The notes under the pieces are model-generated. The model saw only the letters and a program-made list of their open reading frames with translations. It ran no database searches and was not told the DNA's origin. A stretch of DNA of 64,000 bases from a virus: positions 2,532 to 66,531 of the IMG/VR virus record IMGVR_UViG_3300005915_000001, one strand, 5' to 3'. Both the position numbers and the translations under genes were made by a program. Positions within the stretch are counted from its first letter, which is position 1. Each line of letters begins with the position of its first letter. This document shows positions 1 to 64,000 of the stretch, one piece after another.

Positions 1-146
1 TTACATAAAATGTCCTCTCCTGATCCTTCATGCCGCAAAAATCTATTACAGCTAATCCCCACATCCCATATCACAGTGAATCTCCATCCATTCCAACGAA
101 ATGTATCACCAACTTTTAAATCGCAGGCATATTTCTTTTTAGTCAT
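1..146 (-). CDS. hypothetical protein, partial (runs off window start)
   Basis: ATG at 146 overlaps the TGA of the upstream gene (ATGA); open frame MTKKKYACDLKVGDTFRWNGW... to the window edge; not in ORF track. Confidence 0.6.
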   Translation of the reverse strand, partial: MTKKKYACDLKVGDTFRWNGWRFTVIWDVGISCNRFLRHEGSGEDILC

Positions 147-712
147 AATTCAAACTCCACATATTCTTTGAATTCAATGTCTCGTTGATTGTCAATTATG
201 TTATTCATTTTATTAGATCTCCAATTGGCAGACCAACGATGAATCTGAATAAGCTCAGGATACCCAATATCATACTTCTTTGTAAAATGCTTTCCCCAGT
301 GTTTAGAATGTAATTGAGTCATCTCAATCGCTATGCACACATCCCATCGGTCTTTTAATGTGTACTCAGTATCTAATTTATAGATCTTTGCAATGCGATT
401 ACACTCTTTAACGAAGATAGGGGTTATTTGTAGAACTCCTATAGCATCTCCTCCATCACCTACAGCAGAATTATCACCCTTAGATTCAATCGATATTAAA
501 CTGTCAATAAACCAATCAGGTAATGGATATTTCACTTCAGGAATAAAACCGTGACTGCGAACAACCTCAGCTTTGGGACTAAGATTGTCTGGTATCTCAG
601 CAGTCACGGCTTCGAAGGATGAAAGATCATTTTGACTTCCAAAATAATAACCAATATAAAATGCACATACAATCATTACAGCGACTAGAACTACATTATA
701 AATTCGTTTCAT
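143..712 (-). CDS. lysozyme-like (destabilase/transglycosylase fold) muralytic enzyme with N-terminal membrane anchor
   Basis: LISIES-x-G...GDGGDAIGVLQI motif typical of lysozyme-superfamily enzymes; hydrophobic residues ~7-25. Confidence 0.65.
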   Translation of the reverse strand: MKRIYNVVLVAVMIVCAFYIGYYFGSQNDLSSFEAVTAEIPDNLSPKAEVVRSHGFIPEVKYPLPDWFIDSLISIESKGDNSAVGDGGDAIGVLQITPIFVKECNRIAKIYKLDTEYTLKDRWDVCIAIEMTQLHSKHWGKHFTKKYDIGYPELIQIHRWSANWRSNKMNNIIDNQRDIEFKEYVEFEL

Positions 713-734
713 AGTACTTTGTCCTTTAAAAATC

Positions 735-1259
735 TTACTTCATGTAAATTGGTTTCAATCCAAGGTTCATAAGCCATCGACATAATCTACGAGGTGACGG
801 GCATAGTCCCTTGGTAGTAAACACTCCACAATCATACAGAAAACTATATGCAACTTCGGAGCAAATCTCTTGATTGGATTTACCAAATCTTTTGAACCAG
901 AAAAACGATGCAATAGTCCACTTATCATAGCCATGATTGTTTATAGCAGCGATGTCGGCTACATACCTTGCACGCTCATAAAGATCATCAGGGACACACA
1001 GTTCAAAATACAACCACCTTTTATGATTCTGAATAACTTCATGAGCTGGTCGTATCACTGTGCCGTTGTTCTTGCCACGCATTGTGCTTGTGTAGCATTC
1101 CCCTGAAGCAAAAAGCTTACCTACATCAGTCCACCAAACTTCAGTGTGACTAACCGGAGGTGTGCCCCAGTTACCTAGACCCGTGAAAAATGCTATCGCA
1201 TTGTCAAGCAAGTGCCTATCGAAACCAGCGATATAAAACGGTATTCGAATTGTTGTCAT
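735..1259 (-). CDS. permuted papain-like (NlpC/P60, YaeF/YiiX-type) amidase/peptidase
   Basis: His motif (SHTEV) precedes GYD and ICSEV (catalytic Cys), the permuted order. Confidence 0.7.
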   Translation of the reverse strand: MTTIRIPFYIAGFDRHLLDNAIAFFTGLGNWGTPPVSHTEVWWTDVGKLFASGECYTSTMRGKNNGTVIRPAHEVIQNHKRWLYFELCVPDDLYERARYVADIAAINNHGYDKWTIASFFWFKRFGKSNQEICSEVAYSFLYDCGVFTTKGLCPSPRRLCRWLMNLGLKPIYMK

Positions 1260-1447
1260 GATGGAACCCTTCCAACTTTGTAAATATATTTCATAGCCGC
1301 ATCATATTCAATCAAGCCTCGACATTTCATAGCATGCTATAAAGACTTACTGCATATAGGAAACTCTTCATCAAATGCTTCTATGGTACATTCACCGACG
1401 TCTTCTAAAAACTGAAGAGGCTTTCTAAATATGTTATTTCGTTGCAT
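1256..1447 (-). pseudogene. small gene interrupted by in-frame TAG
   Basis: RBS GAGGT, ATG at 1447, MQRNNIFRKPLQFLEDVGECTIEAFDEEFPICSKSL*HAMKCRGLIEYDAAMKYIYKVGRVPS; TAG at 1337-1339; final TGA overlaps the next ATG. Confidence 0.5.
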
Positions 1448-1459
1448 TATTCATTTACC

Positions 1460-1720
1460 TCAATCAATGTTCTCAGTGATTTTTGGATAAAATACTTCCT
1501 TCACTTCAATGATCCCACGAGGAAAGTACTTCATTACATTAGCACCAGGAATCTCTGTGTAATTCTGATGCCAATTACCACCAAACAATTCGAATGCAAT
1601 GTCGCTGCCATTCACTTTCCCATCATGAGTGATACATGCAACACAATTTCTATCGAATGTCATTCCTTCGACACTGTGTACATGGACTTGACCAAATGTT
1701 ATATAAGTTTTCTTTAGCAT
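1460..1720 (-). CDS. hypothetical protein
   Basis: ORF preceded by the conserved leader ATAGGAGATAGTACAATG. Confidence 0.75.
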   Translation of the reverse strand: MLKKTYITFGQVHVHSVEGMTFDRNCVACITHDGKVNGSDIAFELFGGNWHQNYTEIPGANVMKYFPRGIIEVKEVFYPKITENID

Positions 1721-1724
1721 TGTA

Positions 1725-1937
1725 CTATCTCCTATTTTTCAAAATTAATTTATTGTTCACACCGACTAGATACGAAGATTCACCGCACCTTATAAATGCG
1801 ATTAATTTAGATGGGGTTTTTGTTCCATCACTATTGACTTTGTCTCCATAGCAAACTTCATGCAACTCACCACAATTAGGGCACAATTCCTTGTCGAGCA
1901 ATGTTCGAATCAACTCGTTATTTCCTACTGTATACAT
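1725..1937 (-). CDS. small putative Zn-ribbon protein (start revised to 1937)
   Basis: Conserved leader directly before ATG 1937; CPNCG motif. Confidence 0.7.
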   Translation of the reverse strand: MYTVGNNELIRTLLDKELCPNCGELHEVCYGDKVNSDGTKTPSKLIAFIRCGESSYLVGVNNKLILKNRR

Positions 1938-2064
1938 TGTACTATCTCCTATCAAAACCAGATTAAGTTCTAGAGTCATACGGGACAATCTAAGGGCTTT
2001 TAGTGCCCCAGACATGTATCTATACTGGTTTATTGATAAAACGATCCAGAATATCCCCAGTGGC

Positions 2065-2964
2065 TTATAAATCAATCCTACTGACAACGCATTCATTAGC
2101 AGGTTTATCATCGCGCCATCGAACGAAATGTGCATGAATTAACCGACCACCGTTCCCCACCTCTTGGTACTCTACCTCACAGACACGACCAAGATCTTTC
2201 TCTTCATCGATCTCAACTCTGGTAGTATCATCCATTCCAGATACGTTGGCAATTTCAACTAGCTCACGACTGCTTCCACACTCAGGTGGCCCATCACAAA
2301 GCATAGGAATAGGCTTATCTATATATACTGAGACCTTCAACGACCCAACGAGTCCGAAATACTTTCCTTCTCCGTCAACGAAACCAGTGACAATACAATC
2401 AACTTCTTTTTGAGGTTTAACTTTATACCACCTTCGGTAGTTTGCTTGCTTGAGTACCCACCCTTCATATTCAAGCTCAACAGCCTGCTTACACAAACTT
2501 TCGAAAGTGTCAGTTGGTAGAATTGGTAGTGGCTTTGCAAAATTCACACCGACGTCCAGCACAAGCTTTCTAGCCGTACTCACGTCGATATGCTGCAAGT
2601 CTTCACCGTTGTACCACGGCATAGCGAACGCCATGAATTCAAGATTGTCTGTACAATTTGCAATCGCCGTTGTTGCATCACCTGCATTGCCGTTCGGCAC
2701 GTAAAGCTCACCATCTATTGATGAGCACTTTGGTAAATTCACTACAAGACTTCTCCACCATGGATACTTTACAATGTCTGGTCGAACCAATGTGATTTCA
2801 CGATCTGGTCGCATATTTCTTTCAAAACCAACGAGTTGACCATCGTCTTGCTTATACATTGTGAAGCGATGACCATTATATTTCTGCTGCTTAATAGCAA
2901 CTGGTTGTCCCTTCCAGCTCTTCGGCTTCAAACGTTCATGAGTCCACATATTATGTCCTTTCAA
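2065..2964 (-). CDS. ATP-dependent DNA ligase
   Basis: Motif I KYNGHR, IDGEL, EGWVLK, YKVKP, and C-terminal OB domain (VEYQE...FVRWRDDK). Confidence 0.92.
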   Translation of the reverse strand: MKGHNMWTHERLKPKSWKGQPVAIKQQKYNGHRFTMYKQDDGQLVGFERNMRPDREITLVRPDIVKYPWWRSLVVNLPKCSSIDGELYVPNGNAGDATTAIANCTDNLEFMAFAMPWYNGEDLQHIDVSTARKLVLDVGVNFAKPLPILPTDTFESLCKQAVELEYEGWVLKQANYRRWYKVKPQKEVDCIVTGFVDGEGKYFGLVGSLKVSVYIDKPIPMLCDGPPECGSSRELVEIANVSGMDDTTRVEIDEEKDLGRVCEVEYQEVGNGGRLIHAHFVRWRDDKPANECVVSRIDL

Positions 2965-3824
2965 AATTCTTCATTTCCAACTACTCCATACTTTGCACTT
3001 AATTTCAACGAGAATATCTCCCAGTGTTTGAGACGTTCAACGATAAACGTTTCATCATTCGTTGGTTGATTAACTAACATCGCTTCAACGTCACCACCAA
3101 GTTTCACTAATTCATAATTCTTATGAAACTCGCCTGTGTCGATAAACGCTGCGACGTTCGCTTTAAGAAGTACACCCCACTCAGCAGTTTTGAATTCTTC
3201 AAGCATCTCACTAATAGTCTTGTTGTTTGCATGACACCATATGATTAATGCCGCAAGGAACTTCTTTTTGATTCGAGGAACACCGATTACATTGTCACCT
3301 TTGTCACCAGTGAAAGACATGTACTCTGCGAGGTATTTTGGAGGCACACCATACTCTTCAAGAACTTTCGCAGCGTCCCAATGATACAGCTTACTTTGAA
3401 ATGATTTAAGCATTGTGACATTTACTCCAACAGCTTGTAGTAAATCGTGATCATTGGAATAAATGTAATGCTTGCCGGGTTGTAGCGACATTTTGTAAAT
3501 CACATCATCGGCTTCAAAGCCTTTGGCTTCGACAGTGACATATACGCACTTCAAAAACTTAATGAATACTTCAAGACGACTGTAATAGGTGTCTGACGGA
3601 ACCCTACCACGATTTGCTTTGTACATTGGGTATTTGTCTTTACGCCAACTTTTTTTAGAATCTAAGCACAGAACAATTTCTTGATCTGGGAATTTTCGTT
3701 GTAGACTTTCAATGATTCTTAACGTTCCAAATTCAATGCCTGTTTTTACTCCGGTTGATGCCATCAGAAAATCCATTTTAGCATAGCACCGTCGAACTAC
3801 CATACTGGTATCAATTATCATCAT
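2961..3824 (-). CDS. 5'-3' exonuclease/flap endonuclease (Pol I 5' domain, T5 D15-like)
   Basis: IIDTS, YKANR, EADDVI, SNDHDLLQ, GDKGDNVIGVPRI motifs. Confidence 0.92.
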   Translation of the reverse strand: MMIIDTSMVVRRCYAKMDFLMASTGVKTGIEFGTLRIIESLQRKFPDQEIVLCLDSKKSWRKDKYPMYKANRGRVPSDTYYSRLEVFIKFLKCVYVTVEAKGFEADDVIYKMSLQPGKHYIYSNDHDLLQAVGVNVTMLKSFQSKLYHWDAAKVLEEYGVPPKYLAEYMSFTGDKGDNVIGVPRIKKKFLAALIIWCHANNKTISEMLEEFKTAEWGVLLKANVAAFIDTGEFHKNYELVKLGGDVEAMLVNQPTNDETFIVERLKHWEIFSLKLSAKYGVVGNEEF

Positions 3825-4266
3825 CGTCGTTCACCTCTTTGTATTCCCTGAAATCTTCTATACTAGCATCCATGTTTTTATGATCTTCGGACGTCATTTC
3901 AAATTGAGATTGAAACGTTCGCAGGCACGCACCAGCGTTTTTACTTCTACCAAGTAGAATAAATACCGGCTCATCACTCAGTACTATTTCATTTGTAGCA
4001 ATGATCCGCAACCCGTCAATTGTAATATCAAACATCGGATTGTTGATCTGCGGAAATATAATAGATTGTGTAACAATTTCACGAGTATCTACCTTTGGTG
4101 CCTTTGCTATTGGAGGTGTGATGTAACTTTGATCTGTCTTTGGTAACGCACTTCCAATGCTCGTAACAGCTTGCCAATTGTCGCATGGATTAATGATTCC
4201 ACGCGTCTTACAAGTCTTATATCTTCCACAATTCCCGCATGATTTCGGTGTCTTAAATTCATCCAT
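3811..4266 (-). CDS. hypothetical protein with N-terminal Cys cluster
   Basis: CGNC..C..C; conserved leader at 4264-4281. Confidence 0.7.
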   Translation of the reverse strand: MDEFKTPKSCGNCGRYKTCKTRGIINPCDNWQAVTSIGSALPKTDQSYITPPIAKAPKVDTREIVTQSIIFPQINNPMFDITIDGLRIIATNEIVLSDEPVFILLGRSKNAGACLRTFQSQFEMTSEDHKNMDASIEDFREYKEVNDDDDN

Positions 4267-4281
4267 CGTACTATCTCCTAT

Positions 4282-4326
4282 AAAAACGGATGTGCGATTA
4301 CGAGCCTAATCAATAATCGCACATCC
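4282..4326 (-). terminator. 13-bp hairpin followed by U-tract (terminator or processing stem)
   Basis: GGATGTGCGATTA / TAATCGCACATCC perfect inverted repeat; GTTTTT follows on minus strand. Confidence 0.5.
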
Positions 4327-4448
4327 TAATTTGAGCCACACTTTAAATTACCGCTTTGGTTACGGCGTCCCTTTAGTTGCCCATGATATTTCTCCTTCAC
4401 AAAACAAGGTCTGTCTACTATATGGTGACACCGTAGATTTGTTAAACG

Positions 4449-4492
4449 AAAAAAGCCACACACAGACGTGATTGATACGTCGGTGCGTGGCT
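4449..4492 (-). terminator. intrinsic terminator
   Basis: GC-rich imperfect hairpin AGCCAC..GACGT/ACGTC..GTGGCT followed by a T-run on the minus strand, just after the CsrA-like gene. Confidence 0.6.
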
Positions 4493-4512
4493 CGTCATAA
4501 GAGAGTTTCTTA

Positions 4513-4677
4513 TTACATGTTCACATGTTCGATTTTCACATCTTTCGGGGCTTGGATTGAAATTGTCGCTGTTGATTGATTTGAGGAGTCAGCGATTGCT
4601 ATATCCGCGATCACAACACCGTCCTTTTTTAGGATGATTTTGGTTTTATTCGCCGTGATTTGTATTTGCAGTGCCAT
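4513..4677 (-). CDS. CsrA/RsmA-like RNA-binding protein (54 aa, divergent)
   Basis: MALQIQITANKTKIILKKDGVVIADIAIADSSNQSTATISIQAPKDVKIEHVNM; C-terminal I-x-APKDVKI matches the CsrA signature; RBS AAGGAG; below ORF-track length cutoff. Confidence 0.6.
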   Translation of the reverse strand: MALQIQITANKTKIILKKDGVVIADIAIADSSNQSTATISIQAPKDVKIEHVNM

Positions 4678-5008
4678 CAGCTTTCTCCTTTCTAATTTGT
4701 TCTACAAGATCTTTTATTTTCTGAATCTTTGCGTAATTTTCCAATAGAACGATTTGACGTTTGTCATATCGTTGAGTTCGTTCGATTTTACCAATCTCCA
4801 TGACAGCATTGTCATATTGAGATTGTATTTTTTCTATTTTATGATTAGCTTCATCTAAAATTACTTGTTGTTCAGAGATTCTTTCATTACACTGATCAAC
4901 GTCAAGATATGAGAGATTCGTCTTGACTATCACATCATCGAGTTTCATTGACTCTTTCAATGAAATGATTTTCTGTTTTATTTCTGCTGGTTTTAATTTC
5001 ATATTCAT
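4646..5008 (-). CDS. coiled-coil hypothetical protein
   Basis: ORF with RBS GGAGG/GAGG; heptad-rich sequence. Confidence 0.7.
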   Translation of the reverse strand: MNMKLKPAEIKQKIISLKESMKLDDVIVKTNLSYLDVDQCNERISEQQVILDEANHKIEKIQSQYDNAVMEIGKIERTQRYDKRQIVLLENYAKIQKIKDLVEQIRKEKADGTANTNHGE

Positions 5009-5015
5009 CTCCTAT

Positions 5016-5051
5016 AAAAATGTGTCGTGGGCACAAAGTACCCACGACACA
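5016..5051 (-). terminator. intrinsic terminator-like hairpin
   Basis: TGTGTCGTGGG / CCCACGACACA 11-bp stem followed by T5 on minus strand. Confidence 0.55.
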
Positions 5052-5081
5052 ACACGCAACACACAACACGCAACCCTCGGC

Positions 5082-5567
5082 TTAGTCGTCCTTCTCGGAT
5101 ACTTCAAGCATCTTGTTGACGGCTTCCTCACCCATAACTGCAATCAACTGTTGTTTCAGCTCGCTCAATTTGGATGTCATCTTGACAAGCTTCTTGGCCT
5201 TGGCACGATCCTTCGTTGATCCCATCTTCTCAGCTTCAACAGCCAATTTACGGAATGCAATCACTGCAAGTTCTGCACCAACCGCCCGCATTTCAAAGTA
5301 CAGATGATCACCAACATAATCCTTCTTTTTCAAGTTTACATGAATCTTGAAATCAAACCCTTCAGGAACAGCAACCTTAAAAGGATAGACTCCAGGGTTG
5401 AGATCACCGACCTTATCGAAGATTTCTTTTGTTACACGCTTTACCTTGTCAGGTGTTGGTTTTGCAAGTGACTCATCTTCAGCCTTGTCATTAACCTTGT
5501 CAGGTGTGGTCTTGTCATCGACCTTCGGTGCTGATACTGGTGCCTTTGCTGCGTTAGGTTTTGCCAT
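5082..5567 (-). CDS. hypothetical Lys/Asp-rich protein
   Basis: ORF with RBS AAGGAG; repeated TPDKV in N-terminus. Confidence 0.75.
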   Translation of the reverse strand: MAKPNAAKAPVSAPKVDDKTTPDKVNDKAEDESLAKPTPDKVKRVTKEIFDKVGDLNPGVYPFKVAVPEGFDFKIHVNLKKKDYVGDHLYFEMRAVGAELAVIAFRKLAVEAEKMGSTKDRAKAKKLVKMTSKLSELKQQLIAVMGEEAVNKMLEVSEKDD

Positions 5568-5622
5568 TTTAAATCTCCTTGCCCGTTGGGCATTGTAAAA
5601 TCACCCGTTAGGGCATTAATAA

Positions 5623-5676
5623 AAATACATTTAACCCGTGACACGCTTCCTCGCATGCCCTAGGCAAAACATACTT
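5623..5676 (-). ncRNA. conserved intergenic hairpin motif, copy A (unknown class)
   Basis: AAGUAUGU-UUUGCCUAG-GGCAUGC(GAGGAA)GCGUGUC-ACGGGUUAA-AUGUAUUU; covaries with copies B and C. Confidence 0.7.
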
Positions 5677-5845
5677 AGTAACTACTTCCAATCTGACAAC
5701 GACCCCTTTTGCCTTGCTTGTGATGTTGGCCATCGACGTGATGCTTGCCGCGAACTTTGAAACCACAATCACCACAGTACTTGTCACTATGCCGTTGCGG
5801 ATTCATTTTTGGACTGGAAGCAAAGATTTTCTTTTCATTCGGCAT
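5675..5845 (-). CDS. small basic Cys/His protein (start revised to 5845)
   Basis: Conserved leader before MPNEKK; CGDCG...HH...HH. Confidence 0.7.
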   Translation of the reverse strand: MPNEKKIFASSPKMNPQRHSDKYCGDCGFKVRGKHHVDGQHHKQGKRGRCQIGSSY

Positions 5846-5922
5846 TGTACTGTCTCCTATAAAAGTATTAGTTGAATTGCTATTAATATCCACCATTTAT
5901 CTCGCTGCGTCATGTCGCTACC

Positions 5923-6243
5923 TCAACTATTTTTATGGTAAGACAATTTACCATTTTCTCGCATTATACTCCACGCTTGACCATAATCCTCGTTCTTATT
6001 AACTGAGAACATAAAGTCTGCAAGCAGTCCGGCAGAAATATATTCTGATGGTTCGTTTCCGTATCTGATGCAAACACTTGTGCCAATCGAATCTTCGTAC
6101 ACATCAACATCGATCCAACGTTTCAATGGCTCTTCATGCTTATAATGCACAAGAATGTAATTTCCTGATCCGATGAAACAACCATCTCCATGATTACAGT
6201 GATTTTCCCAATGTCTCTTGCTTGACATGAATTCTATTCTCAT
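5923..6243 (-). CDS. hypothetical early protein (start revised to 6243)
   Basis: Conserved leader at 6241-6258. Confidence 0.75.
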   Translation of the reverse strand: MRIEFMSSKRHWENHCNHGDGCFIGSGNYILVHYKHEEPLKRWIDVDVYEDSIGTSVCIRYGNEPSEYISAGLLADFMFSVNKNEDYGQAWSIMRENGKLSYHKNS

Positions 6244-6283
6244 TGTACTATCTCCTATAAAAACTGTCATTTGATTCTTCGAA

Positions 6284-6523
6284 TTATTCCCCAAAGACTC
6301 TCAACTCTTCGAACTGATTAATCGAAACTTCATCGACTTTCAAGCCGTTGTCTTTGATGAACTCGATGACACGTTCCATTGCATCATCACCCATCGAAAT
6401 GGTCACCAACCAAGTTCCGTCAACATCTACAATATGGTAGCCATCATCAGGATCGCTCCACACAGAGACCATTGTGTAGATATTTGGATTAACAGAATTT
6501 ATTGTCGTTACTATCGCTGTCAT
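6284..6523 (-). CDS. hypothetical acidic early protein
   Basis: Conserved leader at 6521-6538. Confidence 0.75.
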   Translation of the reverse strand: MTAIVTTINSVNPNIYTMVSVWSDPDDGYHIVDVDGTWLVTISMGDDAMERVIEFIKDNGLKVDEVSINQFEELRVFGE

Positions 6524-6544
6524 TGTACTATCTCCTATAAAACA

Positions 6545-6600
6545 AAATTCAGTTAACCAGTGACACCCGATCCGTCGAGTGTCCTAGGCAAAGTGAACTT
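6545..6600 (-). ncRNA. conserved intergenic hairpin motif, copy B
   Basis: AAGUUCAC-UUUGCCUAG-GACACUCGA(CGGA)UCGGGUGUC-ACUGGUUAA-CUGAAUUU. Confidence 0.7.
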
Positions 6601-6994
6601 AGTCCATTGCAGCAATCTCAGCTTCCAATGCTTTGATCTTGTCAAGCTTTTTCTGTTTCAGTGCACCCTTGCGATTTGTCTTCGCGGTTTCGCGAGCATC
6701 TTTTGTTGATTCAAGATATAACTCGTTGGCCATAGCTTTGCTGATCTTATCCAGTTGGTAGAAAACCTTGTGAAGTTGATCTTGATATTTTCGACCGAGA
6801 TCATCTAGACCAAGTTCAATTTCGTTCACATTAATCATGGTGTTTCTGATTTTAACGCATCGTGCATTATTATGGACGATTTCCTTAATCGCATCAGAAC
6901 GAACTTTCTTTGCTTTCTTTGCAGCATCGACACGCTTTACCTTTGCGATTTCTTTGGTGTCGACGACCTTGGCTGTTTTCTTTGCAGTTGTCAT
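6599..6994 (-). CDS. basic coiled-coil early protein (start revised to 6994)
   Basis: Leader ATAGGAGATAGTATTATG before MTTAKK. Confidence 0.75.
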   Translation of the reverse strand: MTTAKKTAKVVDTKEIAKVKRVDAAKKAKKVRSDAIKEIVHNNARCVKIRNTMINVNEIELGLDDLGRKYQDQLHKVFYQLDKISKAMANELYLESTKDARETAKTNRKGALKQKKLDKIKALEAEIAAMD

Positions 6995-7020
6995 AATACT
7001 ATCTCCTATTAAAAAGTGAA

Positions 7021-7076
7021 AAATTTGGTTAACCAGTGACACTCAATCCGTTGAGTGTCCTAGGCAAAACAAACTT
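7021..7076 (-). ncRNA. conserved intergenic hairpin motif, copy C
   Basis: AAGUUUGU-UUUGCCUAG-GACACUCAA(CGGA)UUGAGUGUC-ACUGGUUAA-CCAAAUUU. Confidence 0.7.
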
Positions 7077-7305
7077 AGTCAAAACTCAACACTCCATAGT
7101 TGTGGTATGCATTCATGATGTTATCAGCTTTACATCTATCAGTCAGATATTTTACGCTTGTTAAAATATGCATAACATTCTTGTGCAAAGAAGTTGTTCC
7201 CATCAAATCACCAATACTTTGTGTGGTTCGATGAAGGGTTTTTTCATCACGTTGTTGGACTTCAGCTAAAACTTCACGATACAGTTTGTAGGTTGCATTC
7301 TTCAT
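7075..7305 (-). CDS. hypothetical early protein (start revised to 7305)
   Basis: Leader ATAGGAGATTGAAAATG before MKNATY; the longer ORF-track start would run through a ribozyme. Confidence 0.7.
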   Translation of the reverse strand: MKNATYKLYREVLAEVQQRDEKTLHRTTQSIGDLMGTTSLHKNVMHILTSVKYLTDRCKADNIMNAYHNYGVLSFD

Positions 7306-7327
7306 TTTCAATCTCCTATGAAAAAGT

Positions 7328-7391
7328 TTGACTTGTCTCATCAGACCATGAAGAGTCACTTGCATGGTGACACCCTTGCGGGTGTTTCGAC
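7328..7391 (-). ncRNA. type II hammerhead ribozyme
   Basis: GUC-GAAA-CACCC(GCAA)GGGUG-UC^-ACCAUG(..UGACU..)CAUGGU-CUGAUGA-GAC-AAGUCA: full catalytic core, three stems, loop I/3'-tail pseudoknot UGACU:AGUCA. Confidence 0.93.
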
Positions 7392-7493
7392 TTAAGTAAA
7401 TAAGTTGAGGATGTTTTGTATCCATAATGATTTGGAATTGTTTTTGATTCGTTTTGCAGCTCTTCGTTCCATTTCTCTTAAACCTTGTAACAT
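7392..7493 (-). CDS. 33-aa peptide
   Basis: Leader ATAGGAGATTGAAAATG; MLQGLREMERRAAKRIKNNSKSLWIQNILNLFT; stop abuts the hammerhead. Confidence 0.65.
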   Translation of the reverse strand: MLQGLREMERRAAKRIKNNSKSLWIQNILNLFT

Positions 7494-7530
7494 TTTCAAT
7501 CTCCTATGAAAAATGCCAAATTTAATAAAC

Positions 7531-7729
7531 AATAATTGCACCAACGTCCATATCCTTTAAGAATTGCGTAAATTCCGACTCTTATTGGCAAAGACTGTCT
7601 TCCCCACTTGACTGCTCAGTTCCCTGGATCAAGCAAAACGGGCCATCTGTCCCAGGTGAGGGTATTCAGTGTTTCAGAACCTTTGTCTGACTAAAAGTGT
7701 AACTCACTCACCACGCCGATACAATTATT
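7531..7729 (-). ncRNA. ~200-nt structured non-coding RNA of unknown class
   Basis: 17-bp closing stem AAUAAUUGUAUCGGCGU / ACGUUGGUGCAAUUAUU with G-U pairs that work only on the minus strand; several internal hairpins; no ORF-track ORF. Confidence 0.6.
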
Positions 7730-7740
7730 TTAATCTCCAA

Positions 7741-7797
7741 GCTGTCATCCTCAGACCATGAAGAGCCACTAAGACGTGGCTTTCATCGTGTTTCAAC
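7741..7797 (-). ncRNA. hammerhead-like element lacking stem III (variant or degenerate)
   Basis: GUU-GAAAC-ACGAUGAAAGCCAC(GUCUUA)GUGGCUCUUCAUGGU-CUGAGGA-UGAC; shares CUCUUCAUGGUCUGA with the 7328-7391 ribozyme. Confidence 0.55.
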
Positions 7798-8045
7798 TAT
7801 TGATAATCCCCTATATCATTCCAGTCTAAACACAAATCATTCCAAAAAGGCAATTCCTCCGAAAATGTTTGTCCCATATCTCGTAAAAAACCAAACAAGT
7901 TACTGTCTGCCGTGTCGGCTGATTTCAGTGCTTTGTCATATCGATCAGGATACAACTGTTCACAGATTTTATCTTTCTTTACCCAAGCAGAATTAGCTGT
8001 TTTGTTCAATTGATCTGCCTTGGTGATATTTTGTTTCTCAGTCAT
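7797..8045 (-). CDS. first early gene, hypothetical acidic protein
   Basis: Leader ATAGGAGATTGAAAAATG; flanked by hammerhead elements. Confidence 0.75.
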   Translation of the reverse strand: MTEKQNITKADQLNKTANSAWVKKDKICEQLYPDRYDKALKSADTADSNLFGFLRDMGQTFSEELPFWNDLCLDWNDIGDYQ

Positions 8046-8068
8046 TTTTCAATCTCCTATTGAATGTT

Positions 8069-8142
8069 TAAGCAATTCTCATCAGGCCGTGTTGCTTAGG
8101 CACGACGACCAACAAAGTACCATTCCTTTGCTGGTTTCGATT
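8069..8142 (-). ncRNA. type II hammerhead ribozyme
   Basis: AAUC-GAAA-CCAGCAAAG(GAAUGGUA)CUUUGUUGG-UC^-GUCGUG(CCUAAGCAA)CACGGC-CUGAUGA-GAAUUGCUUA; 7-bp pseudoknot UAAGCAA:UUGCUUA. Confidence 0.93.
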
Positions 8143-8272
8143 TTGGAGATAAACTAATCTTGTTATCTAGCAGACCATTAATCATCACTAGTTTCCGGAT
8201 TTTTTATTCTAGGCTCGTTTTCAAAACCTCATATTATTCAGTTTTCAATTGTCTTCTACTTCTACTATCGGT

Positions 8273-8301
8273 ATTTTACACTGATTAGTTTAACCTGTCT
8301 A
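8273..8301 (-). promoter_or_regulatory. sigma70-type early promoter
   Basis: TAGACA-17 nt-TAAAAT with A/T-tract UP-like element upstream (8303-8335). Confidence 0.7.
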
Positions 8302-8524
8302 GTTAAAAAATAGATATTTTTGAAAAAATTTTTCAACAGACTCATATCTCACTAAATTTCAATCCCAGGGAATCCCATCAGATCCAGCCTGTATCTATAG
8401 TATACTATACGTTCTACGCCTCACCACAATCTATACGGCATTGACAGGCTATTAAACTCCCATAGAGGGGATAATCGCATATATAGACCCGACGACACCT
8501 CAGAAACGCCTGTATGGACGCTTC

Positions 8525-8598
8525 TAAGTCCTTATGCACGCTAGACTTATAGTCGCCAGAATGGGTGATCCTGTAAGTATAGTGTGCATAAAGACTTA
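8525..8598. repeat. inverted pair of TAAGT(C/A)-N13-GACTTA palindromic sites
   Basis: 8525-8549 and 8574-8598 are near reverse complements; same motif at 22395-22419. Confidence 0.6.
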
Positions 8599-10527
8599 TA
8601 GCACTTTATCTGGAACTATAATTTTCCCCTTCTTGCCACCTGCAATGGCCCAATTTTCTTCAGACGTTCCACATGCGATCCGCATTGGTACCCTGAATTT
8701 AATTCCAGTGTCTTCAAATTGTGATTTGATTTCAGTAAGAGCTGTCACGTCTTTGCTCAAACCTTTCGGGGCATACATTGCGACTTCATCATGCACACTT
8801 GCAAAGTTCTTAATTCCTAAATCTCTAATGAATTTATTATATCTCGGAGCCATTGCTACCATTCTCTCTTTAATGATGTCAGCTGCACAAGATTGAATAA
8901 TAGAGTTGAACGCCCGAAAGCTTGCTTTCTCAGGTAAGTGACGTTGACGCCCATATGCATTGAAAACAAATCCTCTTGAGATAAGATTATCTCTTGCTTG
9001 TTTCGTTGTTCGTTTTATTCCTGGTAGTGTGTCATGGTATTCCTGGTAAACCTGCTCACCACGTTGATTGCATAATAATTGAAAAATCTTTTCACGTGCA
9101 GCGACATTTGCTTTTCCACTTGCTATGATTGCGTCGGTTTTATCTGCTAAGTGACCTACCAAATCCATATTAAGTGAAAGCATTGACACAACACGAGCTT
9201 TGCCTCCACCAAACGCTATTGCAAAGTTTACGTTCTTTGCCGGATCACGAGGAATTTTGCACATATCAGCAACCCATTGATGAAAGTCTATATCTGGATT
9301 TTTTGCGAATGCGGCAATAGCTTTTGCATCTTTGATGTACGAAATAATTAATCGGAACTCGATTTGACTATAGTCCCACGAAAGAATCTCTTGATCCTCT
9401 GGTGGATGGATTAAGGCCTTTGCTTCCTTAGACAATTGCTGTGAGTTTGGTCGACGACATGACATGCGACCAGTTCGAACTATTTGATTGTAAGATGGGT
9501 GCATGAGCCCATCGATTTGATGTTCTTGATAAGGTTTAATAAAGATACTATATAAAGTATGCATCTTTCTGTACTTCTGGATCTTTGTGACAATGTTCAT
9601 CAACTCAGGTGACTCACGAACTATTGGGTAGGATAAATATGAAAGCATTGCAGCTTTATTAAACGATGGCTCGTTCTTGTCAGTGTATCCCATAACGGGT
9701 AGGCCATACTTATTACACAAAACTTCGAAACAATCTGCATTAGTATGGGGACGAATAGCAAACCCAGTTAGCTTATGTAATTCTTCTTCGAGATTTATTA
9801 ATTTATACAGAAGAACCATTTCAGTTTGATCTAATTCTAATGGATCAACATTAAGACCCTCTACTTCCATATCAAATAAAACAGGTGTCAATAGGATTTC
9901 AGTTTCCCATATTCCTAAAGTCTGTTCATGTCGACGACGCAACATATAATTATACAATTTGCGATTAGTCAAAACATCTTGACAACCATACTCTCCAATG
10001 ATGTCACCAGGCACGTCACCATAGTCTTTGCTCTTACATCCAGTCAAATAATTTTGTAAACGATTATCTAAATACTTAATATCTTCTTCAAGCCAATCTC
10101 GTGACAATGAACCAAGATCATGTGCAAACCTGTCACTATTGATTATCTTTGCAAGAGTGTTAGTATCTACCAATCGACAATCGAACTCAATGTTGTCTTG
10201 CTTTACAAAGTGTGCGTCAAATTTTACATTGTGATTCACCCAATCGTCACAAGAATTAATTGTATCTCTAGCCCAATTAATCACCCCTTCAAGTGGTAAG
10301 TTCCATTTTTCATGATGACAACGGATCGGCATGTACCAAGCACCTTTGATATCGTCAGCAGTGACACCTATACCACAGACACGATGCCCATGATATGGCT
10401 TAAACGACTTAACCTTTGGATCAAAGGACGTACACTCTGTATCAAGAAATAAAGACTTAGCATTTTTTAGGTTTGGTAGCTCGTCCAAAGTTTGAACCAA
10501 CCTACCACCGTTTTCAAAGTTAATCAT
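8596..10527 (-). CDS. polA: family A DNA polymerase with 3'-5' exonuclease
   Basis: FLDTE, NHNVKFD, Y..QD exonuclease motifs; TGRMS, DYSQIEFR (motif A), AKNVNFAIAFG (motif B), VHDE (motif C). Confidence 0.95.
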   Translation of the reverse strand: MINFENGGRLVQTLDELPNLKNAKSLFLDTECTSFDPKVKSFKPYHGHRVCGIGVTADDIKGAWYMPIRCHHEKWNLPLEGVINWARDTINSCDDWVNHNVKFDAHFVKQDNIEFDCRLVDTNTLAKIINSDRFAHDLGSLSRDWLEEDIKYLDNRLQNYLTGCKSKDYGDVPGDIIGEYGCQDVLTNRKLYNYMLRRRHEQTLGIWETEILLTPVLFDMEVEGLNVDPLELDQTEMVLLYKLINLEEELHKLTGFAIRPHTNADCFEVLCNKYGLPVMGYTDKNEPSFNKAAMLSYLSYPIVRESPELMNIVTKIQKYRKMHTLYSIFIKPYQEHQIDGLMHPSYNQIVRTGRMSCRRPNSQQLSKEAKALIHPPEDQEILSWDYSQIEFRLIISYIKDAKAIAAFAKNPDIDFHQWVADMCKIPRDPAKNVNFAIAFGGGKARVVSMLSLNMDLVGHLADKTDAIIASGKANVAAREKIFQLLCNQRGEQVYQEYHDTLPGIKRTTKQARDNLISRGFVFNAYGRQRHLPEKASFRAFNSIIQSCAADIIKERMVAMAPRYNKFIRDLGIKNFASVHDEVAMYAPKGLSKDVTALTEIKSQFEDTGIKFRVPMRIACGTSEENWAIAGGKKGKIIVPDKVL

Positions 10528-10549
10528 AATGTATCCTGTATATCTGGTG

Positions 10550-11269
10550 CTATTTAGTAGGGAAGAATTTATCTAACATATCATCTATCTTTTTATCTTT
10601 CGGATTTCGGTATGTTGGATCGATACGAACAGCGGCGTCATCAAAATAGAATTCATCTAATTCTATTCCAATAAAGTTTCTATTCAAATTCACACATGCT
10701 ACACCAGTTGTGCCGCTACCCATGAAAGAATCTAAGACTGTATCACCTTCATTAGTTACAGCTTTAATAAGCTCTTCAATTAAGTTTACGGGCTTCTGGT
10801 TTGGATGTATCAAGTTTGATCCACACACTCTACAAAACCTCATTACAGTGTGAGGTCTATTTACCCTGAAACAATATCTACCTTTAGTGGCATAGATTAT
10901 ATTCTCATGTTGTGAGGCAAATTCACCTTTTAAATCACCCATACCATGGATTACATTGTCCCATATAATCTGAGACTTAACATTGAATCCAACGTTTGCA
11001 ATCTCTCTACGAAATATATCTTCTACATCCCATCTTTCAAATCAGATAAGTCTCCCCGAATTTACAAGTACCCTAAAAGCTTCTGGTAACCACTCTATAT
11101 ATGGTGACTTGTCATTTTCTATTTTATCTTTCCACTGATTTTTATCCGTCCGCCGGCTAGACTGATAATCAATTCCATACGGAGGATCTGCCAATACCAT
11201 ATCAACTGATCCATCAGGAATTGATTTCATTTCTTCAAGACAGTCACCATGTATTAACTGAATGCTCAT
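10550..11269 (-). pseudogene. N4C/N6A DNA methyltransferase (beta class) with in-frame TGA at 11042-11044
   Basis: The two ORF-track pieces are in the same frame; reads ...GRLI*FERWDVEDIF...SQIIWDNVIHGMGDL...; DPPY and FMGSGTTG motifs intact. Confidence 0.85.
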
Positions 11270-11622
11270 AGAATCAAACCTCCATCTAAATACTCCACAT
11301 GTATTCCAAGTTCTTTGGCGTATTCAATTTCAGCAGTCACACCTACAGAATCTTTCCAACCATCGAGCATAAGAACATACATACCACTACACATACGCAA
11401 CATCTCAAAGTCATATTGCTTCCAATATTGCCACGTATATATCTTATCGTTCATGTCGTTTTTATTCGATATACTTTCAACAATGGGATGCGAGTGACTA
11501 ATAGGCGAAAAGATATTTTGACCCAAGCACATTAAGCGTGCAGCCATTGCATTCGCTGCATTGAATCTATCTAATCTTATTTGCGGATCGTCGTGTGTAT
11601 ATGGTACGGCTAAATAAATCAT
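11266..11622 (-). CDS. DUF1937 / nucleoside 2-deoxyribosyltransferase-like protein
   Basis: IYLAVPY, FSPISHSH, W..S.GV..EIEYA motifs. Confidence 0.75.
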   Translation of the reverse strand: MIYLAVPYTHDDPQIRLDRFNAANAMAARLMCLGQNIFSPISHSHPIVESISNKNDMNDKIYTWQYWKQYDFEMLRMCSGMYVLMLDGWKDSVGVTAEIEYAKELGIHVEYLDGGLIL

Positions 11623-12509
11623 ATCAATTCGCCTTCGCTATCTAATTCAAAATTACACCACAATGATTCTAATCTTTTATCATGAAAACCACTTGATCCA
11701 CTTGTTGTATCTTTATCGTGTCGAGTCCATTTTTTCAAAGCATCATCGTATAATGTACTTCTATATCCAGAAATCATGACAAACGCTTCACAGTCATTTG
11801 CCACATCCAATAATTCTTTGTGATCATCAACTGTCATTTCATATTTATAAGCCTTTGTTGAGACTCTAGTCTCATGTAGATATGGTGGATCTAAATAAAA
11901 TAATGTCTTCCAGTCATCTTCCTTCTTGATTACTTTAATTGCGCTTTCGTTGAAAATTACTACACGTTTTAATCTATCATGTACTTCAGGAAGATTCTCA
12001 ACGACTTTCAACCATGATGATGATGACACTTCCATTCCAGATGATAATGATTTTCTAGTCATTGGTACAAATGATTTACACGCACCAGCGCGTGATTGCC
12101 GACATCGAACAAAGAACGCAACAGCAGCATCGACATCCAGATCCTGCGATCCATTCGGCATCATTAAAGCTTCAGACTCTTCCCAAATTTGTTTACAAAA
12201 TGGAGTCGCTTCAATGATTCGTTGGAATTTAGAAAACGCATCGACGTTTTGAAGCACTTTCCAAAAGTTAGTTAAACCTCCATGAACATCATTAACAATT
12301 TCACTTTTGCCAGTCTCACTTCCATCCATTCCCCATCGATGACGTTTGTCCATAGGATCTTTACGCATTAGAACAGCAAGACCACCTGCGTATGGTTCAA
12401 TGTACGTTAAGTGTCTTGGCATTAATCCAATGATCCAATCAGCAAGATAGAACTTACCTCCGAACCATTTCAGTGGTTGCTTTGTTATTTTGAATTCACT
12501 ATCTGGCAT
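11619..12509 (-). CDS. Dam-like (D12 class) DNA adenine methyltransferase
   Basis: KWFGGK, YIEPYAGG, VND, YLDPPY motifs. Confidence 0.92.
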   Translation of the reverse strand: MPDSEFKITKQPLKWFGGKFYLADWIIGLMPRHLTYIEPYAGGLAVLMRKDPMDKRHRWGMDGSETGKSEIVNDVHGGLTNFWKVLQNVDAFSKFQRIIEATPFCKQIWEESEALMMPNGSQDLDVDAAVAFFVRCRQSRAGACKSFVPMTRKSLSSGMEVSSSSWLKVVENLPEVHDRLKRVVIFNESAIKVIKKEDDWKTLFYLDPPYLHETRVSTKAYKYEMTVDDHKELLDVANDCEAFVMISGYRSTLYDDALKKWTRHDKDTTSGSSGFHDKRLESLWCNFELDSEGELI

Positions 12510-12789
12510 GATTTACCATTCCTATTTCTAAGCGTCTTGTTTTAATCAGATCTTGTATTACTTCTTTTCGTTCCAATGTAAGAATCTCACCAATACATGC
12601 ATACCAATACCTAACACGATTCACATTGCTTCTGAGAACCATTCTTTTATTTGTAAATTTTAATTCATACCTAGCACGACAGTACGCCCTGTGACATTCT
12701 TTACAATGATTCACTTTATCGTATTCACTAGGTCTTGAGTGGCATAGATTACAAATTGGTTTAGGTTTCATTATGCTGCCTCCAATCAT
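12499..12789 (-). CDS. small Cys-rich (Zn-finger-like) protein
   Basis: CNLC...CKEC; start may be the second Met. Confidence 0.6.
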   Translation of the reverse strand: MIGGSIMKPKPICNLCHSRPSEYDKVNHCKECHRAYCRARYELKFTNKRMVLRSNVNRVRYWYACIGEILTLERKEVIQDLIKTRRLEIGMVNHAR

Positions 12790-12922
12790 GTTTACATACC
12801 TCGCGCAATTCTCTGATTAATTTATCGTGTATTATTTCATATCTCTTAAAATTTTCAGGACTTGAATCTTTCACTCTAAATACAACTTGATATTCTTCAT
12901 AGATTTTCTTTAAATTTTTCAT
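12761..12922 (-). CDS. 53-aa hypothetical protein
   Basis: MKNLKKIYEEYQVVFRV...; fills the gap between methyltransferase and next gene; not in ORF track. Confidence 0.55.
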   Translation of the reverse strand: MKNLKKIYEEYQVVFRVKDSSPENFKRYEIIHDKLIRELREVCKHDWRQHNET

Positions 12923-12926
12923 TGAA

Positions 12927-13709
12927 TCATTCTCCAAAGAACTTATCTAACATGTCATCTATCTTTTTATCTTTCGGATTTCTATAAGTCGGATCAATAC
13001 GAACAGCAGCGTCATCAAAATAAAATTCGTCTAATTCTATTCCAATAAAGTTTCTATTCAAATTCACACATGCTACACCAGTTGTACCTGATCCCATACA
13101 GAAGTCCAAAACAGTCTCGCCTTCGTTTGTGTAGGTCTTGATTAGGTACTCCATCAGGGCGACAGGCTTTTGAGTGGGGTGAACCCGACACTTCTGCTTA
13201 TCGGTGGGGAAATGCAATACGGTTCTGGGGTATCTTTCTGTTGAATCATAGCCCACCAACCCATGTTCTCCATAGCAATCTGTTTTTACACAGCCCCGTT
13301 TATGTTCCGCAGTGCTGACTTTGCGTTTGTGTCCGGTTGTTTTCTGGGGGTTGTAGATTGGAGGTGAGGCATAAAACACTGGAATGTCCTCGTGAGCCTT
13401 CATAGGCATCTTTTTAGCATTCAAATGGCCTGTGGCTGCAGACTTATCCCACACCCAGCAATACTTAAACCACGGCATGTTAGAGCCTATCAGCGTCGTT
13501 GTGAACGGCTGCGAAGCAGTCATGACAATCGCACCATTGGGCTTAATAACCCGCCTCAGATGTGCCCACATTGACTCCAACGGAATTATACTATCCCACT
13601 CACATGCCGTTGTACCATATGGAGGATCAGCCAAAACCATGTCCACAGACCCATCAGGAATTGATTTCATTTCTTCAAGACAATCGCCATTGATTAGTTG
13701 TATAGACAT
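12927..13709 (-). CDS. N4C/N6A DNA methyltransferase (beta class)
   Basis: [21 protein letters not shown] motifs. Confidence 0.92.
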   Translation of the reverse strand: MSIQLINGDCLEEMKSIPDGSVDMVLADPPYGTTACEWDSIIPLESMWAHLRRVIKPNGAIVMTASQPFTTTLIGSNMPWFKYCWVWDKSAATGHLNAKKMPMKAHEDIPVFYASPPIYNPQKTTGHKRKVSTAEHKRGCVKTDCYGEHGLVGYDSTERYPRTVLHFPTDKQKCRVHPTQKPVALMEYLIKTYTNEGETVLDFCMGSGTTGVACVNLNRNFIGIELDEFYFDDAAVRIDPTYRNPKDKKIDDMLDKFFGE

Positions 13710-13717
13710 CTGATTTC

Positions 13718-14552
13718 CTAAAACTCCTTGAAAAACATATCTAATATGTCATCTATCTTTTTATCTTTAGGATTTCTATATTTTGGATCTATTCTAATTG
13801 CAGCATCATCAAAATAGAATTCATCTAACTCAATGCCTATGAAACTTCTGTTTAAATTCACGCATGCTACACCAGTTGTACCACTACCCATACAAAAGTC
13901 CAAGAACTGTATCACCTTCATTGCTCCATGAAATGATGTGATCGTTTGCTAATTTTTCTGGGAAAGGTGCTGGATGTATACTTCTAAGACTTTGTGGATT
14001 AATATTCCATATATTATACCGTTGCCCAAATTCAGGTTGAATAGATCCTTCATTACTCATTCGTTTCATTGATCCATCAGATTGCCTTATTGTGCCTCTT
14101 TTAATTGATCCAAACGAATTGCATACCCTGTCCTTGATTGGATTGAATGTTTTTAGATTACACTCACTGAAAACAAACATATACTCAAACACTGATGCAT
14201 ACCTAACAATTAATGTACCAACTGCAGAGAATCCAGGCTTTGCATATATCATCGTGTCATGCAAATTGAATCCACAATCCATTGCATACAATGCTTGCTT
14301 GAAACTCGTTCCTGTTTCGCTCCCATTAACAGTTGCATCTCCAACAACCCATACAACGACTCCACCTATTTTAGTAACACGATAGAGATTTTCAATACAT
14401 GGTTTCCATATATGTGGTCCCCATCCTTTGAAATCTTCACCGTAATCTCTCAGATTATCATATGGTGGACTCGTGACAGTTAGATCAACTGACCCATCAG
14501 GAATTGATTTCATTTCTTCAAGGCAATTACCATGTATTAGTTGTATAGACAT
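13718..14552 (-). pseudogene. N4C/N6A DNA methyltransferase with 1-nt insertion at ~13905
   Basis: TSPPY, HPAPFP; AAGTCCAAGAACTGT here versus AAGTCCAAGACTGT in the paralogue at ~58911; SAM-binding motif is in the other frame. Confidence 0.85.
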
Positions 14553-14558
14553 TTGATT

Positions 14559-17471
14559 TTAGAACTCCTCATTCACATAGTCAGGTCGAGCATTTAATTT
14601 CATTTCGTCTGACACTAGCAACTCTTTCAAAAACTCAATGAACTTTGGAGTCTTGCGATAACCACGACCGTCGCGCTGTAGTGCATTCTTTCTAACAAGC
14701 AGCGAAAGCAGCTGAGCCGTTGGCCCTTTGTCCCATCCACACCAGTCACAAATATCTCTGAACTCAATTAGATTTGTATAAAGCAACTGCTGAACAAAGT
14801 CTTCAGGAAATGGTGATTGTAATATTCGTTGTGATAATAACTTTGGATTTAATAATTTGTTTGTAGCACTAATCGCTTTACTGAAATCTCGATACCCAAA
14901 AATACTTTCCGAGTATGTTTTCTCAAGATATTTTGTAATATATTCAACGTGACATCGTCGTACTATTACAGTATGCAAGTCACCATCTTCTGTCGAGAAT
15001 GTCCGGCAAGCCAATGCAATTGCCAATCTACAAAGCTTGAACCTCATTGAACCACGGTCAACTATTGGTATGATCTCTGTGAACATTGTGCAAAGTCTTG
15101 TTGCTTCATCCAGAATAAAATCAACAGCATCATCTGTGAATGTCACTTGCTCAGCTGTTCGTGTCCATGCCCAAAGAATTAACGACTTACTTAATTTCGC
15201 TGTGTGCTTATGCTCTACGTGTGGTCTATACTTTTGTAGTTTATTCAGCACATCAGATTTTATCTGTGTAGACGCAGTGATTAAGACAGTATCAAATCGT
15301 CGGATGTCTTCAAGACTACCAATAAGTTCTTTGACAGCTTCAATGCCAAAGTTGTATGAACTAATCGGCATGTCACTACGTGGATTACTCACCATTATTA
15401 GTCTAGTCCTGGCATGGGTTCGTCGCTTTTCAATCTTCGGAATTTCAGCAACTCCTGACGAACGCATGTCTGTAAGTTTTCCAATAACTTCAACACTTGT
15501 TCCTTTGATTTCTTCGAGGATGACAAGACGCTTATCGTGAGTAGGTATGACTCCCCACGTAACAAACCACCGATTACCAGAACTGACTTGTTGGAGTCCT
15601 CCAAGAAGTCCCGCGACTGTTGCATTCTTACATTCGATTCGTTCGCCGAGTCCATAGTGTTCCATTAATCTTAAAATCGCTTCTGATTTTCCCTGTGAAC
15701 TGTCCCCAGTAATTAAAGTCTCTACCCAACCTTTTGTGAGCTTACCATCGAACTTAAATAACAACGTGCTATGATACGTCAAGTCAATTACAAAATGAAG
15801 AGGTTGTCTTTCAAAAATGTGTGTTATGTTTGCAGACAGATCATCATATATATTTTTGAGTTTCTTATCTATTGATTCAACAGTCCACTCATCTGGTTGA
15901 AAAATTTCTAATTCTTTTAACTCATTGTCATCAGGTTTGAAATTTGACAAAGCATCTTCAGTAGTTTTTGATTCACTGATTAGAATTATGCTTTGTTGCG
16001 TTTTTGGATGCGGATACATCCTACCAATGAACTCATAGTTTTCATTAGTCTCAAGACCATGACCAACACACAATGCAGGTTGTAATATATCATCAACAGA
16101 TCTTGAACTGATTTCTAACTGCGGTGACAATCGAATATCTTCGATATTAAAATATGTCTCTGGCTTGAATTCTACATTCTTGCATGTTGGAATATGTAGA
16201 CCATCCATTAAAGCTTCTCGTTGTGTGCTTTTCCCTGCTGCTACCATCTCAAGTATAGCTGGTGATTCTGGATGTAATTCAATTGAAACCATTCCATCTA
16301 CATCAGGATCTTTTGCAAAAACTGGGCATATACTGCATCCATTTTGATTTCTATCACAATTAGCTTTGATCTTTCTCGGTATAACATAAGGGGCAGTGTC
16401 CATTGCAGTCACTGTCGCTTTTATTCTGATTCGTTTGCCTGTGTACTTGGCTTGCGATGCTTGATTTAGATGCAAGTCAATTATCTCTGTGCTCATCTCC
16501 GAACTAACTTCGAACACTGATTCCCACTCAGATGTGGACTCCATGAGTTTTATAAAGCTTGGTGCTGTCTTTTTCTCCACTCCAAAATAATCATTGATGT
16601 CGCCATTAGGATGCTTTTCAACGTCTAACGGTAATAAGATATTAAAAATCTTATTTACATCTTTCTTTAATCTTGCACAAATAGAATCAGCAGCATCACG
16701 ACCTGCCTTGTCTATATCAGTGCAAGCATAGACGTCCTTACCTTTAAAGAATTGGTTGAATGATATGTCCCAATTACCTTCACCCGCAGTTGCTGTTATT
16801 GCTCCGATCCCGTGTTTGTTTAATCTAGCAGCAGCAACAATTGCTTTCACCTCACCTCCACATAAAATTATTTTACCATACTTCAATTGTTCAAGAGGAA
16901 ATAGTCTAATCTTACCATGACCTCTTTTATTTTTCATTTTCTCTGGTCCAGGGGCTCCTGGAAGATATCGGCGGACATTAACTATTACGCCGTTTACGTT
17001 CGGAATTGGAATACTAATTCGACCATCATCACAACCTAATCTATATTTTCTAATTACAGTGTCGGTGACTCCTCTATCACGAAGAGCTTTCAACAAAGGC
17101 TTTGCAGCCCATATACTTTCATGCCATCGCTCGACAGCACTTGTATCTATCGGCTTGATATTTTCAATTGCATATCGTGTAGACAACTCCTCCCACATGA
17201 CTACACGGGTAGTGCTTAGAGCTTTAGCCAAGTAGGAAACTAAATCCCCTTTTGCACCACAGCCTGCGGTGTGACATTTGAATAAATTATTCTTAACATT
17301 TATGGAACAACTTGGAGTTTTATCATCATGAAATACACACTTGACTTTAACCTCATTTTCCGTTGCAAACTCATACGGTATACCACACCGTTCGAGTTCG
17401 GCTAAACATCCTATACTCTGTAGTTGTTGCTCTGTCATTAAATTCAACCGTATAAGAAACAGCGACGACAC
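14559..17471 (-). CDS. primase-helicase fusion: CHC2 Zn finger + TOPRIM primase + MCM-type AAA+ helicase (ATG start probably 17438)
   Basis: CVFHDDKTPS..C..C; DIDKAG TOPRIM; GDSSQGKS, ATVAGLLGG, VILEEI, SNP, RRFD matching MCM motifs. Confidence 0.85.
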   Translation of the reverse strand: MSSLFLIRLNLMTEQQLQSIGCLAELERCGIPYEFATENEVKVKCVFHDDKTPSCSINVKNNLFKCHTAGCGAKGDLVSYLAKALSTTRVVMWEELSTRYAIENIKPIDTSAVERWHESIWAAKPLLKALRDRGVTDTVIRKYRLGCDDGRISIPIPNVNGVIVNVRRYLPGAPGPEKMKNKRGHGKIRLFPLEQLKYGKIILCGGEVKAIVAAARLNKHGIGAITATAGEGNWDISFNQFFKGKDVYACTDIDKAGRDAADSICARLKKDVNKIFNILLPLDVEKHPNGDINDYFGVEKKTAPSFIKLMESTSEWESVFEVSSEMSTEIIDLHLNQASQAKYTGKRIRIKATVTAMDTAPYVIPRKIKANCDRNQNGCSICPVFAKDPDVDGMVSIELHPESPAILEMVAAGKSTQREALMDGLHIPTCKNVEFKPETYFNIEDIRLSPQLEISSRSVDDILQPALCVGHGLETNENYEFIGRMYPHPKTQQSIILISESKTTEDALSNFKPDDNELKELEIFQPDEWTVESIDKKLKNIYDDLSANITHIFERQPLHFVIDLTYHSTLLFKFDGKLTKGWVETLITGDSSQGKSEAILRLMEHYGLGERIECKNATVAGLLGGLQQVSSGNRWFVTWGVIPTHDKRLVILEEIKGTSVEVIGKLTDMRSSGVAEIPKIEKRRTHARTRLIMVSNPRSDMPISSYNFGIEAVKELIGSLEDIRRFDTVLITASTQIKSDVLNKLQKYRPHVEHKHTAKLSKSLILWAWTRTAEQVTFTDDAVDFILDEATRLCTMFTEIIPIVDRGSMRFKLCRLAIALACRTFSTEDGDLHTVIVRRCHVEYITKYLEKTYSESIFGYRDFSKAISATNKLLNPKLLSQRILQSPFPEDFVQQLLYTNLIEFRDICDWCGWDKGPTAQLLSLLVRKNALQRDGRGYRKTPKFIEFLKELLVSDEMKLNARPDYVNEEF

Positions 17472-17516
17472 CTACAAACCTAGGTGCATGCGGATTACAG
17501 TAAGTGCCGTCGCTAT
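17459..17516 (-). promoter_or_regulatory. 17-bp RNA hairpin between SSB-like gene and primase-helicase
   Basis: AUAGCGACGGCACUUAC / GUAGGUGUCGUCGCUGU followed by UUCUU. Confidence 0.5.
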
Positions 17517-17544
17517 GTGGACACGAATTACAATGTGATGTACT

Positions 17545-18402
17545 TTAGAATTCTTCAGAAGGAGGGACAGCCGATTTGTCTTTCTCACCAGCTTCAGGCT
17601 CATATGTCGCTTGGATCTCTGAATCTACCCGAAGCTTATCAAAATCATTGTGCAATTGCTCAAAGATGGGTTGTTCTTCTTTCGTAACCCAAGGTACTGC
17701 ATCTGATGGGTTTTCAATATCCAAACCATACCAGTCACCTGACCCGTCTCCAGGACGATATGCCACAACAGCTTCGAACACACAATTAAACAATGAAGTT
17801 TTACGCATCTTAATCAATGATGCAAACTTCTGACCTGAGAAGTGTTCTCCCTTGGAAAATGACATTACACAGGGTTCAGATCCTAGTCCATGATCGTAAA
17901 GGCAAACTAAGAAATTCAAATGCTCGACATGTCTTATCTGCATTGTTGGATCTTCAAGGTATTTTGGATGTGGTTCAAACCTCAGTTGTTTTGATTTAGC
18001 TTTTGCAACGATGGGATCATTTGGATCAGTCGTACGATAAATAATCGCAGGTTCTTGACCTTTCAATTTATATGGATTCCATGTGCACCACTCAGCCCAA
18101 AATATAATAGGAACAAATTTGAATTTTGAAATAGTTCCTTCAACAACACGTCCTTTATTATCTCTTTCCATTTCTGTAATTACAGCATTAGTTGGTGACA
18201 AAATCACATCACCAACACCAAAAGCTGCAAGCAATTCAGCTGCCGCAGTTTTCTGAACCATTTTAATATATGGAGGTCTTACGTACTGCTTCAATTCCTC
18301 AAGACCTTTTACATCTTTACCTTCAAGAAAATCAGGCAGAGGCATTGAAAGGTCTGGAGTGATCTTTGTAATCTCTTCACTAACATCTTTAGTTTTAGCC
18401 AT
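17545..18402 (-). CDS. putative single-stranded DNA-binding protein
   Basis: Position in replication module; acidic C-terminal tail ending EEF. Confidence 0.5.
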   Translation of the reverse strand: MAKTKDVSEEITKITPDLSMPLPDFLEGKDVKGLEELKQYVRPPYIKMVQKTAAAELLAAFGVGDVILSPTNAVITEMERDNKGRVVEGTISKFKFVPIIFWAEWCTWNPYKLKGQEPAIIYRTTDPNDPIVAKAKSKQLRFEPHPKYLEDPTMQIRHVEHLNFLVCLYDHGLGSEPCVMSFSKGEHFSGQKFASLIKMRKTSLFNCVFEAVVAYRPGDGSGDWYGLDIENPSDAVPWVTKEEQPIFEQLHNDFDKLRVDSEIQATYEPEAGEKDKSAVPPSEEF

Positions 18403-18419
18403 TGTTTCATTCCTTAATT

Positions 18420-18447
18420 GATTTTTGATTTTTGATTTTTGATTTTT
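18420..18447. repeat. (GATTTTT)x4 tandem repeat
   Basis: Read directly in the intergenic spacer. Confidence 0.8.
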
Positions 18448-18449
18448 GG

Positions 18450-19070
18450 TTATTTTCGTTTGGTTAATACATTTTCCATCTCTTCATCCTTTCCTGAGAT
18501 GTTTTCAAACACAGCTAACAATTCATCAAGCCCTTTATAGGGGGTGATACGCATTTTGTATTGAGTGTAGGTTTTCTCGGCGTCAATTCCTGCTGGTAGT
18601 GGTTTGCCTTGCTCTGCAAGACTCGAAATATGCTCCATGATCCCAGGCCAGTAGGGTTTCACGGTGTTGTCTGCAACTGCCTTGGGATCAACACCTAATG
18701 CATTCATCAATGCGTTGAACTTCTCAGGCTCTCGATTTTTATTTGGAATTGCAGCAGCGATTTTGATGTCTGGAGTACCAGTTGCTAGAGATGCTTTGAT
18801 ATTTATACTTGAACCAAAAGTTACCCATAATGCACATGCAACGTTAATTGCAATCTGCTCTACCCCATTGCATTCTTTACGTAGGTCGTCAGAGAATTTT
18901 GAAATGTCACGTAGGACATACACTACATTTACTAAATCAGGCATAGTATATTTGTTTGCTTTTATCTTGTCTCGAATCATTGAGATGCACTGGTAGCAAT
19001 CTAAATATGTTTGCCTCATAAGCTTGTATTTCATTATCAAATCATACAAGTCTGCCGTTGGTTCATTCAT
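18450..19070 (-). CDS. hypothetical replication-module protein
   Basis: ORF coupled to neighbours. Confidence 0.7.
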   Translation of the reverse strand: MNEPTADLYDLIMKYKLMRQTYLDCYQCISMIRDKIKANKYTMPDLVNVVYVLRDISKFSDDLRKECNGVEQIAINVACALWVTFGSSINIKASLATGTPDIKIAAAIPNKNREPEKFNALMNALGVDPKAVADNTVKPYWPGIMEHISSLAEQGKPLPAGIDAEKTYTQYKMRITPYKGLDELLAVFENISGKDEEMENVLTKRK

Positions 19071-19434
19071 TGCTTTGTCCTTTCCAAACTGATTTATCCA
19101 TAAACTTTTCTATGTACTCACTATTACTGCTATTGAATAGCAACATTTTAAATTTGTCGAAACTTTGAGAAATTGGAATAAGAGCGACTGAAACAGTAAC
19201 TAAAGATCCAACGATGCACAGATAGTCAACCAACGGATCATAATTATGGATTAATAATTGATGTAATACCGCTCGACCATATCGTGGATGATCGAATACT
19301 CCGACGCGCCTTTGCATTGGTTTGAATAGATAAATTATCTCACCAAACTTTTCAGCTGAACTAACATCAATATATCGTCGTGGTTCTTCAATGATGAATA
19401 CTTTAGACATTCTCTTCACCTGTTCTGGGGACAT
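19063..19434 (-). CDS. hypothetical protein
   Basis: ORF; start probably the second Met (MSKVF, 19410). Confidence 0.7.
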   Translation of the reverse strand: MSPEQVKRMSKVFIIEEPRRYIDVSSAEKFGEIIYLFKPMQRRVGVFDHPRYGRAVLHQLLIHNYDPLVDYLCIVGSLVTVSVALIPISQSFDKFKMLLFNSSNSEYIEKFMDKSVWKGQSNE

Positions 19435-21460
19435 AACTTAAAATCTTTTGCATAATGTTTGTAACGTCTTGCAGTTTTACTGCATTTATTTTCTTATCAA
19501 CAACCCTACATGCAATCTCTTCATCGATAGTTCCTGGAAAAATTAAATCAGTAATCATAACCGAGACTCTTGTTCCTTTTCTCACTGCACGGTCTTCACT
19601 TTGCGTTCTATGAATCATTGACCAACTTTGCGAGGTATAGATTTCTTGTGTTGTGTTGCATCCATGATCTTTTGTAGTTCCTACCCACTCAGGTATATGT
19701 CCCCACAAATCGAGGCCGACTCCCCCAGCTGCGGGATTACCGAGAAATACTTTACAACTTGGGTCTTCATTGTATTGGCGTTGAGCTTCCTCCCTATCCC
19801 TGTCACTTGTTCCACCGAAGTATGTAACATGCTTGATTCCTTCTTCATCCAGTCTTTTGGATAATGTTTTTATTACATGAACCCAATTAGTCCAGATAAT
19901 GGTTTTATCAAATTTTGTTTTTGATTTAAGAATTTCAATAACTGCATCAATTTTGGGATTAGGAAATATATCTTCAATACTACCGCCAGTAGAATTACCA
20001 GCATCATCGATTACTGCATCCCATTTAATATATCCAGAGGTGATTTGTGAAAGTCGAAGGAGCTTCGTTAAGATATTTTTTGCAGTAAGCTGTTGATTGG
20101 TAGATCGTTCCATATCGGCTTCGATTTCAATAGCAAGTTTCTTTTGCAAATTAATATAGCATTCTCTTTGAAACTTTGACATCTCTACTTCATAAATATC
20201 ATAAGTTTTACCAGGTAATTCAGGCATTGCTTCTTTGCGTGTGATCATGAAGCAAAGACGTGCAAATCGTTCTTGAATAATTGGAAGATTATTATACCCA
20301 TTTAAGATTTCTCGATGGTTTTCATCAGCTGGAAGAAACTTTCCATAATAACTTCTAAAAGCTTTGTATGATGTAAATCCGCTGAGTCCTTCACCGAGCC
20401 ATTCTAATTGCGTCCATGCATCAAATAAACTATTTGCAATTGGTGTTCCTGTTAATCCTGATCTGCTCTTACAAATTTCACGAAGTTCTAAAATGCGCTT
20501 CCAACGCTTTGTTTTATCACTCTTAATCATGTGGGCTTCATCTAATGAGCAGTGATCCCACTCTACCATACGTATTGCTTCCCATGATTGTTGTATAGTT
20601 CCGTACGAACAAATCACAACAGTGTACTCACAGTCATCATCTGGTTTAAATGCTTCGCACATTAATTTAACGCGATCAAGTTGACCACCTCGCAGAACAG
20701 TCAACTTTCCAGGATGTACTGCGAAATCCATGAACTTATTATGCCAACTCATTCGCACACACTTAGGAACAACGATCAATGCACGATACATACGTTTTTC
20801 TTTTTTGTAGACTCTATGTGCTTCGTAACAAACTCTTGAGATTATAACAGGAGTCTTTCCAGTTCCTTGCTCACCCCAATGGTTTGCACCATCTTCGTAT
20901 AAAGATGAAGCGAGTGCTGCTTTCTGAGAATCCATCAGAGGTCTCTTTGGATGATCAATCCAATCATCAGGCATTTCAGGGATTATTTTATGTAGTTTGT
21001 ATTTAGCTTTGATTTCTGAATTAAATGTTTGCTTCATGAATCTAATCAAAAGATAGTCATAAACTATTTTCGCATCATCTTCAAAGCTTAACCTATCTTT
21101 ATCCCAAAGTGCGTTCGTTAAAATTGCAGTAAAATCTGTGCATGCTACAAGAAATTGAACTAGACCAAAACCAACAACGAGTTTTCTTTCAGGGATACGT
21201 TGTATGAATCTTTTATACAACCAAGAGGAAGTGACTTCTCTGCCATCAGAAGTTAAAGCATAGAACTTAAAAAGAAAACGCTTACCTTCTTTGTCGAGAG
21301 AGATATGAAGTTTATCGTTGCTTGCAAATGGGATTGGTAAGAACAATCTTTTAGTGGAATCACTAAGAGGTTCAATAAACTTTTGAGAAATGAGATCTGG
21401 CGTGGGGATAATAGGGGATGGTAGAAACAATTGTAGTTTTGGTGAGGAGAGTAAATTCAT
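19403..21460 (-). CDS. SNF2-family (SF2) helicase (start revised to 21460)
   Basis: EQGTGKT, LDEAH, LTGTP, GGVGLDL, QSEDRAVR; the ORF-track N-terminus spans a promoter; RBS AAAGGA before MNLLSS. Confidence 0.9.
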   Translation of the reverse strand: MNLLSSPKLQLFLPSPIIPTPDLISQKFIEPLSDSTKRLFLPIPFASNDKLHISLDKEGKRFLFKFYALTSDGREVTSSWLYKRFIQRIPERKLVVGFGLVQFLVACTDFTAILTNALWDKDRLSFEDDAKIVYDYLLIRFMKQTFNSEIKAKYKLHKIIPEMPDDWIDHPKRPLMDSQKAALASSLYEDGANHWGEQGTGKTPVIISRVCYEAHRVYKKEKRMYRALIVVPKCVRMSWHNKFMDFAVHPGKLTVLRGGQLDRVKLMCEAFKPDDDCEYTVVICSYGTIQQSWEAIRMVEWDHCSLDEAHMIKSDKTKRWKRILELREICKSRSGLTGTPIANSLFDAWTQLEWLGEGLSGFTSYKAFRSYYGKFLPADENHREILNGYNNLPIIQERFARLCFMITRKEAMPELPGKTYDIYEVEMSKFQRECYINLQKKLAIEIEADMERSTNQQLTAKNILTKLLRLSQITSGYIKWDAVIDDAGNSTGGSIEDIFPNPKIDAVIEILKSKTKFDKTIIWTNWVHVIKTLSKRLDEEGIKHVTYFGGTSDRDREEAQRQYNEDPSCKVFLGNPAAGGVGLDLWGHIPEWVGTTKDHGCNTTQEIYTSQSWSMIHRTQSEDRAVRKGTRVSVMITDLIFPGTIDEEIACRVVDKKINAVKLQDVTNIMQKILSYVPRTGEENV

Positions 21461-21512
21461 AATTTTGTCCTTTGTACTATGTACTATGTACTGCACTTTT
21501 TCCAATATGCGT

Positions 21513-21541
21513 ATTATACCATAATACACCTTGTTTGTAAA
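21513..21541 (-). promoter_or_regulatory. sigma70-type promoter for the replication module
   Basis: TTTACA-17 nt-TATAAT with extended -10 TG and AT-rich upstream tract. Confidence 0.8.
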
Positions 21542-21639
21542 CAATAAAATAGACAAAATTAAAAAATTTTTTATAAATAAACAGAGCATGAAACTCAAAA
21601 CTTGAGAAGACTTGAAGAGACCTGGAAAGGATTTTAAGA

Positions 21640-22251
21640 TCATGCCCTGTTTAAAAGCGATTTGTTTTTTCTAACTTTTCTTGAAGCTTGGTAGTGTACA
21701 ATAACAGGATTTTTAATTTCAGTCATACGACGATGTATGCAGCAGTATTCTCCCGGAAGTTTATGGTAGGAACTACCAACAACTTTTTGTAATGACTTTT
21801 GATCCCAAACTTTCGGATGAGTTCTGCATTCTTCAATCCACTTTTCAACTAAACTAATAGTGCTTTCATTATTTTGCAGAAACAATGTACCACTTAGTAA
21901 TTCCATTAGATTGCTTTTATTATGTGGGTAGTATTTTGCTTGACTGAATTCAAATGCCGCAATATCGCAAGTCAAAGAATCAAACAAAACTGGATATCTT
22001 TTAAACTCCGCATCGCAATCAACCCATATAATATTTTCATTAGGATGTGCTTTAAGCATTTGCAATAAAAATGTTGGTTTATGATTCGTGTTTTTGAACC
22101 AACACTTTTGATTTATAATTGATCGTACATCATGTGGAATTTTAAATTTATCCATTGACTTAATCAAAACCAACGATAAATCTTTATAGAAAGTGTTCTC
22201 GGTAAAGTAACTTGCAACTACCCATGATTTCATATTGTTCAACCTAACCAA
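21640..22251 (-). CDS. nucleotide-diphospho-sugar transferase (GT-A fold)
   Basis: KPTF..., WVDCDA (DxD), SGTLF, WDQ, HYQASR motifs. Confidence 0.75.
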   Translation of the reverse strand: MVRLNNMKSWVVASYFTENTFYKDLSLVLIKSMDKFKIPHDVRSIINQKCWFKNTNHKPTFLLQMLKAHPNENIIWVDCDAEFKRYPVLFDSLTCDIAAFEFSQAKYYPHNKSNLMELLSGTLFLQNNESTISLVEKWIEECRTHPKVWDQKSLQKVVGSSYHKLPGEYCCIHRRMTEIKNPVIVHYQASRKVRKNKSLLNRA

Positions 22252-22258
22252 ATAATGC

Positions 22259-22485
22259 TTGGTAACTGATAATTGAAAGTCGTCCTGGGTTAGGTCATAC
22301 CCCCCTACCCCGAGTATCTATTTAATTATAGATATAAAAGACCAACAATACATATTCTATATATTATACTATACTATACTAATAAGACAGTTTTTAAGTC
22401 TATACAAACAAAGGACTTAGAGATAGCTATTCAAATAGGGGTCTATGACCTACCCCGGGACAACTTTGCATTATCAGTTACCAGC
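22259..22485. repeat. ~230-bp element with terminal inverted repeats, copy 1
   Basis: Ends TGGTAACTGATAAT...GGTCATA.CCCC on both strands; AT-rich core; related copy at 62637-62932. Confidence 0.75.
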
Positions 22486-23319
22486 TACTTTTCTGAGTTT
22501 TTGCTTTATGTTTTCTTCAGACTCAAACACAGTCCACGTGCCGTCACCCATCGCTTCTTTGATAATTTTAGCATTACGACAAATCAATTCCGCTCCTTTT
22601 GGTTCAATGCTTGATGCTTGATCGGACCCATACATAGATCGATCTAACGTTAGGTGGAACTCAATCATTTCTACACCTAATACAGCAGCAGCAGTGCAAA
22701 ATACAGTGCTTGGACTATGATTAGAAAATCCAATTTTAAGTGAAGGAAACTGAGCTTCTAATGTTTGTATGAAATTTAAATTCATCTCTTCAGGTTTCGT
22801 TGGATAAGTGGATGTGCATGCAAGAATATATTCTAAGTTTTCACCTAAAGTATCTATCGCAATTTCAATTTCATATTTGGTAGACATCCCAGTACTGAGA
22901 ATTATTTTCTTACCAGTTTTCTTTATAGCGTGTAGCAATCCCAGATCAGTCAATGAAGCTGATGCAACTTTAATATACTCGTTGTTGAATTGATTTAGAA
23001 AATCTACAGATTCAATGTCCCATGGAGACGCAAACCAAATCATTCCCTTATCTTCAACATACATATCAATTTCTTTATAATCTATCTCACTGAGTTCAAG
23101 ACCAAACTTCTGATCACGATTTGTATTGCCCCATGGAGAGTTCCTAAACCGATCAAGATCTTCTTTCGTGTAAATAACTTCAACAGTTCGTTTTTGAAAC
23201 TTCACTGCGTCACATCCTGCTCTGGCTGCAACATCAATAAGTTTCTTTACAATATCCATATCGCCATTATGATTGATTCCAATTTCCGCTACTATCATCA
23301 TACTATTTTTTCCTTGCAT
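22474..23319 (-). CDS. neuB: N-acetylneuraminate/nonulosonic acid synthase
   Basis: AEIGINHNGD, DAVKFQKR, KVASA, ILSTGMS, CTSTYP, GFSNH, EFHLTLDR..GSDQ. Confidence 0.93.
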   Translation of the reverse strand: MQGKNSMMIVAEIGINHNGDMDIVKKLIDVAARAGCDAVKFQKRTVEVIYTKEDLDRFRNSPWGNTNRDQKFGLELSEIDYKEIDMYVEDKGMIWFASPWDIESVDFLNQFNNEYIKVASASLTDLGLLHAIKKTGKKIILSTGMSTKYEIEIAIDTLGENLEYILACTSTYPTKPEEMNLNFIQTLEAQFPSLKIGFSNHSPSTVFCTAAAVLGVEMIEFHLTLDRSMYGSDQASSIEPKGAELICRNAKIIKEAMGDGTWTVFESEENIKQKLRKVAGN

Positions 23320-24673
23320 AAAATGTTATTACGTTGCCTAATGCTGGTGGTGATATCTTTGATGTATCATGTAATCGTCTAAAATTTTTGATTGTGAAAT
23401 GTTCAGTATTGTAAAAGGGTTGAGTGACATTTTCAACTTCAAACATCAAATCAGTTAATAATCTAAACAAATCAAATGCGCCGAATAAACTAATATGAGT
23501 TTTGTCTTTTAAAAGTCTGAAGTTATCACCAAATCGCTTTGCTGTTTCACATTGAAAGTCTGGTGTACCCAATATGAGTCTACCATTAGGTTTCAATACT
23601 CTTCGAATCTCAAGTAATAGATCAATCGGATCTTTCACATGCTCAATAACGTGATAAAGTACAACTACATCAAACGAATCACTTTCATACTTAGCACCTT
23701 GTAGAGTTCCCGCTAAAACTTTACCATATTGTTTAGCGTGCTCCTGTGCATATTCACTGATATCAACTCCATATTTATTCCACCGCTCATCTATAGCTGA
23801 TAAGAAAAACCCTAAGCCACATCCAACATCGAGGATCTTTCCAGGCTGTAAACTATTTATATAATTAATCTCTTCAGTACATTCATCAATTCTTTTTTCC
23901 TTCTCATTAGACTTATCCCTCACCTTCCCATCAGGATCAACTACATCTTCCCAATAATTTGTGTATGATCCATTATTTGGAATGTCACGACTCTGATAAT
24001 AGACCGCTTTTTTCATTAATCGTTGTTTCATCAAAGCCTCAACGACTACCCAATCATCTTCAGTATCAATATGATAAGCATCTCGCTCAGGGATAACTAC
24101 CTTTAGAAAATTCTCACCGAGCCTATTACCTGTGAACCTCAATGCATCAACGAAAGTCACCCAACAGTTACCAACTTCTTTGATATGTGGACTGATATCC
24201 TCATACATTGGTCTTGCTATAACATGGAGGTAGTCTTCGATACTATTTAGTTGAAAGCTATAATCCTGAACAGCACAACACACTGCATCGAGGTTTGTAC
24301 TTTGCAGCTTCATAATACATTTATCTATGTGCTTAGGTGTATTTAGAGGGTTGGTAGGCTCCAGCGTCACTACCATCTCATATTTAGTAGAAAGACATTC
24401 TAAAACATGCAAAAGAGTTTCTTCAGTTTTTGAATATGCTGTCGCTATATCATCAGGTCTCTTTATATATTTGATCTTATCCCCAAATAAGTCTTTACCT
24501 ACTTTAAGTATGTCGTCACTATCTGAAGCAAGCACTACATCACTCACAAGATTTGATTCTAAAGCATTTTTGATCTGGTAGTAAATCAAAGGCTTACCAC
24601 AAATATCTCGTATGTTTTTTAATTTGATTCTTTTCGAACCGCCTCTTGCTGGTATGACTGCAAGTATTTTCAT
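23303..24673 (-). CDS. neuA: CMP-nonulosonate synthetase (NeuA) fused to class I SAM methyltransferase
   Basis: IPARGGSKRIKLKN, PTNP, IDTEDDW; C-half LDVGCGLG, HVIEH. Confidence 0.88.
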   Translation of the reverse strand: MKILAVIPARGGSKRIKLKNIRDICGKPLIYYQIKNALESNLVSDVVLASDSDDILKVGKDLFGDKIKYIKRPDDIATAYSKTEETLLHVLECLSTKYEMVVTLEPTNPLNTPKHIDKCIMKLQSTNLDAVCCAVQDYSFQLNSIEDYLHVIARPMYEDISPHIKEVGNCWVTFVDALRFTGNRLGENFLKVVIPERDAYHIDTEDDWVVVEALMKQRLMKKAVYYQSRDIPNNGSYTNYWEDVVDPDGKVRDKSNEKEKRIDECTEEINYINSLQPGKILDVGCGLGFFLSAIDERWNKYGVDISEYAQEHAKQYGKVLAGTLQGAKYESDSFDVVVLYHVIEHVKDPIDLLLEIRRVLKPNGRLILGTPDFQCETAKRFGDNFRLLKDKTHISLFGAFDLFRLLTDLMFEVENVTQPFYNTEHFTIKNFRRLHDTSKISPPALGNVITFYARKK

Positions 24674-25749
24674 TTATCTACAAAGAGAACCTTTGCTCCA
24701 CGCACACGCACAATATCGAATGTTCCTTCTTTACGAATATAAAATCCGTTCCTGAGATTATCAGGACCGTCCAATTTTCCAGTACAGTGTAATGCAACCA
24801 TTCTACATCCTGCATCACACCGATCAAACAAGTGACACCTTCTGCATTCTTTTGGTACAACAATCGATGATCTCCATGATTGCATATTGTCCCACACACC
24901 TGCAATACCTACCTCATGGATGTTTCCATAGACTGTGTCGTCTGAAACACAAGCATGAGCATCACCATTCACATTTAATAGTATATGCTTCTTACCTGCT
25001 GCACATCCACGGTCTGTAAAATCTTTGTATTTTTCTAAATCTGGAAATAGACACATAGGAACAGTTCTGCATGTTCCAATTTTCATGCCATACATTTTCT
25101 TTAGTCTTATCAAATCATCGAACGCATTTAATACATCATCTTTGTCAACACATTCAAAGCTGCCAGGATTTGAAGGGCTTGGTATAACTCGATTTACTAG
25201 AAACTGTTTAACTCCAATCTTTCTAACAATCTCTCCAATCTCATAGATGTCACCGACGTTGCGCTTTGTCAATACAGTATTCACTGTCACACGTATACCG
25301 GTCTGTTGGGCTTCTTGTATACATTGTATAGTCTTTTTCCAATCACCTTCAGCACCAGTAATTGCATCATGCTTTTTTGAATCTGATGCATGTATTGACG
25401 TAAGTATGTGATCAATGCCTACTGATTTTAAAATTTCAAGCTTGTCCCCATGAACATCTTTCATATTTGAATTGAGACTGATTGTTATATTATTCTCAAG
25501 ACAACGTTTTGCTAAGTATGCTACACTTGACATCGCTAGAGTTGGTTCTCCACCTGTGATGATAACATGCATCACTTTGTTTTTGATAATTTCATCAACA
25601 GTAGCTTTTAAATTCTCATCTGTGATTGTGTGACGTGGTGCACTTTCTTCTCTTGAGAAGTTATAACAGTGTTTACACTTCTCGTTGCATGCATCTGTGA
25701 TCTCTACGTGTACTGTTATTGGGGCTGAGATATTCCAATACTTACTCAT
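24670..25749 (-). CDS. radical SAM/SPASM protein
   Basis: CNEKCKHC (CxxxCxxC), TGGEP, C-terminal SPASM cysteines (CAAG...C...CRRC...CDAGC). Confidence 0.9.
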   Translation of the reverse strand: MSKYWNISAPITVHVEITDACNEKCKHCYNFSREESAPRHTITDENLKATVDEIIKNKVMHVIITGGEPTLAMSSVAYLAKRCLENNITISLNSNMKDVHGDKLEILKSVGIDHILTSIHASDSKKHDAITGAEGDWKKTIQCIQEAQQTGIRVTVNTVLTKRNVGDIYEIGEIVRKIGVKQFLVNRVIPSPSNPGSFECVDKDDVLNAFDDLIRLKKMYGMKIGTCRTVPMCLFPDLEKYKDFTDRGCAAGKKHILLNVNGDAHACVSDDTVYGNIHEVGIAGVWDNMQSWRSSIVVPKECRRCHLFDRCDAGCRMVALHCTGKLDGPDNLRNGFYIRKEGTFDIVRVRGAKVLFVDK

Positions 25750-26456
25750 AATTCCATCGCCTTTTCTATCGTCATTTTTCTAAACTTAGTTAAACTGCCG
25801 TTGGACGCATCAATGATATCAATATGTTTTAAATCTAACTTGTTCCAAAATTTCAAATGATAAGACAGCTCACCATCTGTTTTGCCTCCAGGATTGTCCG
25901 GTCCTAATGGTCTACGATATTTTGCATACTCAGGTTTTAGCAGATATTCGTTTGGTTGATCAGAAAAGTTGTGATACCTCTTAAGACCATTGGCATATTT
26001 TAAATCACAACCAATTAAAACTATTGGTGAGCAACCCATGACATATGCAAGATGAAGTGCTGGATGAATAGATGATGAACCATGGACTAAAAGGTTTCCT
26101 TTGTCATATATATTATCAATCTTTCTACCGATGTAATGAATACGTTTTTGGTCTATACCGTCAAAAACTTTTCCGTCTATTCGATCTTCGAATGCACTAA
26201 ATCCGCAGTTTGATCCAAGGATCAATTGACATTTTAAATTTCTTAATGTTGTCCATGACTTCCAGAGTACCAAGCCTGTATCACAACTGAAATAGTAATC
26301 AGCTTTTGGGGCTTTTAATATTGAGCTATTCACTGCAATAACAATGTGTTTTTCAATGCACTCTGGTTTTAAATTTCGTAGAGATGGGCCTGTACCTAAA
26401 AGGAAACATGTTCTACCCTTGTGTCTGTCTTGATATGTTTTAAGATCTTCAAGCAT
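25746..26456 (-). CDS. DUF115/Maf-like (MptE-like) putative nonulosonate transferase
   Basis: CFLLGTGPSL, IAVN, ALHLAYVMGCSPIVLIGCD; start probably MLEDL (26456). Confidence 0.7.
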   Translation of the reverse strand: MLEDLKTYQDRHKGRTCFLLGTGPSLRNLKPECIEKHIVIAVNSSILKAPKADYYFSCDTGLVLWKSWTTLRNLKCQLILGSNCGFSAFEDRIDGKVFDGIDQKRIHYIGRKIDNIYDKGNLLVHGSSSIHPALHLAYVMGCSPIVLIGCDLKYANGLKRYHNFSDQPNEYLLKPEYAKYRRPLGPDNPGGKTDGELSYHLKFWNKLDLKHIDIIDASNGSLTKFRKMTIEKAMEL

Positions 26457-27846
26457 TGTATTTCCTTGATCCTCTGAAAGTGTAATCTGCTTCAAAATAC
26501 AAATCATGGAATTGACTTATCATCGTAGCAGGATTTTCCCCCACATTCTTACAATGATCTGTGATCAAATCACTATTGATTTCAAACAATAAGTCATACA
26601 TTTTACTGACAGACAACTTCGTAAAATTCACTGTTATTAAATCAGAATTTTTAAATCTCTTGTAAAAATCTTCAGGTCCATCAAGCAACCGTTTTTCAAT
26701 TGCATAGTTATATAACTCACTACCAGGATACGGTGTCACTGGTCTGATAGTTCTAAGTTCATTGTAATCATTGTACTTTTTCAATGTCTCAGCATTTAGT
26801 CTCAACGATTGTTCTGTGTCACCGGGCATTCCCCAAATGAAATTCAAACCTACATGAATACCAACGTCTCTTAGAATATGTAAACAACGAACATTTTCTT
26901 CCGGTGTTACATTCTTTTTCATGCTTTTAAGAACAGAGGGTGACATTGATTCAAAACCAATATTGAGATAGCAACAACCAGAGTCTTTAAACATCTTTGC
27001 AATTTCATATGTGATACAGTTTGCTCTGACGCCGCCAGAATTATATCGAATCTTACCATACAATTCATAGATCTTCAATGCTTCAACGAATTTTTCAAGT
27101 CTACTGATTGAAGTTATTAATAGCTCATCAAAAAATGTAAAGTACGTTACTTGAAACTTGTCATACAAATAACGCATTTCAAAAACAACATCCTTCATAT
27201 CTCTGAAACGTTCACCAACTTCAAGTCTATGGCAAAACGTGCAGCGATTTATACATCCACGACTTGATATAAGCTGCATACCTTTTTCATCTTTATGTTG
27301 TCCTGTTACTTTAGTACGGTCAACGTATTCATGCATTGGGAATAGATCCCATGCAGGCATTGATACGGTGTTTAAATCAGCTGGTTTTCTTCTATCATTT
27401 ATATGTACTTTATTGTTAACTCTGTATGCAATTCCTTTGAGGTTATTAAGATGAATGCCTTTGATTAAATTTCTTATAGTTTTTTCTGCTTCACCAATTA
27501 CTATTATATCTGCATTGGTTTCTCTTAACGTGTACTCTGGCAGAGCTGATGCACCATGACCACCTAATACTAACTTCGCGTTTCGCTTATGCTTGTTGAT
27601 GATTTCACACAATCCAAGAATGGTTTCTGTAAACCTTGCGGATAAGAACCCAAGCATTATGTAGTCATATTTATAACACAGAAACTTTTCTATCATATCT
27701 GCATGAGTGTAGTGGTAGATGTCACTCGAACAGATTGTAATATCAACACCAAGTTCTTGTAGAACTGCAGCAATGTATCCAGCTCCAAGTGGAAAGAAAA
27801 CATCTTCTTGGTATAAGTCATGTACAATCAATAGTACTTTCATCAC
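26449..27846 (-). CDS. cobalamin-dependent (class B) radical SAM enzyme
   Basis: PLG..YIAA B12-binding domain, GGH, GEAE, SRGCINRCTFC, GFES, PYPGS. Confidence 0.9.
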   Translation of the reverse strand: MMKVLLIVHDLYQEDVFFPLGAGYIAAVLQELGVDITICSSDIYHYTHADMIEKFLCYKYDYIMLGFLSARFTETILGLCEIINKHKRNAKLVLGGHGASALPEYTLRETNADIIVIGEAEKTIRNLIKGIHLNNLKGIAYRVNNKVHINDRRKPADLNTVSMPAWDLFPMHEYVDRTKVTGQHKDEKGMQLISSRGCINRCTFCHRLEVGERFRDMKDVVFEMRYLYDKFQVTYFTFFDELLITSISRLEKFVEALKIYELYGKIRYNSGGVRANCITYEIAKMFKDSGCCYLNIGFESMSPSVLKSMKKNVTPEENVRCLHILRDVGIHVGLNFIWGMPGDTEQSLRLNAETLKKYNDYNELRTIRPVTPYPGSELYNYAIEKRLLDGPEDFYKRFKNSDLITVNFTKLSVSKMYDLLFEINSDLITDHCKNVGENPATMISQFHDLYFEADYTFRGSRKYNA

Positions 27847-28523
27847 ATACCTTCACCGAGTAAACAAACATCTTTGAATCTATCATGCGCAAATTTTGGG
27901 CACCAGTACTTGCCTTGAGGCACTGTTTTCAATTCCATCGTATGTGCAAGCATTGTTCCAACAGACATATCATGCCTGTGACCTTTGACTCTTAGATCTT
28001 TTGAAACTTGTTGTTTCTCATTTGTCCAAGCGCCTTGAAACGACAAACCATCTTTTGAAAGTTCTACCATCTTATCCAGAAACACTGTGGATTTTGAGTC
28101 TGTCAATTTCAATCCAAGAAATCCACCATCATACATGCTAATCTTCATTGCGTCTTCACGATCAACTTGCATAGTTCTTAAAGCATTATCAGAACACCAC
28201 TCACCAAGAAGAAAATCAGATTCCTGTAGTACATACCCAACAGAATTAATTTCCTCAAACAATGCATCAAGGCTTTTGATTGCCCAGAACGACGAATCCA
28301 ACCAGAGTGCACAATCGAATCCAAATTCCCTCGCTTGTACTAAAGCCCAATACTTAAAAGCATACGGTGACACTTCATGCATTAAGCATCCCTCGGAATT
28401 GAAATTATTAAACCAAAGGCATGCACCTTTGAATCCAACTTTCTGAAGACTTTGATTTAGTCTCTCAGCACCCCGAGAATACCAATGTCCCACTGAGTAA
28501 TTGACAATACATATTTTCATCAC
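27843..28523 (-). CDS. putative glycosyltransferase (paralogue of 29191-29892)
   Basis: PYAFK, LWLDSS, GHRHDMS shared with paralogue. Confidence 0.6.
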   Translation of the reverse strand: MMKICIVNYSVGHWYSRGAERLNQSLQKVGFKGACLWFNNFNSEGCLMHEVSPYAFKYWALVQAREFGFDCALWLDSSFWAIKSLDALFEEINSVGYVLQESDFLLGEWCSDNALRTMQVDREDAMKISMYDGGFLGLKLTDSKSTVFLDKMVELSKDGLSFQGAWTNEKQQVSKDLRVKGHRHDMSVGTMLAHTMELKTVPQGKYWCPKFAHDRFKDVCLLGEGM

Positions 28524-29194
28524 TATACCTTATAAAAAATGAGTCCACCACCACCTTCGATTACTTGAATATCTGGTACAAATCTTATACTATCCCAGTA
28601 TTCATCACATGCTTTCCTACACCCTGTCAAAGCATAGTCATCAATTATAATATAACCACCTCTTGAAACATATGGATGTAAATGTTCCAAGCAAACCTTT
28701 GTTGATTCATACAAGTCACCATCTAATCGCAACAACGAGATTTGCATAATCTTTGCTTTTGGCACTGTATCTTGAAACCAGCCTTGATGATATACTAACT
28801 GCTCAGGGTTAATTCCCCACCCCTTCATATGGGCTTGCACAGCCTTCACAGAGGATACAGAAACCCCTGTGGTTATTAACTCACCTCTACCAGTACCTTT
28901 GCCAATACAGGAGGTTATAGACTCATCATCATTAGGGCCAGCTTGTGGGATACCTTCAAACGAATCGAACAGATGCACTTTTCTTGGACTCTTCCAACAT
29001 TGATTTGCTAGAGACATAGCAGCAATCTGTGTACCGTCAAATACACCACATTCAACGAAATCGCCTGGAATTTTATTACGAATGCACTTATCCGCCATCA
29101 GATAACTATTGTGCACTGTAGCACTGGTGCTCAAAGCACGCTGTCCGTATGTTGCCAATTCTTTTTTAATATACTTATCTGTGACCAACATCAA
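28523..29194 (-). CDS. TylF/MycF-family sugar O-methyltransferase
   Basis: GDFVECGV, FDSFEG, GWFQDT, LRLDGDLYEST, IIDDY. Confidence 0.9.
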   Translation of the reverse strand: MMLVTDKYIKKELATYGQRALSTSATVHNSYLMADKCIRNKIPGDFVECGVFDGTQIAAMSLANQCWKSPRKVHLFDSFEGIPQAGPNDDESITSCIGKGTGRGELITTGVSVSSVKAVQAHMKGWGINPEQLVYHQGWFQDTVPKAKIMQISLLRLDGDLYESTKVCLEHLHPYVSRGGYIIIDDYALTGCRKACDEYWDSIRFVPDIQVIEGGGGLIFYKV

Positions 29195-29892
29195 AATGCT
29201 CCTCCTTTATTTTTAAACAATGCAGTCTCAGGAATTTTGTACGCACCACGATCAATTGCATCTTGGTAGTACAATAAGTACTCTTGAAAGTTTCGCATAC
29301 CTAATCGCCATGCAATTACAGAAGCAGCTGTCTGATCATGTCGATGTCCTAAGACTTTTGGATGGTTTGAAACTTGCTGCTTATCATTAGTCCATGCACC
29401 TGGAAATGTAATACCGTCTGACGCTCTATCATAATACTCTTGAATGAATTCAAGGTTTGTGGAATCTCTTAAATCAAAACCCATTACACACGCCATTATA
29501 TGTGGGTAGGTAAATGATTCTTCTCTCGTTATTCCCAAAGGTTTCAATGCTGTATCAGCGCACCACTCTCCTGAAGTCCAGCCATTAAGCATTAGTAGAT
29601 ACTTGTTCTTTAAGATATTATCAAGAACTTCTTGATATGGCTTCATCAAATGGATCGAACAATCTACCCAAATAACTACCTCATAGCCTTGCTCGTATGC
29701 TTTTTTAAATCCATACGCTTTGAATGCATACGGGTTCTGTTTATGAGGTTTACAACCAAGCTGGCTTTCATTGTTGTACAACATAAAGTCACCAGTGTAG
29801 CCTTGCTCAATGAAAAGTTTCTTAACTCTTTGTTGACCCTTTGGATACCATGAGCCTTTGCCAAAGTTTAAAATGCACTGTTTTAATTTCAT
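29191..29892 (-). CDS. putative glycosyltransferase (paralogue of 27843-28523)
   Basis: PYAFK, IWVDCS, GHRHDQT. Confidence 0.6.
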   Translation of the reverse strand: MKLKQCILNFGKGSWYPKGQQRVKKLFIEQGYTGDFMLYNNESQLGCKPHKQNPYAFKAYGFKKAYEQGYEVVIWVDCSIHLMKPYQEVLDNILKNKYLLMLNGWTSGEWCADTALKPLGITREESFTYPHIMACVMGFDLRDSTNLEFIQEYYDRASDGITFPGAWTNDKQQVSNHPKVLGHRHDQTAASVIAWRLGMRNFQEYLLYYQDAIDRGAYKIPETALFKNKGGAF

Positions 29893-30551
29893 TTTGGAAA
29901 CCCTAAATGTTTTCTCTTGTTATAGGTTTTACCGTCGTCTTTGCCGAGCTTAGTATTCATTCTATATAATGCATCTTTAGAACTGCCTCCACCTGTCCAC
30001 TTATGTTTAACAATAACCCGTGGATCATAGTGTACAGCTTTCATTGATCTCACTACATCAGTAAACTCATTATCACAATAGAATGAGTTATAACTTGGAT
30101 GGTATATGTAACCAATTTTTTCATATAGCTTCCTTCCAAGAATTGAAAATGTAATTGTATTTTTTCCACCACAATATCCATCGTTAAAATGAAGAGCACC
30201 ATCAAGATTTGGAAAATGCTTCTGCATGTTTTCAATGATGATCTTATCAAAGTTGACACTAGGAATCATATCATCAGATACAAGAACTAGAATGTCCCAT
30301 TCTTTTTTCAGATCAACATCAGCATTACATGCGGCGATTTTATTTTTATGATCTCCATATAAATAAGACAAGTACTTTATAGAGTCCAGAGTCTTACGCA
30401 TTGGTTTGTTGTTCATAGTTTCATCATCTTTATTCAATGAGACTACAAACTCAAACCGTGTTTCAGAGTTCATCAAAGTGTAATACAACCCTAACGTTTT
30501 CTTGAACCAATCTGGTCGGCTCCTCGTTGGGTACTTAAAAAGTATTTTCAT
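29889..30551 (-). CDS. glycosyltransferase (GT-A fold)
   Basis: PTRSRP, LVSDDM, FYCDNE, H; start probably MKILFK. Confidence 0.7.
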   Translation of the reverse strand: MKILFKYPTRSRPDWFKKTLGLYYTLMNSETRFEFVVSLNKDDETMNNKPMRKTLDSIKYLSYLYGDHKNKIAACNADVDLKKEWDILVLVSDDMIPSVNFDKIIIENMQKHFPNLDGALHFNDGYCGGKNTITFSILGRKLYEKIGYIYHPSYNSFYCDNEFTDVVRSMKAVHYDPRVIVKHKWTGGGSSKDALYRMNTKLGKDDGKTYNKRKHLGFPK

Positions 30552-30552
30552 A

Positions 30553-31113
30553 TTAGCTCGCATTGTAAAAATAGATTGTGCCGTCAATGTGTTCTTCAAT
30601 TTTCAAAAGCGGAAATATCATTGTAGAAAAATCTCGATCTTCACCCCTATCTTTATCGGGAAACTTAACTTGCAAAGCTAATTCTCTTTTTATAGTATTT
30701 AAATGATTTGGACATCGATAATAAATTTTATCTTTCTCAAACCAATGATCATATTGAATTGAATGTATGAAAGGTTTAGTGATGCGAATACGATTATTGG
30801 TCATTCGACCGATTCTTTGAGTCATAGAAATCTCACCTTGTAGACTACAACAGTCTGGATTTGATTCAACGGCTTTTAGAATCTTTGAAACATAGTCTTC
30901 ACTCACTAAATCATCATCATCGACGAACGCAATGTAATCACCAATTGCACGTTTCAATAATTTGTTACGCTTCGCACCTGTTGACAACTGACCATTATCA
31001 GATTCAACAAGAATTTCTACTTCATCTGTCAGCTGAGGTTTCAAAACAGATAGTAATTTTTCTATACTTTTGGATCGACTATGCAAGTGGCATATTAGAA
31101 TTGATAATTTCAT
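30553..31113 (-). CDS. family 2 glycosyltransferase
   Basis: LSILIC, GAKRN, YIAFVDDDD, GED. Confidence 0.85.
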   Translation of the reverse strand: MKLSILICHLHSRSKSIEKLLSVLKPQLTDEVEILVESDNGQLSTGAKRNKLLKRAIGDYIAFVDDDDLVSEDYVSKILKAVESNPDCCSLQGEISMTQRIGRMTNNRIRITKPFIHSIQYDHWFEKDKIYYRCPNHLNTIKRELALQVKFPDKDRGEDRDFSTMIFPLLKIEEHIDGTIYFYNAS

Positions 31114-31796
31114 ATTGATTCCAATGCTACATATGGAATGAATTCGTTAAGTTTACTAATGGCAGAGTGAGAAATTACTTTTATGTCTGTTTCATCTTTA
31201 ATAATCTTGAGAGCCTTGATGAAATTAGTCAAGTAGTTATTAAAAGAATTGCCACTTATTTTATGATTACGATATTTATTATGATAGTGACATTTCTTTC
31301 CAATTGTCATATCAAAACCAAGTAAATGAATCTCTGTGTATCCTAAGAGAACTGCAAGTTGGAATCCACAAAATCCACTGTTGTATCCAGTCTTGAAATC
31401 GTTAAATGAAAAACCAATGCCTTCAACTCCAGCGTTACGTATAATCATATCCATGCAGAATAAATTATACACGAAACCTGTGTGTACACCTTTGAACAGT
31501 CCATCTTTAAATTTCATAGCACAGTGATCTGGATTTGTTACTAAGACCCAAGTGGTTTTTACATTCTTAAAATATCCTTCTTGAACCTTCTTAAAAATAC
31601 TAGAGTCTGCTGTGATACAATATGTTGGATTCGGTACGTCGAGTGCAGCAACATTCACCGCTATCGTTTCTTTGTCTTTCAACTTCGCAAAGTCGAAACC
31701 TAATAGACTTCCTCCACCTCCAACAATGTATACTGATCTATGCTGTGACATCAACTTTAACCTCCACAGATGCAACGATACGACATCTCTTATCAA
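31110..31796 (-). CDS. DUF115/Maf-like putative nonulosonate transferase
   Basis: YIVGGGGSL, IAVN, NSG..GFQLAVLLGYTEIHLLGFDM; true start probably MSQHR. Confidence 0.65.
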   Translation of the reverse strand: MIRDVVSLHLWRLKLMSQHRSVYIVGGGGSLLGFDFAKLKDKETIAVNVAALDVPNPTYCITADSSIFKKVQEGYFKNVKTTWVLVTNPDHCAMKFKDGLFKGVHTGFVYNLFCMDMIIRNAGVEGIGFSFNDFKTGYNSGFCGFQLAVLLGYTEIHLLGFDMTIGKKCHYHNKYRNHKISGNSFNNYLTNFIKALKIIKDETDIKVISHSAISKLNEFIPYVALESI

Positions 31797-34700
31797 CTGT
31801 GAATCTAACAGCTTTCCATCCAGTTCCAGATATCACAGAAACAATTTCAATGTCTGTTTGGTCACCTGTAAAGTCCCCAGATGAAGCACCAAATCCACTA
31901 CCATTATCGACATTATAGTGCAAAGTGACAGGTGAATTATCCTCTTCATAAATCCCAAGTATTAAGTCATGAGAATGATTGGCTTGATAAACAGTATGCG
32001 CATGTGACCAATTTACTGGAAGGGATCCTTCATTAAACCCTTGATTGTCTGACGAAAGAGTATCGGCAGATTGAGGTGTCACCCCTGTACCTGTTAAGTA
32101 CGTGCGGAAAACTTTGATCTTAAATGAAAGTTTTACTGAAATTATATCATCAGTTTCACTTGGAATTTTAAAATCGATTATAAAAGTATGAGATGCATCA
32201 CATGAATCTGCATAAGTCCATGGCATTGTTTGTCGTAATTGTGCGTATTGCTCTGCACGGATGGTTCCAGCAAGCAAAACTCCTGCATGAATCAATTGCA
32301 TACCATGCGCTGCATGTACTTCACTACCTGTATTAACAGCCATTAACCAATTGCCTGATGCTATGGCTACATTAATATCATCAGTGACACGAAAAAGTGT
32401 AACGAAATTTGGGTCCCAGTAAATAAATTCTTTGTCTGTATTGTCTTCATCTATCTCTGATGTTGCATCCTCTAACCTAAACAAAATTGGATTAGTTCCA
32501 TCGGTTGCTTCCCAAGAAGCTACTCCCCCACTACCTGAATGTGCCCATGTAAGATTACTTGTCCAAGGTATATCAACAGCTAATTGTGGAGGTAATAAAT
32601 TTTGAATCAAATTAGTTACATCAAACTCAGACACAGGCTCTGCTAATCTATTTTCAGTGAACGCTGGAGTGTAATCTGGGTAATCAACAGTAGGAGTAAT
32701 ATCAAAGATGTCAAAAAGATCTGGATCATACTGTTCAAACGTGATTGTAAATGTATGATCAGGATTCCACTGTTTACTTATAATTCTACGTTTCTTTAAT
32801 TCAAGAGTTGTACCAATCGCAACTATGTCTTTTCGCGCAACTGCATCTGCCAATCCTGTGGTTAATGTAACAACATCATCTACTACTGAATCAACTGTAT
32901 AGCTTTTTGTAGTGACAGCTCCAGTACTTGGAACATAAGACCTTATATATATCGTGTCGCCATTAGATGCATCAACGTCCCGATCTAAAGTTATCTCATT
33001 GCCTGTTGAGCTATCAGAATCTTCTATTCGATAAGACTGACCCCAGTTAGGTTGATTGACTTGTACAAGATATACCTCACCAATTTTGTACATCAATGCA
33101 TCTTTGTACATTACACAACTATTTAATTCAAGCAATAGTTGACTTCGCTCTAAAGTATAAGCAGCGACGTAAGTTGCTAATGCTCTATTTTTTATCCCTA
33201 CTCCTCGAATGTCTATTGTGTTTGTATAACTACCAGATGATTCATTAGAGTATGGCCATTTAATACGTTTATATCCGCGATCTTCATCTTGGTAGTCAAC
33301 ATGTATTGTTCCAACTTTGTTAGGGGATGTTGTCCACTCTTGCGTCCATGTTTCCCCTATGATTATATCACTAGTAATTATTTCTAAGTCACCAGTAACA
33401 GCACTGTCAATCCATCCAGATAAAGTAGTTCCTTCCCAAATTAAACGTGCTCGACCTATCGTTGCTAATTGATAAACCATATTCCATAGCTCAACAGCAC
33501 TATCAATAATATGATGACAAGGTGAAAGCGCTATGGTGTTTCCATTACCGTCATCAACTTGAGTGTCACATAGAAGTGCCCACTCATAAAAGAATGCCGT
33601 GTCTAATCTGCTTGGTTGAAAACCTTCATAGAATTCAATATCAAATGGCGTACCATCCCCATCTCCTGTTATACTTGGTTGCGTTAACATATTATAAGCA
33701 ACCCATGCTCTGTTTGACTTATACCCTAATGCCCAGGATGAACCATTATACCATCTTAAAATTCTATCTTCACGAACTACTTTAACATCGATTGCACCAT
33801 TAAGTAAATCAGATGCAGCGATTTGTAGACCCATTAATGCTTTACCTGGATGGGTGAAAGCAGTATTAACTACTCCTCTAAAAGATCTTAGTCGTAACTC
33901 ATCGCCATATTTAGCTTTGTCCTGGTCAGCGGATAATTTTGCAACTCGCAATTGATATTGTTTAGTCCTATCTGGCGTAAATGCTATTGAAGAATCTTCA
34001 GTAGAATACTCTATGTAATAAGCTCCAGTTTGATTTCTAGTAATAGGTGTAGAAATCAATGTCGTCCATGAGTTCAATCCTACAACTGAAATTTCAACCT
34101 TAACAGTAAGTGCATGAGAATTTTGATCTCCCATTTTAGTGTAATGATAAAGCCCACGATCAAACCCTAATGTAAATTCTATTTGATCAAAACCTTTACG
34201 TGGTAAGTTATAAGTTTTAGAACCTGCATCATAAGTTATTTCATCACTGTTTCTAATCTCAATTTTTTCTTGTTCAAAACCCGGCATCACTGTCTGGTTG
34301 TCAGTACCTACACGCTGATGCACAACATCATTCTCAAAAAATCCTATAGGTTGATTGTTGATGTATATTGCATTTGTGTCAATACCTTCAGTCGGTCCTT
34401 CTCCATAGCAAATTTTTAGAAACAAGACTTCGTTATCTTCATCGTTAATATTAGTCCAACGCGAAACAATATTACCATGATGCATATTTTTACCATACGC
34501 TAATGGTATAGTGATACCTTCTCTTTGAGTTGACTTAGGATTAAATCCAAATGATTGATCTCCTGTACCTTCATTTGCATCCCCTGACTCAGGGGGGTTT
34601 TGCCCAAACATCAACCCACCAAGATAACTTATGGCTACTGCTAAAGCAATTTGTGTACCAACAGTCCAAATAAATGCCCCTAGTTGAATCCAAAATCCAG

Positions 34701-34923
34701 GATAAGGCTTGATTATAATTTCAGCATTTTCTGGAACTTGGGTATTTCCTAGATCATCATTATTATATATTACACCGTTTAAAGTTAATTCAGCTAATGG
34801 CATTGATGCAGCGTACTTATTACGTATATCCAATAGCGTACATGGTTCATACACAGGTGCATAAATTACCGGAAGTAAATCAGTACTTGGATCAAAGAAA
34901 ATTGTGATTTTAATTTGTAACAT
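31738..34923 (-). CDS. tail tip / central tail protein (lambda gpI+gpJ-like)
   Basis: N-terminal ubiquitin-like segment, IPLAYG, GEGP; 1061 aa; follows L and K-like genes. Confidence 0.8.
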   Translation of the reverse strand: MLQIKITIFFDPSTDLLPVIYAPVYEPCTLLDIRNKYAASMPLAELTLNGVIYNNDDLGNTQVPENAEIIIKPYPGFWIQLGAFIWTVGTQIALAVAISYLGGLMFGQNPPESGDANEGTGDQSFGFNPKSTQREGITIPLAYGKNMHHGNIVSRWTNINDEDNEVLFLKICYGEGPTEGIDTNAIYINNQPIGFFENDVVHQRVGTDNQTVMPGFEQEKIEIRNSDEITYDAGSKTYNLPRKGFDQIEFTLGFDRGLYHYTKMGDQNSHALTVKVEISVVGLNSWTTLISTPITRNQTGAYYIEYSTEDSSIAFTPDRTKQYQLRVAKLSADQDKAKYGDELRLRSFRGVVNTAFTHPGKALMGLQIAASDLLNGAIDVKVVREDRILRWYNGSSWALGYKSNRAWVAYNMLTQPSITGDGDGTPFDIEFYEGFQPSRLDTAFFYEWALLCDTQVDDGNGNTIALSPCHHIIDSAVELWNMVYQLATIGRARLIWEGTTLSGWIDSAVTGDLEIITSDIIIGETWTQEWTTSPNKVGTIHVDYQDEDRGYKRIKWPYSNESSGSYTNTIDIRGVGIKNRALATYVAAYTLERSQLLLELNSCVMYKDALMYKIGEVYLVQVNQPNWGQSYRIEDSDSSTGNEITLDRDVDASNGDTIYIRSYVPSTGAVTTKSYTVDSVVDDVVTLTTGLADAVARKDIVAIGTTLELKKRRIISKQWNPDHTFTITFEQYDPDLFDIFDITPTVDYPDYTPAFTENRLAEPVSEFDVTNLIQNLLPPQLAVDIPWTSNLTWAHSGSGGVASWEATDGTNPILFRLEDATSEIDEDNTDKEFIYWDPNFVTLFRVTDDINVAIASGNWLMAVNTGSEVHAAHGMQLIHAGVLLAGTIRAEQYAQLRQTMPWTYADSCDASHTFIIDFKIPSETDDIISVKLSFKIKVFRTYLTGTGVTPQSADTLSSDNQGFNEGSLPVNWSHAHTVYQANHSHDLILGIYEEDNSPVTLHYNVDNGSGFGASSGDFTGDQTDIEIVSVISGTGWKAVRFTVDKRCRIVASVEVKVDVTA

Positions 34924-35230
34924 AGTAACCTTTTACAAAAGGTAATACTTCTTGATTCAATCTGTCTTGCTTAATTCTATCTACGCCTAAACGATTTACT
35001 GCATGAATATAATGCATACAATCAGGATACACTACACCAGTATGCCATGAATTATCTGGAAAATGAAATAGAACTATTGAAAATAAAATGGGAGACACAC
35101 CGGCGTTGTGCATCTCCCACACACTGCAAGGCAACGACAGCCCTAATATCTTTCCAGCATAATGACAGAACGACCAACATAGTGACATGTTGTCATTATG
35201 ATTATATACTTCGCAAAGAATTTCCACCAT
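34910..35230 (-). CDS. tail assembly protein K-like (NlpC/P60)
   Basis: CW..., WHTGV...YIHA; position between L and J. Confidence 0.6.
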   Translation of the reverse strand: MVEILCEVYNHNDNMSLCWSFCHYAGKILGLSLPCSVWEMHNAGVSPILFSIVLFHFPDNSWHTGVVYPDCMHYIHAVNRLGVDRIKQDRLNQEVLPFVKGYYVTN

Positions 35231-35853
35231 CAGACTTCCATTGAAGAATTGTCTAAACCTAAGAATGCACCAAAGAAAGTAGCATTGCCTTTCCCTAAGC
35301 AGTCTTCAAATGTTCCAGTGCACGATGGATCAGCCCCTGCATATCGGCATCTTGATTTCTTGAAAAGAGTAGGTGTTGCGTACGGGCATATACTACTTGA
35401 ATAGTCCCTTAAAGGAATTCGTTTGAGCATTGGGTTAGGGACACCAAGTGTGAAATAAATCCACTCTGAATCTACTTTGCATTTAATATTTTCAAAGTCA
35501 GCTTCTAATGCGGGGATTGCAATTGAAAGGAAATCATTGTTCACCTTAATCAACTTAATATCCGCACCTGCACCACCTGAGGTTTCTTGAATCAAATCGT
35601 ATATTGTAGAGTTCAAAGTCGATGTGCGCAGAACTACTGTTGGAATATTCCCTGAACTACCAATGTCTCTTGCAGACACTTCGAGATTATCTGCTGTGTA
35701 TTCCTGGCCGTCATATTCCACATCTTCATTGTTCCCTGCGGCGTAGATAGTTGACTCGGATGGAACAGCTATCTGAACCATCCACAGCCAAGTATTTTGG
35801 TCCATTGGATCAAGGAGTGATTTTTCAAAATCATTTGGTAGTGTCGTTGGCAT
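35230..35853 (-). CDS. minor tail protein L-like
   Basis: C-terminal C..C.Y.G...C.....C......FG.F cysteine cluster. Confidence 0.75.
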   Translation of the reverse strand: MPTTLPNDFEKSLLDPMDQNTWLWMVQIAVPSESTIYAAGNNEDVEYDGQEYTADNLEVSARDIGSSGNIPTVVLRTSTLNSTIYDLIQETSGGAGADIKLIKVNNDFLSIAIPALEADFENIKCKVDSEWIYFTLGVPNPMLKRIPLRDYSSSICPYATPTLFKKSRCRYAGADPSCTGTFEDCLGKGNATFFGAFLGLDNSSMEV

Positions 35854-35856
35854 GAT

Positions 35857-35982
35857 TTATTTCCTTGGTTGTCTTGGTGTCCCTTTATTACCATGGCCTC
35901 CGCCACTACCATCTCGTCGTGGTGCTCCACCACATGATCCTTGTTTTGGAGATCTTCTTGTGCTGCTTGGTTTCGTTGCCAT
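35857..35982 (-). CDS. 41-aa basic Gly/Arg-rich peptide
   Basis: MATKPSSTRRSPKQGSCGGAPRRDGSGGGHGNKGTPRQPRK with RBS AAGGA; not in ORF track. Confidence 0.6.
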   Translation of the reverse strand: MATKPSSTRRSPKQGSCGGAPRRDGSGGGHGNKGTPRQPRK

Positions 35983-35994
35983 TGTATTTTCCTT

Positions 35995-38900
35995 TTAGGT
36001 CATCTCAGTCTTCTTTATGGTTCCACCTTGGTTGTAGCACATGTACAATCTTGAAGAATTATTAGTATCAATCCAAAAGCAAAATTTAGTATCTGGTAAA
36101 TCTGTAGCATCTGGTTCTGCATCTTGGCTATATGTTTTTATTGCCAGTCTACCAACACTATCCCACTCATGAAATGTTCCTGATGTAGTAATCTTAATAG
36201 TATCTTCTGTCGGTGGGGTGCCTACAAAGTACCTTGTCCTAATTACTTTGATCCAATAATATGGAGTTGCACCAGCGGCGCCTGTGACTTGATTAACGGT
36301 TCTCAAACCCCAGTCAGTTAAAGAGTCAATATCCCATCGAATAGAACCATTTTGTTGGAAACCGTTTGTATCATCCCCACTTGTAAAAGCTGTCCAAGTC
36401 CCTCCAGTATCCTCAATAAAATGAAACGTTGGTTTGATAGTCACGCTGGAAGCTATTGCAAGTAAAACGTTGATTTGATCAAACTTAGTCAATGACGCAA
36501 CGAGTATTGCGTCATTGTCATCAACGAACATTTGAACATCAGAAGCAGCACTGCCAAATTCACTTGTCACATCTGCGTAAGTTCCAGCACTGTCATCATA
36601 AGTAAAAGCAGCTGCAACAGAAGCTTGTGTTCCTAAATGCTGGTGTATTACATCTACACCTGTATGTGTTGATAAAGCCGCGTTCTCTAGATCTGTATTT
36701 GTTGGATCAGCTAATGCGACATCTATGGCATGAAATTCTCCACCTGCTGTTGCAGTATTATCTATAACAAAGTCAAGACCAACCCCAGAGACTCCATCGA
36801 CAAAAGCGGTTGCATCATAGTTTATTCTTTCTGCAACACCTCCACCATATGTGTCTGGATCAAAATCTATTCCTAAGCCATGATTACCATCAATGCCTGC
36901 TTGAACATCAAGATGAACTGAATGTGTATTACAATTGGAGCTAGATTTTATTTTAAACGAAGCATCACAACTTCCTCCAACAGTGGCATGTATATCACCG
37001 TTGTCACTTACATAAAAATTTGGTCGAGGATATATAACAAAAGTCATTCCAGTTGCATCAGATATTTCAGCTCCACCAGTAGATCCAAAGCTTACCACAA
37101 TGTGTGTACTATCTGTGACAGCTGTGATTTCCCCAGTCGCTCCGATAAAATCAGGGGTTGATCCAACAACCTTTAAAAATTGTCCTATGTAGTCAACACT
37201 AGATTCATCAAAGTCTGCTGCTGGATCATAGATAGTATGTGTAGCAGCTGTCAACGTAGCATTGTGTGTCAGAACGTTTGTATATGTGGTTATTAAACCA
37301 TTGTCTGAAATTTCCAAACCTGCGCCATATGGTGCAGCCTCAGCAAAAAATCCTTCCATTGCTTTAACGTTCGCTGATGCAAAGATGTCACCAGAATCAG
37401 CAAATCCATATACAGGTGTCGTTGTACCTACTGCTATATTTTTTGTGAACGTCGGACTAAGAACTGGAGCCAATGCACCACCTTCAACACCTACAACACC
37501 AGCGGAAATTCTGCTCAGTGTCGTGTCTGTGTCGTGGCCGAGTTCGATAGTCTTTATTATTCCATCGCCTACGACAGTCAAATCGCCAGTCACTACAAAA
37601 TTGCTAGCTGTTGTTAATTTGTTGGTAGCTTGATCAATATAAATCCCGTCCACGATGTTATCAGCCGATGCAATTGGACCGCTATAATGGTGGTTCATGG
37701 CAGAATTATTGCTTCCAGCAAGATACAGTCCCTTAGAATATCCAGATCCGCCACGATAGTCAGAAACTTTTGTATTGGATACTCCAAGTTTATTACCCGA
37801 CAGAAAGATACCGTAAGAATCGCTTGTGCTAGTCCCAACGAAAGCACAGTCATGTACATTAATATTTGAAACTACACCACTCTCTAAATTTTCTCCGTGA
37901 ATTGTGTTTTTTGTCAAGTGTAAGGCTGTAATATTAGTAACAGCTAAATCGCTAACATAATTCAAGTAGATTCCATAACCTTCCGTTGTGTTGACGCCAT
38001 TAGATCCAACGAAAATAAGATCGCTTAGAATAACACCACGACAGTTTTCTATATGAACAAGGTTGCCAGCTAAATTATCTGAATTATGGATTACGGCAAT
38101 ATAGTTATTCGTGATTCTTATACTCGTCACAGATTGATTACCAGCGGCATCTCCCTTTATAAATATCTGATTAGCTGTATTGGGCTCTGCGCCGAAACCA
38201 TTGTTTTCTATATAACAGCCAGTTATTTCGATATTCCCAGAGCTTAGTCCCGTTCCACTTCTATCAAGAATATAGCCCCCGCCGTCGTTGAATTCAATAT
38301 TGCATCCACTTAGTTTTGTACCCCCCAGACCAGTACCGGCAGACCTGATACCCGCACCGTCGTTTGCAGACAAAACAGTATGAGAAACAACACCGTCAGA
38401 TGCCATACGAAGACCGTCACCTAGATTACCAACAAATTTCGAGTCAATAACTTCGTTAAGCCCTTGGAGCAATGACATTCCAGCCGTCACGAAACCACCG
38501 ACAAAACAATTCTCTACTCGTGTCCTAGCCCCGTAGATGCCGTTAATCGCAGATAACCCTATTGAGTTACCGTCAAATATAAGATTATTGTATTCTACTC
38601 CTCCAATTCCGTTTGAGTGGGTAAACATATCAACAGCCGTTCGAGATTGCAATATCGCAGCACTCCCGTATGTTGTGGTTCCGCTCCACGCCCAACTACC
38701 TCCACCTACAAATGCGATACCGCTAAGCGGGACAGTCAACGCGTCAACTAAGTAGGTTTTGCCAGGCGGGAATAAGACTGTTCCACCACCCGCAGCACCG
38801 CACGCGGTAATCGCTGCCTGCACAAATGCTGTATCATTCGTGGTCCCATTCCCGGTTGCATCGTAGTCCCGCACGTCAAACACCGGCTTCGCCTGCACCT

Positions 38901-39162
38901 GCCAGTCGGTCCCGTCACCAGTGATCTGGGAGCCTATATCGGGAGTACCTGAAGCTACTTGCTCACCTTCAATTGATAACTTACCACCTGAAGCACTGAG
39001 AGTGTTTTCAGTGGCGTGGCCTAGTTCAATAGATGTATCAACGGTCAACGGTCCAGCAAAACTTTGATGGAATCCTCCCGCTGTGTGTTCAACATTCAGG
39101 TATGCATTGAGTTCTGTGCCCCACACATTGGTAGAGCCGCCGACAGTTGGTAATGAAGCCAT
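35995..39162 (-). CDS. tailspike with pectate-lyase-like beta-helix
   Basis: FDVRDYDATGNGTTNDTAFVQAAI...GGTVLFPPGKTY followed by parallel beta-helix repeats. Confidence 0.8.
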   Translation of the reverse strand: MASLPTVGGSTNVWGTELNAYLNVEHTAGGFHQSFAGPLTVDTSIELGHATENTLSASGGKLSIEGEQVASGTPDIGSQITGDGTDWQVQAKPVFDVRDYDATGNGTTNDTAFVQAAITACGAAGGGTVLFPPGKTYLVDALTVPLSGIAFVGGGSWAWSGTTTYGSAAILQSRTAVDMFTHSNGIGGVEYNNLIFDGNSIGLSAINGIYGARTRVENCFVGGFVTAGMSLLQGLNEVIDSKFVGNLGDGLRMASDGVVSHTVLSANDGAGIRSAGTGLGGTKLSGCNIEFNDGGGYILDRSGTGLSSGNIEITGCYIENNGFGAEPNTANQIFIKGDAAGNQSVTSIRITNNYIAVIHNSDNLAGNLVHIENCRGVILSDLIFVGSNGVNTTEGYGIYLNYVSDLAVTNITALHLTKNTIHGENLESGVVSNINVHDCAFVGTSTSDSYGIFLSGNKLGVSNTKVSDYRGGSGYSKGLYLAGSNNSAMNHHYSGPIASADNIVDGIYIDQATNKLTTASNFVVTGDLTVVGDGIIKTIELGHDTDTTLSRISAGVVGVEGGALAPVLSPTFTKNIAVGTTTPVYGFADSGDIFASANVKAMEGFFAEAAPYGAGLEISDNGLITTYTNVLTHNATLTAATHTIYDPAADFDESSVDYIGQFLKVVGSTPDFIGATGEITAVTDSTHIVVSFGSTGGAEISDATGMTFVIYPRPNFYVSDNGDIHATVGGSCDASFKIKSSSNCNTHSVHLDVQAGIDGNHGLGIDFDPDTYGGGVAERINYDATAFVDGVSGVGLDFVIDNTATAGGEFHAIDVALADPTNTDLENAALSTHTGVDVIHQHLGTQASVAAAFTYDDSAGTYADVTSEFGSAASDVQMFVDDNDAILVASLTKFDQINVLLAIASSVTIKPTFHFIEDTGGTWTAFTSGDDTNGFQQNGSIRWDIDSLTDWGLRTVNQVTGAAGATPYYWIKVIRTRYFVGTPPTEDTIKITTSGTFHEWDSVGRLAIKTYSQDAEPDATDLPDTKFCFWIDTNNSSRLYMCYNQGGTIKKTEMT

Positions 39163-39165
39163 GTT

Positions 39166-39504
39166 TTATTTCTTTCCAGTGACAAGAACTTCGTGAATTC
39201 TAAAGAATGCAGGACTAAAATCATCCAATAACTCACTATAGATTAGAGTTGCAGTCAGGACTTCTTCTTGCCACTTAGTTAAAGTGAATTCAACTTTCAA
39301 CGCACTTGCGATTTTCTGATTAAGATTAACTCGACCTTCGTTTTCTACCCACTCGATTACTTTCTTCTCATCATCTGTCAGCTCAAGTCTGTCTAGTATG
39401 TCTTTTTGATCTTTGATCTTTGCTACTGTTCGTACTTGGAATTTAGTAAAAATTTCTTTTACTGATAGTCGTTCCATTACATTTAGTTCTAGTGTCGTTG
39501 CCAT
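39166..39504 (-). CDS. hypothetical tail-region protein
   Basis: ORF with RBS AAGGA. Confidence 0.65.
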   Translation of the reverse strand: MATTLELNVMERLSVKEIFTKFQVRTVAKIKDQKDILDRLELTDDEKKVIEWVENEGRVNLNQKIASALKVEFTLTKWQEEVLTATLIYSELLDDFSPAFFRIHEVLVTGKK

Positions 39505-39520
39505 TGTTTGTTCCTTTTAA

Positions 39521-39940
39521 TTAGCTACCTGTACCGCCATATTTACCTGCACCATAGATTCCATATCCATAGTCACCAGGGTTTATTGTAAATGAGGTAT
39601 ACTGTGTTAGACTCCGTGAAACATTCCAACTGTTTATATCGTTATTTGCTTCGAAAACCTGGACATCATCGAATTGGACATCGTAATAAACTAAATCCCC
39701 AGGGTTTAACCAAAACCAATTTGTAGCTTTATTCTCATTATAAAAATCTTCTAATAGAATCTTTGAAGCATCATTCAGATTTTTAATAGCATGATCAAAA
39801 GTAATTGCATCAAACGTTTTATATGTTATCGTGAATGGCCTACCAGAGTTAAATAAACCTTTAGACGTAGTATCGTCTTGAGGTCTCTCCGACCAATCTT
39901 CTGAAAGCTCTTCTTGATTTAATACTGGATGTGTTGACAT
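39521..39940 (-). CDS. minor tail protein (gpM/distal-tail-like), paralogue 2
   Basis: L..FY..NK...FW..P motif shared with 39941-40300; YG-repeat C-terminus. Confidence 0.6.
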   Translation of the reverse strand: MSTHPVLNQEELSEDWSERPQDDTTSKGLFNSGRPFTITYKTFDAITFDHAIKNLNDASKILLEDFYNENKATNWFWLNPGDLVYYDVQFDDVQVFEANNDINSWNVSRSLTQYTSFTINPGDYGYGIYGAGKYGGTGS

Positions 39941-40300
39941 TTAAGCCACCGCCGTAGTAGTTAGAAACTGTACTGATGACCACATATTTGGTTCACCCAA
40001 TGATTCAAATTTCGGAGGGTTATCATAAGAAACTGTATGCACTACCAAAGTTCCTGGATGCGTCCAGTAAAATTCCTTTTCCTTATTAGCTTTGTAGAAT
40101 GCTAACAATGTCACTTTGTCTGCATCATGTAATAAAGGCAATATAAACTCAAATGATATTGGGTCGAAAACTCTATTAGTTCCTTTAAATAATTTACCAG
40201 CTCCAGACTTCGCAGTTAAGACAGTATCTTTCTGCCTGTTCTCAGACCATCCTTGTACAGAGCCTTCAGTATTTAAAGTTGGGAAAGTTTCAATACTCAT
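39941..40300 (-). CDS. minor tail protein (gpM/distal-tail-like), paralogue 1
   Basis: Directly after tape measure; LAFYKANKEKEFYWTHP. Confidence 0.6.
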   Translation of the reverse strand: MSIETFPTLNTEGSVQGWSENRQKDTVLTAKSGAGKLFKGTNRVFDPISFEFILPLLHDADKVTLLAFYKANKEKEFYWTHPGTLVVHTVSYDNPPKFESLGEPNMWSSVQFLTTTAVA

Positions 40301-42936
40301 TACTTAAGACCCTTTACCTTAGATCTTACAGCTTGATTCGTATCAGCTAAAGCTAACCAAACCTCTGCGAATTGTTGTTCATTTTGAATAAATGATTGTT
40401 GCTTTGACACTACAAGTGGCTGTCCCTCATAATGAAGTTTGAAATTAAGATTTCCGTTTCCACCTAAAGTTTTGCCTACACCACTAAACTCTTCACCTTT
40501 ATGGACCATGGCCCAACCAGTTCTTTCAACAGTGCCACCACTAGCAAGTCCTGGTGCTTCAGCTGGTCCAATCTGCCCACCAGTCACACCAAAGTCACTA
40601 GAAGTGCCAGTCGATGTAAGCCCAATATTAAACGCTTTAAAAATGTACTTTCCTGCATCAGTGAGTCCTTGTGCGGATGCTTTTGCAGCTGGAGTAATGA
40701 ATGCAATTCGAACAGCTTCAAAATAAACTTCACGAAGCATACTAATGACGGTATCTTTCCAACTCTTCCAGTCTTCAACCATGTTCATCAAGCCTTGTTC
40801 CATGATGCTGGTTAGGCTTTGTTGAAACTCTGCAAACCTTGCAATGGCTTTATCAGTAAACTGTTTACCAGCTTCATCAGTTTTTTTTGCTGTCTTTACA
40901 GCAGCATTGCCTACTGATTCTAGCATTTTAATAGTATCTTCAGCTTGTTTTTTCAAGGAATTCAATAATCTATTGGACGCATCATCATCTGTACTATTAA
41001 AATCCAAAGACTCCATGAGATTTTCAATAATTGGAAGCTTTGATCTAAGAGTTTTTATCATTGAATCAATATCTTTGGTAAACTGAGTCTTAAAAGCTTC
41101 TCCTACTTCCTCTGCTTGCTTGTCTACTGCTATGATAAATCCTTTACTCGTATTCTCAACTTTTTTAAAAGCTTCTTTTGTAAATTTAACCATTTTTTCA
41201 ATCTCTTTATCATTTTTTCTAACTGCATCTGCAAAAGATTCGGCCCAGTCTTTATTGGCATTTTCATACCCCCGTTTGAATTCTTTGAACATACCATCAA
41301 AGGTAATAGATTTCCATCCATTTTCTATACCTTCTTTTATTGCTTTAAGCCATGTAAAAGCTCCTGTAAAACTTGCAAACAAATTAGACAAGAATTCATT
41401 AGAATTTTGTTTTATAAGCTTAAAAGTTAAAGCAAAAGTATCTACAAAACTTTTACCCATCTCACCAAGCACTGTGTCACTAAACCATGCAAAGCTGTCT
41501 TGTATAGCATCTAACCAAGAATCTATGTCTTCACCAAATAATGTTAAATTGTTTGCCCATGCAACCCTGAGAGAATATCCAACTGCAATCAATGCAGCTA
41601 TTGGCAGTAGTGCTAGGCCAAAATGCCCAATTGTTGTAAGCAATGCTAAATTCATCGCTGGAAGGCCAAAGGTAATAGCGCGAATTGATCCAACAAATAA
41701 TCCTAATCCTACTGTAGCTGGACCAACAACAGATGCTATCAGACCCATATTCACAATTGTTATCTTTGTTTCATCGTTTAACAAATCAAAGAAAGTAACT
41801 GCTTTGATTATCAGATTATTCATTCTTAAAACTTTTGGAGCTAGAATTTTTCCTATCTTTGCAGAAGCAAGAGTTATTTGATTTTTGAAAATTATAATCT
41901 GAGAATTAAATGACCTGAACTTTTTTTCAGCTTCTTCAATTAATGCGACATTTTCATCCCAAAACCTGCTACCTTTCTCAAGTGCTCCAGACAAAGCGCC
42001 TGTACGACCAGATAGCCTACCCATGATATCTATGACCCTAATACCACCTAACCCTATACCATCAAAAATTGGCATTAAGTCTTGTCCACTATCTCTCAAG
42101 CTTACCAATCCTTCGACAAAGGATGTAAGAGCTTCTGAAGAGTCTCTATTAAATAGATTGGAAAACTCTTTTCCTGACATTCTAGAAACATCAGCGAATA
42201 TTCCCAGACTTTCCGTACTACTTTTAACAGCAGTATTCATTTCAAGCATAACCTTACTGAATGAAGATCCACCTGCTTCAGCTTGTATACCCACAGAAGA
42301 TAGAGCAGCAGCTAAAGATAATATTTCAGATTCTGTTAGTCCTATTTGTGATCCAGCACTTCCCAGTCGTAATGCCATTGATACAATTTCAGCTTCAGTT
42401 GTTTCAAGGCTATTACCAAGACCGACTATTGTAGCACCTAGTCTATCAAAGTTATCTTGTGACATGTTGACAATATTTGCAAACCGAGCTAACGCTGTAG
42501 CAGCTTCCTCAGATGATAAGTTGGTAGTGGCACCCAACATAGCCATAACTTTTGTAAAGTCTAGTATCTTATCTGTCTCAATCCCTAGCTGTCCAGCAGC
42601 CTCACCGATTTTGAATAAATCAGTTATAGTCACTGGTATTACTCGCGACATATCTTCAAACCCAGATTTCAAAGCACTAAGCTGCTCAGTACTAGCATTA
42701 ACAGTTTTCTCAACACCAATGAATCCTTCTTCCAAAGATGCAAATGTCTTGACAGAAGATCTACCCATTAGAGCTAATGGTAGAGTAACAGCCAGTGACA
42801 TCTTCGTTCCGATAGATGTCAACTTTGTAGCTGTAGCTTCCATCCTCTTCTCGATAGTTCGTGCAGTGCGTAAATACTGACTAGCATCAAGATTCAAATG
42901 AACTAATAGATTTCCTAAATCTAATCCGAAGGCCAT
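40300..42936 (-). CDS. tail tape measure protein (TP901-type core)
   Basis: GEAAGQLGI, LGNSLETTEAEI, AEAGGSSFS; C-terminal LASGG..G.AMVH.GE. Confidence 0.92.
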   Translation of the reverse strand: MAFGLDLGNLLVHLNLDASQYLRTARTIEKRMEATATKLTSIGTKMSLAVTLPLALMGRSSVKTFASLEEGFIGVEKTVNASTEQLSALKSGFEDMSRVIPVTITDLFKIGEAAGQLGIETDKILDFTKVMAMLGATTNLSSEEAATALARFANIVNMSQDNFDRLGATIVGLGNSLETTEAEIVSMALRLGSAGSQIGLTESEILSLAAALSSVGIQAEAGGSSFSKVMLEMNTAVKSSTESLGIFADVSRMSGKEFSNLFNRDSSEALTSFVEGLVSLRDSGQDLMPIFDGIGLGGIRVIDIMGRLSGRTGALSGALEKGSRFWDENVALIEEAEKKFRSFNSQIIIFKNQITLASAKIGKILAPKVLRMNNLIIKAVTFFDLLNDETKITIVNMGLIASVVGPATVGLGLFVGSIRAITFGLPAMNLALLTTIGHFGLALLPIAALIAVGYSLRVAWANNLTLFGEDIDSWLDAIQDSFAWFSDTVLGEMGKSFVDTFALTFKLIKQNSNEFLSNLFASFTGAFTWLKAIKEGIENGWKSITFDGMFKEFKRGYENANKDWAESFADAVRKNDKEIEKMVKFTKEAFKKVENTSKGFIIAVDKQAEEVGEAFKTQFTKDIDSMIKTLRSKLPIIENLMESLDFNSTDDDASNRLLNSLKKQAEDTIKMLESVGNAAVKTAKKTDEAGKQFTDKAIARFAEFQQSLTSIMEQGLMNMVEDWKSWKDTVISMLREVYFEAVRIAFITPAAKASAQGLTDAGKYIFKAFNIGLTSTGTSSDFGVTGGQIGPAEAPGLASGGTVERTGWAMVHKGEEFSGVGKTLGGNGNLNFKLHYEGQPLVVSKQQSFIQNEQQFAEVWLALADTNQAVRSKVKGLK

Positions 42937-42945
42937 ATTTTTACT

Positions 42946-43281
42946 CTATTTCTTAACACCAAGCCAAGTCTTTAAACTTTCTTTCATTCTGTTTAAATTA
43001 GCTTGTCGATTCTTTGGTATTACCGTTTTGGGTTTGAACTTAATTAAGTAATTTTCTAGCTTTACACTTTTAGGATTTTTTGAATTACATTGAACTAAGG
43101 TCTTAATAAGATTCGCAAAATTAAAATCCTCTCGATGGAACGCATTAACTTCCATATCGAGGAATACCATCCAGTCGAGAAACTCTGTGGAAGAAGTCTC
43201 AACTTGGCATCGTTGCTTCGACATATGTAAATGCGAAGCAAGACGATGCCAATTAAGAGTTTCTCCCTTTAGTCGTTTCCC
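42946..43281 (-). CDS. tail assembly chaperone GT, -1 frameshift extension
   Basis: Slippery G GGA AAC at 43281-43275; the -1 frame reads KRLKGETLNWHRLASHLH into MSKQRC... Confidence 0.8.
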   Translation of the reverse strand, partial: GKRLKGETLNWHRLASHLHMSKQRCQVETSSTEFLDWMVFLDMEVNAFHREDFNFANLIKTLVQCNSKNPKSVKLENYLIKFKPKTVIPKNRQANLNRMKESLKTWLGVKK

Positions 43282-43619
43282 TCTTCGGCTTTCGCACCTT
43301 TGTCCAACCGACTCATCTTGTTTGCGATTTCAAACAAGTCACCTTGCAACCCAGCGGGCCATGTTTGTATACTCTTCAAAGGCACAAGTTTGCCATCATC
43401 ATCGTATACACACAAAGCCAACAGACTGGCCTGAAGATCTTTGTAGCTTTTCAACCCCGCTGTTTTCCCTGCTGCATTGAATTTCATTTGTGAACCAATA
43501 CCATCAAGATATGTATCACGCTCTAAACCATTCAGCTCACGTAATACATAATTCTTAACAACACCATCAAGACCTTCAATTCCAATTGGTTCTTCTTTAA
43601 GCCTCAGTGAATACTTCAT
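43269..43619 (-). CDS. tail assembly chaperone G
   Basis: Between tail tube and tape measure; ends EGND at a slippery site. Confidence 0.85.
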   Translation of the reverse strand: MKYSLRLKEEPIGIEGLDGVVKNYVLRELNGLERDTYLDGIGSQMKFNAAGKTAGLKSYKDLQASLLALCVYDDDGKLVPLKSIQTWPAGLQGDLFEIANKMSRLDKGAKAEEGND

Positions 43620-43657
43620 TCTATTTCCTTTCCAAAGAATAGAACTGTGTTTATAAT

Positions 43658-44104
43658 TTATGCTTCAGACATTACTGGAGCAGTTTCAGTGCCGGAGTCA
43701 TTAAGATTTCCTGGTATGATCTCAATATCTGCCATAGGTTGCGTACCTTCAACATGAGGTGCTGGAGTGAAACTTTTGATGTGACCCCAAAATTCGAAAG
43801 TTGCTGTATCGGGCAGCGTAATAGTGATCTCCTGATTATCGTTGATCATTGCTACCATCTCATCATACAGAGCTGGGTCCCAAGCAACAGATAGCCCACC
43901 GGCTAAAAGAGTCTTCAATGATCGCGCAGCAAACGTTCTCCACGTACTGTTACGCATCGTAGTGACGTCGATTGCTTCGCCTCCGTCGACTCCTGGGATT
44001 GTAACTTCTTTTTCCTCCATCACTAAAGTCAATACTGATGAACTTGATAACTGTGAAGAAGAAAAAGATATAGTGGTTTGATAACCATCAGTCATTATAG
44101 ACAT
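43658..44104 (-). CDS. major tail tube protein
   Basis: IDVTTM, W.P, ITLPD...F.G.I..F; directly upstream of chaperones. Confidence 0.75.
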   Translation of the reverse strand: MSIMTDGYQTTISFSSSQLSSSSVLTLVMEEKEVTIPGVDGGEAIDVTTMRNSTWRTFAARSLKTLLAGGLSVAWDPALYDEMVAMINDNQEITITLPDTATFEFWGHIKSFTPAPHVEGTQPMADIEIIPGNLNDSGTETAPVMSEA

Positions 44105-44157
44105 TGTAGTTTCCTTTCAATTTTATGTTAGTAAGTAAATCTTGTGAATTACTTATA

Positions 44158-44829
44158 TTATGCATCTGCACCGTGCTCGGTTTGGATCACGATTTCACTA
44201 TTGGCAGGCGTAGCATTCTCGACGAAAATTTTCTTTCCATCCCGGTCAAATCCAGATGCCACTGGATTAGCAATCTCCAGAACAGTTGCAGCCGCATCGG
44301 CGGTTGCCGTTAGAGCGGCTTCGACAGCCGTGCCTACACAGCAAGTGTATCTGCGAAGGTCGGTCCAAGATCCATTGACGCCAGTCTCGGCACTCGTCTG
44401 CACTATCACCTCGGTGCCTGTGTGGGCCGTGGTGGAATTCAAGCAAACGTAAATATGCAGGGTCGCGTTAAATGCCCCATCCAGATCAATGGCTCCTGTC
44501 TCGATAATGTGGCCTTCAGAAGCTCCACCTGGAATCTCAGTCCATGGAAGGACTTCGACTTCGGCACTTGTGTTTTCGGTTGCCGATTTCCCAGTGACCT
44601 TTGCCAGAGCAACACGAACAAAGACCGAGCTGCCATCGAGATCGTAGTCGTTGTTAAATACGACGTTCGCCTGTTTGTCGTTATCAGGTATCGAAATTTC
44701 CTGAGCCGAAACAGCTGAGCCTCTTGCACTGTCGATTGAATACACCTTTGAAGTGTTGAGCTGTTCGTGGTCCAGGCCAGCCAGGATCTTTAGAGTGTCA
44801 ATTGTAATGGCCATCGAATTAGCCTCCAA
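44158..44829 (-). CDS. putative virion structural/accessory protein
   Basis: beta-rich ORF in tail operon; visibly more GC-rich than neighbours. Confidence 0.6.
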   Translation of the reverse strand: MEANSMAITIDTLKILAGLDHEQLNTSKVYSIDSARGSAVSAQEISIPDNDKQANVVFNNDYDLDGSSVFVRVALAKVTGKSATENTSAEVEVLPWTEIPGGASEGHIIETGAIDLDGAFNATLHIYVCLNSTTAHTGTEVIVQTSAETGVNGSWTDLRRYTCCVGTAVEAALTATADAAATVLEIANPVASGFDRDGKKIFVENATPANSEIVIQTEHGADA

Positions 44830-45148
44830 TGCTTTCTGCTAAGGTTGTCATTGCAGTAGCGACTTTATTGCTTGTTTTTAATGTTTCTTCGTTCACATAC
44901 GCTTTAACTAGAGGTTCGAGCTGTTGCTCTAATTTTGCTACCCATGCAGCAATTTGCTCATTAACAGTTTTGTCGTCACCTATCTTGTAATTGGCTGTCT
45001 TCGTTGCTGTGAACACGGGTGTATCAACTTTAATGTCATCACCAACATTCCAGCAGTCAAGCCTCACGGTTCCATGTAAGAGTTTCCCCCCGAAGTCTGG
45101 TCCACCATCTTTGATGGATACAATTGTGCATTTCTTTTGTAGTGCCAT
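44819..45148 (-). CDS. hypothetical tail-region protein
   Basis: ORF with RBS AAGGA. Confidence 0.65.
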   Translation of the reverse strand: MALQKKCTIVSIKDGGPDFGGKLLHGTVRLDCWNVGDDIKVDTPVFTATKTANYKIGDDKTVNEQIAAWVAKLEQQLEPLVKAYVNEETLKTSNKVATAMTTLAESIGG

Positions 45149-45160
45149 TTGTCTTATTCC

Positions 45161-46723
45161 TTAGATGAATGGGTTTTGTTCTTTAATGTATAGTTGCATT
45201 ACTTCTTGTTCTGTTAGGGCTCGGTTGTAGATTCTGATTGGACCGATTTGGCCGGTAAACATTTGTACACTTGCACCTGCATAGTCCCCAATTAGAACAT
45301 TTGTCGATGTTGGAAATAAATCATCCGTAAAATCACCGTCTAAAGCTTTTTCGATGCCGTTTACATAACACTTAGTTGTGCGTCCTTTCGTGAAGGCCAC
45401 ATGATACCACTGTCCGACAGACACTATCTCGTCAACTGTATCCATTGATGTATTACTTGCTCCATCTGCACTAAGCCTTATCTGTAGCTTCTTCCCACTT
45501 AACCTAAATAGCCAACTCCTGCTCTCAGCGACTGTTATATACTTCGAGACGATCACTCTCAGATGGTCTATGGCCGAAGTGTTTATCCACGCCGAAACAG
45601 TAACGTCAGTGCTGTTTAAGCTTTCATTATTTCCACAATTAACATAGTCGCCAGTACCATTAAAGTCCAGAGCCGGACCCATCTCGGAAAGCACAAAATG
45701 AGCATCACCCTCAAGAGATCCATCATTTCCGTCATAGCTCTGATCATAGATCTTATTACCGCCAGCCTCAAGCATGTCGTACTTCAGCACCAAGCCTTGC
45801 TCCAGCGTGTCTGCACTGTCGGGAAGGCTACCAAGCATGTTACGGACACTTGGAAATACTAAAGCAGGTCCTTTGACCAAAGATTTATCAATTATATCTT
45901 CTATACCAACGGACTCACTAATATTTCTATTAAAGGAATTACTTGAAACAATTATATCTTCTATACCAATGGACTCATTTAGTACTTTAATGTATTCAGT
46001 TATAGACTCTGAAGAAACTACATCAGACATACCAATGGAATCATTTAGTACTTTAATGTATTCAGTTATAGACTCTGAAGAAACTACATCAGACATACCA
46101 ATGGACTCATTTAGTACTTTAATGTATTCAATTATAGACTCTGAAGAAACTACATCAGACATACCAATGGAATCATTTAGTACTTTAATATATTCAATTA
46201 TAGACTCTGAAGAAACTACATCAGACATACCAATGGAATCATTTAGTACTTTAATATAGTTTTGTATCTCTCTTAAAGTAAGTGTGAGTAAAAAGTTTGA
46301 AGTAAAATTACTGCGTCGTTTTGTAGAACTATTATCATCCACACCAATATAAATAATAGGAGTAGTACGACTTGCGTTTATGATCTTATATTCATAAGAC
46401 CCTATTATGATTAAATTATTTTGAATTGCATCAAGCGCTAAGGATATTTCTTCAATCTTATTGTATGCTGTATCGTAATCTCTAGACCTTATACGGATTT
46501 GCACTCCAGGATGAATAACAACTTCTCCTGTCATATATCTACCGTCTTTAATTCCAGATGTGTCATATACCACAGCACAATTAGTATTTACTTGAGGACC
46601 ATCTGGCAAACTACTGATATACATTGGCCAATCATCACTGTCGCTTGGATCAGAAGCAAGAGCAATACCGTCAATGATATATCTTGAAAGTATATGTGCT
46701 GGTGATATTCTTAATCGTTTCAT
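45161..46723 (-). CDS. tail terminator-like domain + 22-aa repeat stalk + LamG/ConA-like lectin domain
   Basis: N-terminal P.VQIRIRS.DY motif; repeats; ALDFNGTGDYV, TVSAWI, WYHVA, YVNG, RIYNRAL; start probably MKRLR (46723). Confidence 0.75.
   Translation of the reverse strand: MKRLRISPAHILSRYIIDGIALASDPSDSDDWPMYISSLPDGPQVNTNCAVVYDTSGIKDGRYMTGEVVIHPGVQIRIRSRDYDTAYNKIEEISLALDAIQNNLIIIGSYEYKIINASRTTPIIYIGVDDNSSTKRRSNFTSNFLLTLTLREIQNYIKVLNDSIGMSDVVSSESIIEYIKVLNDSIGMSDVVSSESIIEYIKVLNESIGMSDVVSSESITEYIKVLNDSIGMSDVVSSESITEYIKVLNESIGIEDIIVSSNSFNRNISESVGIEDIIDKSLVKGPALVFPSVRNMLGSLPDSADTLEQGLVLKYDMLEAGGNKIYDQSYDGNDGSLEGDAHFVLSEMGPALDFNGTGDYVNCGNNESLNSTDVTVSAWINTSAIDHLRVIVSKYITVAESRSWLFRLSGKKLQIRLSADGASNTSMDTVDEIVSVGQWYHVAFTKGRTTKCYVNGIEKALDGDFTDDLFPTSTNVLIGDYAGASVQMFTGQIGPIRIYNRALTEQEVMQLYIKEQNPFI
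45963..46258. repeat. 66-bp tandem repeat (about 4.5 copies)
   Basis: Unit starts at 45966, 46032, 46098, 46164, 46230; encodes YIKVLNDSIGMSDVVSSESIIE. Confidence 0.92.
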
Positions 46724-46725
46724 GC

Positions 46726-47220
46726 TTACGATCCAGTTAAAGTAATATTCCAAGTTACCGTAAGAGTGTCACTTGCACCTTTTACAATTTGTGGACTGAA
46801 CACTGAAGTCGATATAGTGTGTGACGCATCCGCTTCACCTGCATCGGTTGTATTATCTACCAAACCTACTCTATTGATTGTAGCATTTGTTCCTTCACCC
46901 GCAGCCCATAGTCGTCTAAACTGTATGATATTAGATGATGCACCTTCTTTAGGTGTGCTATCGTCTAACGCTTGAGCAGATCCTGAAACATAATCACCTG
47001 TAGCGATAAAACTTCCAGCACCACTTTTTGAAGCAGTGGTCGACGCTGTTCCAAGTTTCATGCCCCACGTTGAATAAGCTGCTGTATAAATTGCAGACTT
47101 AAAAAAATCATCCCCTTGATCTGTAACAAGATTATGGGTAACAGATCTATGCTTCAAATTGCCTTCTTTGTCACATAACTCTACAATGACTTCACCTTTT
47201 AGACCAATTTGATTATTCAT
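46726..47220 (-). CDS. virion structural protein
   Basis: HNLVT..G, LGT, K...DTLTVTW.I motif; head-tail region. Confidence 0.65.
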   Translation of the reverse strand: MNNQIGLKGEVIVELCDKEGNLKHRSVTHNLVTDQGDDFFKSAIYTAAYSTWGMKLGTASTTASKSGAGSFIATGDYVSGSAQALDDSTPKEGASSNIIQFRRLWAAGEGTNATINRVGLVDNTTDAGEADASHTISTSVFSPQIVKGASDTLTVTWNITLTGS

Positions 47221-47672
47221 TACAATTTTACCTTACTATAAATTATATTTAAAATTGCTGTTCGCTCTTCTCTAGCTGGTTTTTCTAAGAACTTCGCTTG
47301 TTGGTTTTCGCCCCTAAGAAACATGCCGCCCTTTGCAGTTTTTTGCTTTTTACTTGCACCCGCAATTGCAGAGCTATGCTTGATATTAAATGCTTGACCA
47401 TGGGCTTTCTCTAAATCTTCATGAACATACACAGCGTAATTTGCTGTGTACCCTACAATGACATCTGGCCTTTTTACTGTTCCAATATCACGGGTGAATG
47501 CAGAAGCTTTTAATGGACCTAATTGTACTGGAACTATTTGTTGGCTTTTTCTTTGTAAATATATTCCACCAAGTTTGAGACCATAACGAATTTTTCTTTG
47601 ATAACTTGATGTTGCTCTTTCAAAATTCTTAAGAACATTTTTCATCCCAGTCATTTTTGTTAGTTTAGCCAT
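47220..47672 (-). CDS. neck/tail-completion protein (HK97 gp10-like)
   Basis: VPV..G.LK.S, YAVYVHE, AKFLE. Confidence 0.75.
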   Translation of the reverse strand: MAKLTKMTGMKNVLKNFERATSSYQRKIRYGLKLGGIYLQRKSQQIVPVQLGPLKASAFTRDIGTVKRPDVIVGYTANYAVYVHEDLEKAHGQAFNIKHSSAIAGASKKQKTAKGGMFLRGENQQAKFLEKPAREERTAILNIIYSKVKL

Positions 47673-47675
47673 AAT

Positions 47676-48041
47676 CTATAGAAACGCAGTCCGTAGAGAC
47701 TCTGTTGCTTTGAAATTTGGAACGCTGTTAAATCCTCTGATTTCCCATGCTCCGTCGTTCTCTTTAATATTTACTGAATCAGTAATATCATCTAATACAC
47801 CAAGCATCAATACTTCACTCGCTACCATGTCACGATCAACGAAAACTTTTGATTTAGACACTTGTTCAGACCCATTGAAATCTATAAACTGCACTATTTT
47901 ATCAGACCATCGACAAGATATTTCAACAGGATCAGTATACTGGGGTTGCCCATAATCATCATATGCAACTCCACCACTTTCATTATGCTCTAAAGCCCAA
48001 TATACAGCAGTTTGTTTTCGCATTCTAGTGATAATAGACAT
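47676..48041 (-). CDS. head closure/stopper protein
   Basis: D.YGQP.Y..PVEI.CRW; synteny. Confidence 0.7.
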   Translation of the reverse strand: MSIITRMRKQTAVYWALEHNESGGVAYDDYGQPQYTDPVEISCRWSDKIVQFIDFNGSEQVSKSKVFVDRDMVASEVLMLGVLDDITDSVNIKENDGAWEIRGFNSVPNFKATESLRTAFL

Positions 48042-48042
48042 T

Positions 48043-48258
48043 TTAAATCCCTTGAATCATTCTAGCAAAGGCCATTACAATTCCTGCACCACCAACTCCA
48101 CCTACTAAACTGATTCCAACTGTGAGACCTACCAAAAACATTTTGTTTTTAACAATTGCTTTTCCGTGTGGGCATGATGCAATGTGCTCTAGTAAAACTT
48201 CTTTATTTATTTCCCTAGCGATTTCCATGCATATAGCTTTGTCCCCGTCATCTAACAT
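48043..48258 (-). CDS. small membrane protein (holin candidate)
   Basis: C-terminal Gly-rich hydrophobic helix. Confidence 0.45.
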   Translation of the reverse strand: MLDDGDKAICMEIAREINKEVLLEHIASCPHGKAIVKNKMFLVGLTVGISLVGGVGGAGIVMAFARMIQGI

Positions 48259-48665
48259 TATGATTTATCCTCCATGTTAGCATCGTCTGTATGAAGTGAA
48301 ATTATGTCAAGAACGTTACTTCCTCCACGTTTTGTGCTTTCGTTTAATCTGGCAAGTCCTCCTGCTGTATCAAGTCGCATAGCCATTTGACCATAGTGTG
48401 ATGTATCAAATCCTAGATCAACTTTCGACTGTTTCTTTTCAGAAACTTCATCAGCTTTTTCATCAAACGAACGCATATCTCTGTTTGTGTACATATGTGC
48501 AGAGAGCCAACGTTCAATTAATTCTAATCTTGTAGCGTCATAAGTTGAAACAGATGAACAACATTCAGTGACAAGTGCATTAGCTGCTTCGATAAACGGA
48601 GTCAAACTAATAGACGCATCGACTTCAATGATTCCTTCTACACTTGATGATGATGTTCTAGCCAT
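48258..48665 (-). CDS. head-tail adaptor protein
   Basis: IERWLSAH, T.YGQ.A..LDT.G.L; start probably MARTS. Confidence 0.7.
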   Translation of the reverse strand: MARTSSSSVEGIIEVDASISLTPFIEAANALVTECCSSVSTYDATRLELIERWLSAHMYTNRDMRSFDEKADEVSEKKQSKVDLGFDTSHYGQMAMRLDTAGGLARLNESTKRGGSNVLDIISLHTDDANMEDKS

Positions 48666-49281
48666 TTCGATCTTTCCAAAATTTATCACAACTTACTTTA
48701 GGAAATACATCAAGACCACTATCATCAGTGATATTTATGATCTCTCTATCTGGAAATCTTCTCGGCATCCATGAAGCTAAATTCTTAAATGCCTGGTTGA
48801 ATCTCTTATATACTTTTGCGTTAGGTGGACTCAACAAATGATCATGCCAATTTGGTTTACCTTGTTCTGATAATTTACAATCAAATCCTAATAAATAAAC
48901 TTTCTTAGCCCCTAAGATCAATGCTAAATTAATCGCATTAGCACCAGTGTTCTTGTTCCAACCAAGCTTGGTTTTAGATAAACCCTTGGCTTGACGTTCT
49001 AATGTCCAAATCCAATCAGCTTGGGTCCGAAGTAATTCATGATGGCTTGTAAAAACTGTCCCTTTGTAATTCATGAGTTGATTCTTATGTTCTTTGAACC
49101 ATTTCATGTCACCAAAGATATGAAGTTTACAAATCTCTTCACCTAAAGTATATGCATCATTGCAACCAATAGTACATTCACTTTTGAGTAAAGACCAATC
49201 AAACTCACGAAGAGAATCCCCTCCACCGATTATAAAAACGTCTTTATCTTTCCATGTTTCCACTGGCTTCCATCGTGGCAT
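48658..49281 (-). CDS. DUF115/Maf-like putative nonulosonate transferase located in the head module
   Basis: FIIGGGDSL, IGCN, NTGANAINLALILGAKKVYLLGFD. Confidence 0.65.
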   Translation of the reverse strand: MPRWKPVETWKDKDVFIIGGGDSLREFDWSLLKSECTIGCNDAYTLGEEICKLHIFGDMKWFKEHKNQLMNYKGTVFTSHHELLRTQADWIWTLERQAKGLSKTKLGWNKNTGANAINLALILGAKKVYLLGFDCKLSEQGKPNWHDHLLSPPNAKVYKRFNQAFKNLASWMPRRFPDREIINITDDSGLDVFPKVSCDKFWKDRNG

Positions 49282-49595
49282 TACTCATCCTCAGTGTCAT
49301 CAGCATCAGACTGTTCTACGATCTTCGTAATCTCTGATCCAAGTGAGATTGGTTCGCCTGTAGCAACTTTGGCAACATTGATAAAACGTTCTGGAATGGG
49401 GATAGTCGGTTGATTATCCCCACCCAGATCATCCATCGCTGTATCGAGTCGCACAAACTTATTCGGAAAGGCTGCTACTAAATCAGTATCAGTCTCAATT
49501 CTTTGGCCCGGATTAACTACTACAGGTCCTTTTTTAGCGTCGATGCCGTGATGCTCACCGGCTTTCGCAATCATTCTATAAACGACCATTCTCAA
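49281..49595 (-). CDS. hypothetical head-region protein
   Basis: ORF directly after the capsid gene. Confidence 0.6.
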   Translation of the reverse strand: MRMVVYRMIAKAGEHHGIDAKKGPVVVNPGQRIETDTDLVAAFPNKFVRLDTAMDDLGGDNQPTIPIPERFINVAKVATGEPISLGSEITKIVEQSDADDTEDE

Positions 49596-49627
49596 ACCCT
49601 TTCCATGAGTTTTTATGAATTTCTAAA

Positions 49628-50719
49628 TTAGACAGATCCGTGAACGATACCTGTACGCGAATTAATATCAGACCTCAACTGTGGAACTACAATAGTCATA
49701 ACCTTGAAGTTCTTTTGCATGCCACCCAAGGTGTCCCACTGCAACGTAGTAATGTCCATACCAATAACGAGACGAATCACAGACTTAGATTCTTGAACAA
49801 GCAAGATGTCATAGTCTTCCATATAGTCAAGAGTGACAATGTCAGAGATACCATTAACTGCCTTGACTCTTTCTCTCAAGGTGCGATCACTAGCAGTCTT
49901 GAAATCACCATCAAGATACAGATCCCAATTCGGAGCGACAAACAAAGTCCAAGGGCCGAAGTGAAGACCAGTGTCGGTACTTTGCAATCTCATTTGCATG
50001 ACTTCGGTCAAAAATGTTGTACCAGTCCAACCAGCAGCAGTAGGTGATGTAATAGTTCTGGTCATACGTTGAGGATAATTCAACAAACCATAGACACTTC
50101 CACCACCATAAGTGTAAGTGTCAATACGACCAAGTGCTAGTCTCTCAACAGACTCCGCAACTTTTTCACCTGACAATTCCATTGTGGTAGTATCAAGAGG
50201 TGAACCACCATTACGTGATACAATGATTTGACGAGCACTGAACTGAAAATCCTTATGCGTGATTGGCATAGGGAGTGAACTTGGTTCGAACTCTGGACGA
50301 TCATTGTCACCTTCACGAATACCGTCCATACTGATGATTGCGTCGTTAACTTCGCTTTGAGTTTCTGTCTCAAGAATAGTCTTACCCATTCCTTGAGGAA
50401 TCGTAAAAGTGAGCCCTGCTCCACGAAGCATTGAAACCAATTTAAGACGTTTCGTTGCAGCTTTCGTAACTGCATCGTCCATGATTTTCCAATCATCTTT
50501 ACGCATAGTCGCAGTTGTGTTTGTCAACATCTGCGTTTCAATCCTACCCTGTGGAGATGTATGCGTGATGTAGGAATTTCCGTCTGTATGTTTAAACGGA
50601 CGAAGTACGCCAACATCCCCATTTGCATCGATCAAACGATCAGCAGGATCGCCACCCATCGCTCCACCCTTAATCCGCTGGATTGATCCATTGGACATAT
50701 ATTTTTGCAACAGTTTCAT
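49628..50719 (-). CDS. major capsid protein (HK97 fold, encapsulin-like)
   Basis: P+PI.HKDF...R, YGLLN.P, GIVH C-terminus; synteny after protease and decoration genes. Confidence 0.85.
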   Translation of the reverse strand: MKLLQKYMSNGSIQRIKGGAMGGDPADRLIDANGDVGVLRPFKHTDGNSYITHTSPQGRIETQMLTNTTATMRKDDWKIMDDAVTKAATKRLKLVSMLRGAGLTFTIPQGMGKTILETETQSEVNDAIISMDGIREGDNDRPEFEPSSLPMPITHKDFQFSARQIIVSRNGGSPLDTTTMELSGEKVAESVERLALGRIDTYTYGGGSVYGLLNYPQRMTRTITSPTAAGWTGTTFLTEVMQMRLQSTDTGLHFGPWTLFVAPNWDLYLDGDFKTASDRTLRERVKAVNGISDIVTLDYMEDYDILLVQESKSVIRLVIGMDITTLQWDTLGGMQKNFKVMTIVVPQLRSDINSRTGIVHGSV

Positions 50720-50767
50720 GTCTAGCCTTTCAAAGTTTGTAAACGATTAATCTTAGTTACGCAAATT

Positions 50768-51217
50768 CTAATTGCGATGAGCGCGAACCAAGATAAGTTG
50801 AGCCGTTGACAGTGAATCAGCAGCAAGGTCTTTATCTTCCATTGCTTCAGCAACACAAAAGTCATCAGTCCCAGCACTATCTTCGTCGAATTTCTGCAAA
50901 TTACCTTCACCGTCACTACCCAGTAAATCACCAACGACAACTGTTTCCCCATCTGCGAGCAGTGCATATACTTTTGATCCAACGTTCGGCAAAATCACAG
51001 GTGTTACTTCACCAGAAGTAATCGCGGTATCAACACCACTACCTACCAGAGCGTTCTCTTGAACGAACATCAGTTCAGCACGCCCCCACGCAGTAGAGTG
51101 CTTTTGAATTTTACCATCTGAGTCCAATTCTACGAGATTACCAGGTAGCAATGCTACCGTGTTGACATATTCCTCGTACTGAAATGGTCCTTTAGCATGG
51201 ATTCTTTTAGCAGCCAT
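50768..51217 (-). CDS. capsid decoration/cement protein
   Basis: PG.LV, G.L.K; lies between protease and capsid. Confidence 0.7.
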   Translation of the reverse strand: MAAKRIHAKGPFQYEEYVNTVALLPGNLVELDSDGKIQKHSTAWGRAELMFVQENALVGSGVDTAITSGEVTPVILPNVGSKVYALLADGETVVVGDLLGSDGEGNLQKFDEDSAGTDDFCVAEAMEDKDLAADSLSTAQLILVRAHRN

Positions 51218-51255
51218 GTATATTCCTTTCGATCTTTATTCTTTGTGTTTACGTG

Positions 51256-52782
51256 TTATTCTTTAGCTTCACTCATAACTGTAGGAGGAAGCATTGGTTC
51301 AGGCATGTCACTTTGTTCAGCATTTTCATGAAGCCCAAGAGCTGCAAAATCAACTTCAAGATCAGACTCTTCATCTTCAATAGTATTGACAGCCAGTGAC
51401 GCGATGCCTCTGAGGGTATCAATTTCCATCGTCTTCAATTGATCTTCTGAGAAGACATTACTGTCATTGGAAGTAATGCGTTTAATCAAAGCCAGTTTCA
51501 CATTGGCTGTCTGCTTCATCGCACCATTCACAATAGTCGCAATCTCAGGAGGAGCATCTTTCAGCCATTGCTTCGCTGTCTTTGGTTTGTCATTTGTCTT
51601 ATCAGCATTAGCGATTGTTTCGGCATCAGCATCTGCTTTCTTCTTATCATCCAGTTCGATCTTGTCTGCCGCCAGCTTTACAGCGTTCTCAACAGCAGTG
51701 TCACCTGCAAGAGTTTCACTCTCTTGCATTTTAGTAATGACTTCCTCATCCAATGCCATCAACGTCTCTTTGTCTTTTTCAGTCCAGCTATTGCTGTTCG
51801 AAGCAATGATAGACTGTACAACTTTCTTCTTATCCATAATGGATTCCTTTCGGTTATTACCAACAAACTCACCAGACTTAGTCCGGAATTCAGTTACACG
51901 AACAACTTCAGTCTCACCTTGAATACCGTCAATAGTCACAACGTTATCTTCGAGTGTATAATTCAATGAATAAAACTTGCCAGATAATTCATAGATAAAG
52001 AAATCATCGTACACAGCTTCAATCCATGCATCATCATGTTTTTCCCACAACCATGAGTTAAGTAATGAACGGACATTTCCGTGGCTCATTGCATTGTTAA
52101 CTAATTGGATCACTTCGGGATTTATTTTCAACACAGTCTGATTTCTTAGAAGGCCAGCACCGTCCTCAATTGAACAGGCTCCTTTCAAATCAGGTAACAA
52201 AGCTAAATGATCGGGACGATAGTTCCGAGCGATACCAACATACTTTTCACCTTCCCATTCGCCTTCTTCATTATCAGTCTTTGTAAATAGTCCCGTCGAT
52301 AACTCCATCATTGTGTTTGTTTCAATGGCATTGGATATCCGTTCATCAACTGCATCACATCGATCTTGCTCAAGCCAAGCCTCAGCTTTTAGGGCATCAA
52401 CAGATTTCTTGTTGACAGTGATTTTTTCAACCTTCGCGTTCATTATGATACCAACCATTCTGTTGCTAAGAATAATCGGATCACATGCAGAAACACCTTG
52501 TCCATTAGCTTCAGGATGATACACAACAACTGGCTTGTGGTTCCATGCCTGTGGGCAGTCGTTCAGTTCTTCTTGAGGATAGTACAATGCACCACCACTA
52601 CCCTCATGCACACCTTCAGTTAACATCACCATTGGTGCAACTAAATATTGTTTATCACCTATCGAGTCAAAGCGCGTAGTGCCAGTGAAGTTTGCAGTTA
52701 TTCGTTGGACGTTATTTTTTAGTTTCTTTTTCATGTTATCTCTTTCAAACGTAGACTCCAGGTTCTTCGATTGGTAAATCAT
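51256..52782 (-). CDS. prohead protease/scaffold (DUF2213-like)
   Basis: PVVVYHP, ELSTG, DHLALLP...GACS..DG.G; acidic coiled C-terminus; start probably MKKKL. Confidence 0.8.
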   Translation of the reverse strand: MIYQSKNLESTFERDNMKKKLKNNVQRITANFTGTTRFDSIGDKQYLVAPMVMLTEGVHEGSGGALYYPQEELNDCPQAWNHKPVVVYHPEANGQGVSACDPIILSNRMVGIIMNAKVEKITVNKKSVDALKAEAWLEQDRCDAVDERISNAIETNTMMELSTGLFTKTDNEEGEWEGEKYVGIARNYRPDHLALLPDLKGACSIEDGAGLLRNQTVLKINPEVIQLVNNAMSHGNVRSLLNSWLWEKHDDAWIEAVYDDFFIYELSGKFYSLNYTLEDNVVTIDGIQGETEVVRVTEFRTKSGEFVGNNRKESIMDKKKVVQSIIASNSNSWTEKDKETLMALDEEVITKMQESETLAGDTAVENAVKLAADKIELDDKKKADADAETIANADKTNDKPKTAKQWLKDAPPEIATIVNGAMKQTANVKLALIKRITSNDSNVFSEDQLKTMEIDTLRGIASLAVNTIEDEESDLEVDFAALGLHENAEQSDMPEPMLPPTVMSEAKE

Positions 52783-53011
52783 CGGGTATGTATTCGATTA
52801 TCTTAGGTTTCAAATTCGTTATTGCATCCATCGCCACTGCATCAACACCCTGTATGCCGTCGAAATATTCACTCATCTTATATGTGTCGCTCACTAACAA
52901 CTTAGTTTCATCAAAAGATGATCCAAGAATCTGCTCAGTGTTTCTATCTTTACAAATCCAAATACCTTTGTTGAATGTGGCAGATATATTATTGAGTGTA
53001 ATAATAATCAT
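52745..53011 (-). CDS. small acidic protein, candidate immunity protein
   Basis: ATGA-coupled to the MuF-peptidase gene. Confidence 0.5.
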   Translation of the reverse strand: MIIITLNNISATFNKGIWICKDRNTEQILGSSFDETKLLVSDTYKMSEYFDGIQGVDAVAMDAITNLKPKIIEYIPDDLPIEEPGVYV

Positions 53012-54678
53012 TTGATTGGTATTCCTTTTAATTGAGATACAACCATATTAAACCAATCGGGGTCTTTTAATGCAAAATTTACAGGATCTGTCCACAAGTT
53101 TTCAAAACCTACAGATGTAATTTCTTTAAATTCTCCATCAATAGTCGCTCTTCCCGCATAAGAATTTATCTCACCGAATTTATCAATGAAACCTTCAACC
53201 TGATATTCTGGGATTATACCGATTTTTTCACCTATGGTTCTCGATTTACCAAATGCGTTTTGCGATTCCAAAAATCCATCTGTTTGATGTGTAATATGAT
53301 GACCAAGCTCATGCACAAAAGTTGATTTTGAATCAGTCCGTAAAGTTATATATTGTAAATCAGGTTCATACATTCCAAGTGACGATAAATTTTTATCCTT
53401 TCTCATTCCAATATTTTCAAATCCTAATTTTGTTTTTCTATTTTTTGGTATCCAACTCAATATTTCATCTGTTTCATCTTGAAAAGATTTCATACTTGAT
53501 TCTATTATTGTAATGCTTCCTTTTTTATTAACAGATTCTCTAAGTATGTTACGTTTATTTAACAAAAGAGTATTGAGATCATTTTCCTTTGATCTTAATT
53601 CTTTATGTAGTTTAATATATGAATCCCGATTTTTAATAATATCATCAGCACTAGATGATTTATGCCAAATCAACCTTGCATTACTCTCGTCAAACTCTAA
53701 CTGTGCAACTAAATTTTTAGTTGATAGAATATCAAAATCTGATGATACAATCTTTTGCCTATATTCTTCAGCCGTCTTAAATTTTGTATCTTCAACCTCT
53801 GGTTTTATTCTCTTCGCCATTGCCTTCGGTGAAACTGGTATCCATGCACAACGACAATTTGGATGAATTGGTATTATTCCATGAGCTTCTTTGATTGTGT
53901 ATGTAGTACCATTTAATCCAGCACACTCAGCACACACTCGATCATCACCAGCCGTCGACCATTCTACCATAGCATCTACTTCTTCAATACCAAGCCTGCC
54001 GAACGAATCTAATTGGCCTTCTGCGTGTGCTCGAATCACTTCAGTACGAGCTAAAACCCAAGCCCGTGTCTTTGTGATTTTAGAAATATTCTTTTGCAAT
54101 TTCCTTGCAAGAACTGCTGGGCCTTCACCAGTTGATAAGCCATCAGCAAGAATACGACTCATCTGCTGATCCATTGTCGCAGAGACACCTTTAAGCTCTG
54201 AGAACGTTCTAGTATAAATAGATTGAACTTTACTAATAGTTTCCGGCTGGTTGAAGGCATCATTAAGGAACTGATCTTTAGTTCCGGTATAATCTATCAT
54301 TCTGTTAGCTTCAGTGAATCCACGGTCATATCCTTTCCTGTATGAGGGTCCCACGTAGTCGTTAGTCCATGAATCACCAAGACCATCAGTAGTTAAGATT
54401 CCTAAATCGACTTCTTTACTAAGCCACTTCTGAAACTCTTGGATCTTCTCCCCATCGTTCCGAAATCGCCATTCTTGTCGGTTAGCTAACATCCCGTCGT
54501 CTTGTCTATTAAGTTTTAAAGGAACCGCTATTTCTAATCCAAACACATCATCAGTTACTACCAAAGCCCAGACTTCTTTACTAAGCTTTTTGAACCGACG
54601 CGTCATATCCGCAACGAATCTTCGCCGTAAGATCGTTGTCCTACTTGGATCACGTTTTAGGCTGGGCATCGTCGTCAC
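53008..54678 (-). CDS. MuF/SPP1 gp7 minor head protein with C-terminal zincin (HExxH) domain
   Basis: LARTE, DDRVC..C, PIHPNCRC (MuF); FVHELGHHI...E in the extension. Confidence 0.85.
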   Translation of the reverse strand: MTTMPSLKRDPSRTTILRRRFVADMTRRFKKLSKEVWALVVTDDVFGLEIAVPLKLNRQDDGMLANRQEWRFRNDGEKIQEFQKWLSKEVDLGILTTDGLGDSWTNDYVGPSYRKGYDRGFTEANRMIDYTGTKDQFLNDAFNQPETISKVQSIYTRTFSELKGVSATMDQQMSRILADGLSTGEGPAVLARKLQKNISKITKTRAWVLARTEVIRAHAEGQLDSFGRLGIEEVDAMVEWSTAGDDRVCAECAGLNGTTYTIKEAHGIIPIHPNCRCAWIPVSPKAMAKRIKPEVEDTKFKTAEEYRQKIVSSDFDILSTKNLVAQLEFDESNARLIWHKSSSADDIIKNRDSYIKLHKELRSKENDLNTLLLNKRNILRESVNKKGSITIIESSMKSFQDETDEILSWIPKNRKTKLGFENIGMRKDKNLSSLGMYEPDLQYITLRTDSKSTFVHELGHHITHQTDGFLESQNAFGKSRTIGEKIGIIPEYQVEGFIDKFGEINSYAGRATIDGEFKEITSVGFENLWTDPVNFALKDPDWFNMVVSQLKGIPIK

Positions 54679-56110
54679 TCAGTTTGTCGTCGTCTAAAAC
54701 CTTTTGCAATTTGCCTTCATCGATTTGGTCATCAACAAAGGAATCAGTTTCTTTCATTATGGCTTCAGCTTCTTCATCAGTGAAGTTAAGCACCTTAGTG
54801 AGAAAGGACATTGGTTCAATGAGTGTATCAGCACCTGAAGTCATATACTTAGCAATCGCTTCAGTGATTGACTTAGCAATCTCAGCTTGAATCTTTGGAT
54901 CAAGTTCTTCAAGTGATGGCCAAGTGACTTCATAAGTCTTACTCTTAGGCTCTGGTAGAATCCCCAGTCCAATGAATCGATCAATCGTAGTTCTAACTAT
55001 GCTTGAAGTGATATGTCCATTTTGTCGTCTTGTGATTCGTCGATTCAGATCTTTACTGTCATCAGCACCAGCGAGCTTTGATTCTTCAGTACCAAGAAAC
55101 TTTCGGTATGGAACATTGAGTGCAATTCCAATAGCCTTGAGCTGAACCAAAAAGAACTCTGCAGGGGATTCAATATTCACTTCCAGAGTTTTAGCAGTAA
55201 CACCAACCAGTGCCATGAATCTTTGCAGATGATTAGAGTAATCAGTGAACTCAGATCTTAATGCAGTCTTCTCATCAGTCGTTAATTTAGTTGTTCGTTC
55301 CTTATCAACTTCAAATGCAATACCAGGAAATCCACCTTTCCAAAACATCTCTGCACTTGATCCTAAAAGCTTTTTACAGTCGATAACATAATTATATACA
55401 GGCTGAAGTCTAGGGACACCATAGGTGTCACTCACTCCTTTGTTGTCAGCGATATGAATAACACGAGTCCAATGTACACCAACCTCAGTAGATGTTAATC
55501 CATCCCCAATCTCAATGTCACTTAGAGCATACATCTCAGGTTGTCCAAACCTGGAACTAGTTTGATCTACTACACTTTTCTTTACAGTAAGAACACCTTC
55601 ACTCAACGGCTTGAGGTATGCTAATTTAAGCTTCAATGGACTTTTAATCTTGCCTGTTTTTAAATCAAATCCATCAATAGGTTCATTGAGTTTCTTACCA
55701 TCAGTGACACCGATCAACAATGCTCCAAATCTACCAATTCCACTTAACACATCGAGACGATACCAGACGTTGTTCAGTTGAAATTTTTTCTCAATCTCAT
55801 CAAGAACCTTTTCAAACTCAGTGTCTTCAGCTTCATCATCTTCAGTGATCTTTGGTAGCACGCTCCAACATTCTTCAGGCCACAAATTAACAACTCGTGT
55901 CCCTATGCCGTTGCGATTATAAACTTTCTGGTAATCATTAATTCCTAAAACAGTAGGATATCCACACTCTTCATCAATACTACGTGTATTGTCACTACCG
56001 ATTTCTGAAAGAATACTTTGACGCAAAATAAAAGCATTTTGTAGCATCTTATTAGTGAGCATATACTCAGCTTTTTTATTCGCTGCTCTTGTTTCCGAGG
56101 ATTTACTCAT
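54650..56110 (-). CDS. portal protein (DUF1073-like)
   Basis: VHWTRVIH, G.PRLQP.YN, E.FWK; position after TerL. Confidence 0.85.
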   Translation of the reverse strand: MSKSSETRAANKKAEYMLTNKMLQNAFILRQSILSEIGSDNTRSIDEECGYPTVLGINDYQKVYNRNGIGTRVVNLWPEECWSVLPKITEDDEAEDTEFEKVLDEIEKKFQLNNVWYRLDVLSGIGRFGALLIGVTDGKKLNEPIDGFDLKTGKIKSPLKLKLAYLKPLSEGVLTVKKSVVDQTSSRFGQPEMYALSDIEIGDGLTSTEVGVHWTRVIHIADNKGVSDTYGVPRLQPVYNYVIDCKKLLGSSAEMFWKGGFPGIAFEVDKERTTKLTTDEKTALRSEFTDYSNHLQRFMALVGVTAKTLEVNIESPAEFFLVQLKAIGIALNVPYRKFLGTEESKLAGADDSKDLNRRITRRQNGHITSSIVRTTIDRFIGLGILPEPKSKTYEVTWPSLEELDPKIQAEIAKSITEAIAKYMTSGADTLIEPMSFLTKVLNFTDEEAEAIMKETDSFVDDQIDEGKLQKVLDDDKLSDDDAQPKT

Positions 56111-57954
56111 AGCGTGCCCACTTCAATTTCACCTATACTTAATTTATTGAATGCTCCTGATGACGCATCAACTTGGTCTTTATATTTAGATGCAGGAAAG
56201 TATGCTAATTCATCAATATAATCTTTGTTCCAATTCGCTTTGACCATAAACACATTGCAAGTATTCACTTGATCTGCGAATGGTCCAGCTCTGACTATTT
56301 TGTTTCCATCACCACTACCAACCTTGTCTACTTTGATCGAGTGACCAATGAGATTTTTAACAGTGTATGATGCTTGATCCTTACCGCCGCTACCTGGCTC
56401 TTGCTCAATCCAAATATCTGTTGAACGATCATCGTTCTTAGCAGTTTGTTTTATTGTTTTTTCACGTTCGTCCATTGACCATTGACCACGAACAACATCA
56501 AGAACCCATATACTTCCATTCTTATGCAGTCCCATTTCAACGCCAGCAGTATAACATCCACCACCTTGTGTTCCTGCTTTGTCCCAATATCTAGTAATTT
56601 TCTGAAAGTAGTTTGCAGCCGGTCTAACATCGGTGATCATTCTGCCTGGTTTGAACATTGCTCCACCACGTGGCACAGGTCTTTGCTCAAACTGCCCTGC
56701 GTAAGCAAATGTACCAAGTGTTTTCCTATTAGATTTCAAAACCTCTTCTGATAATCGAATGGGATCTAAGTATCCGTCAATATAGCGCTCTTTTAAGCAC
56801 TCAGGCTTGACATCATTTTCAACTTTATCAGGCAAACAAATCTGCCTGACCGATTCATAATTGTCAAGCATGTGTTGTGTGCAATCATTCTGATGAAGCC
56901 GTTGCATAATAAGCCAAGTCGGAGTTAATAGCTTATCAACCTTTCGTGTAAACAATGTTTCCGACATTACACTGTTCGCTTTATCTAGTTTGATCTTGCT
57001 AACAGCTTCTCTTGGATTCAACGGGTCATCAACCCCAATAAAGTGTGCATGGAATCCCATGACTGTTCCATCCATGCCGAAGCTGTATCGTGATCCACCT
57101 TTTGTATTTTCAAAGTGCGTTTTTGCTTGCTGATCCTTGGCAAGTCTTAATTCTGGAAAGACTCTTTTATATTTGTCACTACGTACAAGCTTACGATTCA
57201 ATCTTGCAAGGTTCCCAGCCAACGTACCTGAGTAACTACCACCTAACGTTCTTGCTGACGGCATCCTGGTCCACGTCCAAGGACTATGCATTACTGAACA
57301 GACTGTTGACTTAGATTGTCCAGGTGGTAGATTAAAGATTAGATCATAAAGCTTTGGTAGATTTTTAAAGACTCTTTCTGAAATGATTTGCAGTTCATCA
57401 CACATCAATTCAATGTGCCAATTCCATACTGGAGTCTCTTGGATTATCTCACCCCAAAACTCCTGAACGAAATCAAAGTAATTTTCCCTACAAATCGAAG
57501 CAATTAGTTCATCTTCTTCATAATGTGTATTTGAACCAAGCCTTGTCTCAATGAGCAGCTGTCGTCGATCAACCAATGATATCCCAAGACTGTCAAGTGA
57601 TGCAGCAAGTTTACAAGGCTCTAAGACTCTTATTTGCGAAGTATTAAGTTTCGATGTATCAAACTCTTCACATTCAATGACACATTTCTGAAAAGCTGTT
57701 CGTGTTAGTTCACTCGGTTTTGTAAAAAGTATATGATCGAAATTCAAACGAGGAAACATTGCAAAGCGTTCTTTTAAAGCTAACTCTGCGTCCACTGGGT
57801 TGTCAGACAACCAAAGACCACTATTCGAAGAAAGAATCCAAAGAAGTAAAACGTCACGTGCGGTATTATTAACATCGTTTAGAACTTTTAAATGCTTCAC
57901 ATCGTCGAACGACGATTTTAAATGATCTGGACATTGAACGTCTAGGGTTATCAT
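56107..57954 (-). CDS. terL: terminase large subunit
   Basis: PPGQSKS, VDDP, MQRLH..D, YWDKA, EQEPGSGGK, DQVDA. Confidence 0.93.
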   Translation of the reverse strand: MITLDVQCPDHLKSSFDDVKHLKVLNDVNNTARDVLLLWILSSNSGLWLSDNPVDAELALKERFAMFPRLNFDHILFTKPSELTRTAFQKCVIECEEFDTSKLNTSQIRVLEPCKLAASLDSLGISLVDRRQLLIETRLGSNTHYEEDELIASICRENYFDFVQEFWGEIIQETPVWNWHIELMCDELQIISERVFKNLPKLYDLIFNLPPGQSKSTVCSVMHSPWTWTRMPSARTLGGSYSGTLAGNLARLNRKLVRSDKYKRVFPELRLAKDQQAKTHFENTKGGSRYSFGMDGTVMGFHAHFIGVDDPLNPREAVSKIKLDKANSVMSETLFTRKVDKLLTPTWLIMQRLHQNDCTQHMLDNYESVRQICLPDKVENDVKPECLKERYIDGYLDPIRLSEEVLKSNRKTLGTFAYAGQFEQRPVPRGGAMFKPGRMITDVRPAANYFQKITRYWDKAGTQGGGCYTAGVEMGLHKNGSIWVLDVVRGQWSMDEREKTIKQTAKNDDRSTDIWIEQEPGSGGKDQASYTVKNLIGHSIKVDKVGSGDGNKIVRAGPFADQVNTCNVFMVKANWNKDYIDELAYFPASKYKDQVDASSGAFNKLSIGEIEVGTL

Positions 57955-57960
57955 AATACT

Positions 57961-58635
57961 TTATTCAACGACTGAATCAATCGTAGGAAGCACATTAATA
58001 TGAATCTTTGGATTAAGTTTATCGTTCAGTGGTAGTCTGACTCTTTCATCAATAGCTGCTGCTATTGCCTCGGCGATGGCCATATTTTCTACACCACAAA
58101 CATCATTAATTGCCATGATGATTTGCTGAACGATTAAGTTAATCACCTTGATACTTACTTTGTCACTCGATTCCTTCTCAAGCTTCGATGCGGCAAGTAC
58201 AAGTTCTTTTACATTTTTTAACGACTCACTTAACGTCTGAAGAATCAATGCTTTAACCTCAGGTGTTAATTTCTTTGATACTTCTGGATCAAACAAAGGT
58301 TGAGAAAGTGATAAAGCCTCACCAGCACTGACTCTTGCTAATGCAAGTTCTTCGTACAAACTAATCTGTTCATCATGAGGTGCATCCATTAATTCAAGGA
58401 CACGTTGTGAAAGTTTTGGACCTAAGTACTTTGTATAAAACATTGGAAGTCTTCTTTTATTTAGTTTACGTTCCAGTGCTCTTAAAGTATTTCGACCACC
58501 ATGAAACTGACAATTATTTGCACCTCTCAATGCCCATCGTTTACAACGAACTCTTGTGACAGTTGAGTTAGCTCTGCACTGCCTTGGATGATCATCTGGT
58601 GGAGCCCCTCCAGGTGGATTACCTTTGCCTGCCAT
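57961..58635 (-). CDS. terminase small subunit-like protein
   Basis: C....C....C.FHGG N-terminal motif; directly upstream of terL. Confidence 0.65.
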   Translation of the reverse strand: MAGKGNPPGGAPPDDHPRQCRANSTVTRVRCKRWALRGANNCQFHGGRNTLRALERKLNKRRLPMFYTKYLGPKLSQRVLELMDAPHDEQISLYEELALARVSAGEALSLSQPLFDPEVSKKLTPEVKALILQTLSESLKNVKELVLAASKLEKESSDKVSIKVINLIVQQIIMAINDVCGVENMAIAEAIAAAIDERVRLPLNDKLNPKIHINVLPTIDSVVE

Positions 58636-58660
58636 AGAGTCCTCTTCTCTAACTAATAGT

Positions 58661-58689
58661 ATTGTATACTATTATATCTACAATGTAAA
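58661..58689 (-). promoter_or_regulatory. sigma70-type promoter for the packaging/structural operon
   Basis: TTTACA-17 nt-TACAAT upstream of terS. Confidence 0.65.
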
Positions 58690-58741
58690 TAGTAATATCG
58701 ATTAGTTTTAAACTGAAATGTTTATTCAGACTTGTTATGTC

Positions 58742-59548
58742 TTAAAAGAATTTATCTAACATATCGTCGATCTTTTTATCTTTAGGATTTTTGTACGTTG
58801 GATCGATACGAATTGCAGCATCATCAAAATAGAATTCGCCTAACTCAATGCCTATGAAACTTCTGTTTAAATTTACGCATGCAACACCTGTTGTACCACT
58901 ACCCATACAAAAGTCCAAGACTGTATCGTTTTCGTTTGTATATGTCTTGATTAAGTATTCCATTAATGCCACAGGCTTTTGGGTGGGATGGATCTGATTA
59001 GCATTATGCTTACTAGGTACTTTTAGAATTGATTTTGGGTAATTTTCGTGTGGTGATATCAATGTCTGCCTATGCGATTTTCTAGGACCATATCCTATAG
59101 TGCCAGTAGTTCCTCTTGATGGTCTGTAACTTTTTCTATTTACTTCAACTAATCCTTGGGGATTGTATACCATTCGCAAATCTGATTGCCCAACATGCAC
59201 AGTTGTTCCACTAGAAAATACTACGATATTCTCATGGTATTTCAATGGTTTGTTTTTTGCATGAATATGTCCTGATGGTCTACTCTTCTGCCAAATCCAT
59301 TCATACTTAAACATCTTACGATTAGAACTAATCAACGTAGTCGTGAATGGTTGTGATGCTGTCATCACGATTGCACCATTAGATTTAATCACACGTTTCA
59401 ACTGTTTCCACATTGGCTCCAACGGTATTATCGAATCCCACCCGCAAGCCGTTGTACCATACGGAGGATCGGCCAATACCATATCAACTGATCCATCAGG
59501 AATCGATTTCATTTCTTCAAGACATTCACCATTGATTAGTCTAAGCAT
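58742..59548 (-). CDS. N4C/N6A DNA methyltransferase (beta class)
   Basis: [21 protein letters not shown]; start probably MLRLING. Confidence 0.92.
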   Translation of the reverse strand: MLRLINGECLEEMKSIPDGSVDMVLADPPYGTTACGWDSIIPLEPMWKQLKRVIKSNGAIVMTASQPFTTTLISSNRKMFKYEWIWQKSRPSGHIHAKNKPLKYHENIVVFSSGTTVHVGQSDLRMVYNPQGLVEVNRKSYRPSRGTTGTIGYGPRKSHRQTLISPHENYPKSILKVPSKHNANQIHPTQKPVALMEYLIKTYTNENDTVLDFCMGSGTTGVACVNLNRSFIGIELGEFYFDDAAIRIDPTYKNPKDKKIDDMLDKFF

Positions 59549-59741
59549 GCAGCACGTTCTCAATTACTTTCTTTGTTGACTCAGGAATAGATTCATAGAT
59601 GTCATTCTCTAAGTTCCATTGGTACTGGGGTGTCCATCCGCACTTATAAGCGAACTCACTAATATTCAAATTCAATTCAGACCTAGCTCGTGCCAAGTCT
59701 TTTCCAACGAACATAAATCGTTGGTCTACCAGTTTAAACAA
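59541..59741 (-). CDS. XRE-family helix-turn-helix protein
   Basis: LARAR..LNL...EFA..CGW...Y..NLE. Confidence 0.7.
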   Translation of the reverse strand: MFKLVDQRFMFVGKDLARARSELNLNISEFAYKCGWTPQYQWNLENDIYESIPESTKKVIENVLHA

Positions 59742-59758
59742 GTTACACCTCCTTGTTC

Positions 59759-60124
59759 TTAAACTAAATCATCTGAATGTATTTCGAAAGCTTCGACAAC
59801 TGCAATTTTCAATCCACGCTTTATTTCAACGATTTGATTTCGTAATGCTTGTATTCTTGCTTCATTCTCACTAATAACTTTATTGTTTGCAATTTCATTA
59901 CAAGAATAAAATGTTTCATAATCTACGTATGACAACTCACTAAAACCACTTAATGAATATCCAATAAGCTGAGCAAACTGCATTCGTTCTTGCTGTGTAA
60001 AATCCATCGTTGATATTTCATTCATATCAATCAATGCATTCTCCAACAACTTTTCAACAATACGATTAGGAATAAACCTATTATCTTTGATCGGTTGTAT
60101 CGGCATGGTGGTTTCTTCGCTCAT
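59759..60124 (-). CDS. hypothetical protein
   Basis: PIQP..., QFAQLIGYSLSGF.ELSYV. Confidence 0.7.
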   Translation of the reverse strand: MSEETTMPIQPIKDNRFIPNRIVEKLLENALIDMNEISTMDFTQQERMQFAQLIGYSLSGFSELSYVDYETFYSCNEIANNKVISENEARIQALRNQIVEIKRGLKIAVVEAFEIHSDDLV

Positions 60125-60126
60125 AA

Positions 60127-60400
60127 TTACACAGTCCTTCCATTAATGCGTAATGATCCTGGAGCGATTCCTTTTATTGGCCCGTTTATTCTTAGTGGAT
60201 GATCAATTAGAAATTCAAAATCATCAGGATGAGTGTTTTCTTTGAAGTTCTTACATTGCCACAGAAAAATCTTTCGTCCATTCAGTTGGTGTTGCTGTTG
60301 GTGCTGGAAGTCTATTAACCATAGCACCCACTGACACTATGAGCAACGCTGGTGCGATCAATGTCACTAAGGTACTTTGTAGAAATTGTCTTCGGTTCAT
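60127..60400 (-). pseudogene. Tat-signal-like protein, probably frameshifted at A5 run 60265-60269
   Basis: MNRRQFLQ + hydrophobic stretch from ATG 60400 stops at 60251; removing one base joins it to ...LWQCKNFKENTHPDD... ending at 60127. Confidence 0.5.
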
Positions 60401-60585
60401 AATCTGACGCTCCATATTAAATACATTAAGTACATTGGTGTAATAATTACTAATACAGCGATCATCTTACAGATAGTGTTGTAGACACTTTGATCACGCT
60501 TAGTATACTTTACAGTCCAGTAATCTAAGAGTGCAGAACACATACACAATAACGCATATGTTAAATAGATTCTATGAATCATCAT
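60397..60585 (-). CDS. two-TM membrane protein
   Basis: Two hydrophobic helices; ATGA coupling. Confidence 0.6.
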   Translation of the reverse strand: MMIHRIYLTYALLCMCSALLDYWTVKYTKRDQSVYNTICKMIAVLVIITPMYLMYLIWSVRL

Positions 60586-60770
60586 TGCTTCCTTTCCACT
60601 GGGGCTTTGTTCGAACCCTCACACGATATCAACCAGTTTTTCATTCCTTTATAGAGTGTGAATCTGGTATGCTTCTGTAGTGTATTATATTTGTTCAGTG
60701 CTCGCATGAGTCCACATTTAGGACACATCCCTTCACCATATTTATGACTTTTTGCTAATTTACATCCCAT
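60582..60770 (-). CDS. small Zn-finger-like protein
   Basis: CPKCG...H...C. Confidence 0.6.
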   Translation of the reverse strand: MGCKLAKSHKYGEGMCPKCGLMRALNKYNTLQKHTRFTLYKGMKNWLISCEGSNKAPVERKQ

Positions 60771-60978
60771 TGTTCTTACCTTCCTTTTGATTCACTGTCA
60801 CTACCAACTGAATGCCTTTCAATGTACTGATCGATTTATAACCTCCGGACACAGGAATCGTCTTCTTTGTTTTGTGTCCGTTGGCACACATCATGTCTTT
60901 CTTTATTCTTCTTTGATATCCCATTATGATTTGCCTTTCTATGTACTTAGACTCAGTGGACAATTCTCTTTGTAGCAA
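60760..60978 (-). CDS. hypothetical protein
   Basis: ORF; start uncertain. Confidence 0.45.
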   Translation of the reverse strand: MLQRELSTESKYIERQIIMGYQRRIKKDMMCANGHKTKKTIPVSGGYKSISTLKGIQLVVTVNQKEGKNNGM

Positions 60979-61283
60979 TTACCTTCGCATGCTGAACAGT
61001 TGTCTTTGTGATTGCAGAACGTTATTGCACGATCTCCATTAACATCGAATTGATTGATCTGATGCTCGCAGTTCATGCCAAACCAATCAGTGGTTGTAAG
61101 TGTGTTAGTTACAAGCTTCGTTGGTCCGTGTTCATTGATCAGAACTTTCATTGCAACAACTTTCTTCTCAGCGTCCTCAATGGCTTTCAACGTACCATGC
61201 TCACCTTGATAGTGGCCACCGTCACCGTGGATCACTGCAAGTAGATTACCCATGGCATAGTCTTCTTTTGTTCCGTAACTCAT
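60939..61283 (-). CDS. hypothetical protein
   Basis: RBS AGGAG; NLLAVIHGDGGHY; Cys-rich C-terminus. Confidence 0.7.
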   Translation of the reverse strand: MSYGTKEDYAMGNLLAVIHGDGGHYQGEHGTLKAIEDAEKKVVAMKVLINEHGPTKLVTNTLTTTDWFGMNCEHQINQFDVNGDRAITFCNHKDNCSACEGNCYKENCPLSLST

Positions 61284-61302
61284 AATTCGTTGCTCCTACG
61301 AA

Positions 61303-61719
61303 TTAGTTTAAGAAGGTTTCTTCGATCCATCGTACTAATGCTTCCATATTCGGTGATGGATTAAAATGTTCAGAATAGCTGTTAAGGTAGAATTCTCTAA
61401 AAGTTAGTTTCTTCTTAGATACTAATCCCAAACCACTGATATCAACCATACTGAATGCATTGCACACTTCTCTCACTGCATTGTCTTGACGATTAAGCAA
61501 ATGATTTCGATCAACGCATGCAGCAGAATGATGTGCATTGTTCGTTGTCTTACAGTAGTCACAGACGATGTCTTCTGTTATAGTGATTCTAGTAATCGTA
61601 TCAGAAGGAATACCATGTATCTCTGAAATCTTTGTGCATGCATGCGCAGGATTCTCAGCAGTCACCGATTCAACCTGCGCATGTCCATTCACTATCCAAG
61701 TTACCTTGTAATTATTCAT
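61303..61719 (-). CDS. hypothetical protein
   Basis: RBS AGGAG; CDYC..H...C. Confidence 0.7.
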   Translation of the reverse strand: MNNYKVTWIVNGHAQVESVTAENPAHACTKISEIHGIPSDTITRITITEDIVCDYCKTTNNAHHSAACVDRNHLLNRQDNAVREVCNAFSMVDISGLGLVSKKKLTFREFYLNSYSEHFNPSPNMEALVRWIEETFLN

Positions 61720-61931
61720 TTTGCCAACTCCTTAATCCTTTTAACTACCAACGAGTCTTCGATCACGAGACCAAGAACTTTGATCGCATGACATTTACTC
61801 ACAGCAGCTTGAATATATCGTTTTAATTGAGCGTCGTTTGTTACTACAAAGGCTTTTTCTAATTCATATGCTGTGATGTACGTTGAACTCATTCTACCAA
61901 CTCCCAATTGCCACCACCAAGTTCGTTGCAA
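61716..61931 (-). CDS. hypothetical protein
   Basis: ORF; start probably MSSTY (61892). Confidence 0.55.
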   Translation of the reverse strand: MQRTWWWQLGVGRMSSTYITAYELEKAFVVTNDAQLKRYIQAAVSKCHAIKVLGLVIEDSLVVKRIKELAK

Positions 61932-62104
61932 TTATTTTCCCAGAATAATTCTGTTCCGATTCCAGGTACACAGATTTTGAACATCCTTCCAAGTTTTATA
62001 TCTTTTATTTCAGAGAACGCTGATACGTTGAATTCTTCACCAACCTTGAACGCATAATCAAAATAAGAATACTTTGATCCAATGGATTTTACAATTGCTT
62101 TCAT
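61889..62104 (-). CDS. hypothetical protein
   Basis: ATGA-coupled ORF. Confidence 0.65.
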   Translation of the reverse strand: MKAIVKSIGSKYSYFDYAFKVGEEFNVSAFSEIKDIKLGRMFKICVPGIGTELFWENNCNELGGGNWELVE

Positions 62105-62322
62105 AGCTCTTTGTCCTTTTGTAAAACCTTTACTTTCATTAGTGTCCCAATGATTTCTGGATAAATAATCTCAGTAATCGTTTCATGTATCTCACTTAGA
62201 GATTTTTCATCTAAGTCTTCATAGGCTCTTTGTAATAATAAATCAATCAACCAATGCTGCTGATCATTATCGAGATTTGAAATACGGGTTCGAAAATCAG
62301 TGACTTTAGGATCTTCTTTCAT
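62101..62322 (-). CDS. hypothetical protein
   Basis: ATGA-coupled ORF. Confidence 0.65.
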   Translation of the reverse strand: MKEDPKVTDFRTRISNLDNDQQHWLIDLLLQRAYEDLDEKSLSEIHETITEIIYPEIIGTLMKVKVLQKDKEL

Positions 62323-62627
62323 AGTTCTTTGCTCCTATCTCTTTTCATGTAACAACTTTTGCACACGACACGATGTCCAATGATTCTAATTTGGATCGCT
62401 TTTAAAATGACCCATTGACGCGATTTCACTTTTACTTTCTCGCACAACGGACAACGATTCGAAGGATTAAGCCTTGACAATAATATCAGTCTACTGGAAT
62501 CACGATTACGTTTTATGTACTCATTCCACGATTCATCCCATTCTTTTCTAACGACTCTTGGTTTTTCATCTTTCTTATCAATCGTGTTACGAGCATCTTG
62601 AAACATTTTTTTATATGTATCTACCAT
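62319..62627 (-). CDS. Zn-finger-like protein
   Basis: CPLC...CKSC. Confidence 0.65.
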   Translation of the reverse strand: MVDTYKKMFQDARNTIDKKDEKPRVVRKEWDESWNEYIKRNRDSSRLILLSRLNPSNRCPLCEKVKVKSRQWVILKAIQIRIIGHRVVCKSCYMKRDRSKEL

Positions 62628-62636
62628 AAAACACCT

Positions 62637-62932
62637 GATTAAACTCGTTAGTTTAAATTTCTACAAAGTAGTTGGTAACTGATAATGTAAAGTCGTCCCG
62701 GGATAGGCCATAGACCCCTCTGTGAGTATCTATCTCTAAGTCCTTTGTTTATAAGCTTTTAAAAACGCTATGGTATTAGTTATAGATAGTTGTAGTCATT
62801 ATTAGGCTAATAAGGGTAGTGACATCCGGAAAGATAAGATAATCTCAGAGGGTCTATGGCCTTTTCAAAAAGTAGCTCTCAATTATCAGTTACCAACTAG
62901 TTGGTTGAAATTTAAACCAACTAGTTTAATTC
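62637..62932. repeat. ~295-bp element with ~85-bp imperfect terminal inverted repeats, copy 2
   Basis: ATTAAACT.GTT.GTTTAAATTTC.AC.AA.TAGTTGGTAACTGATAAT...AGGCCATAGACCC on both strands. Confidence 0.75.
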
Positions 62933-62967
62933 ACCTTAAATACTTGAAAAGTGCTAACATATCTTGT

Positions 62968-63252
62968 TTAAACGTATTTGTCGCATAAATCTTTCAACCT
63001 ACTTCGTCTCGTCGAAACAATTTTCAAATTACTTCTTCTATTATCTAATTTATCTCTGTTAATATGTTCAGCTCTACGTCTATCACCAGGTTTTAAACCT
63101 AAGATTTGGCGATGCATAGATACACCTAATCTCTTTGCAGAATAAGTATTACTGCTGCTGAGAACAGCCCACCACGTCCATTGGTTCAACCATTCAAAGT
63201 CTTCATCATCAACAGTTGCAAACTGTCCTTGTGTTAAACTAATCTGTTTCAT
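62968..63252 (-). CDS. HNH homing-endonuclease-like protein (short)
   Basis: LTQGQFATVDDED.EWL, MHR.IL, HINRDKLDNRRSNL. Confidence 0.8.
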   Translation of the reverse strand: MKQISLTQGQFATVDDEDFEWLNQWTWWAVLSSSNTYSAKRLGVSMHRQILGLKPGDRRRAEHINRDKLDNRRSNLKIVSTRRSRLKDLCDKYV

Positions 63253-63757
63253 TTCTTACTCCATGTAATCCTTCATAAAATATTTGATGGGCCCTAGCTT
63301 CACAGATACAATATTTTTTACCTATATCTTTAAAGTACATCCCTTGTAGTTTCAAAACAATAATTTCTTGAGTTCGTATAGGCAGCTTTCTAAGAACAAC
63401 TAATATCTCATCAACGTCATCATATGAATAACAGTAATCATTCCTCACGAAATCAAAACCATCAATAGTTCTAATTCTTAATTTAAATTCTAACTCTGCG
63501 ATATTGCGAGTTCTCCTCTTATGCCCACCAACGATATATTGGTTCATAGATCTGGTAGCTATTCGATAAATATATGACATCGATGAATCTAAATCCATTC
63601 GTCTAATCGAATCTAACCATGCGTGATTAATTAATTCATCAACATCGAATCCATATCGTACCAAAGAATATGCAGCGGACAACATTACATCATACCATTC
63701 AGGCTTCCAATTATTCAATGTACTTGACATTGCATCTTCTTCCAGGCTAATGCACAA
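63239..63757 (-). CDS. sigma-70 family (ECF-like) sigma factor / region-4 protein
   Basis: LRKLP.R.QEII.L...G..F.DIG....I...RAHQI; region-2-like D.DELI...W. Confidence 0.7.
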   Translation of the reverse strand: MCISLEEDAMSSTLNNWKPEWYDVMLSAAYSLVRYGFDVDELINHAWLDSIRRMDLDSSMSYIYRIATRSMNQYIVGGHKRRTRNIAELEFKLRIRTIDGFDFVRNDYCYSYDDVDEILVVLRKLPIRTQEIIVLKLQGMYFKDIGKKYCICEARAHQIFYEGLHGVRNETD

Positions 63758-63918
63758 TGATCCAACAACGATTCACCTCGGTCTTTATCACTACTAAGAA
63801 ATTCCATTTCAATGATTTCAAATTGATGGTGTATATCATTCAACTCATCTTCAAAGGTTACTCTTCCTAAACTGGGTAGAAATCTACAGCACATAGCGAC
63901 ATCGTGTTTAGCTTTCAT
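63715..63918 (-). CDS. hypothetical protein
   Basis: RBS AGGAG. Confidence 0.55.
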   Translation of the reverse strand: MKAKHDVAMCCRFLPSLGRVTFEDELNDIHHQFEIIEMEFLSSDKDRGESLLDHCALAWKKMQCQVH

Positions 63919-64000
63919 ATCTCCTAAGAAAAGCCTTTGTAGTGGACTGCAGCAATTCCATTTATATTTGAATTCAATCCATCCACGGAACTTAGAATGT

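What the first reader, a model, noticed from the sequence alone, without database searches (positions are those of the whole stretch)
5623..7076. Unrecognised covarying RNA motif (3 copies) in the same intergenic slot as hammerhead ribozymes
Seen: three early-gene spacers (5623-5676, 6545-6600, 7021-7076) start at the upstream stop codon and read, on the minus strand, outer stem - UUUGCCUAG - inner hairpin - AC(U/G)GGUUAA - outer stem. The outer and inner stems differ in sequence but keep pairing (GGCAUGC/GCGUGUC, GACACUCGA/UCGGGUGUC, GACACUCAA/UUGAGUGUC, several G-U pairs), while the two 9-nt core strands are nearly invariant. No U-tract directly follows the GC-rich inner stem. By eye it does not match hammerhead, twister, twister-sister, pistol, hatchet, HDV or hairpin ribozyme cores. 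Known: several self-cleaving ribozyme classes were found by their genomic association with known ribozymes in phage-like loci, and T7 cuts its early transcript at RNase III stems. Inference: this is an mRNA-processing element equivalent to the neighbouring hammerheads, either a new small ribozyme class or a nuclease/protein recognition site.
Basis: partly seen in the sequence, partly recalled or inferred. Interest (0 to 1): 0.88.

Follow-up and report, generated by a model that had tools for sequence, protein, structure and literature searches.

The report
Repeated RNA hairpin between phage genes
Three gaps between small genes of an uncultured 66-kb phage carry the same conserved, uncatalogued RNA hairpin in the place where neighbouring gaps carry hammerhead ribozymes; it most likely marks where a host enzyme cuts and caps the long message and is probably not a new ribozyme.

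Summary
Three copies (5623-5676, 6545-6600, 7021-7076, minus strand) match a pattern with 0 chance matches in 100 shuffles. Each folds far better than shuffles (z -4.0 to -5.0), and none matches an Rfam family. A covariance model finds 14 copies (10 distinct), all in this phage and three related metagenomic contigs. IMG/VR, metagenome and genome scans gave no others.

Pairing is kept in 98.5% of cells. Nine of 21 pairs change on both sides, and two G-U pairs are invariant, so this is a sense-strand RNA structure.

The two "core" strands pair with each other, vary in 3 of 10 distinct copies and covary (C-G to U-A). The whole element is one imperfect hairpin of about 26 rungs with a small, movable internal loop. 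That argues against a catalytic core.

My best reading (0.45) is a T7-like intercistronic signal cut by a host RNase III-type enzyme, which leaves a protective 3' hairpin. No cleavage has been shown. Rivals are a leaky terminator, a protein site on the conserved GGA loop, a recombination boundary and a ribozyme (about 0.03). Earlier notes of this scan describe similar hairpins in hammerhead slots on other phage DNA.

The parts
7021..7076 (-). Hairpin copy C. It runs from the TAA stop of the 76-aa ORF to the U-run ahead of the shared RBS leader of the 129-aa ORF.
   Evidence: Pattern match. Covariance-model hit 7018-7079 at 88.7 bits. Fold -22.9 kcal/mol, z -4.00.
6545..6600 (-). Hairpin copy B, between the 129-aa and 79-aa ORFs.
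   Evidence: Pattern match. Covariance-model hit 6542-6603 at 86.2 bits. Fold -25.7 kcal/mol, z -4.98. A DNA contig of run X7 departs from the window inside its 3' strand, at 6557.
5623..5676 (-). Hairpin copy A, with a 7-bp upper stem and the loop GAGGAA. It lies between the 57-aa and 161-aa ORFs.
   Evidence: Pattern match. Covariance-model hit 5620-5679 at 71.4 bits. Fold -22.9 kcal/mol, z -4.06. Seven G-U pairs; the antisense strand folds at only -5.3 kcal/mol.
7327..7392 (-). Type II hammerhead in the spacer before the 76-aa ORF, in the same stop-to-RBS slot.
   Evidence: Rfam RF02276, 35.6 bits (gathering score 37), E 9.6e-05, full model length.
8069..8142 (-). Hammerhead-like element in the operon leader, carrying GAAAC and CUGAUGAG.
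   Evidence: My own reading. Rfam gave no hammerhead match here at E<=10. By my reading it corresponds to L047:803-877, which scores 33.4 bits as Hammerhead_II; the two stretches were not aligned.
8273..8336 (-). Sigma-70-like promoter candidates upstream of the small-ORF operon.
   Evidence: Consensus scan: TAGACA-17-TAAAAT (10 of 12) and TTGAAA-18-TATTTT (9 of 12). The total number of promoter-like sites is not above shuffles (18 against 14.9).
5021..5051 (-). Canonical terminator-like hairpin after the 161-aa ORF: 14 pairs, 8 of them G-C, then UUUUU. It serves as a contrast to the motif.
   Evidence: Called by the terminator scan, which called none of the three motif copies.

Best explanation
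The element is a lineage-specific structured RNA. It is a single imperfect hairpin of about 56 nt in the polycistronic mRNA of a small-ORF operon of a siphovirus-like phage.

From base to tip it has:
- a 7-pair basal stem that includes the AA of the upstream TAA stop and the following G;
- a conserved, partly paired segment UUUGC / GUUAA;
- a 3x3 internal loop (usually UAG / ACN);
- a 7-9 bp G+C-rich upper stem;
- a GGA-containing loop.

Shown: the structure, its strand, its conservation by compensatory change, and its fixed position between the stop codon and the next ribosome-binding site.

Inferred: it is a processing and stability signal for a host double-strand-specific endoribonuclease of the RNase III type, as at the T7 early-region sites. 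A cut at or near the internal loop would free the downstream cistron with a short U-rich leader. It would leave the upstream cistron capped by the upper hairpin, which protects against 3' exonucleases. This is the job the neighbouring hammerheads are thought to do by self-cleavage.
For: - The structure is real and selected. There are 14 copies, 10 distinct. 98.5% of cells are paired, 9 of 21 pairs change on both sides, and 0 of 500 shuffles reach the observed paired share or covariation score. Slid registers reach 18-41% paired.
- It is RNA of the sense strand. G-U pairs at columns 6/58 and 15/49 are invariant. The model scores 57-89 bits on the sense strand against 19-24 bits on the antisense strand. 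Folding energy is -20.5 to -23.4 kcal/mol on the sense strand and -5.3 to -20.0 on the antisense strand.
- The size and shape fit RNase III substrates: 21 standard pairs plus about 5 non-canonical rungs, with an internal loop 7-9 bp below the hairpin loop. Passages in two papers (PMC3867540; PMC1540722) say that substrates typically span two helical turns (22 bp). They also say that internal loops or bulges restrict cleavage to one strand, and that this leaves 3' hairpins which stabilise the product.
- It sits in the slot used by self-cleaving elements. A hammerhead lies at 7327-7392 in the adjacent spacer. In relative L105, a weak homologue of the 57-aa ORF (52% over 27 aa, E 2e-4) is followed by an element with a complete hammerhead core by my reading, where the window has copy A.
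- A distant relative, L113 (DNA polymerase 38% identical), has a hammerhead at 40.1 bits. It fills the same slots with an unrelated set of long imperfect hairpins whose basal stem also holds the stop codon.
- Perreault et al. 2011 (PMC3088659, passages) report hammerheads flanking single genes in prophages and propose that they process long phage transcripts.
- The terminator scan called none of the three copies.
Against: - No RNA data exist for this phage, so no cut has been seen.
- The host is unknown, so its RNase III and that enzyme's sequence rules cannot be checked.
- The phage encodes no RNase III of its own (PF14622, 0 matches in the complete genome).
- UUUGC/GUUAA and the loop GGA are invariant in 10 of 10 distinct copies. 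That is more sequence conservation than a purely shape-read dsRNA site needs and could point to a sequence-specific protein.
- A run of 4-5 U follows the hairpin in 8 of 10 distinct copies, which fits a weak terminator.
- All copies come from one narrow lineage of four contigs, so some of the invariance may be shared descent or gene conversion.
- Rfam did not score the L105 hammerhead-like element, and the homology that defines the shared slot is weak.
Confidence: 0.45

Rival explanations
1. Leaky intrinsic terminator or attenuator. The hairpin plus the following U-run stops a share of host RNA polymerases in each spacer, which would give a gradient of expression along the operon. Because the stop codon lies in the basal stem, this could be modulated by the ribosome terminating there.
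For: UUUU or UUUUU follows the basal stem in 8 of 10 distinct copies, and the next 10 nt are U-rich. The hairpin starts at the stop codon, as many terminators do. The hairpin is stable, at -20 to -23 kcal/mol.
Against: - The terminator scan called 4 sites in 3500-9000, none of them a motif copy.
- The stem next to the U-run is A-U and G-U rich with mismatches. This phage's canonical terminator-like hairpin at 5021-5051 has a perfect G+C-rich stem.
- Two of 10 distinct copies have UUCGAU in place of the U-run.
- The U-run largely pairs with the AAG that spans the end of the stop codon.
- Five downstream genes have no convincing promoter of their own, so termination could only be partial.
Confidence: 0.2
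2. Binding site for a sequence-specific RNA-binding protein. One example is a CsrA/RsmA-type regulator that grips the GGA in the hairpin loop together with the GGA of the downstream AGGAG, and so represses or times translation of the next cistron.
For: - GGA is in the loop of 10 of 10 distinct copies, even where both the stem sequence and the loop length differ (CGGA, AUGGAA, GAGGAA).
- A second GGA lies in the shared RBS about 35 nt downstream. That CsrA dimers bridge two such sites is recalled knowledge.
- UUUGC/GUUAA is invariant.
Two of its 3 known homologues end in ...KIER or ...KIGR.
Against: - That ORF has no CsrA match in Pfam at E<=10.
- The CsrA family has no match anywhere in the genome at E<=10.
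- A model of the ORF (pLDDT 77.5, five strands) has no PDB match at E<=0.001, and no CsrA appears among the rows shown.
- By recall, known CsrA sites are short hairpins. A 26-rung helix is not needed for them.
Confidence: 0.1
3. Mainly a DNA-level or selfish repeat. It would be a conserved intergenic junction at which related phages exchange gene cassettes by homologous, illegitimate or attC-like recombination, with the hairpin having little role in RNA.
For: - The copies lie in consecutive spacers, an arrangement that Weinberg et al. 2017 (PMC5737381, passages) note is typical of attC sites.
- L047 and L114 carry an extra 92-aa ORF right after copy B, flanked by a direct repeat of the hairpin's 3' strand: 16 nt in L047 and 11 nt in L114.
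- Contigs of run X7 depart from the window at 6557 (inside the 3' strand of copy B) and at 7077 (the 5' edge of copy C).
- At the syntenic site B, four different hairpin alleles occur among closely related contigs.
Against: - There is no tyrosine recombinase in the complete genome (PF00589, 0 matches).
- The 5' strand lacks an inverse-core box complementary to GTTAA (attC box consensus recalled).
- The end of the inserted cassette has no hairpin of its own (z -0.5 and -1.1).
- Other mosaic junctions lie at the shared RBS leader and start codons, not at the hairpin (6241, 6521, 7305, 7493).
- Compensatory changes and invariant G-U pairs show selection on a folded single strand, which plain recombination homology does not need.
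Confidence: 0.1
4. A new minimal self-cleaving ribozyme, with its active site formed by the internal loop and the conserved flanking pairs.
For: It lies in the same slot as hammerheads. Several ribozyme classes were found through such association (Weinberg 2015, seen only as cited in PMC5737381). UUUGC/GUUAA is invariant and 7 of 10 distinct copies share UAG/ACN. It matches no known RNA family.
Against: - The core is not invariant. The 5' strand has 3 versions and the 3' strand has 6 among 10 distinct copies.
- One change is compensatory between the two strands (C-G to U-A).
- In L114:2678-2739 the upper helix extends through the usual loop positions.
- Column 45 is U, C or G with no partner change.
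- Very few nucleotides are unpaired and there is no sign of tertiary pairing. By recall, all natural self-cleaving classes are more complex.
Confidence: 0.03

Closest known systems
RNase III processing signals of phage T7 polycistronic mRNAs (R0.3-R1.3 and the late sites; site names recalled)
   Same: Both are repeated hairpins in the spacers between cistrons of a phage operon. Both span about two helical turns, with upper and lower stems separated by an internal loop. The copies within one phage resemble each other. The expected outcome is a single-strand cut that leaves a protective 3' hairpin (general properties from passages of PMC3867540, and PMC1540722).
   Different: There is no sequence relation, and cleavage is untested. 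The host and its RNase III are unknown. The stop codon lies inside the basal stem. The loop GGA and UUUGC/GUUAA are invariant. The element is known from only four metagenomic contigs.
Clustered type II hammerhead ribozymes flanking single genes in phages and prophages (Rfam RF02276; Perreault et al. 2011, PMC3088659)
   Same: It occupies the same slot, from stop codon to next RBS, in the same operon. The proposed role is the same: cutting a long phage transcript into gene-length mRNAs.
   Different: It has no hammerhead core and no Rfam match. The architecture is a single hairpin, and the cut, if any, would need a protein enzyme.
Integron attC sites and the DUF1874 motif (Weinberg et al. 2017, PMC5737381)
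   Same: Imperfect hairpins in consecutive intergenic regions, with presence or absence of cassettes beside them.
   Different: There is no integrase and no inverse-core box. The inserted cassette lacks a hairpin of its own.
Long-hairpin repeats in hammerhead slots noted earlier in this scan on other phages (e1-5797087, e1-5911700, e1-6054691, e1-6002585)
   Same: The layout and the suggested role are the same. These are AI notes, not independent evidence.
   Different: They lie in other genomes. A look-up by sequence with copy B found no look-alike stretch.

Membership tests
RNase III processing signal (T7 type) | Hairpin with about two helical turns (about 20-22 bp) of double-stranded RNA | tested here: met
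   21 standard pairs plus about 5 non-canonical rungs; 98.5% of cells paired across 10 distinct copies; folds.
RNase III processing signal (T7 type) | Internal loop, bulge or mismatch at the target site that limits cleavage to one strand | tested here: inconclusive
   A 3x3 internal loop lies 7-9 bp below the hairpin loop. Whether it is the target site is unknown.
RNase III processing signal (T7 type) | Cleavage by RNase III in vitro or in vivo | not testable with these tools
   No RNA run is listed. The phage has no RNase III gene and the host is unknown.
RNase III processing signal (T7 type) | Intercistronic position in a polycistronic phage transcript | tested here: met
   All 3 window copies run from the upstream stop codon to the next RBS leader. 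No convincing internal promoters were found.
Known self-cleaving ribozyme classes in Rfam 15 (class names recalled, for example hammerhead, twister, pistol, hatchet) | Match to the family covariance model | tested here: not met
   0 matches at gathering score. No match overlaps a copy at E<=10.
New self-cleaving ribozyme class (hypothetical) | Invariant unpaired catalytic core across members | tested here: not met
   Three versions of the 5' strand and six of the 3' strand among 10 distinct copies. There is one compensatory change between the strands, and the loop is displaced in L114:2678-2739.
New self-cleaving ribozyme class (hypothetical) | Self-cleavage giving 2',3'-cyclic phosphate and 5'-OH ends | not testable with these tools
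   This needs in vitro transcription or end-specific RNA-seq.
Intrinsic (Rho-independent) terminator | G+C-rich stem directly followed by a U-tract | tested here: not met
   The scan did not call any of the 3 copies, though it called the hairpin at 5021-5051. The stem next to the U-run is A-U and G-U rich, and 2 of 10 distinct copies lack the U-run.
Integron attC site | Paired R''/R' core boxes (RYYYAAC / GTTRRRY, recalled) and an integron integrase | tested here: not met
   The 3' strand has GTTAAAT or GTTAACY, but the 5' strand has UUUGC, not the complementary box. PF00589 has 0 matches in the complete genome.
CsrA/RsmA-binding hairpin | GGA presented in a hairpin loop, with a second GGA at the Shine-Dalgarno sequence | tested here: met
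   Loop GGA in 10 of 10 distinct copies. AGGAG lies in the downstream leader.
CsrA/RsmA-binding hairpin | A cognate CsrA-family protein | tested here: not met
   There is no PF02599 match in the 54-aa ORF or in the genome, and no CsrA among the Foldseek rows shown. A host CsrA cannot be assessed.

The most novel reading that the evidence does not exclude
The hairpin is a minimal, previously unseen self-cleaving or otherwise autonomous RNA-processing motif. Its active site would be built from the invariant UUUGC/GUUAA segment and the adjacent internal loop. The three variant copies would be tolerated or inactive forms.
Probability: 0.03. Interest if true: 0.9.

Novelty: new member of a known kind. 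Interest (0 to 1): 0.36.

Why it matters
If the hairpins are nuclease-cut processing signals, this phage uses two solutions side by side for one task: self-cleaving hammerheads in the first spacers and protein-cut hairpins in the later ones. That would make the long-proposed but unproven role of phage hammerheads, cutting polycistronic messages into stable units, directly testable, because the two kinds of element could be swapped. The element is also an uncatalogued structured RNA with clear covariation. Its reach is small, though: four metagenomic contigs of one lineage. The kind of element has been known since the T7 RNase III sites, and this scan has noted similar cases on other phage DNA.

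Tried and rejected
- **Known RNA family:** rejected. Rfam gave nothing on the copies.
- **Wider distribution:** none was found.
  - Three IMG/VR pattern scans hit true copies only in L009/L114 and L047. The other stretches (89 of 91, 13 of 15, 0 of 2) were single chance matches without the hairpin. Scripts checked this for (which reported 91 stretches and listed 80).
  - One metagenome scan gave 20 stretches. Three were true: L116 and L131 are the same records as L009 and L047, and L123 is new.
  - One genome scan gave 15 stretches, none confirmed by the model; the best was 19 bits, E 0.14.
  - blastn of 4800-8600 against 50,697 phage records gave no match.
- **Model search in relatives:** no copy in the 9 loci L105-L113 (DNA polymerase 38-85% identical). 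L106 ends near the polymerase gene, so its small-ORF region is not covered.
- **Expression:** no RNA holder is listed among the 23 runs, so ends and cuts could not be seen. The four DNA runs laid (X4-X7) gave only short low-depth contigs. Stretches without cover are not used as evidence.
- **CsrA-like reading of the 54-aa ORF:** not supported by Pfam, PDB sequences, the protein atlas or Foldseek. CsrA is, by recall, an intertwined dimer, so a monomer model may miss it. No dimer was folded and complex prediction was not used.
- **K-turn, loop E and UAA/GAN internal-loop motifs:** considered by eye from recalled consensus sequences and not matched. No tool test was run.
- **attC-like site:** rejected (see membership test).
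- **Hammerheads at 8069-8142 and 7741-7797:** Rfam gave no hammerhead match in a narrow scan. I keep the first as hammerhead-like on my own reading only.
- **L105 element at 14892-14990:** not scored by Rfam. It is hammerhead-like on my reading only.
- **Supplements:** supplementary files of the papers were not opened. Those of PMC5737381 list many motifs and assays that could bear on whether a similar hairpin was seen before.
Full report
**Setting.** The window is 64 kb of a 66.5-kb virus record. The record's ends repeat 100 bases, so the contig is probably circular or terminally redundant, and it is rated complete. Nearly all of the 48 ORFs of 150 aa or more lie on the minus strand.

PHROGs names a terminase, head proteins, a tape-measure protein, a central tail fibre, a helicase, a primase and a family A DNA polymerase at 8596-10527. 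Downstream of the polymerase on the minus strand come:
- a non-coding stretch of about 550 nt with promoter-like sites at 8336-8273;
- a run of small ORFs with no Pfam family (0 families for 10 proteins);
- a 5'-3' exonuclease and a ligase-like gene.

The three motif copies lie in this run of small ORFs.

**The observation.** On the minus strand each copy begins at the TAA of the upstream ORF. Each reads: basal stem, UUUGCCUAG, G+C-rich hairpin, AC(U/G)GGUUAA, basal stem, U-run, then the shared leader UUUUAUAGGAGAU and the start codon.
- The pattern TTGCCTAG-N15-35-ACNGGTTAA has 3 matches, and none in 100 shuffles. The 10-mer TTTGCCTAGG has only these three exact sites.
- A relaxed expression finds only the same three in the whole genome.
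- Folding gives -22.9, -25.7 and -22.9 kcal/mol, with z -4.06, -4.98 and -4.00.
- Rfam 15 gives nothing at gathering score over the window, and nothing on the copies at E<=10 in 4800-8600.
- That same scan finds a type II hammerhead at 7327-7392 (35.6 bits, gathering score 37) in the neighbouring spacer, so "same slot as hammerheads" is right.
- A second hammerhead-like element at 8069-8142 has the core by my reading, but Rfam did not score it. By my reading, its counterpart in L047 scores 33.4 bits.

**What the fold shows.** The minimum-energy structures do not leave the two 9-nt "cores" as an open loop. They pair with each other (UU with AA, GCC with GGU). The whole element is therefore one long imperfect hairpin with a U/U mismatch, a mismatch at the top of the basal stem, and a small internal loop next to the upper stem.

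**Relatives.** Exact-pattern scans of IMG/VR, of the metagenome collection and of one genome per prokaryote species were followed by a covariance model built from seven copies.
- True copies occur only in the window (3), L047 (4), L114, which is L009 reversed (4), and L123 (3). That is 14 copies, 10 of them distinct.
- All other pattern hits were single chance matches.
- Nine loci fetched through the DNA polymerase (38-85% identical, L105-L113) have no copy. L106 ends near the polymerase gene, so its small-ORF region is not covered.
- The family is therefore confined to one narrow phage lineage.

**Covariation.** On the model-fitted alignment:
- 98.5% of 202 cells form standard pairs.
- 9 of 21 pairs change on both sides, in 25 cells.
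- No shuffle of 500 reaches the observed paired share or covariation score, whereas 86 of 500 reach the number of further pair types.
- Sliding the 3' partners by 1-3 columns drops pairing to 18-41%.

The tool warns that related sequences and a fitted alignment both inflate such figures. The slid controls and the many double changes between near-identical contigs still make the helix convincing.

At the syntenic site after the 129-aa ORF, four hairpin alleles occur in contigs whose flanking genes are 83-87% identical in protein. For example, L114:2678-2739 differs from the copy C type by G-C to A-U and A-U to G-C at the two outermost pairs of the upper stem.

The structure is strand-specific. 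Invariant G-U pairs at 6/58 and 15/49 would be C-A on the other strand. The model scores 57-89 bits on the sense strand against 19-24 bits on the antisense strand. The antisense folds are weaker in every distinct copy.

**The cores are not a catalytic core.** Among the 10 distinct copies:
- The 5' strand is UUUGCCUAG in 7, UUUGCUUAG in 2 and UUUGCUAAG in 1.
- The 3' strand is ACUGGUUAA in 5, and ACCGGUUAA, ACGGGUUAA, UCUAGUUAA, UCUGUGUUAA and CUGUGUUAA in 1 each.
- C17-G46 becomes U-A in L047:2286-2345, which is a compensatory change between the two strands.
- Column 45 is U, C or G with no partner change.
- In L114:2678-2739 the upper helix extends through the usual loop positions and the unpaired bases move down.

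Three things are invariant: UUUGC, GUUAA and a GGA in the hairpin loop (CGGA in 8, AUGGAA in 1, GAGGAA in 1). Folding energy is strikingly uniform, at -20.5 to -23.4 kcal/mol. This pattern is that of a helix read for its shape, plus a few sequence-specific contacts. It is not the pattern of a small ribozyme.

**How it most likely works.** The element has 21 standard pairs plus about 5 non-canonical rungs, which is about two helical turns. An internal loop lies 7-9 bp below the hairpin loop.

Passages read in two papers on bacterial RNase III make the following points (PMC3867540; PMC1540722):
- substrates typically have two helical turns, with an idealised substrate of 22 bp;
- internal loops, bulges or mismatches limit cleavage to one phosphodiester;
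- this leaves 3' hairpins that protect the product from exonucleases.

T7 places such sites between its early cistrons (site names recalled; the early-region layout is my own knowledge).

Placed between the stop codon and the next RBS, a cut on the 3' side of the loop would leave the upstream cistron capped by the upper hairpin. The downstream cistron would get a short U-rich leader. All of this is inference.

The phage has no RNase III of its own, so a host enzyme would be needed. The host is unknown.

**Support from context.** Perreault et al. 2011 (PMC3088659, passages) found hammerheads flanking single genes in prophages and proposed that they process long phage transcripts.

In L105, a weak homologue of the 57-aa ORF (52% over 27 aa, E 2e-4) is followed by an element with a full hammerhead core by my reading: GAAA, a GUC after a 9-bp stem III, an 8-bp stem I and CUGAUGA. 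The window has copy A at that place. Rfam did not score this element, perhaps because of its 31-nt stem III loop.

L113 is a distant relative with a hammerhead above the gathering score (40.1 bits). It fills the same slots with an unrelated set of long imperfect hairpins whose basal stem also contains the stop codon.

Earlier notes of this scan describe the same layout in other phages. They are leads, not evidence.

**Rival: terminator.** A run of 4-5 U follows the basal stem in 8 of 10 distinct copies. Several points weigh against a terminator:
- the run pairs with the AAG that spans the end of the stop codon;
- the adjoining stem is weak;
- the scan that called the canonical hairpin at 5021-5051 called none of the copies;
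- two copies lack the run;
- the five genes downstream have no convincing promoter.

Partial termination remains possible.

**Rival: protein site.** The invariant loop GGA, with a second GGA in the RBS about 35 nt away, would suit a CsrA-type dimer (recalled).
- That ORF has no CsrA match.
- It has only three near-identical relatives.
- A five-strand model (pLDDT 77.5) gave no significant PDB match. A monomer model is a weak test for what is, by recall, an intertwined dimer.

**Rival: recombination boundary.** L047 and L114 carry an extra 92-aa ORF flanked by a direct repeat of the hairpin's 3' strand, 16 nt long in L047 and 11 nt in L114. DNA contigs depart from the window at 6557 and 7077. 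Weinberg et al. 2017 note that motifs in consecutive spacers can be attC-like.

Against this reading:
- there is no integrase;
- there is no inverse-core box;
- the cassette end has no hairpin of its own;
- other junctions lie at the shared leader instead.

Gene shuffling at these conserved spacers looks real, but it is probably a by-product.

**Rival: ribozyme.** This is disfavoured for the reasons given above, at about 0.03.

**Verdict.** This is a genuine, uncatalogued, covarying RNA hairpin family of narrow distribution, placed where hammerheads sit. It is most likely a nuclease-read processing and stability signal of the T7 RNase III kind (0.45). It is very unlikely to be a new ribozyme. 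That makes it a new member of a known kind. The interest is moderate, chiefly because hammerheads and hairpins side by side in one operon offer a direct test of what phage hammerheads are for.

Noticed in passing
window 8046-8595 (-); L047:1-300; L114:380-640: About 550 nt of non-coding sequence follows the DNA polymerase stop. By eye, its first 250 nt or so are nearly identical in L047 and L114. It could be a structured RNA or a replication or packaging signal. Promoter-like sites follow at 8336-8273.
   Followed up: no
window 7510-7740 (-): A non-coding stretch of about 230 nt lies between a hammerhead-like remnant (7741-7797, no Rfam match) and a 33-aa ORF. The 252-nt gap folds at -65.8 kcal/mol.
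   Followed up: no
window 5570-5618 (-): Between copy A and the RBS of the 161-aa ORF lie two small hairpins built on a direct repeat (AAUGCCC..GGG). They are also present, with changes, in L047 and L114.
   Followed up: no
window 5021-5051 (-); L047:3815-3845: A perfect 14-bp terminator-like hairpin plus UUUUU sits directly before the RBS of the next gene. L047 keeps it through compensatory changes. The downstream gene has no evident promoter, so read-through or processing is needed here too.
   Followed up: partly
L047:2346-2672; L114:2740-3066: An extra 92-aa ORF is inserted after copy B relative to the window. It is flanked by a direct repeat of the hairpin's 3' strand (16 nt in L047, 11 nt in L114), and its stop codon lies in that repeat. 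A contig of run X7 shows the same junction at window 6557.
   Followed up: partly
window 6241, 6521, 7305, 7493: DNA contigs of runs X4-X7 share the RBS leader and then run on into different sequence at the start codons. Assembly joints skip between copies of the shared leader. Related strains therefore swap genes behind a constant leader.
   Followed up: partly
L113:15181-15234, 15391-15486, 18721-18775, 18989-19054, 19655-19708: A different family of long imperfect hairpins occupies the stop-to-RBS slot of a distant relative that also has a hammerhead (L113:21600-21664, 40.1 bits). The basal stem includes the stop codon and ends just before GGAG.
   Followed up: partly
L105:13147-13230 and 13655-13736: Two near-identical copies of another structured spacer element start at the stop codon and are followed by the same kind of leader. 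There was no Rfam match at E<=1.
   Followed up: no
L105:14892-14990 and 15683-15745: Two hammerhead-like elements. The first has a complete core by reading but a 31-nt stem III loop, and Rfam does not score it. The second scores 28.2 bits and has CCGAUGA in place of CUGAUGA.
   Followed up: partly
window 4513-4677 (-): A 54-aa all-beta ORF at the end of the small-ORF block has only three near-identical relatives in 5.8 billion proteins. Two of the three have Arg where the window has His near the C-terminus.
   Followed up: partly

Follow-up and report, generated by a model that had tools for sequence, protein, structure and literature searches.

Two type II hammerhead ribozyme motifs, termed HH1 and HH2, are present on the minus strand of the window (the 64,000-nt stretch of phage DNA analysed here), where an earlier note made from the sequence alone had placed them. 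HH1 is located at positions 8062–8143 and HH2 at 7322–7393. They appear to be genuine ribozymes with a loop I/3′-tail pseudoknot, which probably share one operon-like transcription unit on the minus strand, from a promoter at 8301–8273 to a terminator-like hairpin at 5051–5021, and which would cut its transcript and insulate its cistrons. The probability of this explanation as a whole, including the transcription unit and the role in cleavage and insulation, is put at about 0.6. The source is an uncultured siphovirus from a salt lake. The arrangement is of a kind already described for phages, and is a sound but fairly ordinary find.

Architecture of HH1 and HH2

In HH1 the GAAA segment is at positions 8138–8135 and the CUGAUGA segment at 8085–8079. 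Stem III has 10 bp (8135–8126 with 8117–8108), stem I has 6 bp (8106–8101 with 8091–8086), and stem II is formed by U8140-C8139 with G8078-A8077. A pseudoknot of 7 bp joins loop I (8098–8092) to the tail (8075–8069). C17 is position 8107, the cleavage dinucleotide is U8108-C8107, and the predicted cut is between 8107 and 8106.

HH2 has GAAA at 7388–7385 and CUGAUGA at 7344–7338. Its stem II has 3 bp (G7391-C7389 with G7337-C7335), stem III has 6 bp and a GCAA loop, and stem I has 6 bp (7368–7363 with 7350–7345). The pseudoknot has 5 bp (7358–7354 with 7333–7329). C17 is position 7369, the cleavage dinucleotide is U7370-C7369, and the cut is predicted between 7369 and 7368. The next start codons, at 8045 and 7305, are 61 nt (HH1) and 63 nt (HH2) downstream of the cuts, in agreement with the cleavage sites and the distance of about 60 nt given earlier. 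HH1 is in a 5′ leader, and HH2 is situated behind the stop codon of one gene and ahead of the ribosome-binding site of the following one.

The stem sequences of HH1 and HH2 are unrelated. Both have the conserved core, i.e. CUGANGA, GAAA and a U-H cleavage dinucleotide, and in both the closing pairs G10.1-C11.1 and A15.1-U16.1 adjoin it; pair 1.1-2.1 is G-C in HH1 and A-U in HH2. In the type II topology stem II is the open one, holding the 5′ and 3′ ends, and loops close stems I and III. Both sites display the corresponding strand order (GAAA, stem III hairpin, cleavage site, stem I hairpin, CUGAUGA), and in both the tertiary contact between stem I and stem II takes the form of the pseudoknot. 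Stem II of HH1 has just two contiguous pairs; the Rfam type II model likewise has two. The canonical folds, calculated without the pseudoknot, are 4.1–4.5 kcal/mol above the minimum free energy.

Searches, covariation and related loci

A strict descriptor, which demands a G10.1-C11.1 pair and stems no shorter than 6 bp, was applied to both strands of the 66,531-nt genome. It finds HH1 and HH2 as the only sites, and none of 200 dinucleotide shuffles has any match. A looser descriptor, allowing stems down to 4 bp, is without significance, as two or more matches occur in 37 of 200 shuffles.

A search with the Rfam Hammerhead_II model (RF02276), the check recommended in the earlier note, gave a divided result. 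At the gathering score Rfam shows no match across the window, nor in 10 related loci. In E-value mode HH2 aligns with model positions 1–66 of 66 at 35.6 bits (E = 4.1e-5), below the cut-off of 37, and HH1 is unmatched at E up to 10. Neither site reaches the gathering threshold; the 37 bits are a curated detection cut-off and not a structural feature of the family. The Hammerhead_II threshold appears to miss real phage copies, HH2 being 1.4 bits short and HH1 unseen. A single-sequence model built from HH2 alone (R1) scores HH1 at 24.1 bits (E = 0.0084) and finds 7 further sites in relatives, and the family model R2 scores HH1 at 60.9 bits, HH1 being within its training set. No other ribozyme class was found by Rfam in E-value mode in window positions 7000–8600 or in the related locus L001 at 7900–12000. 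Matches to snoR116, mir-290, MIR5294, Atu_C9 and RAGATH-8 are weak, far below their cut-offs, and were dismissed as chance.

The relatives each have 1–4 hammerheads of this type, likewise located in the cluster of small genes downstream of PolA. The best tblastn match of PolA is 39.7% identical and belongs to an uncultured Caudoviricetes record; a megablast search with positions 5000–10600 gave no match to a cultured phage.

The helices covary strongly. With nine sites aligned, 98.4% of 128 cells pair, versus 66.1% in shuffles and 24%–46% in slid controls. Both sides change in 11 of the 15 pairs, and 0 of 500 shuffles reach the score of the alignment. These alignments were model-fitted (MAFFT alignments misaligned the hammerhead stems and were left out). 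In 33 distinct further sites on other viral contigs, all outside model building, 96.9% of 488 cells pair, and both sides change in 13 of 15 pairs. The pseudoknot displays the same property. Over 11 sites, a loop forms a mean of 5.0 Watson-Crick bp with its own tail, versus 3.1 bp for 92 loop-tail pairs taken from different contigs, and the observed sum was reached in 0 of 5000 permutations. The 5-bp pseudoknot of HH2 taken alone is not special, since 982 of 2000 loop shuffles reach 5 bp with G-U pairs and a 28-nt tail allowed.

Individual copies show the same pattern. The orthologue of HH1 in L046 keeps all three helices and the pseudoknot by compensatory changes, that in L010 also carries compensatory changes, and a metagenome variant of HH2 has a compensated change in stem III. 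Thus the earlier proposal that these unrelated stems are both maintained by selection is borne out by orthologues and paralogues alike. In L010 and L078, C replaces U at position 16.1 of the HH1 orthologue and a 7-nt insertion cuts the pseudoknot to 3 bp; because of these two changes, this orthologue may be inactive.

A decayed copy is found in the window itself. At positions 7740–7795 of the minus strand, right after the stop codon of an 82-aa open reading frame, is a relic belonging to repeat family D6, with 91% identity to the 3′ half of HH2. Its core is broken, reading CUGAGGAUGA, stem I lacks its 5′ strand, and model R2 gives the relic 9.3 bits (E = 7.1). A third active hammerhead was rejected at this location on these three grounds.

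The relic and the core-adjacent change in L010 and L078, together with the sub-threshold Rfam scores and the looser descriptor, are what might be expected if HH1 and HH2 were chance matches or inactive relics without present function. This is very improbable, as the cores of HH1 and HH2 are intact, the strict descriptor has no match in shuffles, and the helices and pseudoknot are kept by compensatory changes.

The putative transcription unit and its gene junctions

The putative unit is about 3.25 kb long and has 8 small open reading frames; all features described below are on the minus strand. A sigma70-like promoter at positions 8273–8301 (TAGACA, a 17-nt spacer, TAAAAT) agrees with the consensus at 10 of 12 positions. 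Promoter-like sites overall are not enriched, with 23 found and 20.1 expected from shuffles. This one ends 130 nt upstream of HH1, as had been noted earlier, and is kept in four of four aligned relatives, with the hexamers conserved in L010, L078 and L046. A palindrome at 8336–8317, upstream of the promoter, occurs once in the window. Transcription from this promoter is presumed; the 24 sequencing runs listed for this DNA are all of DNA.

Just 5′ of HH1 is a leader hairpin (positions 8167–8191) that belongs to repeat family D6 and resembles the 3′ half of HH2. Its pair A8189-U8169 is replaced by G-C in L046 and in metagenome variants. Some copies of the promoter are found without the leader and HH1 (L010 at 640–790, and a metagenome contig that skips 8246–8062), and thus the module is dispensable.

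The first cistron after HH1 is the 82-aa open reading frame (7797–8045), which has no PHROG and no Pfam match. It is followed, beyond the relic, by a non-coding spacer (7494–7739) and a 33-aa open reading frame (7392–7493), whose UAA stop codon at 7394–7392 abuts stem II of HH2. The 33-aa sequence is 38% and 44% identical to two aligned copies in L001, where a third copy is listed. Downstream of HH2 is a 76-aa open reading frame (7075–7305) of no known family. Ten small open reading frames were searched and none has a PHROG match (E up to 0.01) or a Pfam match at the curated cut-off; five weak Pfam matches among them (E = 0.019–0.099, 12.9–15.8 bits) are far below the cut-offs. The hairpin at 5021–5051, with a 14-bp stem followed by UUUUU, is the likely end of the unit.

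The region 7796–7494 was also considered as a structured non-coding RNA or a pseudogene. Neither is supported: its fold is not unusual, with a z of -1.69 (4 of 100 shuffles fold as well), each of the three frames is interrupted by stop codons, and the loci contain no homologue. The release of an internal non-coding RNA, suggested in the earlier note, does not hold, as the 738-nt segment between the two cuts (8106–7369) carries the 82-aa and 33-aa open reading frames. The 300-nt spacer (7796–7494) has no active ribozyme at its edges and would thus not be released on its own.

The position relative to genes recurs in related sites. In 38 of 45 hammerhead sites GAAA is preceded by an open frame of 30 codons or more whose end is no further than 25 nt away. 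The stop codon is 1–10 nt from GAAA in 30 of 45, and a Shine-Dalgarno sequence and start codon follow within 70 nt in 42 of 45; these counts are biased, as the extra loci were picked by a pattern demanding a ribosome-binding site after the core, and the regular expression used in the count mis-called the core in a few rows.

Comparison with relatives shows where the sequence changes within a ribozyme. Between the window and L010 identity falls at the cleavage site of HH1. The leader is 91% and the 5′ half 84% identical; past the cleavage site, stem I with its loop is 50% identical (still paired, with the core identical at 7 of 7 positions) and the tail 37.5%, and the downstream genes differ. 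L046 has the same leader and 5′ half, and another stem I, loop, tail and first gene. In metagenome contigs the 5′ half of HH1 is followed by 59–63 different letters, which lead to the ribosome-binding site at 7513 or to that at 7325. Similarly, the 5′ halves of HH2 and of the L001 site at 11682–11750 differ at 3 of 27 letters, two of them in the stem and one in the loop, and the 3′ halves are unrelated.

These data could mean that the ribozymes are active, yet that their value is genomic, i.e. that they are recombination-tolerant junction elements travelling with gene cassettes, with cleavage neutral or incidental for expression. However, rapid evolution under structural constraint could by itself account for the divergence of stem I and its loop, and the adjoining ribosome-binding sequence is also conserved and could itself be the recombination site. 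The relic shows that unneeded copies decay, which is expected under any model, and the genomes are too few for breakpoint statistics. A purely genomic value is considered unlikely.

The next junctions have a different element. A long irregular hairpin of 23 bp, termed A (positions 7021–7076, z = -3.86), is flanked by a stop codon and the ribosome-binding site that follows. None of 200 shuffles folds as well, and model R3 gives it 93.6 bits (hairpin A is in the training set). Two more members of this family, B (6545–6600, z = -4.29) and C (5623–5676, z = -4.11), are found further downstream. In this family the 23 pairs of the stem are interrupted by single nucleotides; pairing is kept in 96.8% of 157 cells, and both sides change in 7 of the 23. 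L046 copies that were not used to train R3 score 64.5, 46.0 and 29.6 bits. A typical RNase III site is a duplex of some two helical turns, roughly 20 bp or longer, in which small internal loops are frequent. Hairpins A–C have this shape and look like host RNase III sites; by their shape they are candidates for cleavage by that enzyme. They were rejected as intrinsic terminators, the U run being about 14 nt away from the G+C-rich core stem. Lambda-type nut/put sites were judged unlikely, since there are three copies at successive gene junctions. The statement in the earlier note that the transcript is processed without host enzymes is thus only partly apt, as the hairpins at the three other junctions resemble substrates of a host RNase.

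At two junctions with homologous flanking genes (one weakly so), a relative has a hammerhead and this phage has a 23-bp hairpin. Hammerhead and RNase III-type hairpin may be interchangeable punctuation cassettes of a mosaic operon, the hammerhead being built to survive cassette shuffling; this is put forward tentatively, as a possibility less probable than not being the case. The 5′ half (stem III) and the 3′ half (stem I, pseudoknot and ribosome-binding site) would be self-contained modules bridged by the generic 2–3-bp stem II alone. Recombination at the cleavage site would thus still produce a functional ribozyme, by which the gene now placed next to it is insulated. This would, if true, give phage hammerheads a concrete, testable function, an open question since 2011. 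The literature searched yielded no paper on a phage operon in which hammerheads alternate with hairpins of the RNase III type, though absence is not claimed.

Proposed cleavage and comparison with known systems

In the explanation preferred here, each ribozyme would fold during transcription and cut after C17. The cut in HH1 would remove a leader of about 160 nt bearing the 5′ triphosphate, and that in HH2 would part the 33-aa cistron from the 76-aa cistron. The upstream RNA would end in the stem III hairpin with a 2′,3′-cyclic phosphate. The downstream mRNA would begin with a 5′-OH and the hairpin of stem I, which the pseudoknot would hold to the tail, with the ribosome-binding site about 20 nt further on. 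Because of the type II topology each cut would leave two defined ends, and thus each cistron would obtain a standard, context-independent 5′ UTR and its own ends. Cleavage in vivo, and an effect on mRNA stability or translation, are plausible from this layout, which may be a natural counterpart of the ribozyme insulators of synthetic operons.

Cutting of the transcript into units, as the earlier note had it, is the natural reading of an operon-like unit and was proposed in 2011 for clustered phage hammerheads, which would process long transcripts (Perreault et al. 2011; PMC3088659). The one pointer to the "early" timing that was also claimed is the cluster of small open reading frames of no known family. 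The further claim that a 5′-OH protects the mRNA is speculation, and the precedent reported for B. subtilis is contrary, as RNase J1 degrades the 5′-OH product of glmS (PMC3328962).

The same precedent favours another explanation, in which cleavage down-regulates or times expression, either because the 5′-OH product is a target of a host 5′–3′ exonuclease or because terminating ribosomes modulate cleavage. The close spacing of stop codon and GAAA noted above agrees with the second form. In HH2, where the UAA abuts stem II, a ribosome at termination would lie over this stem and part of stem III, and regulated cleavage of phage hammerheads is raised by Perreault et al. (PMC3088659). However, the tight spacing may merely reflect genome economy, and the 6-bp hairpin locked by the pseudoknot at the start of the 3′ product should hinder a 5′ exonuclease. 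Down-regulation or timing by cleavage is accordingly regarded as improbable.

RtcB-type ligases join 5′-OH and 2′,3′-cyclic phosphate ends. Hammerhead cleavage would leave such ends on the 738-nt segment (PMC8782182), which a host ligase of this type could circularise into a circular mRNA or RNA. Circular or spliced products were considered by Perreault et al., who report that they could not detect them (PMC3088659), and this fate of the segment is extremely improbable.

The insulating arrangement preferred here has several precedents. Clustered hammerheads flank prophage genes and were cleaved in vitro within polycistronic transcripts of about 2 kb (PMC3088659), and three type II hammerheads of D. 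vulgaris cleave in vivo (PMC8782182). HH1 and HH2 are the same as the type II hammerheads of phages and prophages (Perreault et al. 2011; RF02276) in their core, open stem II of 2–3 bp and pseudoknot, and in that several copies flank single small genes of no known function. Unlike those systems, HH2 is just under the Rfam model's threshold and HH1 is missed, one copy (HH1) is in a conserved promoter-proximal leader, and the operon is shared with a second junction element, the 23-bp hairpin.

A leader position is known from haloviruses HF1 and HF2, where an early polycistronic transcript has an HHphage motif 13 nt ahead of its first gene and a mapped 5′ end is within 3 nt of the cleavage site (PMC3088659). 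HH1 is similarly located in the leader of a presumed early phage operon. However, the HF1/HF2 motif is a structural variant that needs high Mg2+ and belongs to an archaeal virus, whereas HH1 has the consensus core.

RiboJ is reportedly engineered from a satellite-RNA hammerhead; unlike this engineered part, HH1 is natural and of type II, and its insulation is putative. Like RiboJ (Lou et al. 2012, as cited in PMC6993053), HH1 is downstream of a promoter, would cut off a variable leader, and the hairpin that remains would adjoin the ribosome-binding site. Polycistronic designs employ RiboJ and RNase III sites as insulating parts (PMC6993053). This phage has one unit of about 3 kb with leader and intercistronic hammerheads, a decayed hammerhead and, at equivalent places, three long hairpins.

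In T7, RNase III sites (R0.5, R1.1 and others) lie between early genes. These T7 sites are named as engineering parts (PMC6993053). The elements described here are similarly found between cistrons of a phage polycistronic transcript, each cistron having its own ends. The T7 sites require a host enzyme, whereas hammerheads cut unaided, and both kinds appear in this unit.

The role of bacterial and phage hammerheads was called unresolved in a 2019 review (PMC6765202). As the relatives differ at the same junctions, this cluster forms a compact natural test bed for hammerhead function. The L001 hammerheads display U3-A8 covariation and an extra A after A6, both as in Perreault et al. (PMC3088659).

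Two type II hammerheads downstream of the polymerase gene

The region downstream of PolA, a PolA-type polymerase of 643 aa (10527–8596, minus strand), carries two type II hammerhead ribozymes on the minus strand, HH1 and HH2. HH1 (8143–8062) has GAAA at 8138–8135, a stem III of 10 bp, C17 at 8107, a stem I of 6 bp, CUGAUGA at 8085–8079 and a stem II of two contiguous pairs. Its pseudoknot of 7 bp joins loop I (8098–8092) with the tail (8075–8069). HH2 (7393–7322) has GAAA at 7388–7385, a stem III of 6 bp with a GCAA loop, C17 at 7369, a stem I of 6 bp, CUGAUGA at 7344–7338, a stem II of 3 bp and a 5-bp pseudoknot (7358–7354 with 7333–7329). Both had been placed here by an earlier note made from the sequence alone, and the observation is confirmed on reading the minus strand. 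The predicted cleavage sites (8107/8106 in HH1, 7369/7368 in HH2) are the same on re-reading, and the distance from cleavage to the next start codon, given in that note as about 60 nt, is 61 nt for HH1 and 63 nt for HH2.

A descriptor scan of both strands of the whole genome shows HH1 and HH2 and no other site. With a strict descriptor (stems of at least 6 bp, G10.1-C11.1 pair) 0 of 200 dinucleotide shuffles display a match; a loose descriptor (stems of at least 4 bp) is not significant, with at least two matches in 37 of 200 shuffles. The Rfam Hammerhead_II model, proposed by the earlier note as a check, finds HH2 below threshold only (35.6 bits vs. a cut-off of 37, spanning the full model in the E-value mode) and leaves HH1 unmatched. 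At the gathering score Rfam gives nothing in the window. The locus adds two hammerhead copies that escape the Rfam threshold.

Relatives were fetched via PolA (10 viral loci and 29 metagenome loci). A covariance model built from HH2 alone yields nine sites at E-value = 0.01 or less: HH2, HH1 (24.1 bits), four in locus L001, one in L006 and two in L019. In these nine sites 98.4% of 128 cells are paired vs. 66.1% in shuffles, in an alignment fitted to the model, which favours structure. Changes on both sides are seen in 11 of the 15 pairs; the covariation score is reached by 0 of 500 shuffles, and slid controls show 24%–46% pairing.

A hammerhead family model, run unfiltered on the window, has no match below E-value = 0.1 other than HH2 (69.0 bits) and HH1 (60.9 bits), both being in its training set. 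Of 37 loci searched with it, 6 contain matches, 11 in total. Matches outside the training set include L006 6329–6405 (50.0 bits), L010 1187–1270 (36.6 bits) and L022 3382–3447 (33.8 bits, truncated by the contig end). A pattern scan of IMG/VR for a hammerhead core followed by the ribosome-binding sequence of the phage yielded 71 loci, and 70 were searched with the family model (L049 is the same contig as L010 and was left out). The search returned 36 matches spread over 16 loci, including arrays of seven hammerheads in L079 (2447–5098), six in L091 (173–2480) and five in L094 (946–2665). The arrays span 1.7–2.7 kb, with about one hammerhead per small gene. Among 33 distinct pattern-scan sequences, none of them in the model, 96.9% of 488 cells are paired and 13 of 15 pairs are altered on both sides.

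The pseudoknot covaries too. At 11 sites the loop forms a mean of 5.0 Watson-Crick bp with its own tail, vs. 3.1 for 92 loop-tail pairs taken from different contigs, and the observed sum is reached by 0 of 5000 permutations.

The transcription unit and its conserved leader

The phage is siphovirus-like. The window covers 64,000 bases of a 66,531-base IMG/VR virus record that has direct terminal repeats and is rated complete, and all gene-like open reading frames of at least 150 aa are on the minus strand. PHROG matches include terminase, portal, head, tape-measure and tail-fibre proteins together with a helicase and a primase. No close cultured relative was found (megablast gave no match), and the best PolA match, 39.7% identical, is from an uncultured record. 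The DNA of the phage occurs mainly in salt-lake metagenomes.

The cluster of small open reading frames downstream of PolA shows no PHROG match and no Pfam match above the cut-off. These frames have in common a conserved ribosome-binding sequence, ATAGGAGAT plus T or A; this type of sequence has 14 matches in the window (one mismatch at most), 12 of them between 1726 and 8060. A translation-start sequence, TTCATAGGAGATTGAAAATG, is common to minus-strand positions 8061–8043, 7510–7491 and 7323–7303 and is able to form a 4-bp hairpin (TTCA with TGAA) with the Shine-Dalgarno in its loop. Genes further downstream display a second type of start sequence, TATAGGAGATAGTACAATG.

The order of the unit is promoter, leader, HH1, 82-aa open reading frame, decayed hammerhead copy, spacer, 33-aa open reading frame, HH2, 76-aa open reading frame, five more open reading frames and a terminator-like hairpin (5051–5021, minus strand; 14-bp stem and U run). 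The sigma70-like promoter, TAGACA-17-TAAAAT (8301–8273, minus strand), matches at 10 of 12 positions and its hexamers are kept in all four aligned sequences. A promoter scan is not enriched (23 sites vs. 20.1 expected from shuffles); thus the promoter is called from its conservation and its position. A perfect palindrome, TTGAAAAATTTTTTCAA (8336–8317), lies a short way upstream of the −35 hexamer and is kept in all four aligned relatives. This promoter occurs twice in L010 (640–790 and 990–1090), the first copy without leader and hammerhead. The promoter is separated from the PolA stop by about 250 nt of non-coding sequence (8595–8340, minus strand), which contains an inverted repeat and is kept in L010 (87%) and L002 (72%).

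Promoter, leader and HH1 are kept as one block in L010, L078 and L046. In L046 the core is consensus and compensatory changes preserve stem III, stem I and the pseudoknot. The orthologue in L010 (1187–1270) and L078 (802–885) also has stems I and III preserved by compensatory changes, but position 16.1 is C, not U, and a 7-nt insertion in the tail shortens the pseudoknot to 3 bp. The two loci are separate contigs, and thus these common differences are not sequencing error. With C at 16.1 and the shortened pseudoknot, this copy may be an inactive or unusual variant. Variants are also present in metagenomes: one contig has the L046-type stem I after position 8107, an HH2 variant is altered in both strands of stem III, in other contigs about 60 different letters connect the 5′ half of HH1 with the ribosome-binding site at 7513 or 7325, and one contig is entirely without 8246–8062.

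Just upstream of HH1 the leader has a small hairpin (8191–8167, minus strand; repeat family D6) that resembles the 3′ half of HH2. One of its pairs, A-U here, is G-C in L046 and metagenome variants.

A decayed hammerhead, a paralogue of HH2, is found directly after the stop of the 82-aa open reading frame (7795–7740, minus strand). It has 91% identity to the 3′ half of HH2, shares with it the GAAAC start, loop I and the 3′ strand of stem I, and scores 9.3 bits with the family model. The 5′ strand of stem I is absent and the core sequence is CUGAGGAUGA. Next comes a spacer of about 250 nt, interrupted by stops in every frame, and then a basic 33-aa open reading frame that begins MLQGLREMERRA (7493–7392, minus strand), directly upstream of HH2, with its stop codon abutting HH2 stem II. 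This frame may encode a genuine peptide or mark an RNA feature.

Long hairpins, two of them where another phage has a hammerhead

An irregular 23-bp hairpin occurs three times on the minus strand (A, 7076–7021; B, 6600–6545; C, 5676–5623), each time after the stop codon of one frame and ahead of the ribosome-binding site that follows; z-scores range from −3.9 to −4.3. Conservation is seen in its basal part and covariation in its helix: 96.8% of cells are paired, and 7 of 23 pairs are altered on both sides. A model of this hairpin has matches only in the window, L010 and L078 (four copies) and L046 (three copies, outside the training set and with longer apical parts). There is no Rfam match. 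From its shape, the hairpin looks like an RNase III-type processing site.

The 56-aa open reading frame (5845–5675) is homologous to a 45-aa frame of L001 (E-value = 5e-8); hairpin C follows this frame in the window, and a hammerhead (10896–11003) follows its homologue. The 131-aa open reading frame (6994–6599) is weakly similar to a 145-aa frame of L001 (E-value = 0.001); it is preceded by hairpin A, and its L001 counterpart by a hammerhead (10099–10217). Thus hammerhead and long hairpin share a place at two junctions across phages, one of the two on weak homology.

L001 also has three homologues of the 33-aa open reading frame (9045–9146, 9505–9654 and 9994–10101); two that were aligned are 38% and 44% identical, and one has four tandem 12-nt repeats. 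Two of these small frames are followed by a conserved G+C-rich element of about 55 nt with complementary ends (9147–9205 and 9655–9715), and the third has a hammerhead in its place. The element, which has no Rfam match at E-values up to 1, could be another processing element.

Predicted processing and known systems

Each ribozyme would fold as soon as transcription has passed the 3′ strand of stem II, and would then cut after C17. The type II order would give two defined ends per cut: an upstream RNA with the stem III hairpin and a cyclic phosphate at its 3′ end, and a downstream mRNA with a 5′-OH, then the stem I hairpin, which the pseudoknot ties to the tail, and a Shine-Dalgarno about 20 nt past the core. 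The HH1 cut would remove about 160 nt of leader, which bears the triphosphate end. Among 45 sites, with selection bias from the pattern scan and a few cores mis-called by script, the start codon is mostly 30–35 nt past the core, 38 are preceded by an open frame of 30 codons or more that ends no further than 25 nt from GAAA, and this distance is 10 nt or less in 30.

The predicted leader removal mirrors engineered ribozyme insulators placed after promoters, which have been used alongside RNase III sites in synthetic operons (PMC6993053). Precedents point both ways as to how cleavage may affect mRNA stability or translation: RNase J1 degrades the 5′-OH product of the glmS ribozyme (PMC3328962), and 5′ UTR self-cleavage can promote translation in eukaryotic RNA viruses (PMC13725137).

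Natural type II hammerheads and their pseudoknots were described by Perreault et al. 2011 (PMC3088659), with prophage clusters around single genes or short gene blocks, in vitro cleavage of ~2-kb polycistronic transcripts, and a proposal that processing turns long phage transcripts into gene-length mRNAs. In vivo cleavage of three type II hammerheads was later shown in D. vulgaris (PMC8782182), and a 2019 review regards hammerhead function in bacteria and phages as still unresolved (PMC6765202). The interpretation of the earlier note, i.e. hammerheads cutting the phage transcript into units, is partly supported. The locus adds a conserved promoter-leader-hammerhead module, a decayed paralogue, and the coexistence and positional exchange of the hammerhead with a long hairpin element. 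Together with the copies missed by Rfam, these features open the old processing hypothesis to direct testing.

Perreault et al. 2011 also describe an early halovirus operon whose leader contains a hammerhead variant, and a U3-A8 covariation and an insertion after A6 (PMC3088659). The L001 hammerhead at 8650–8728 displays both the U3-A8 covariation and the insertion after A6 together.
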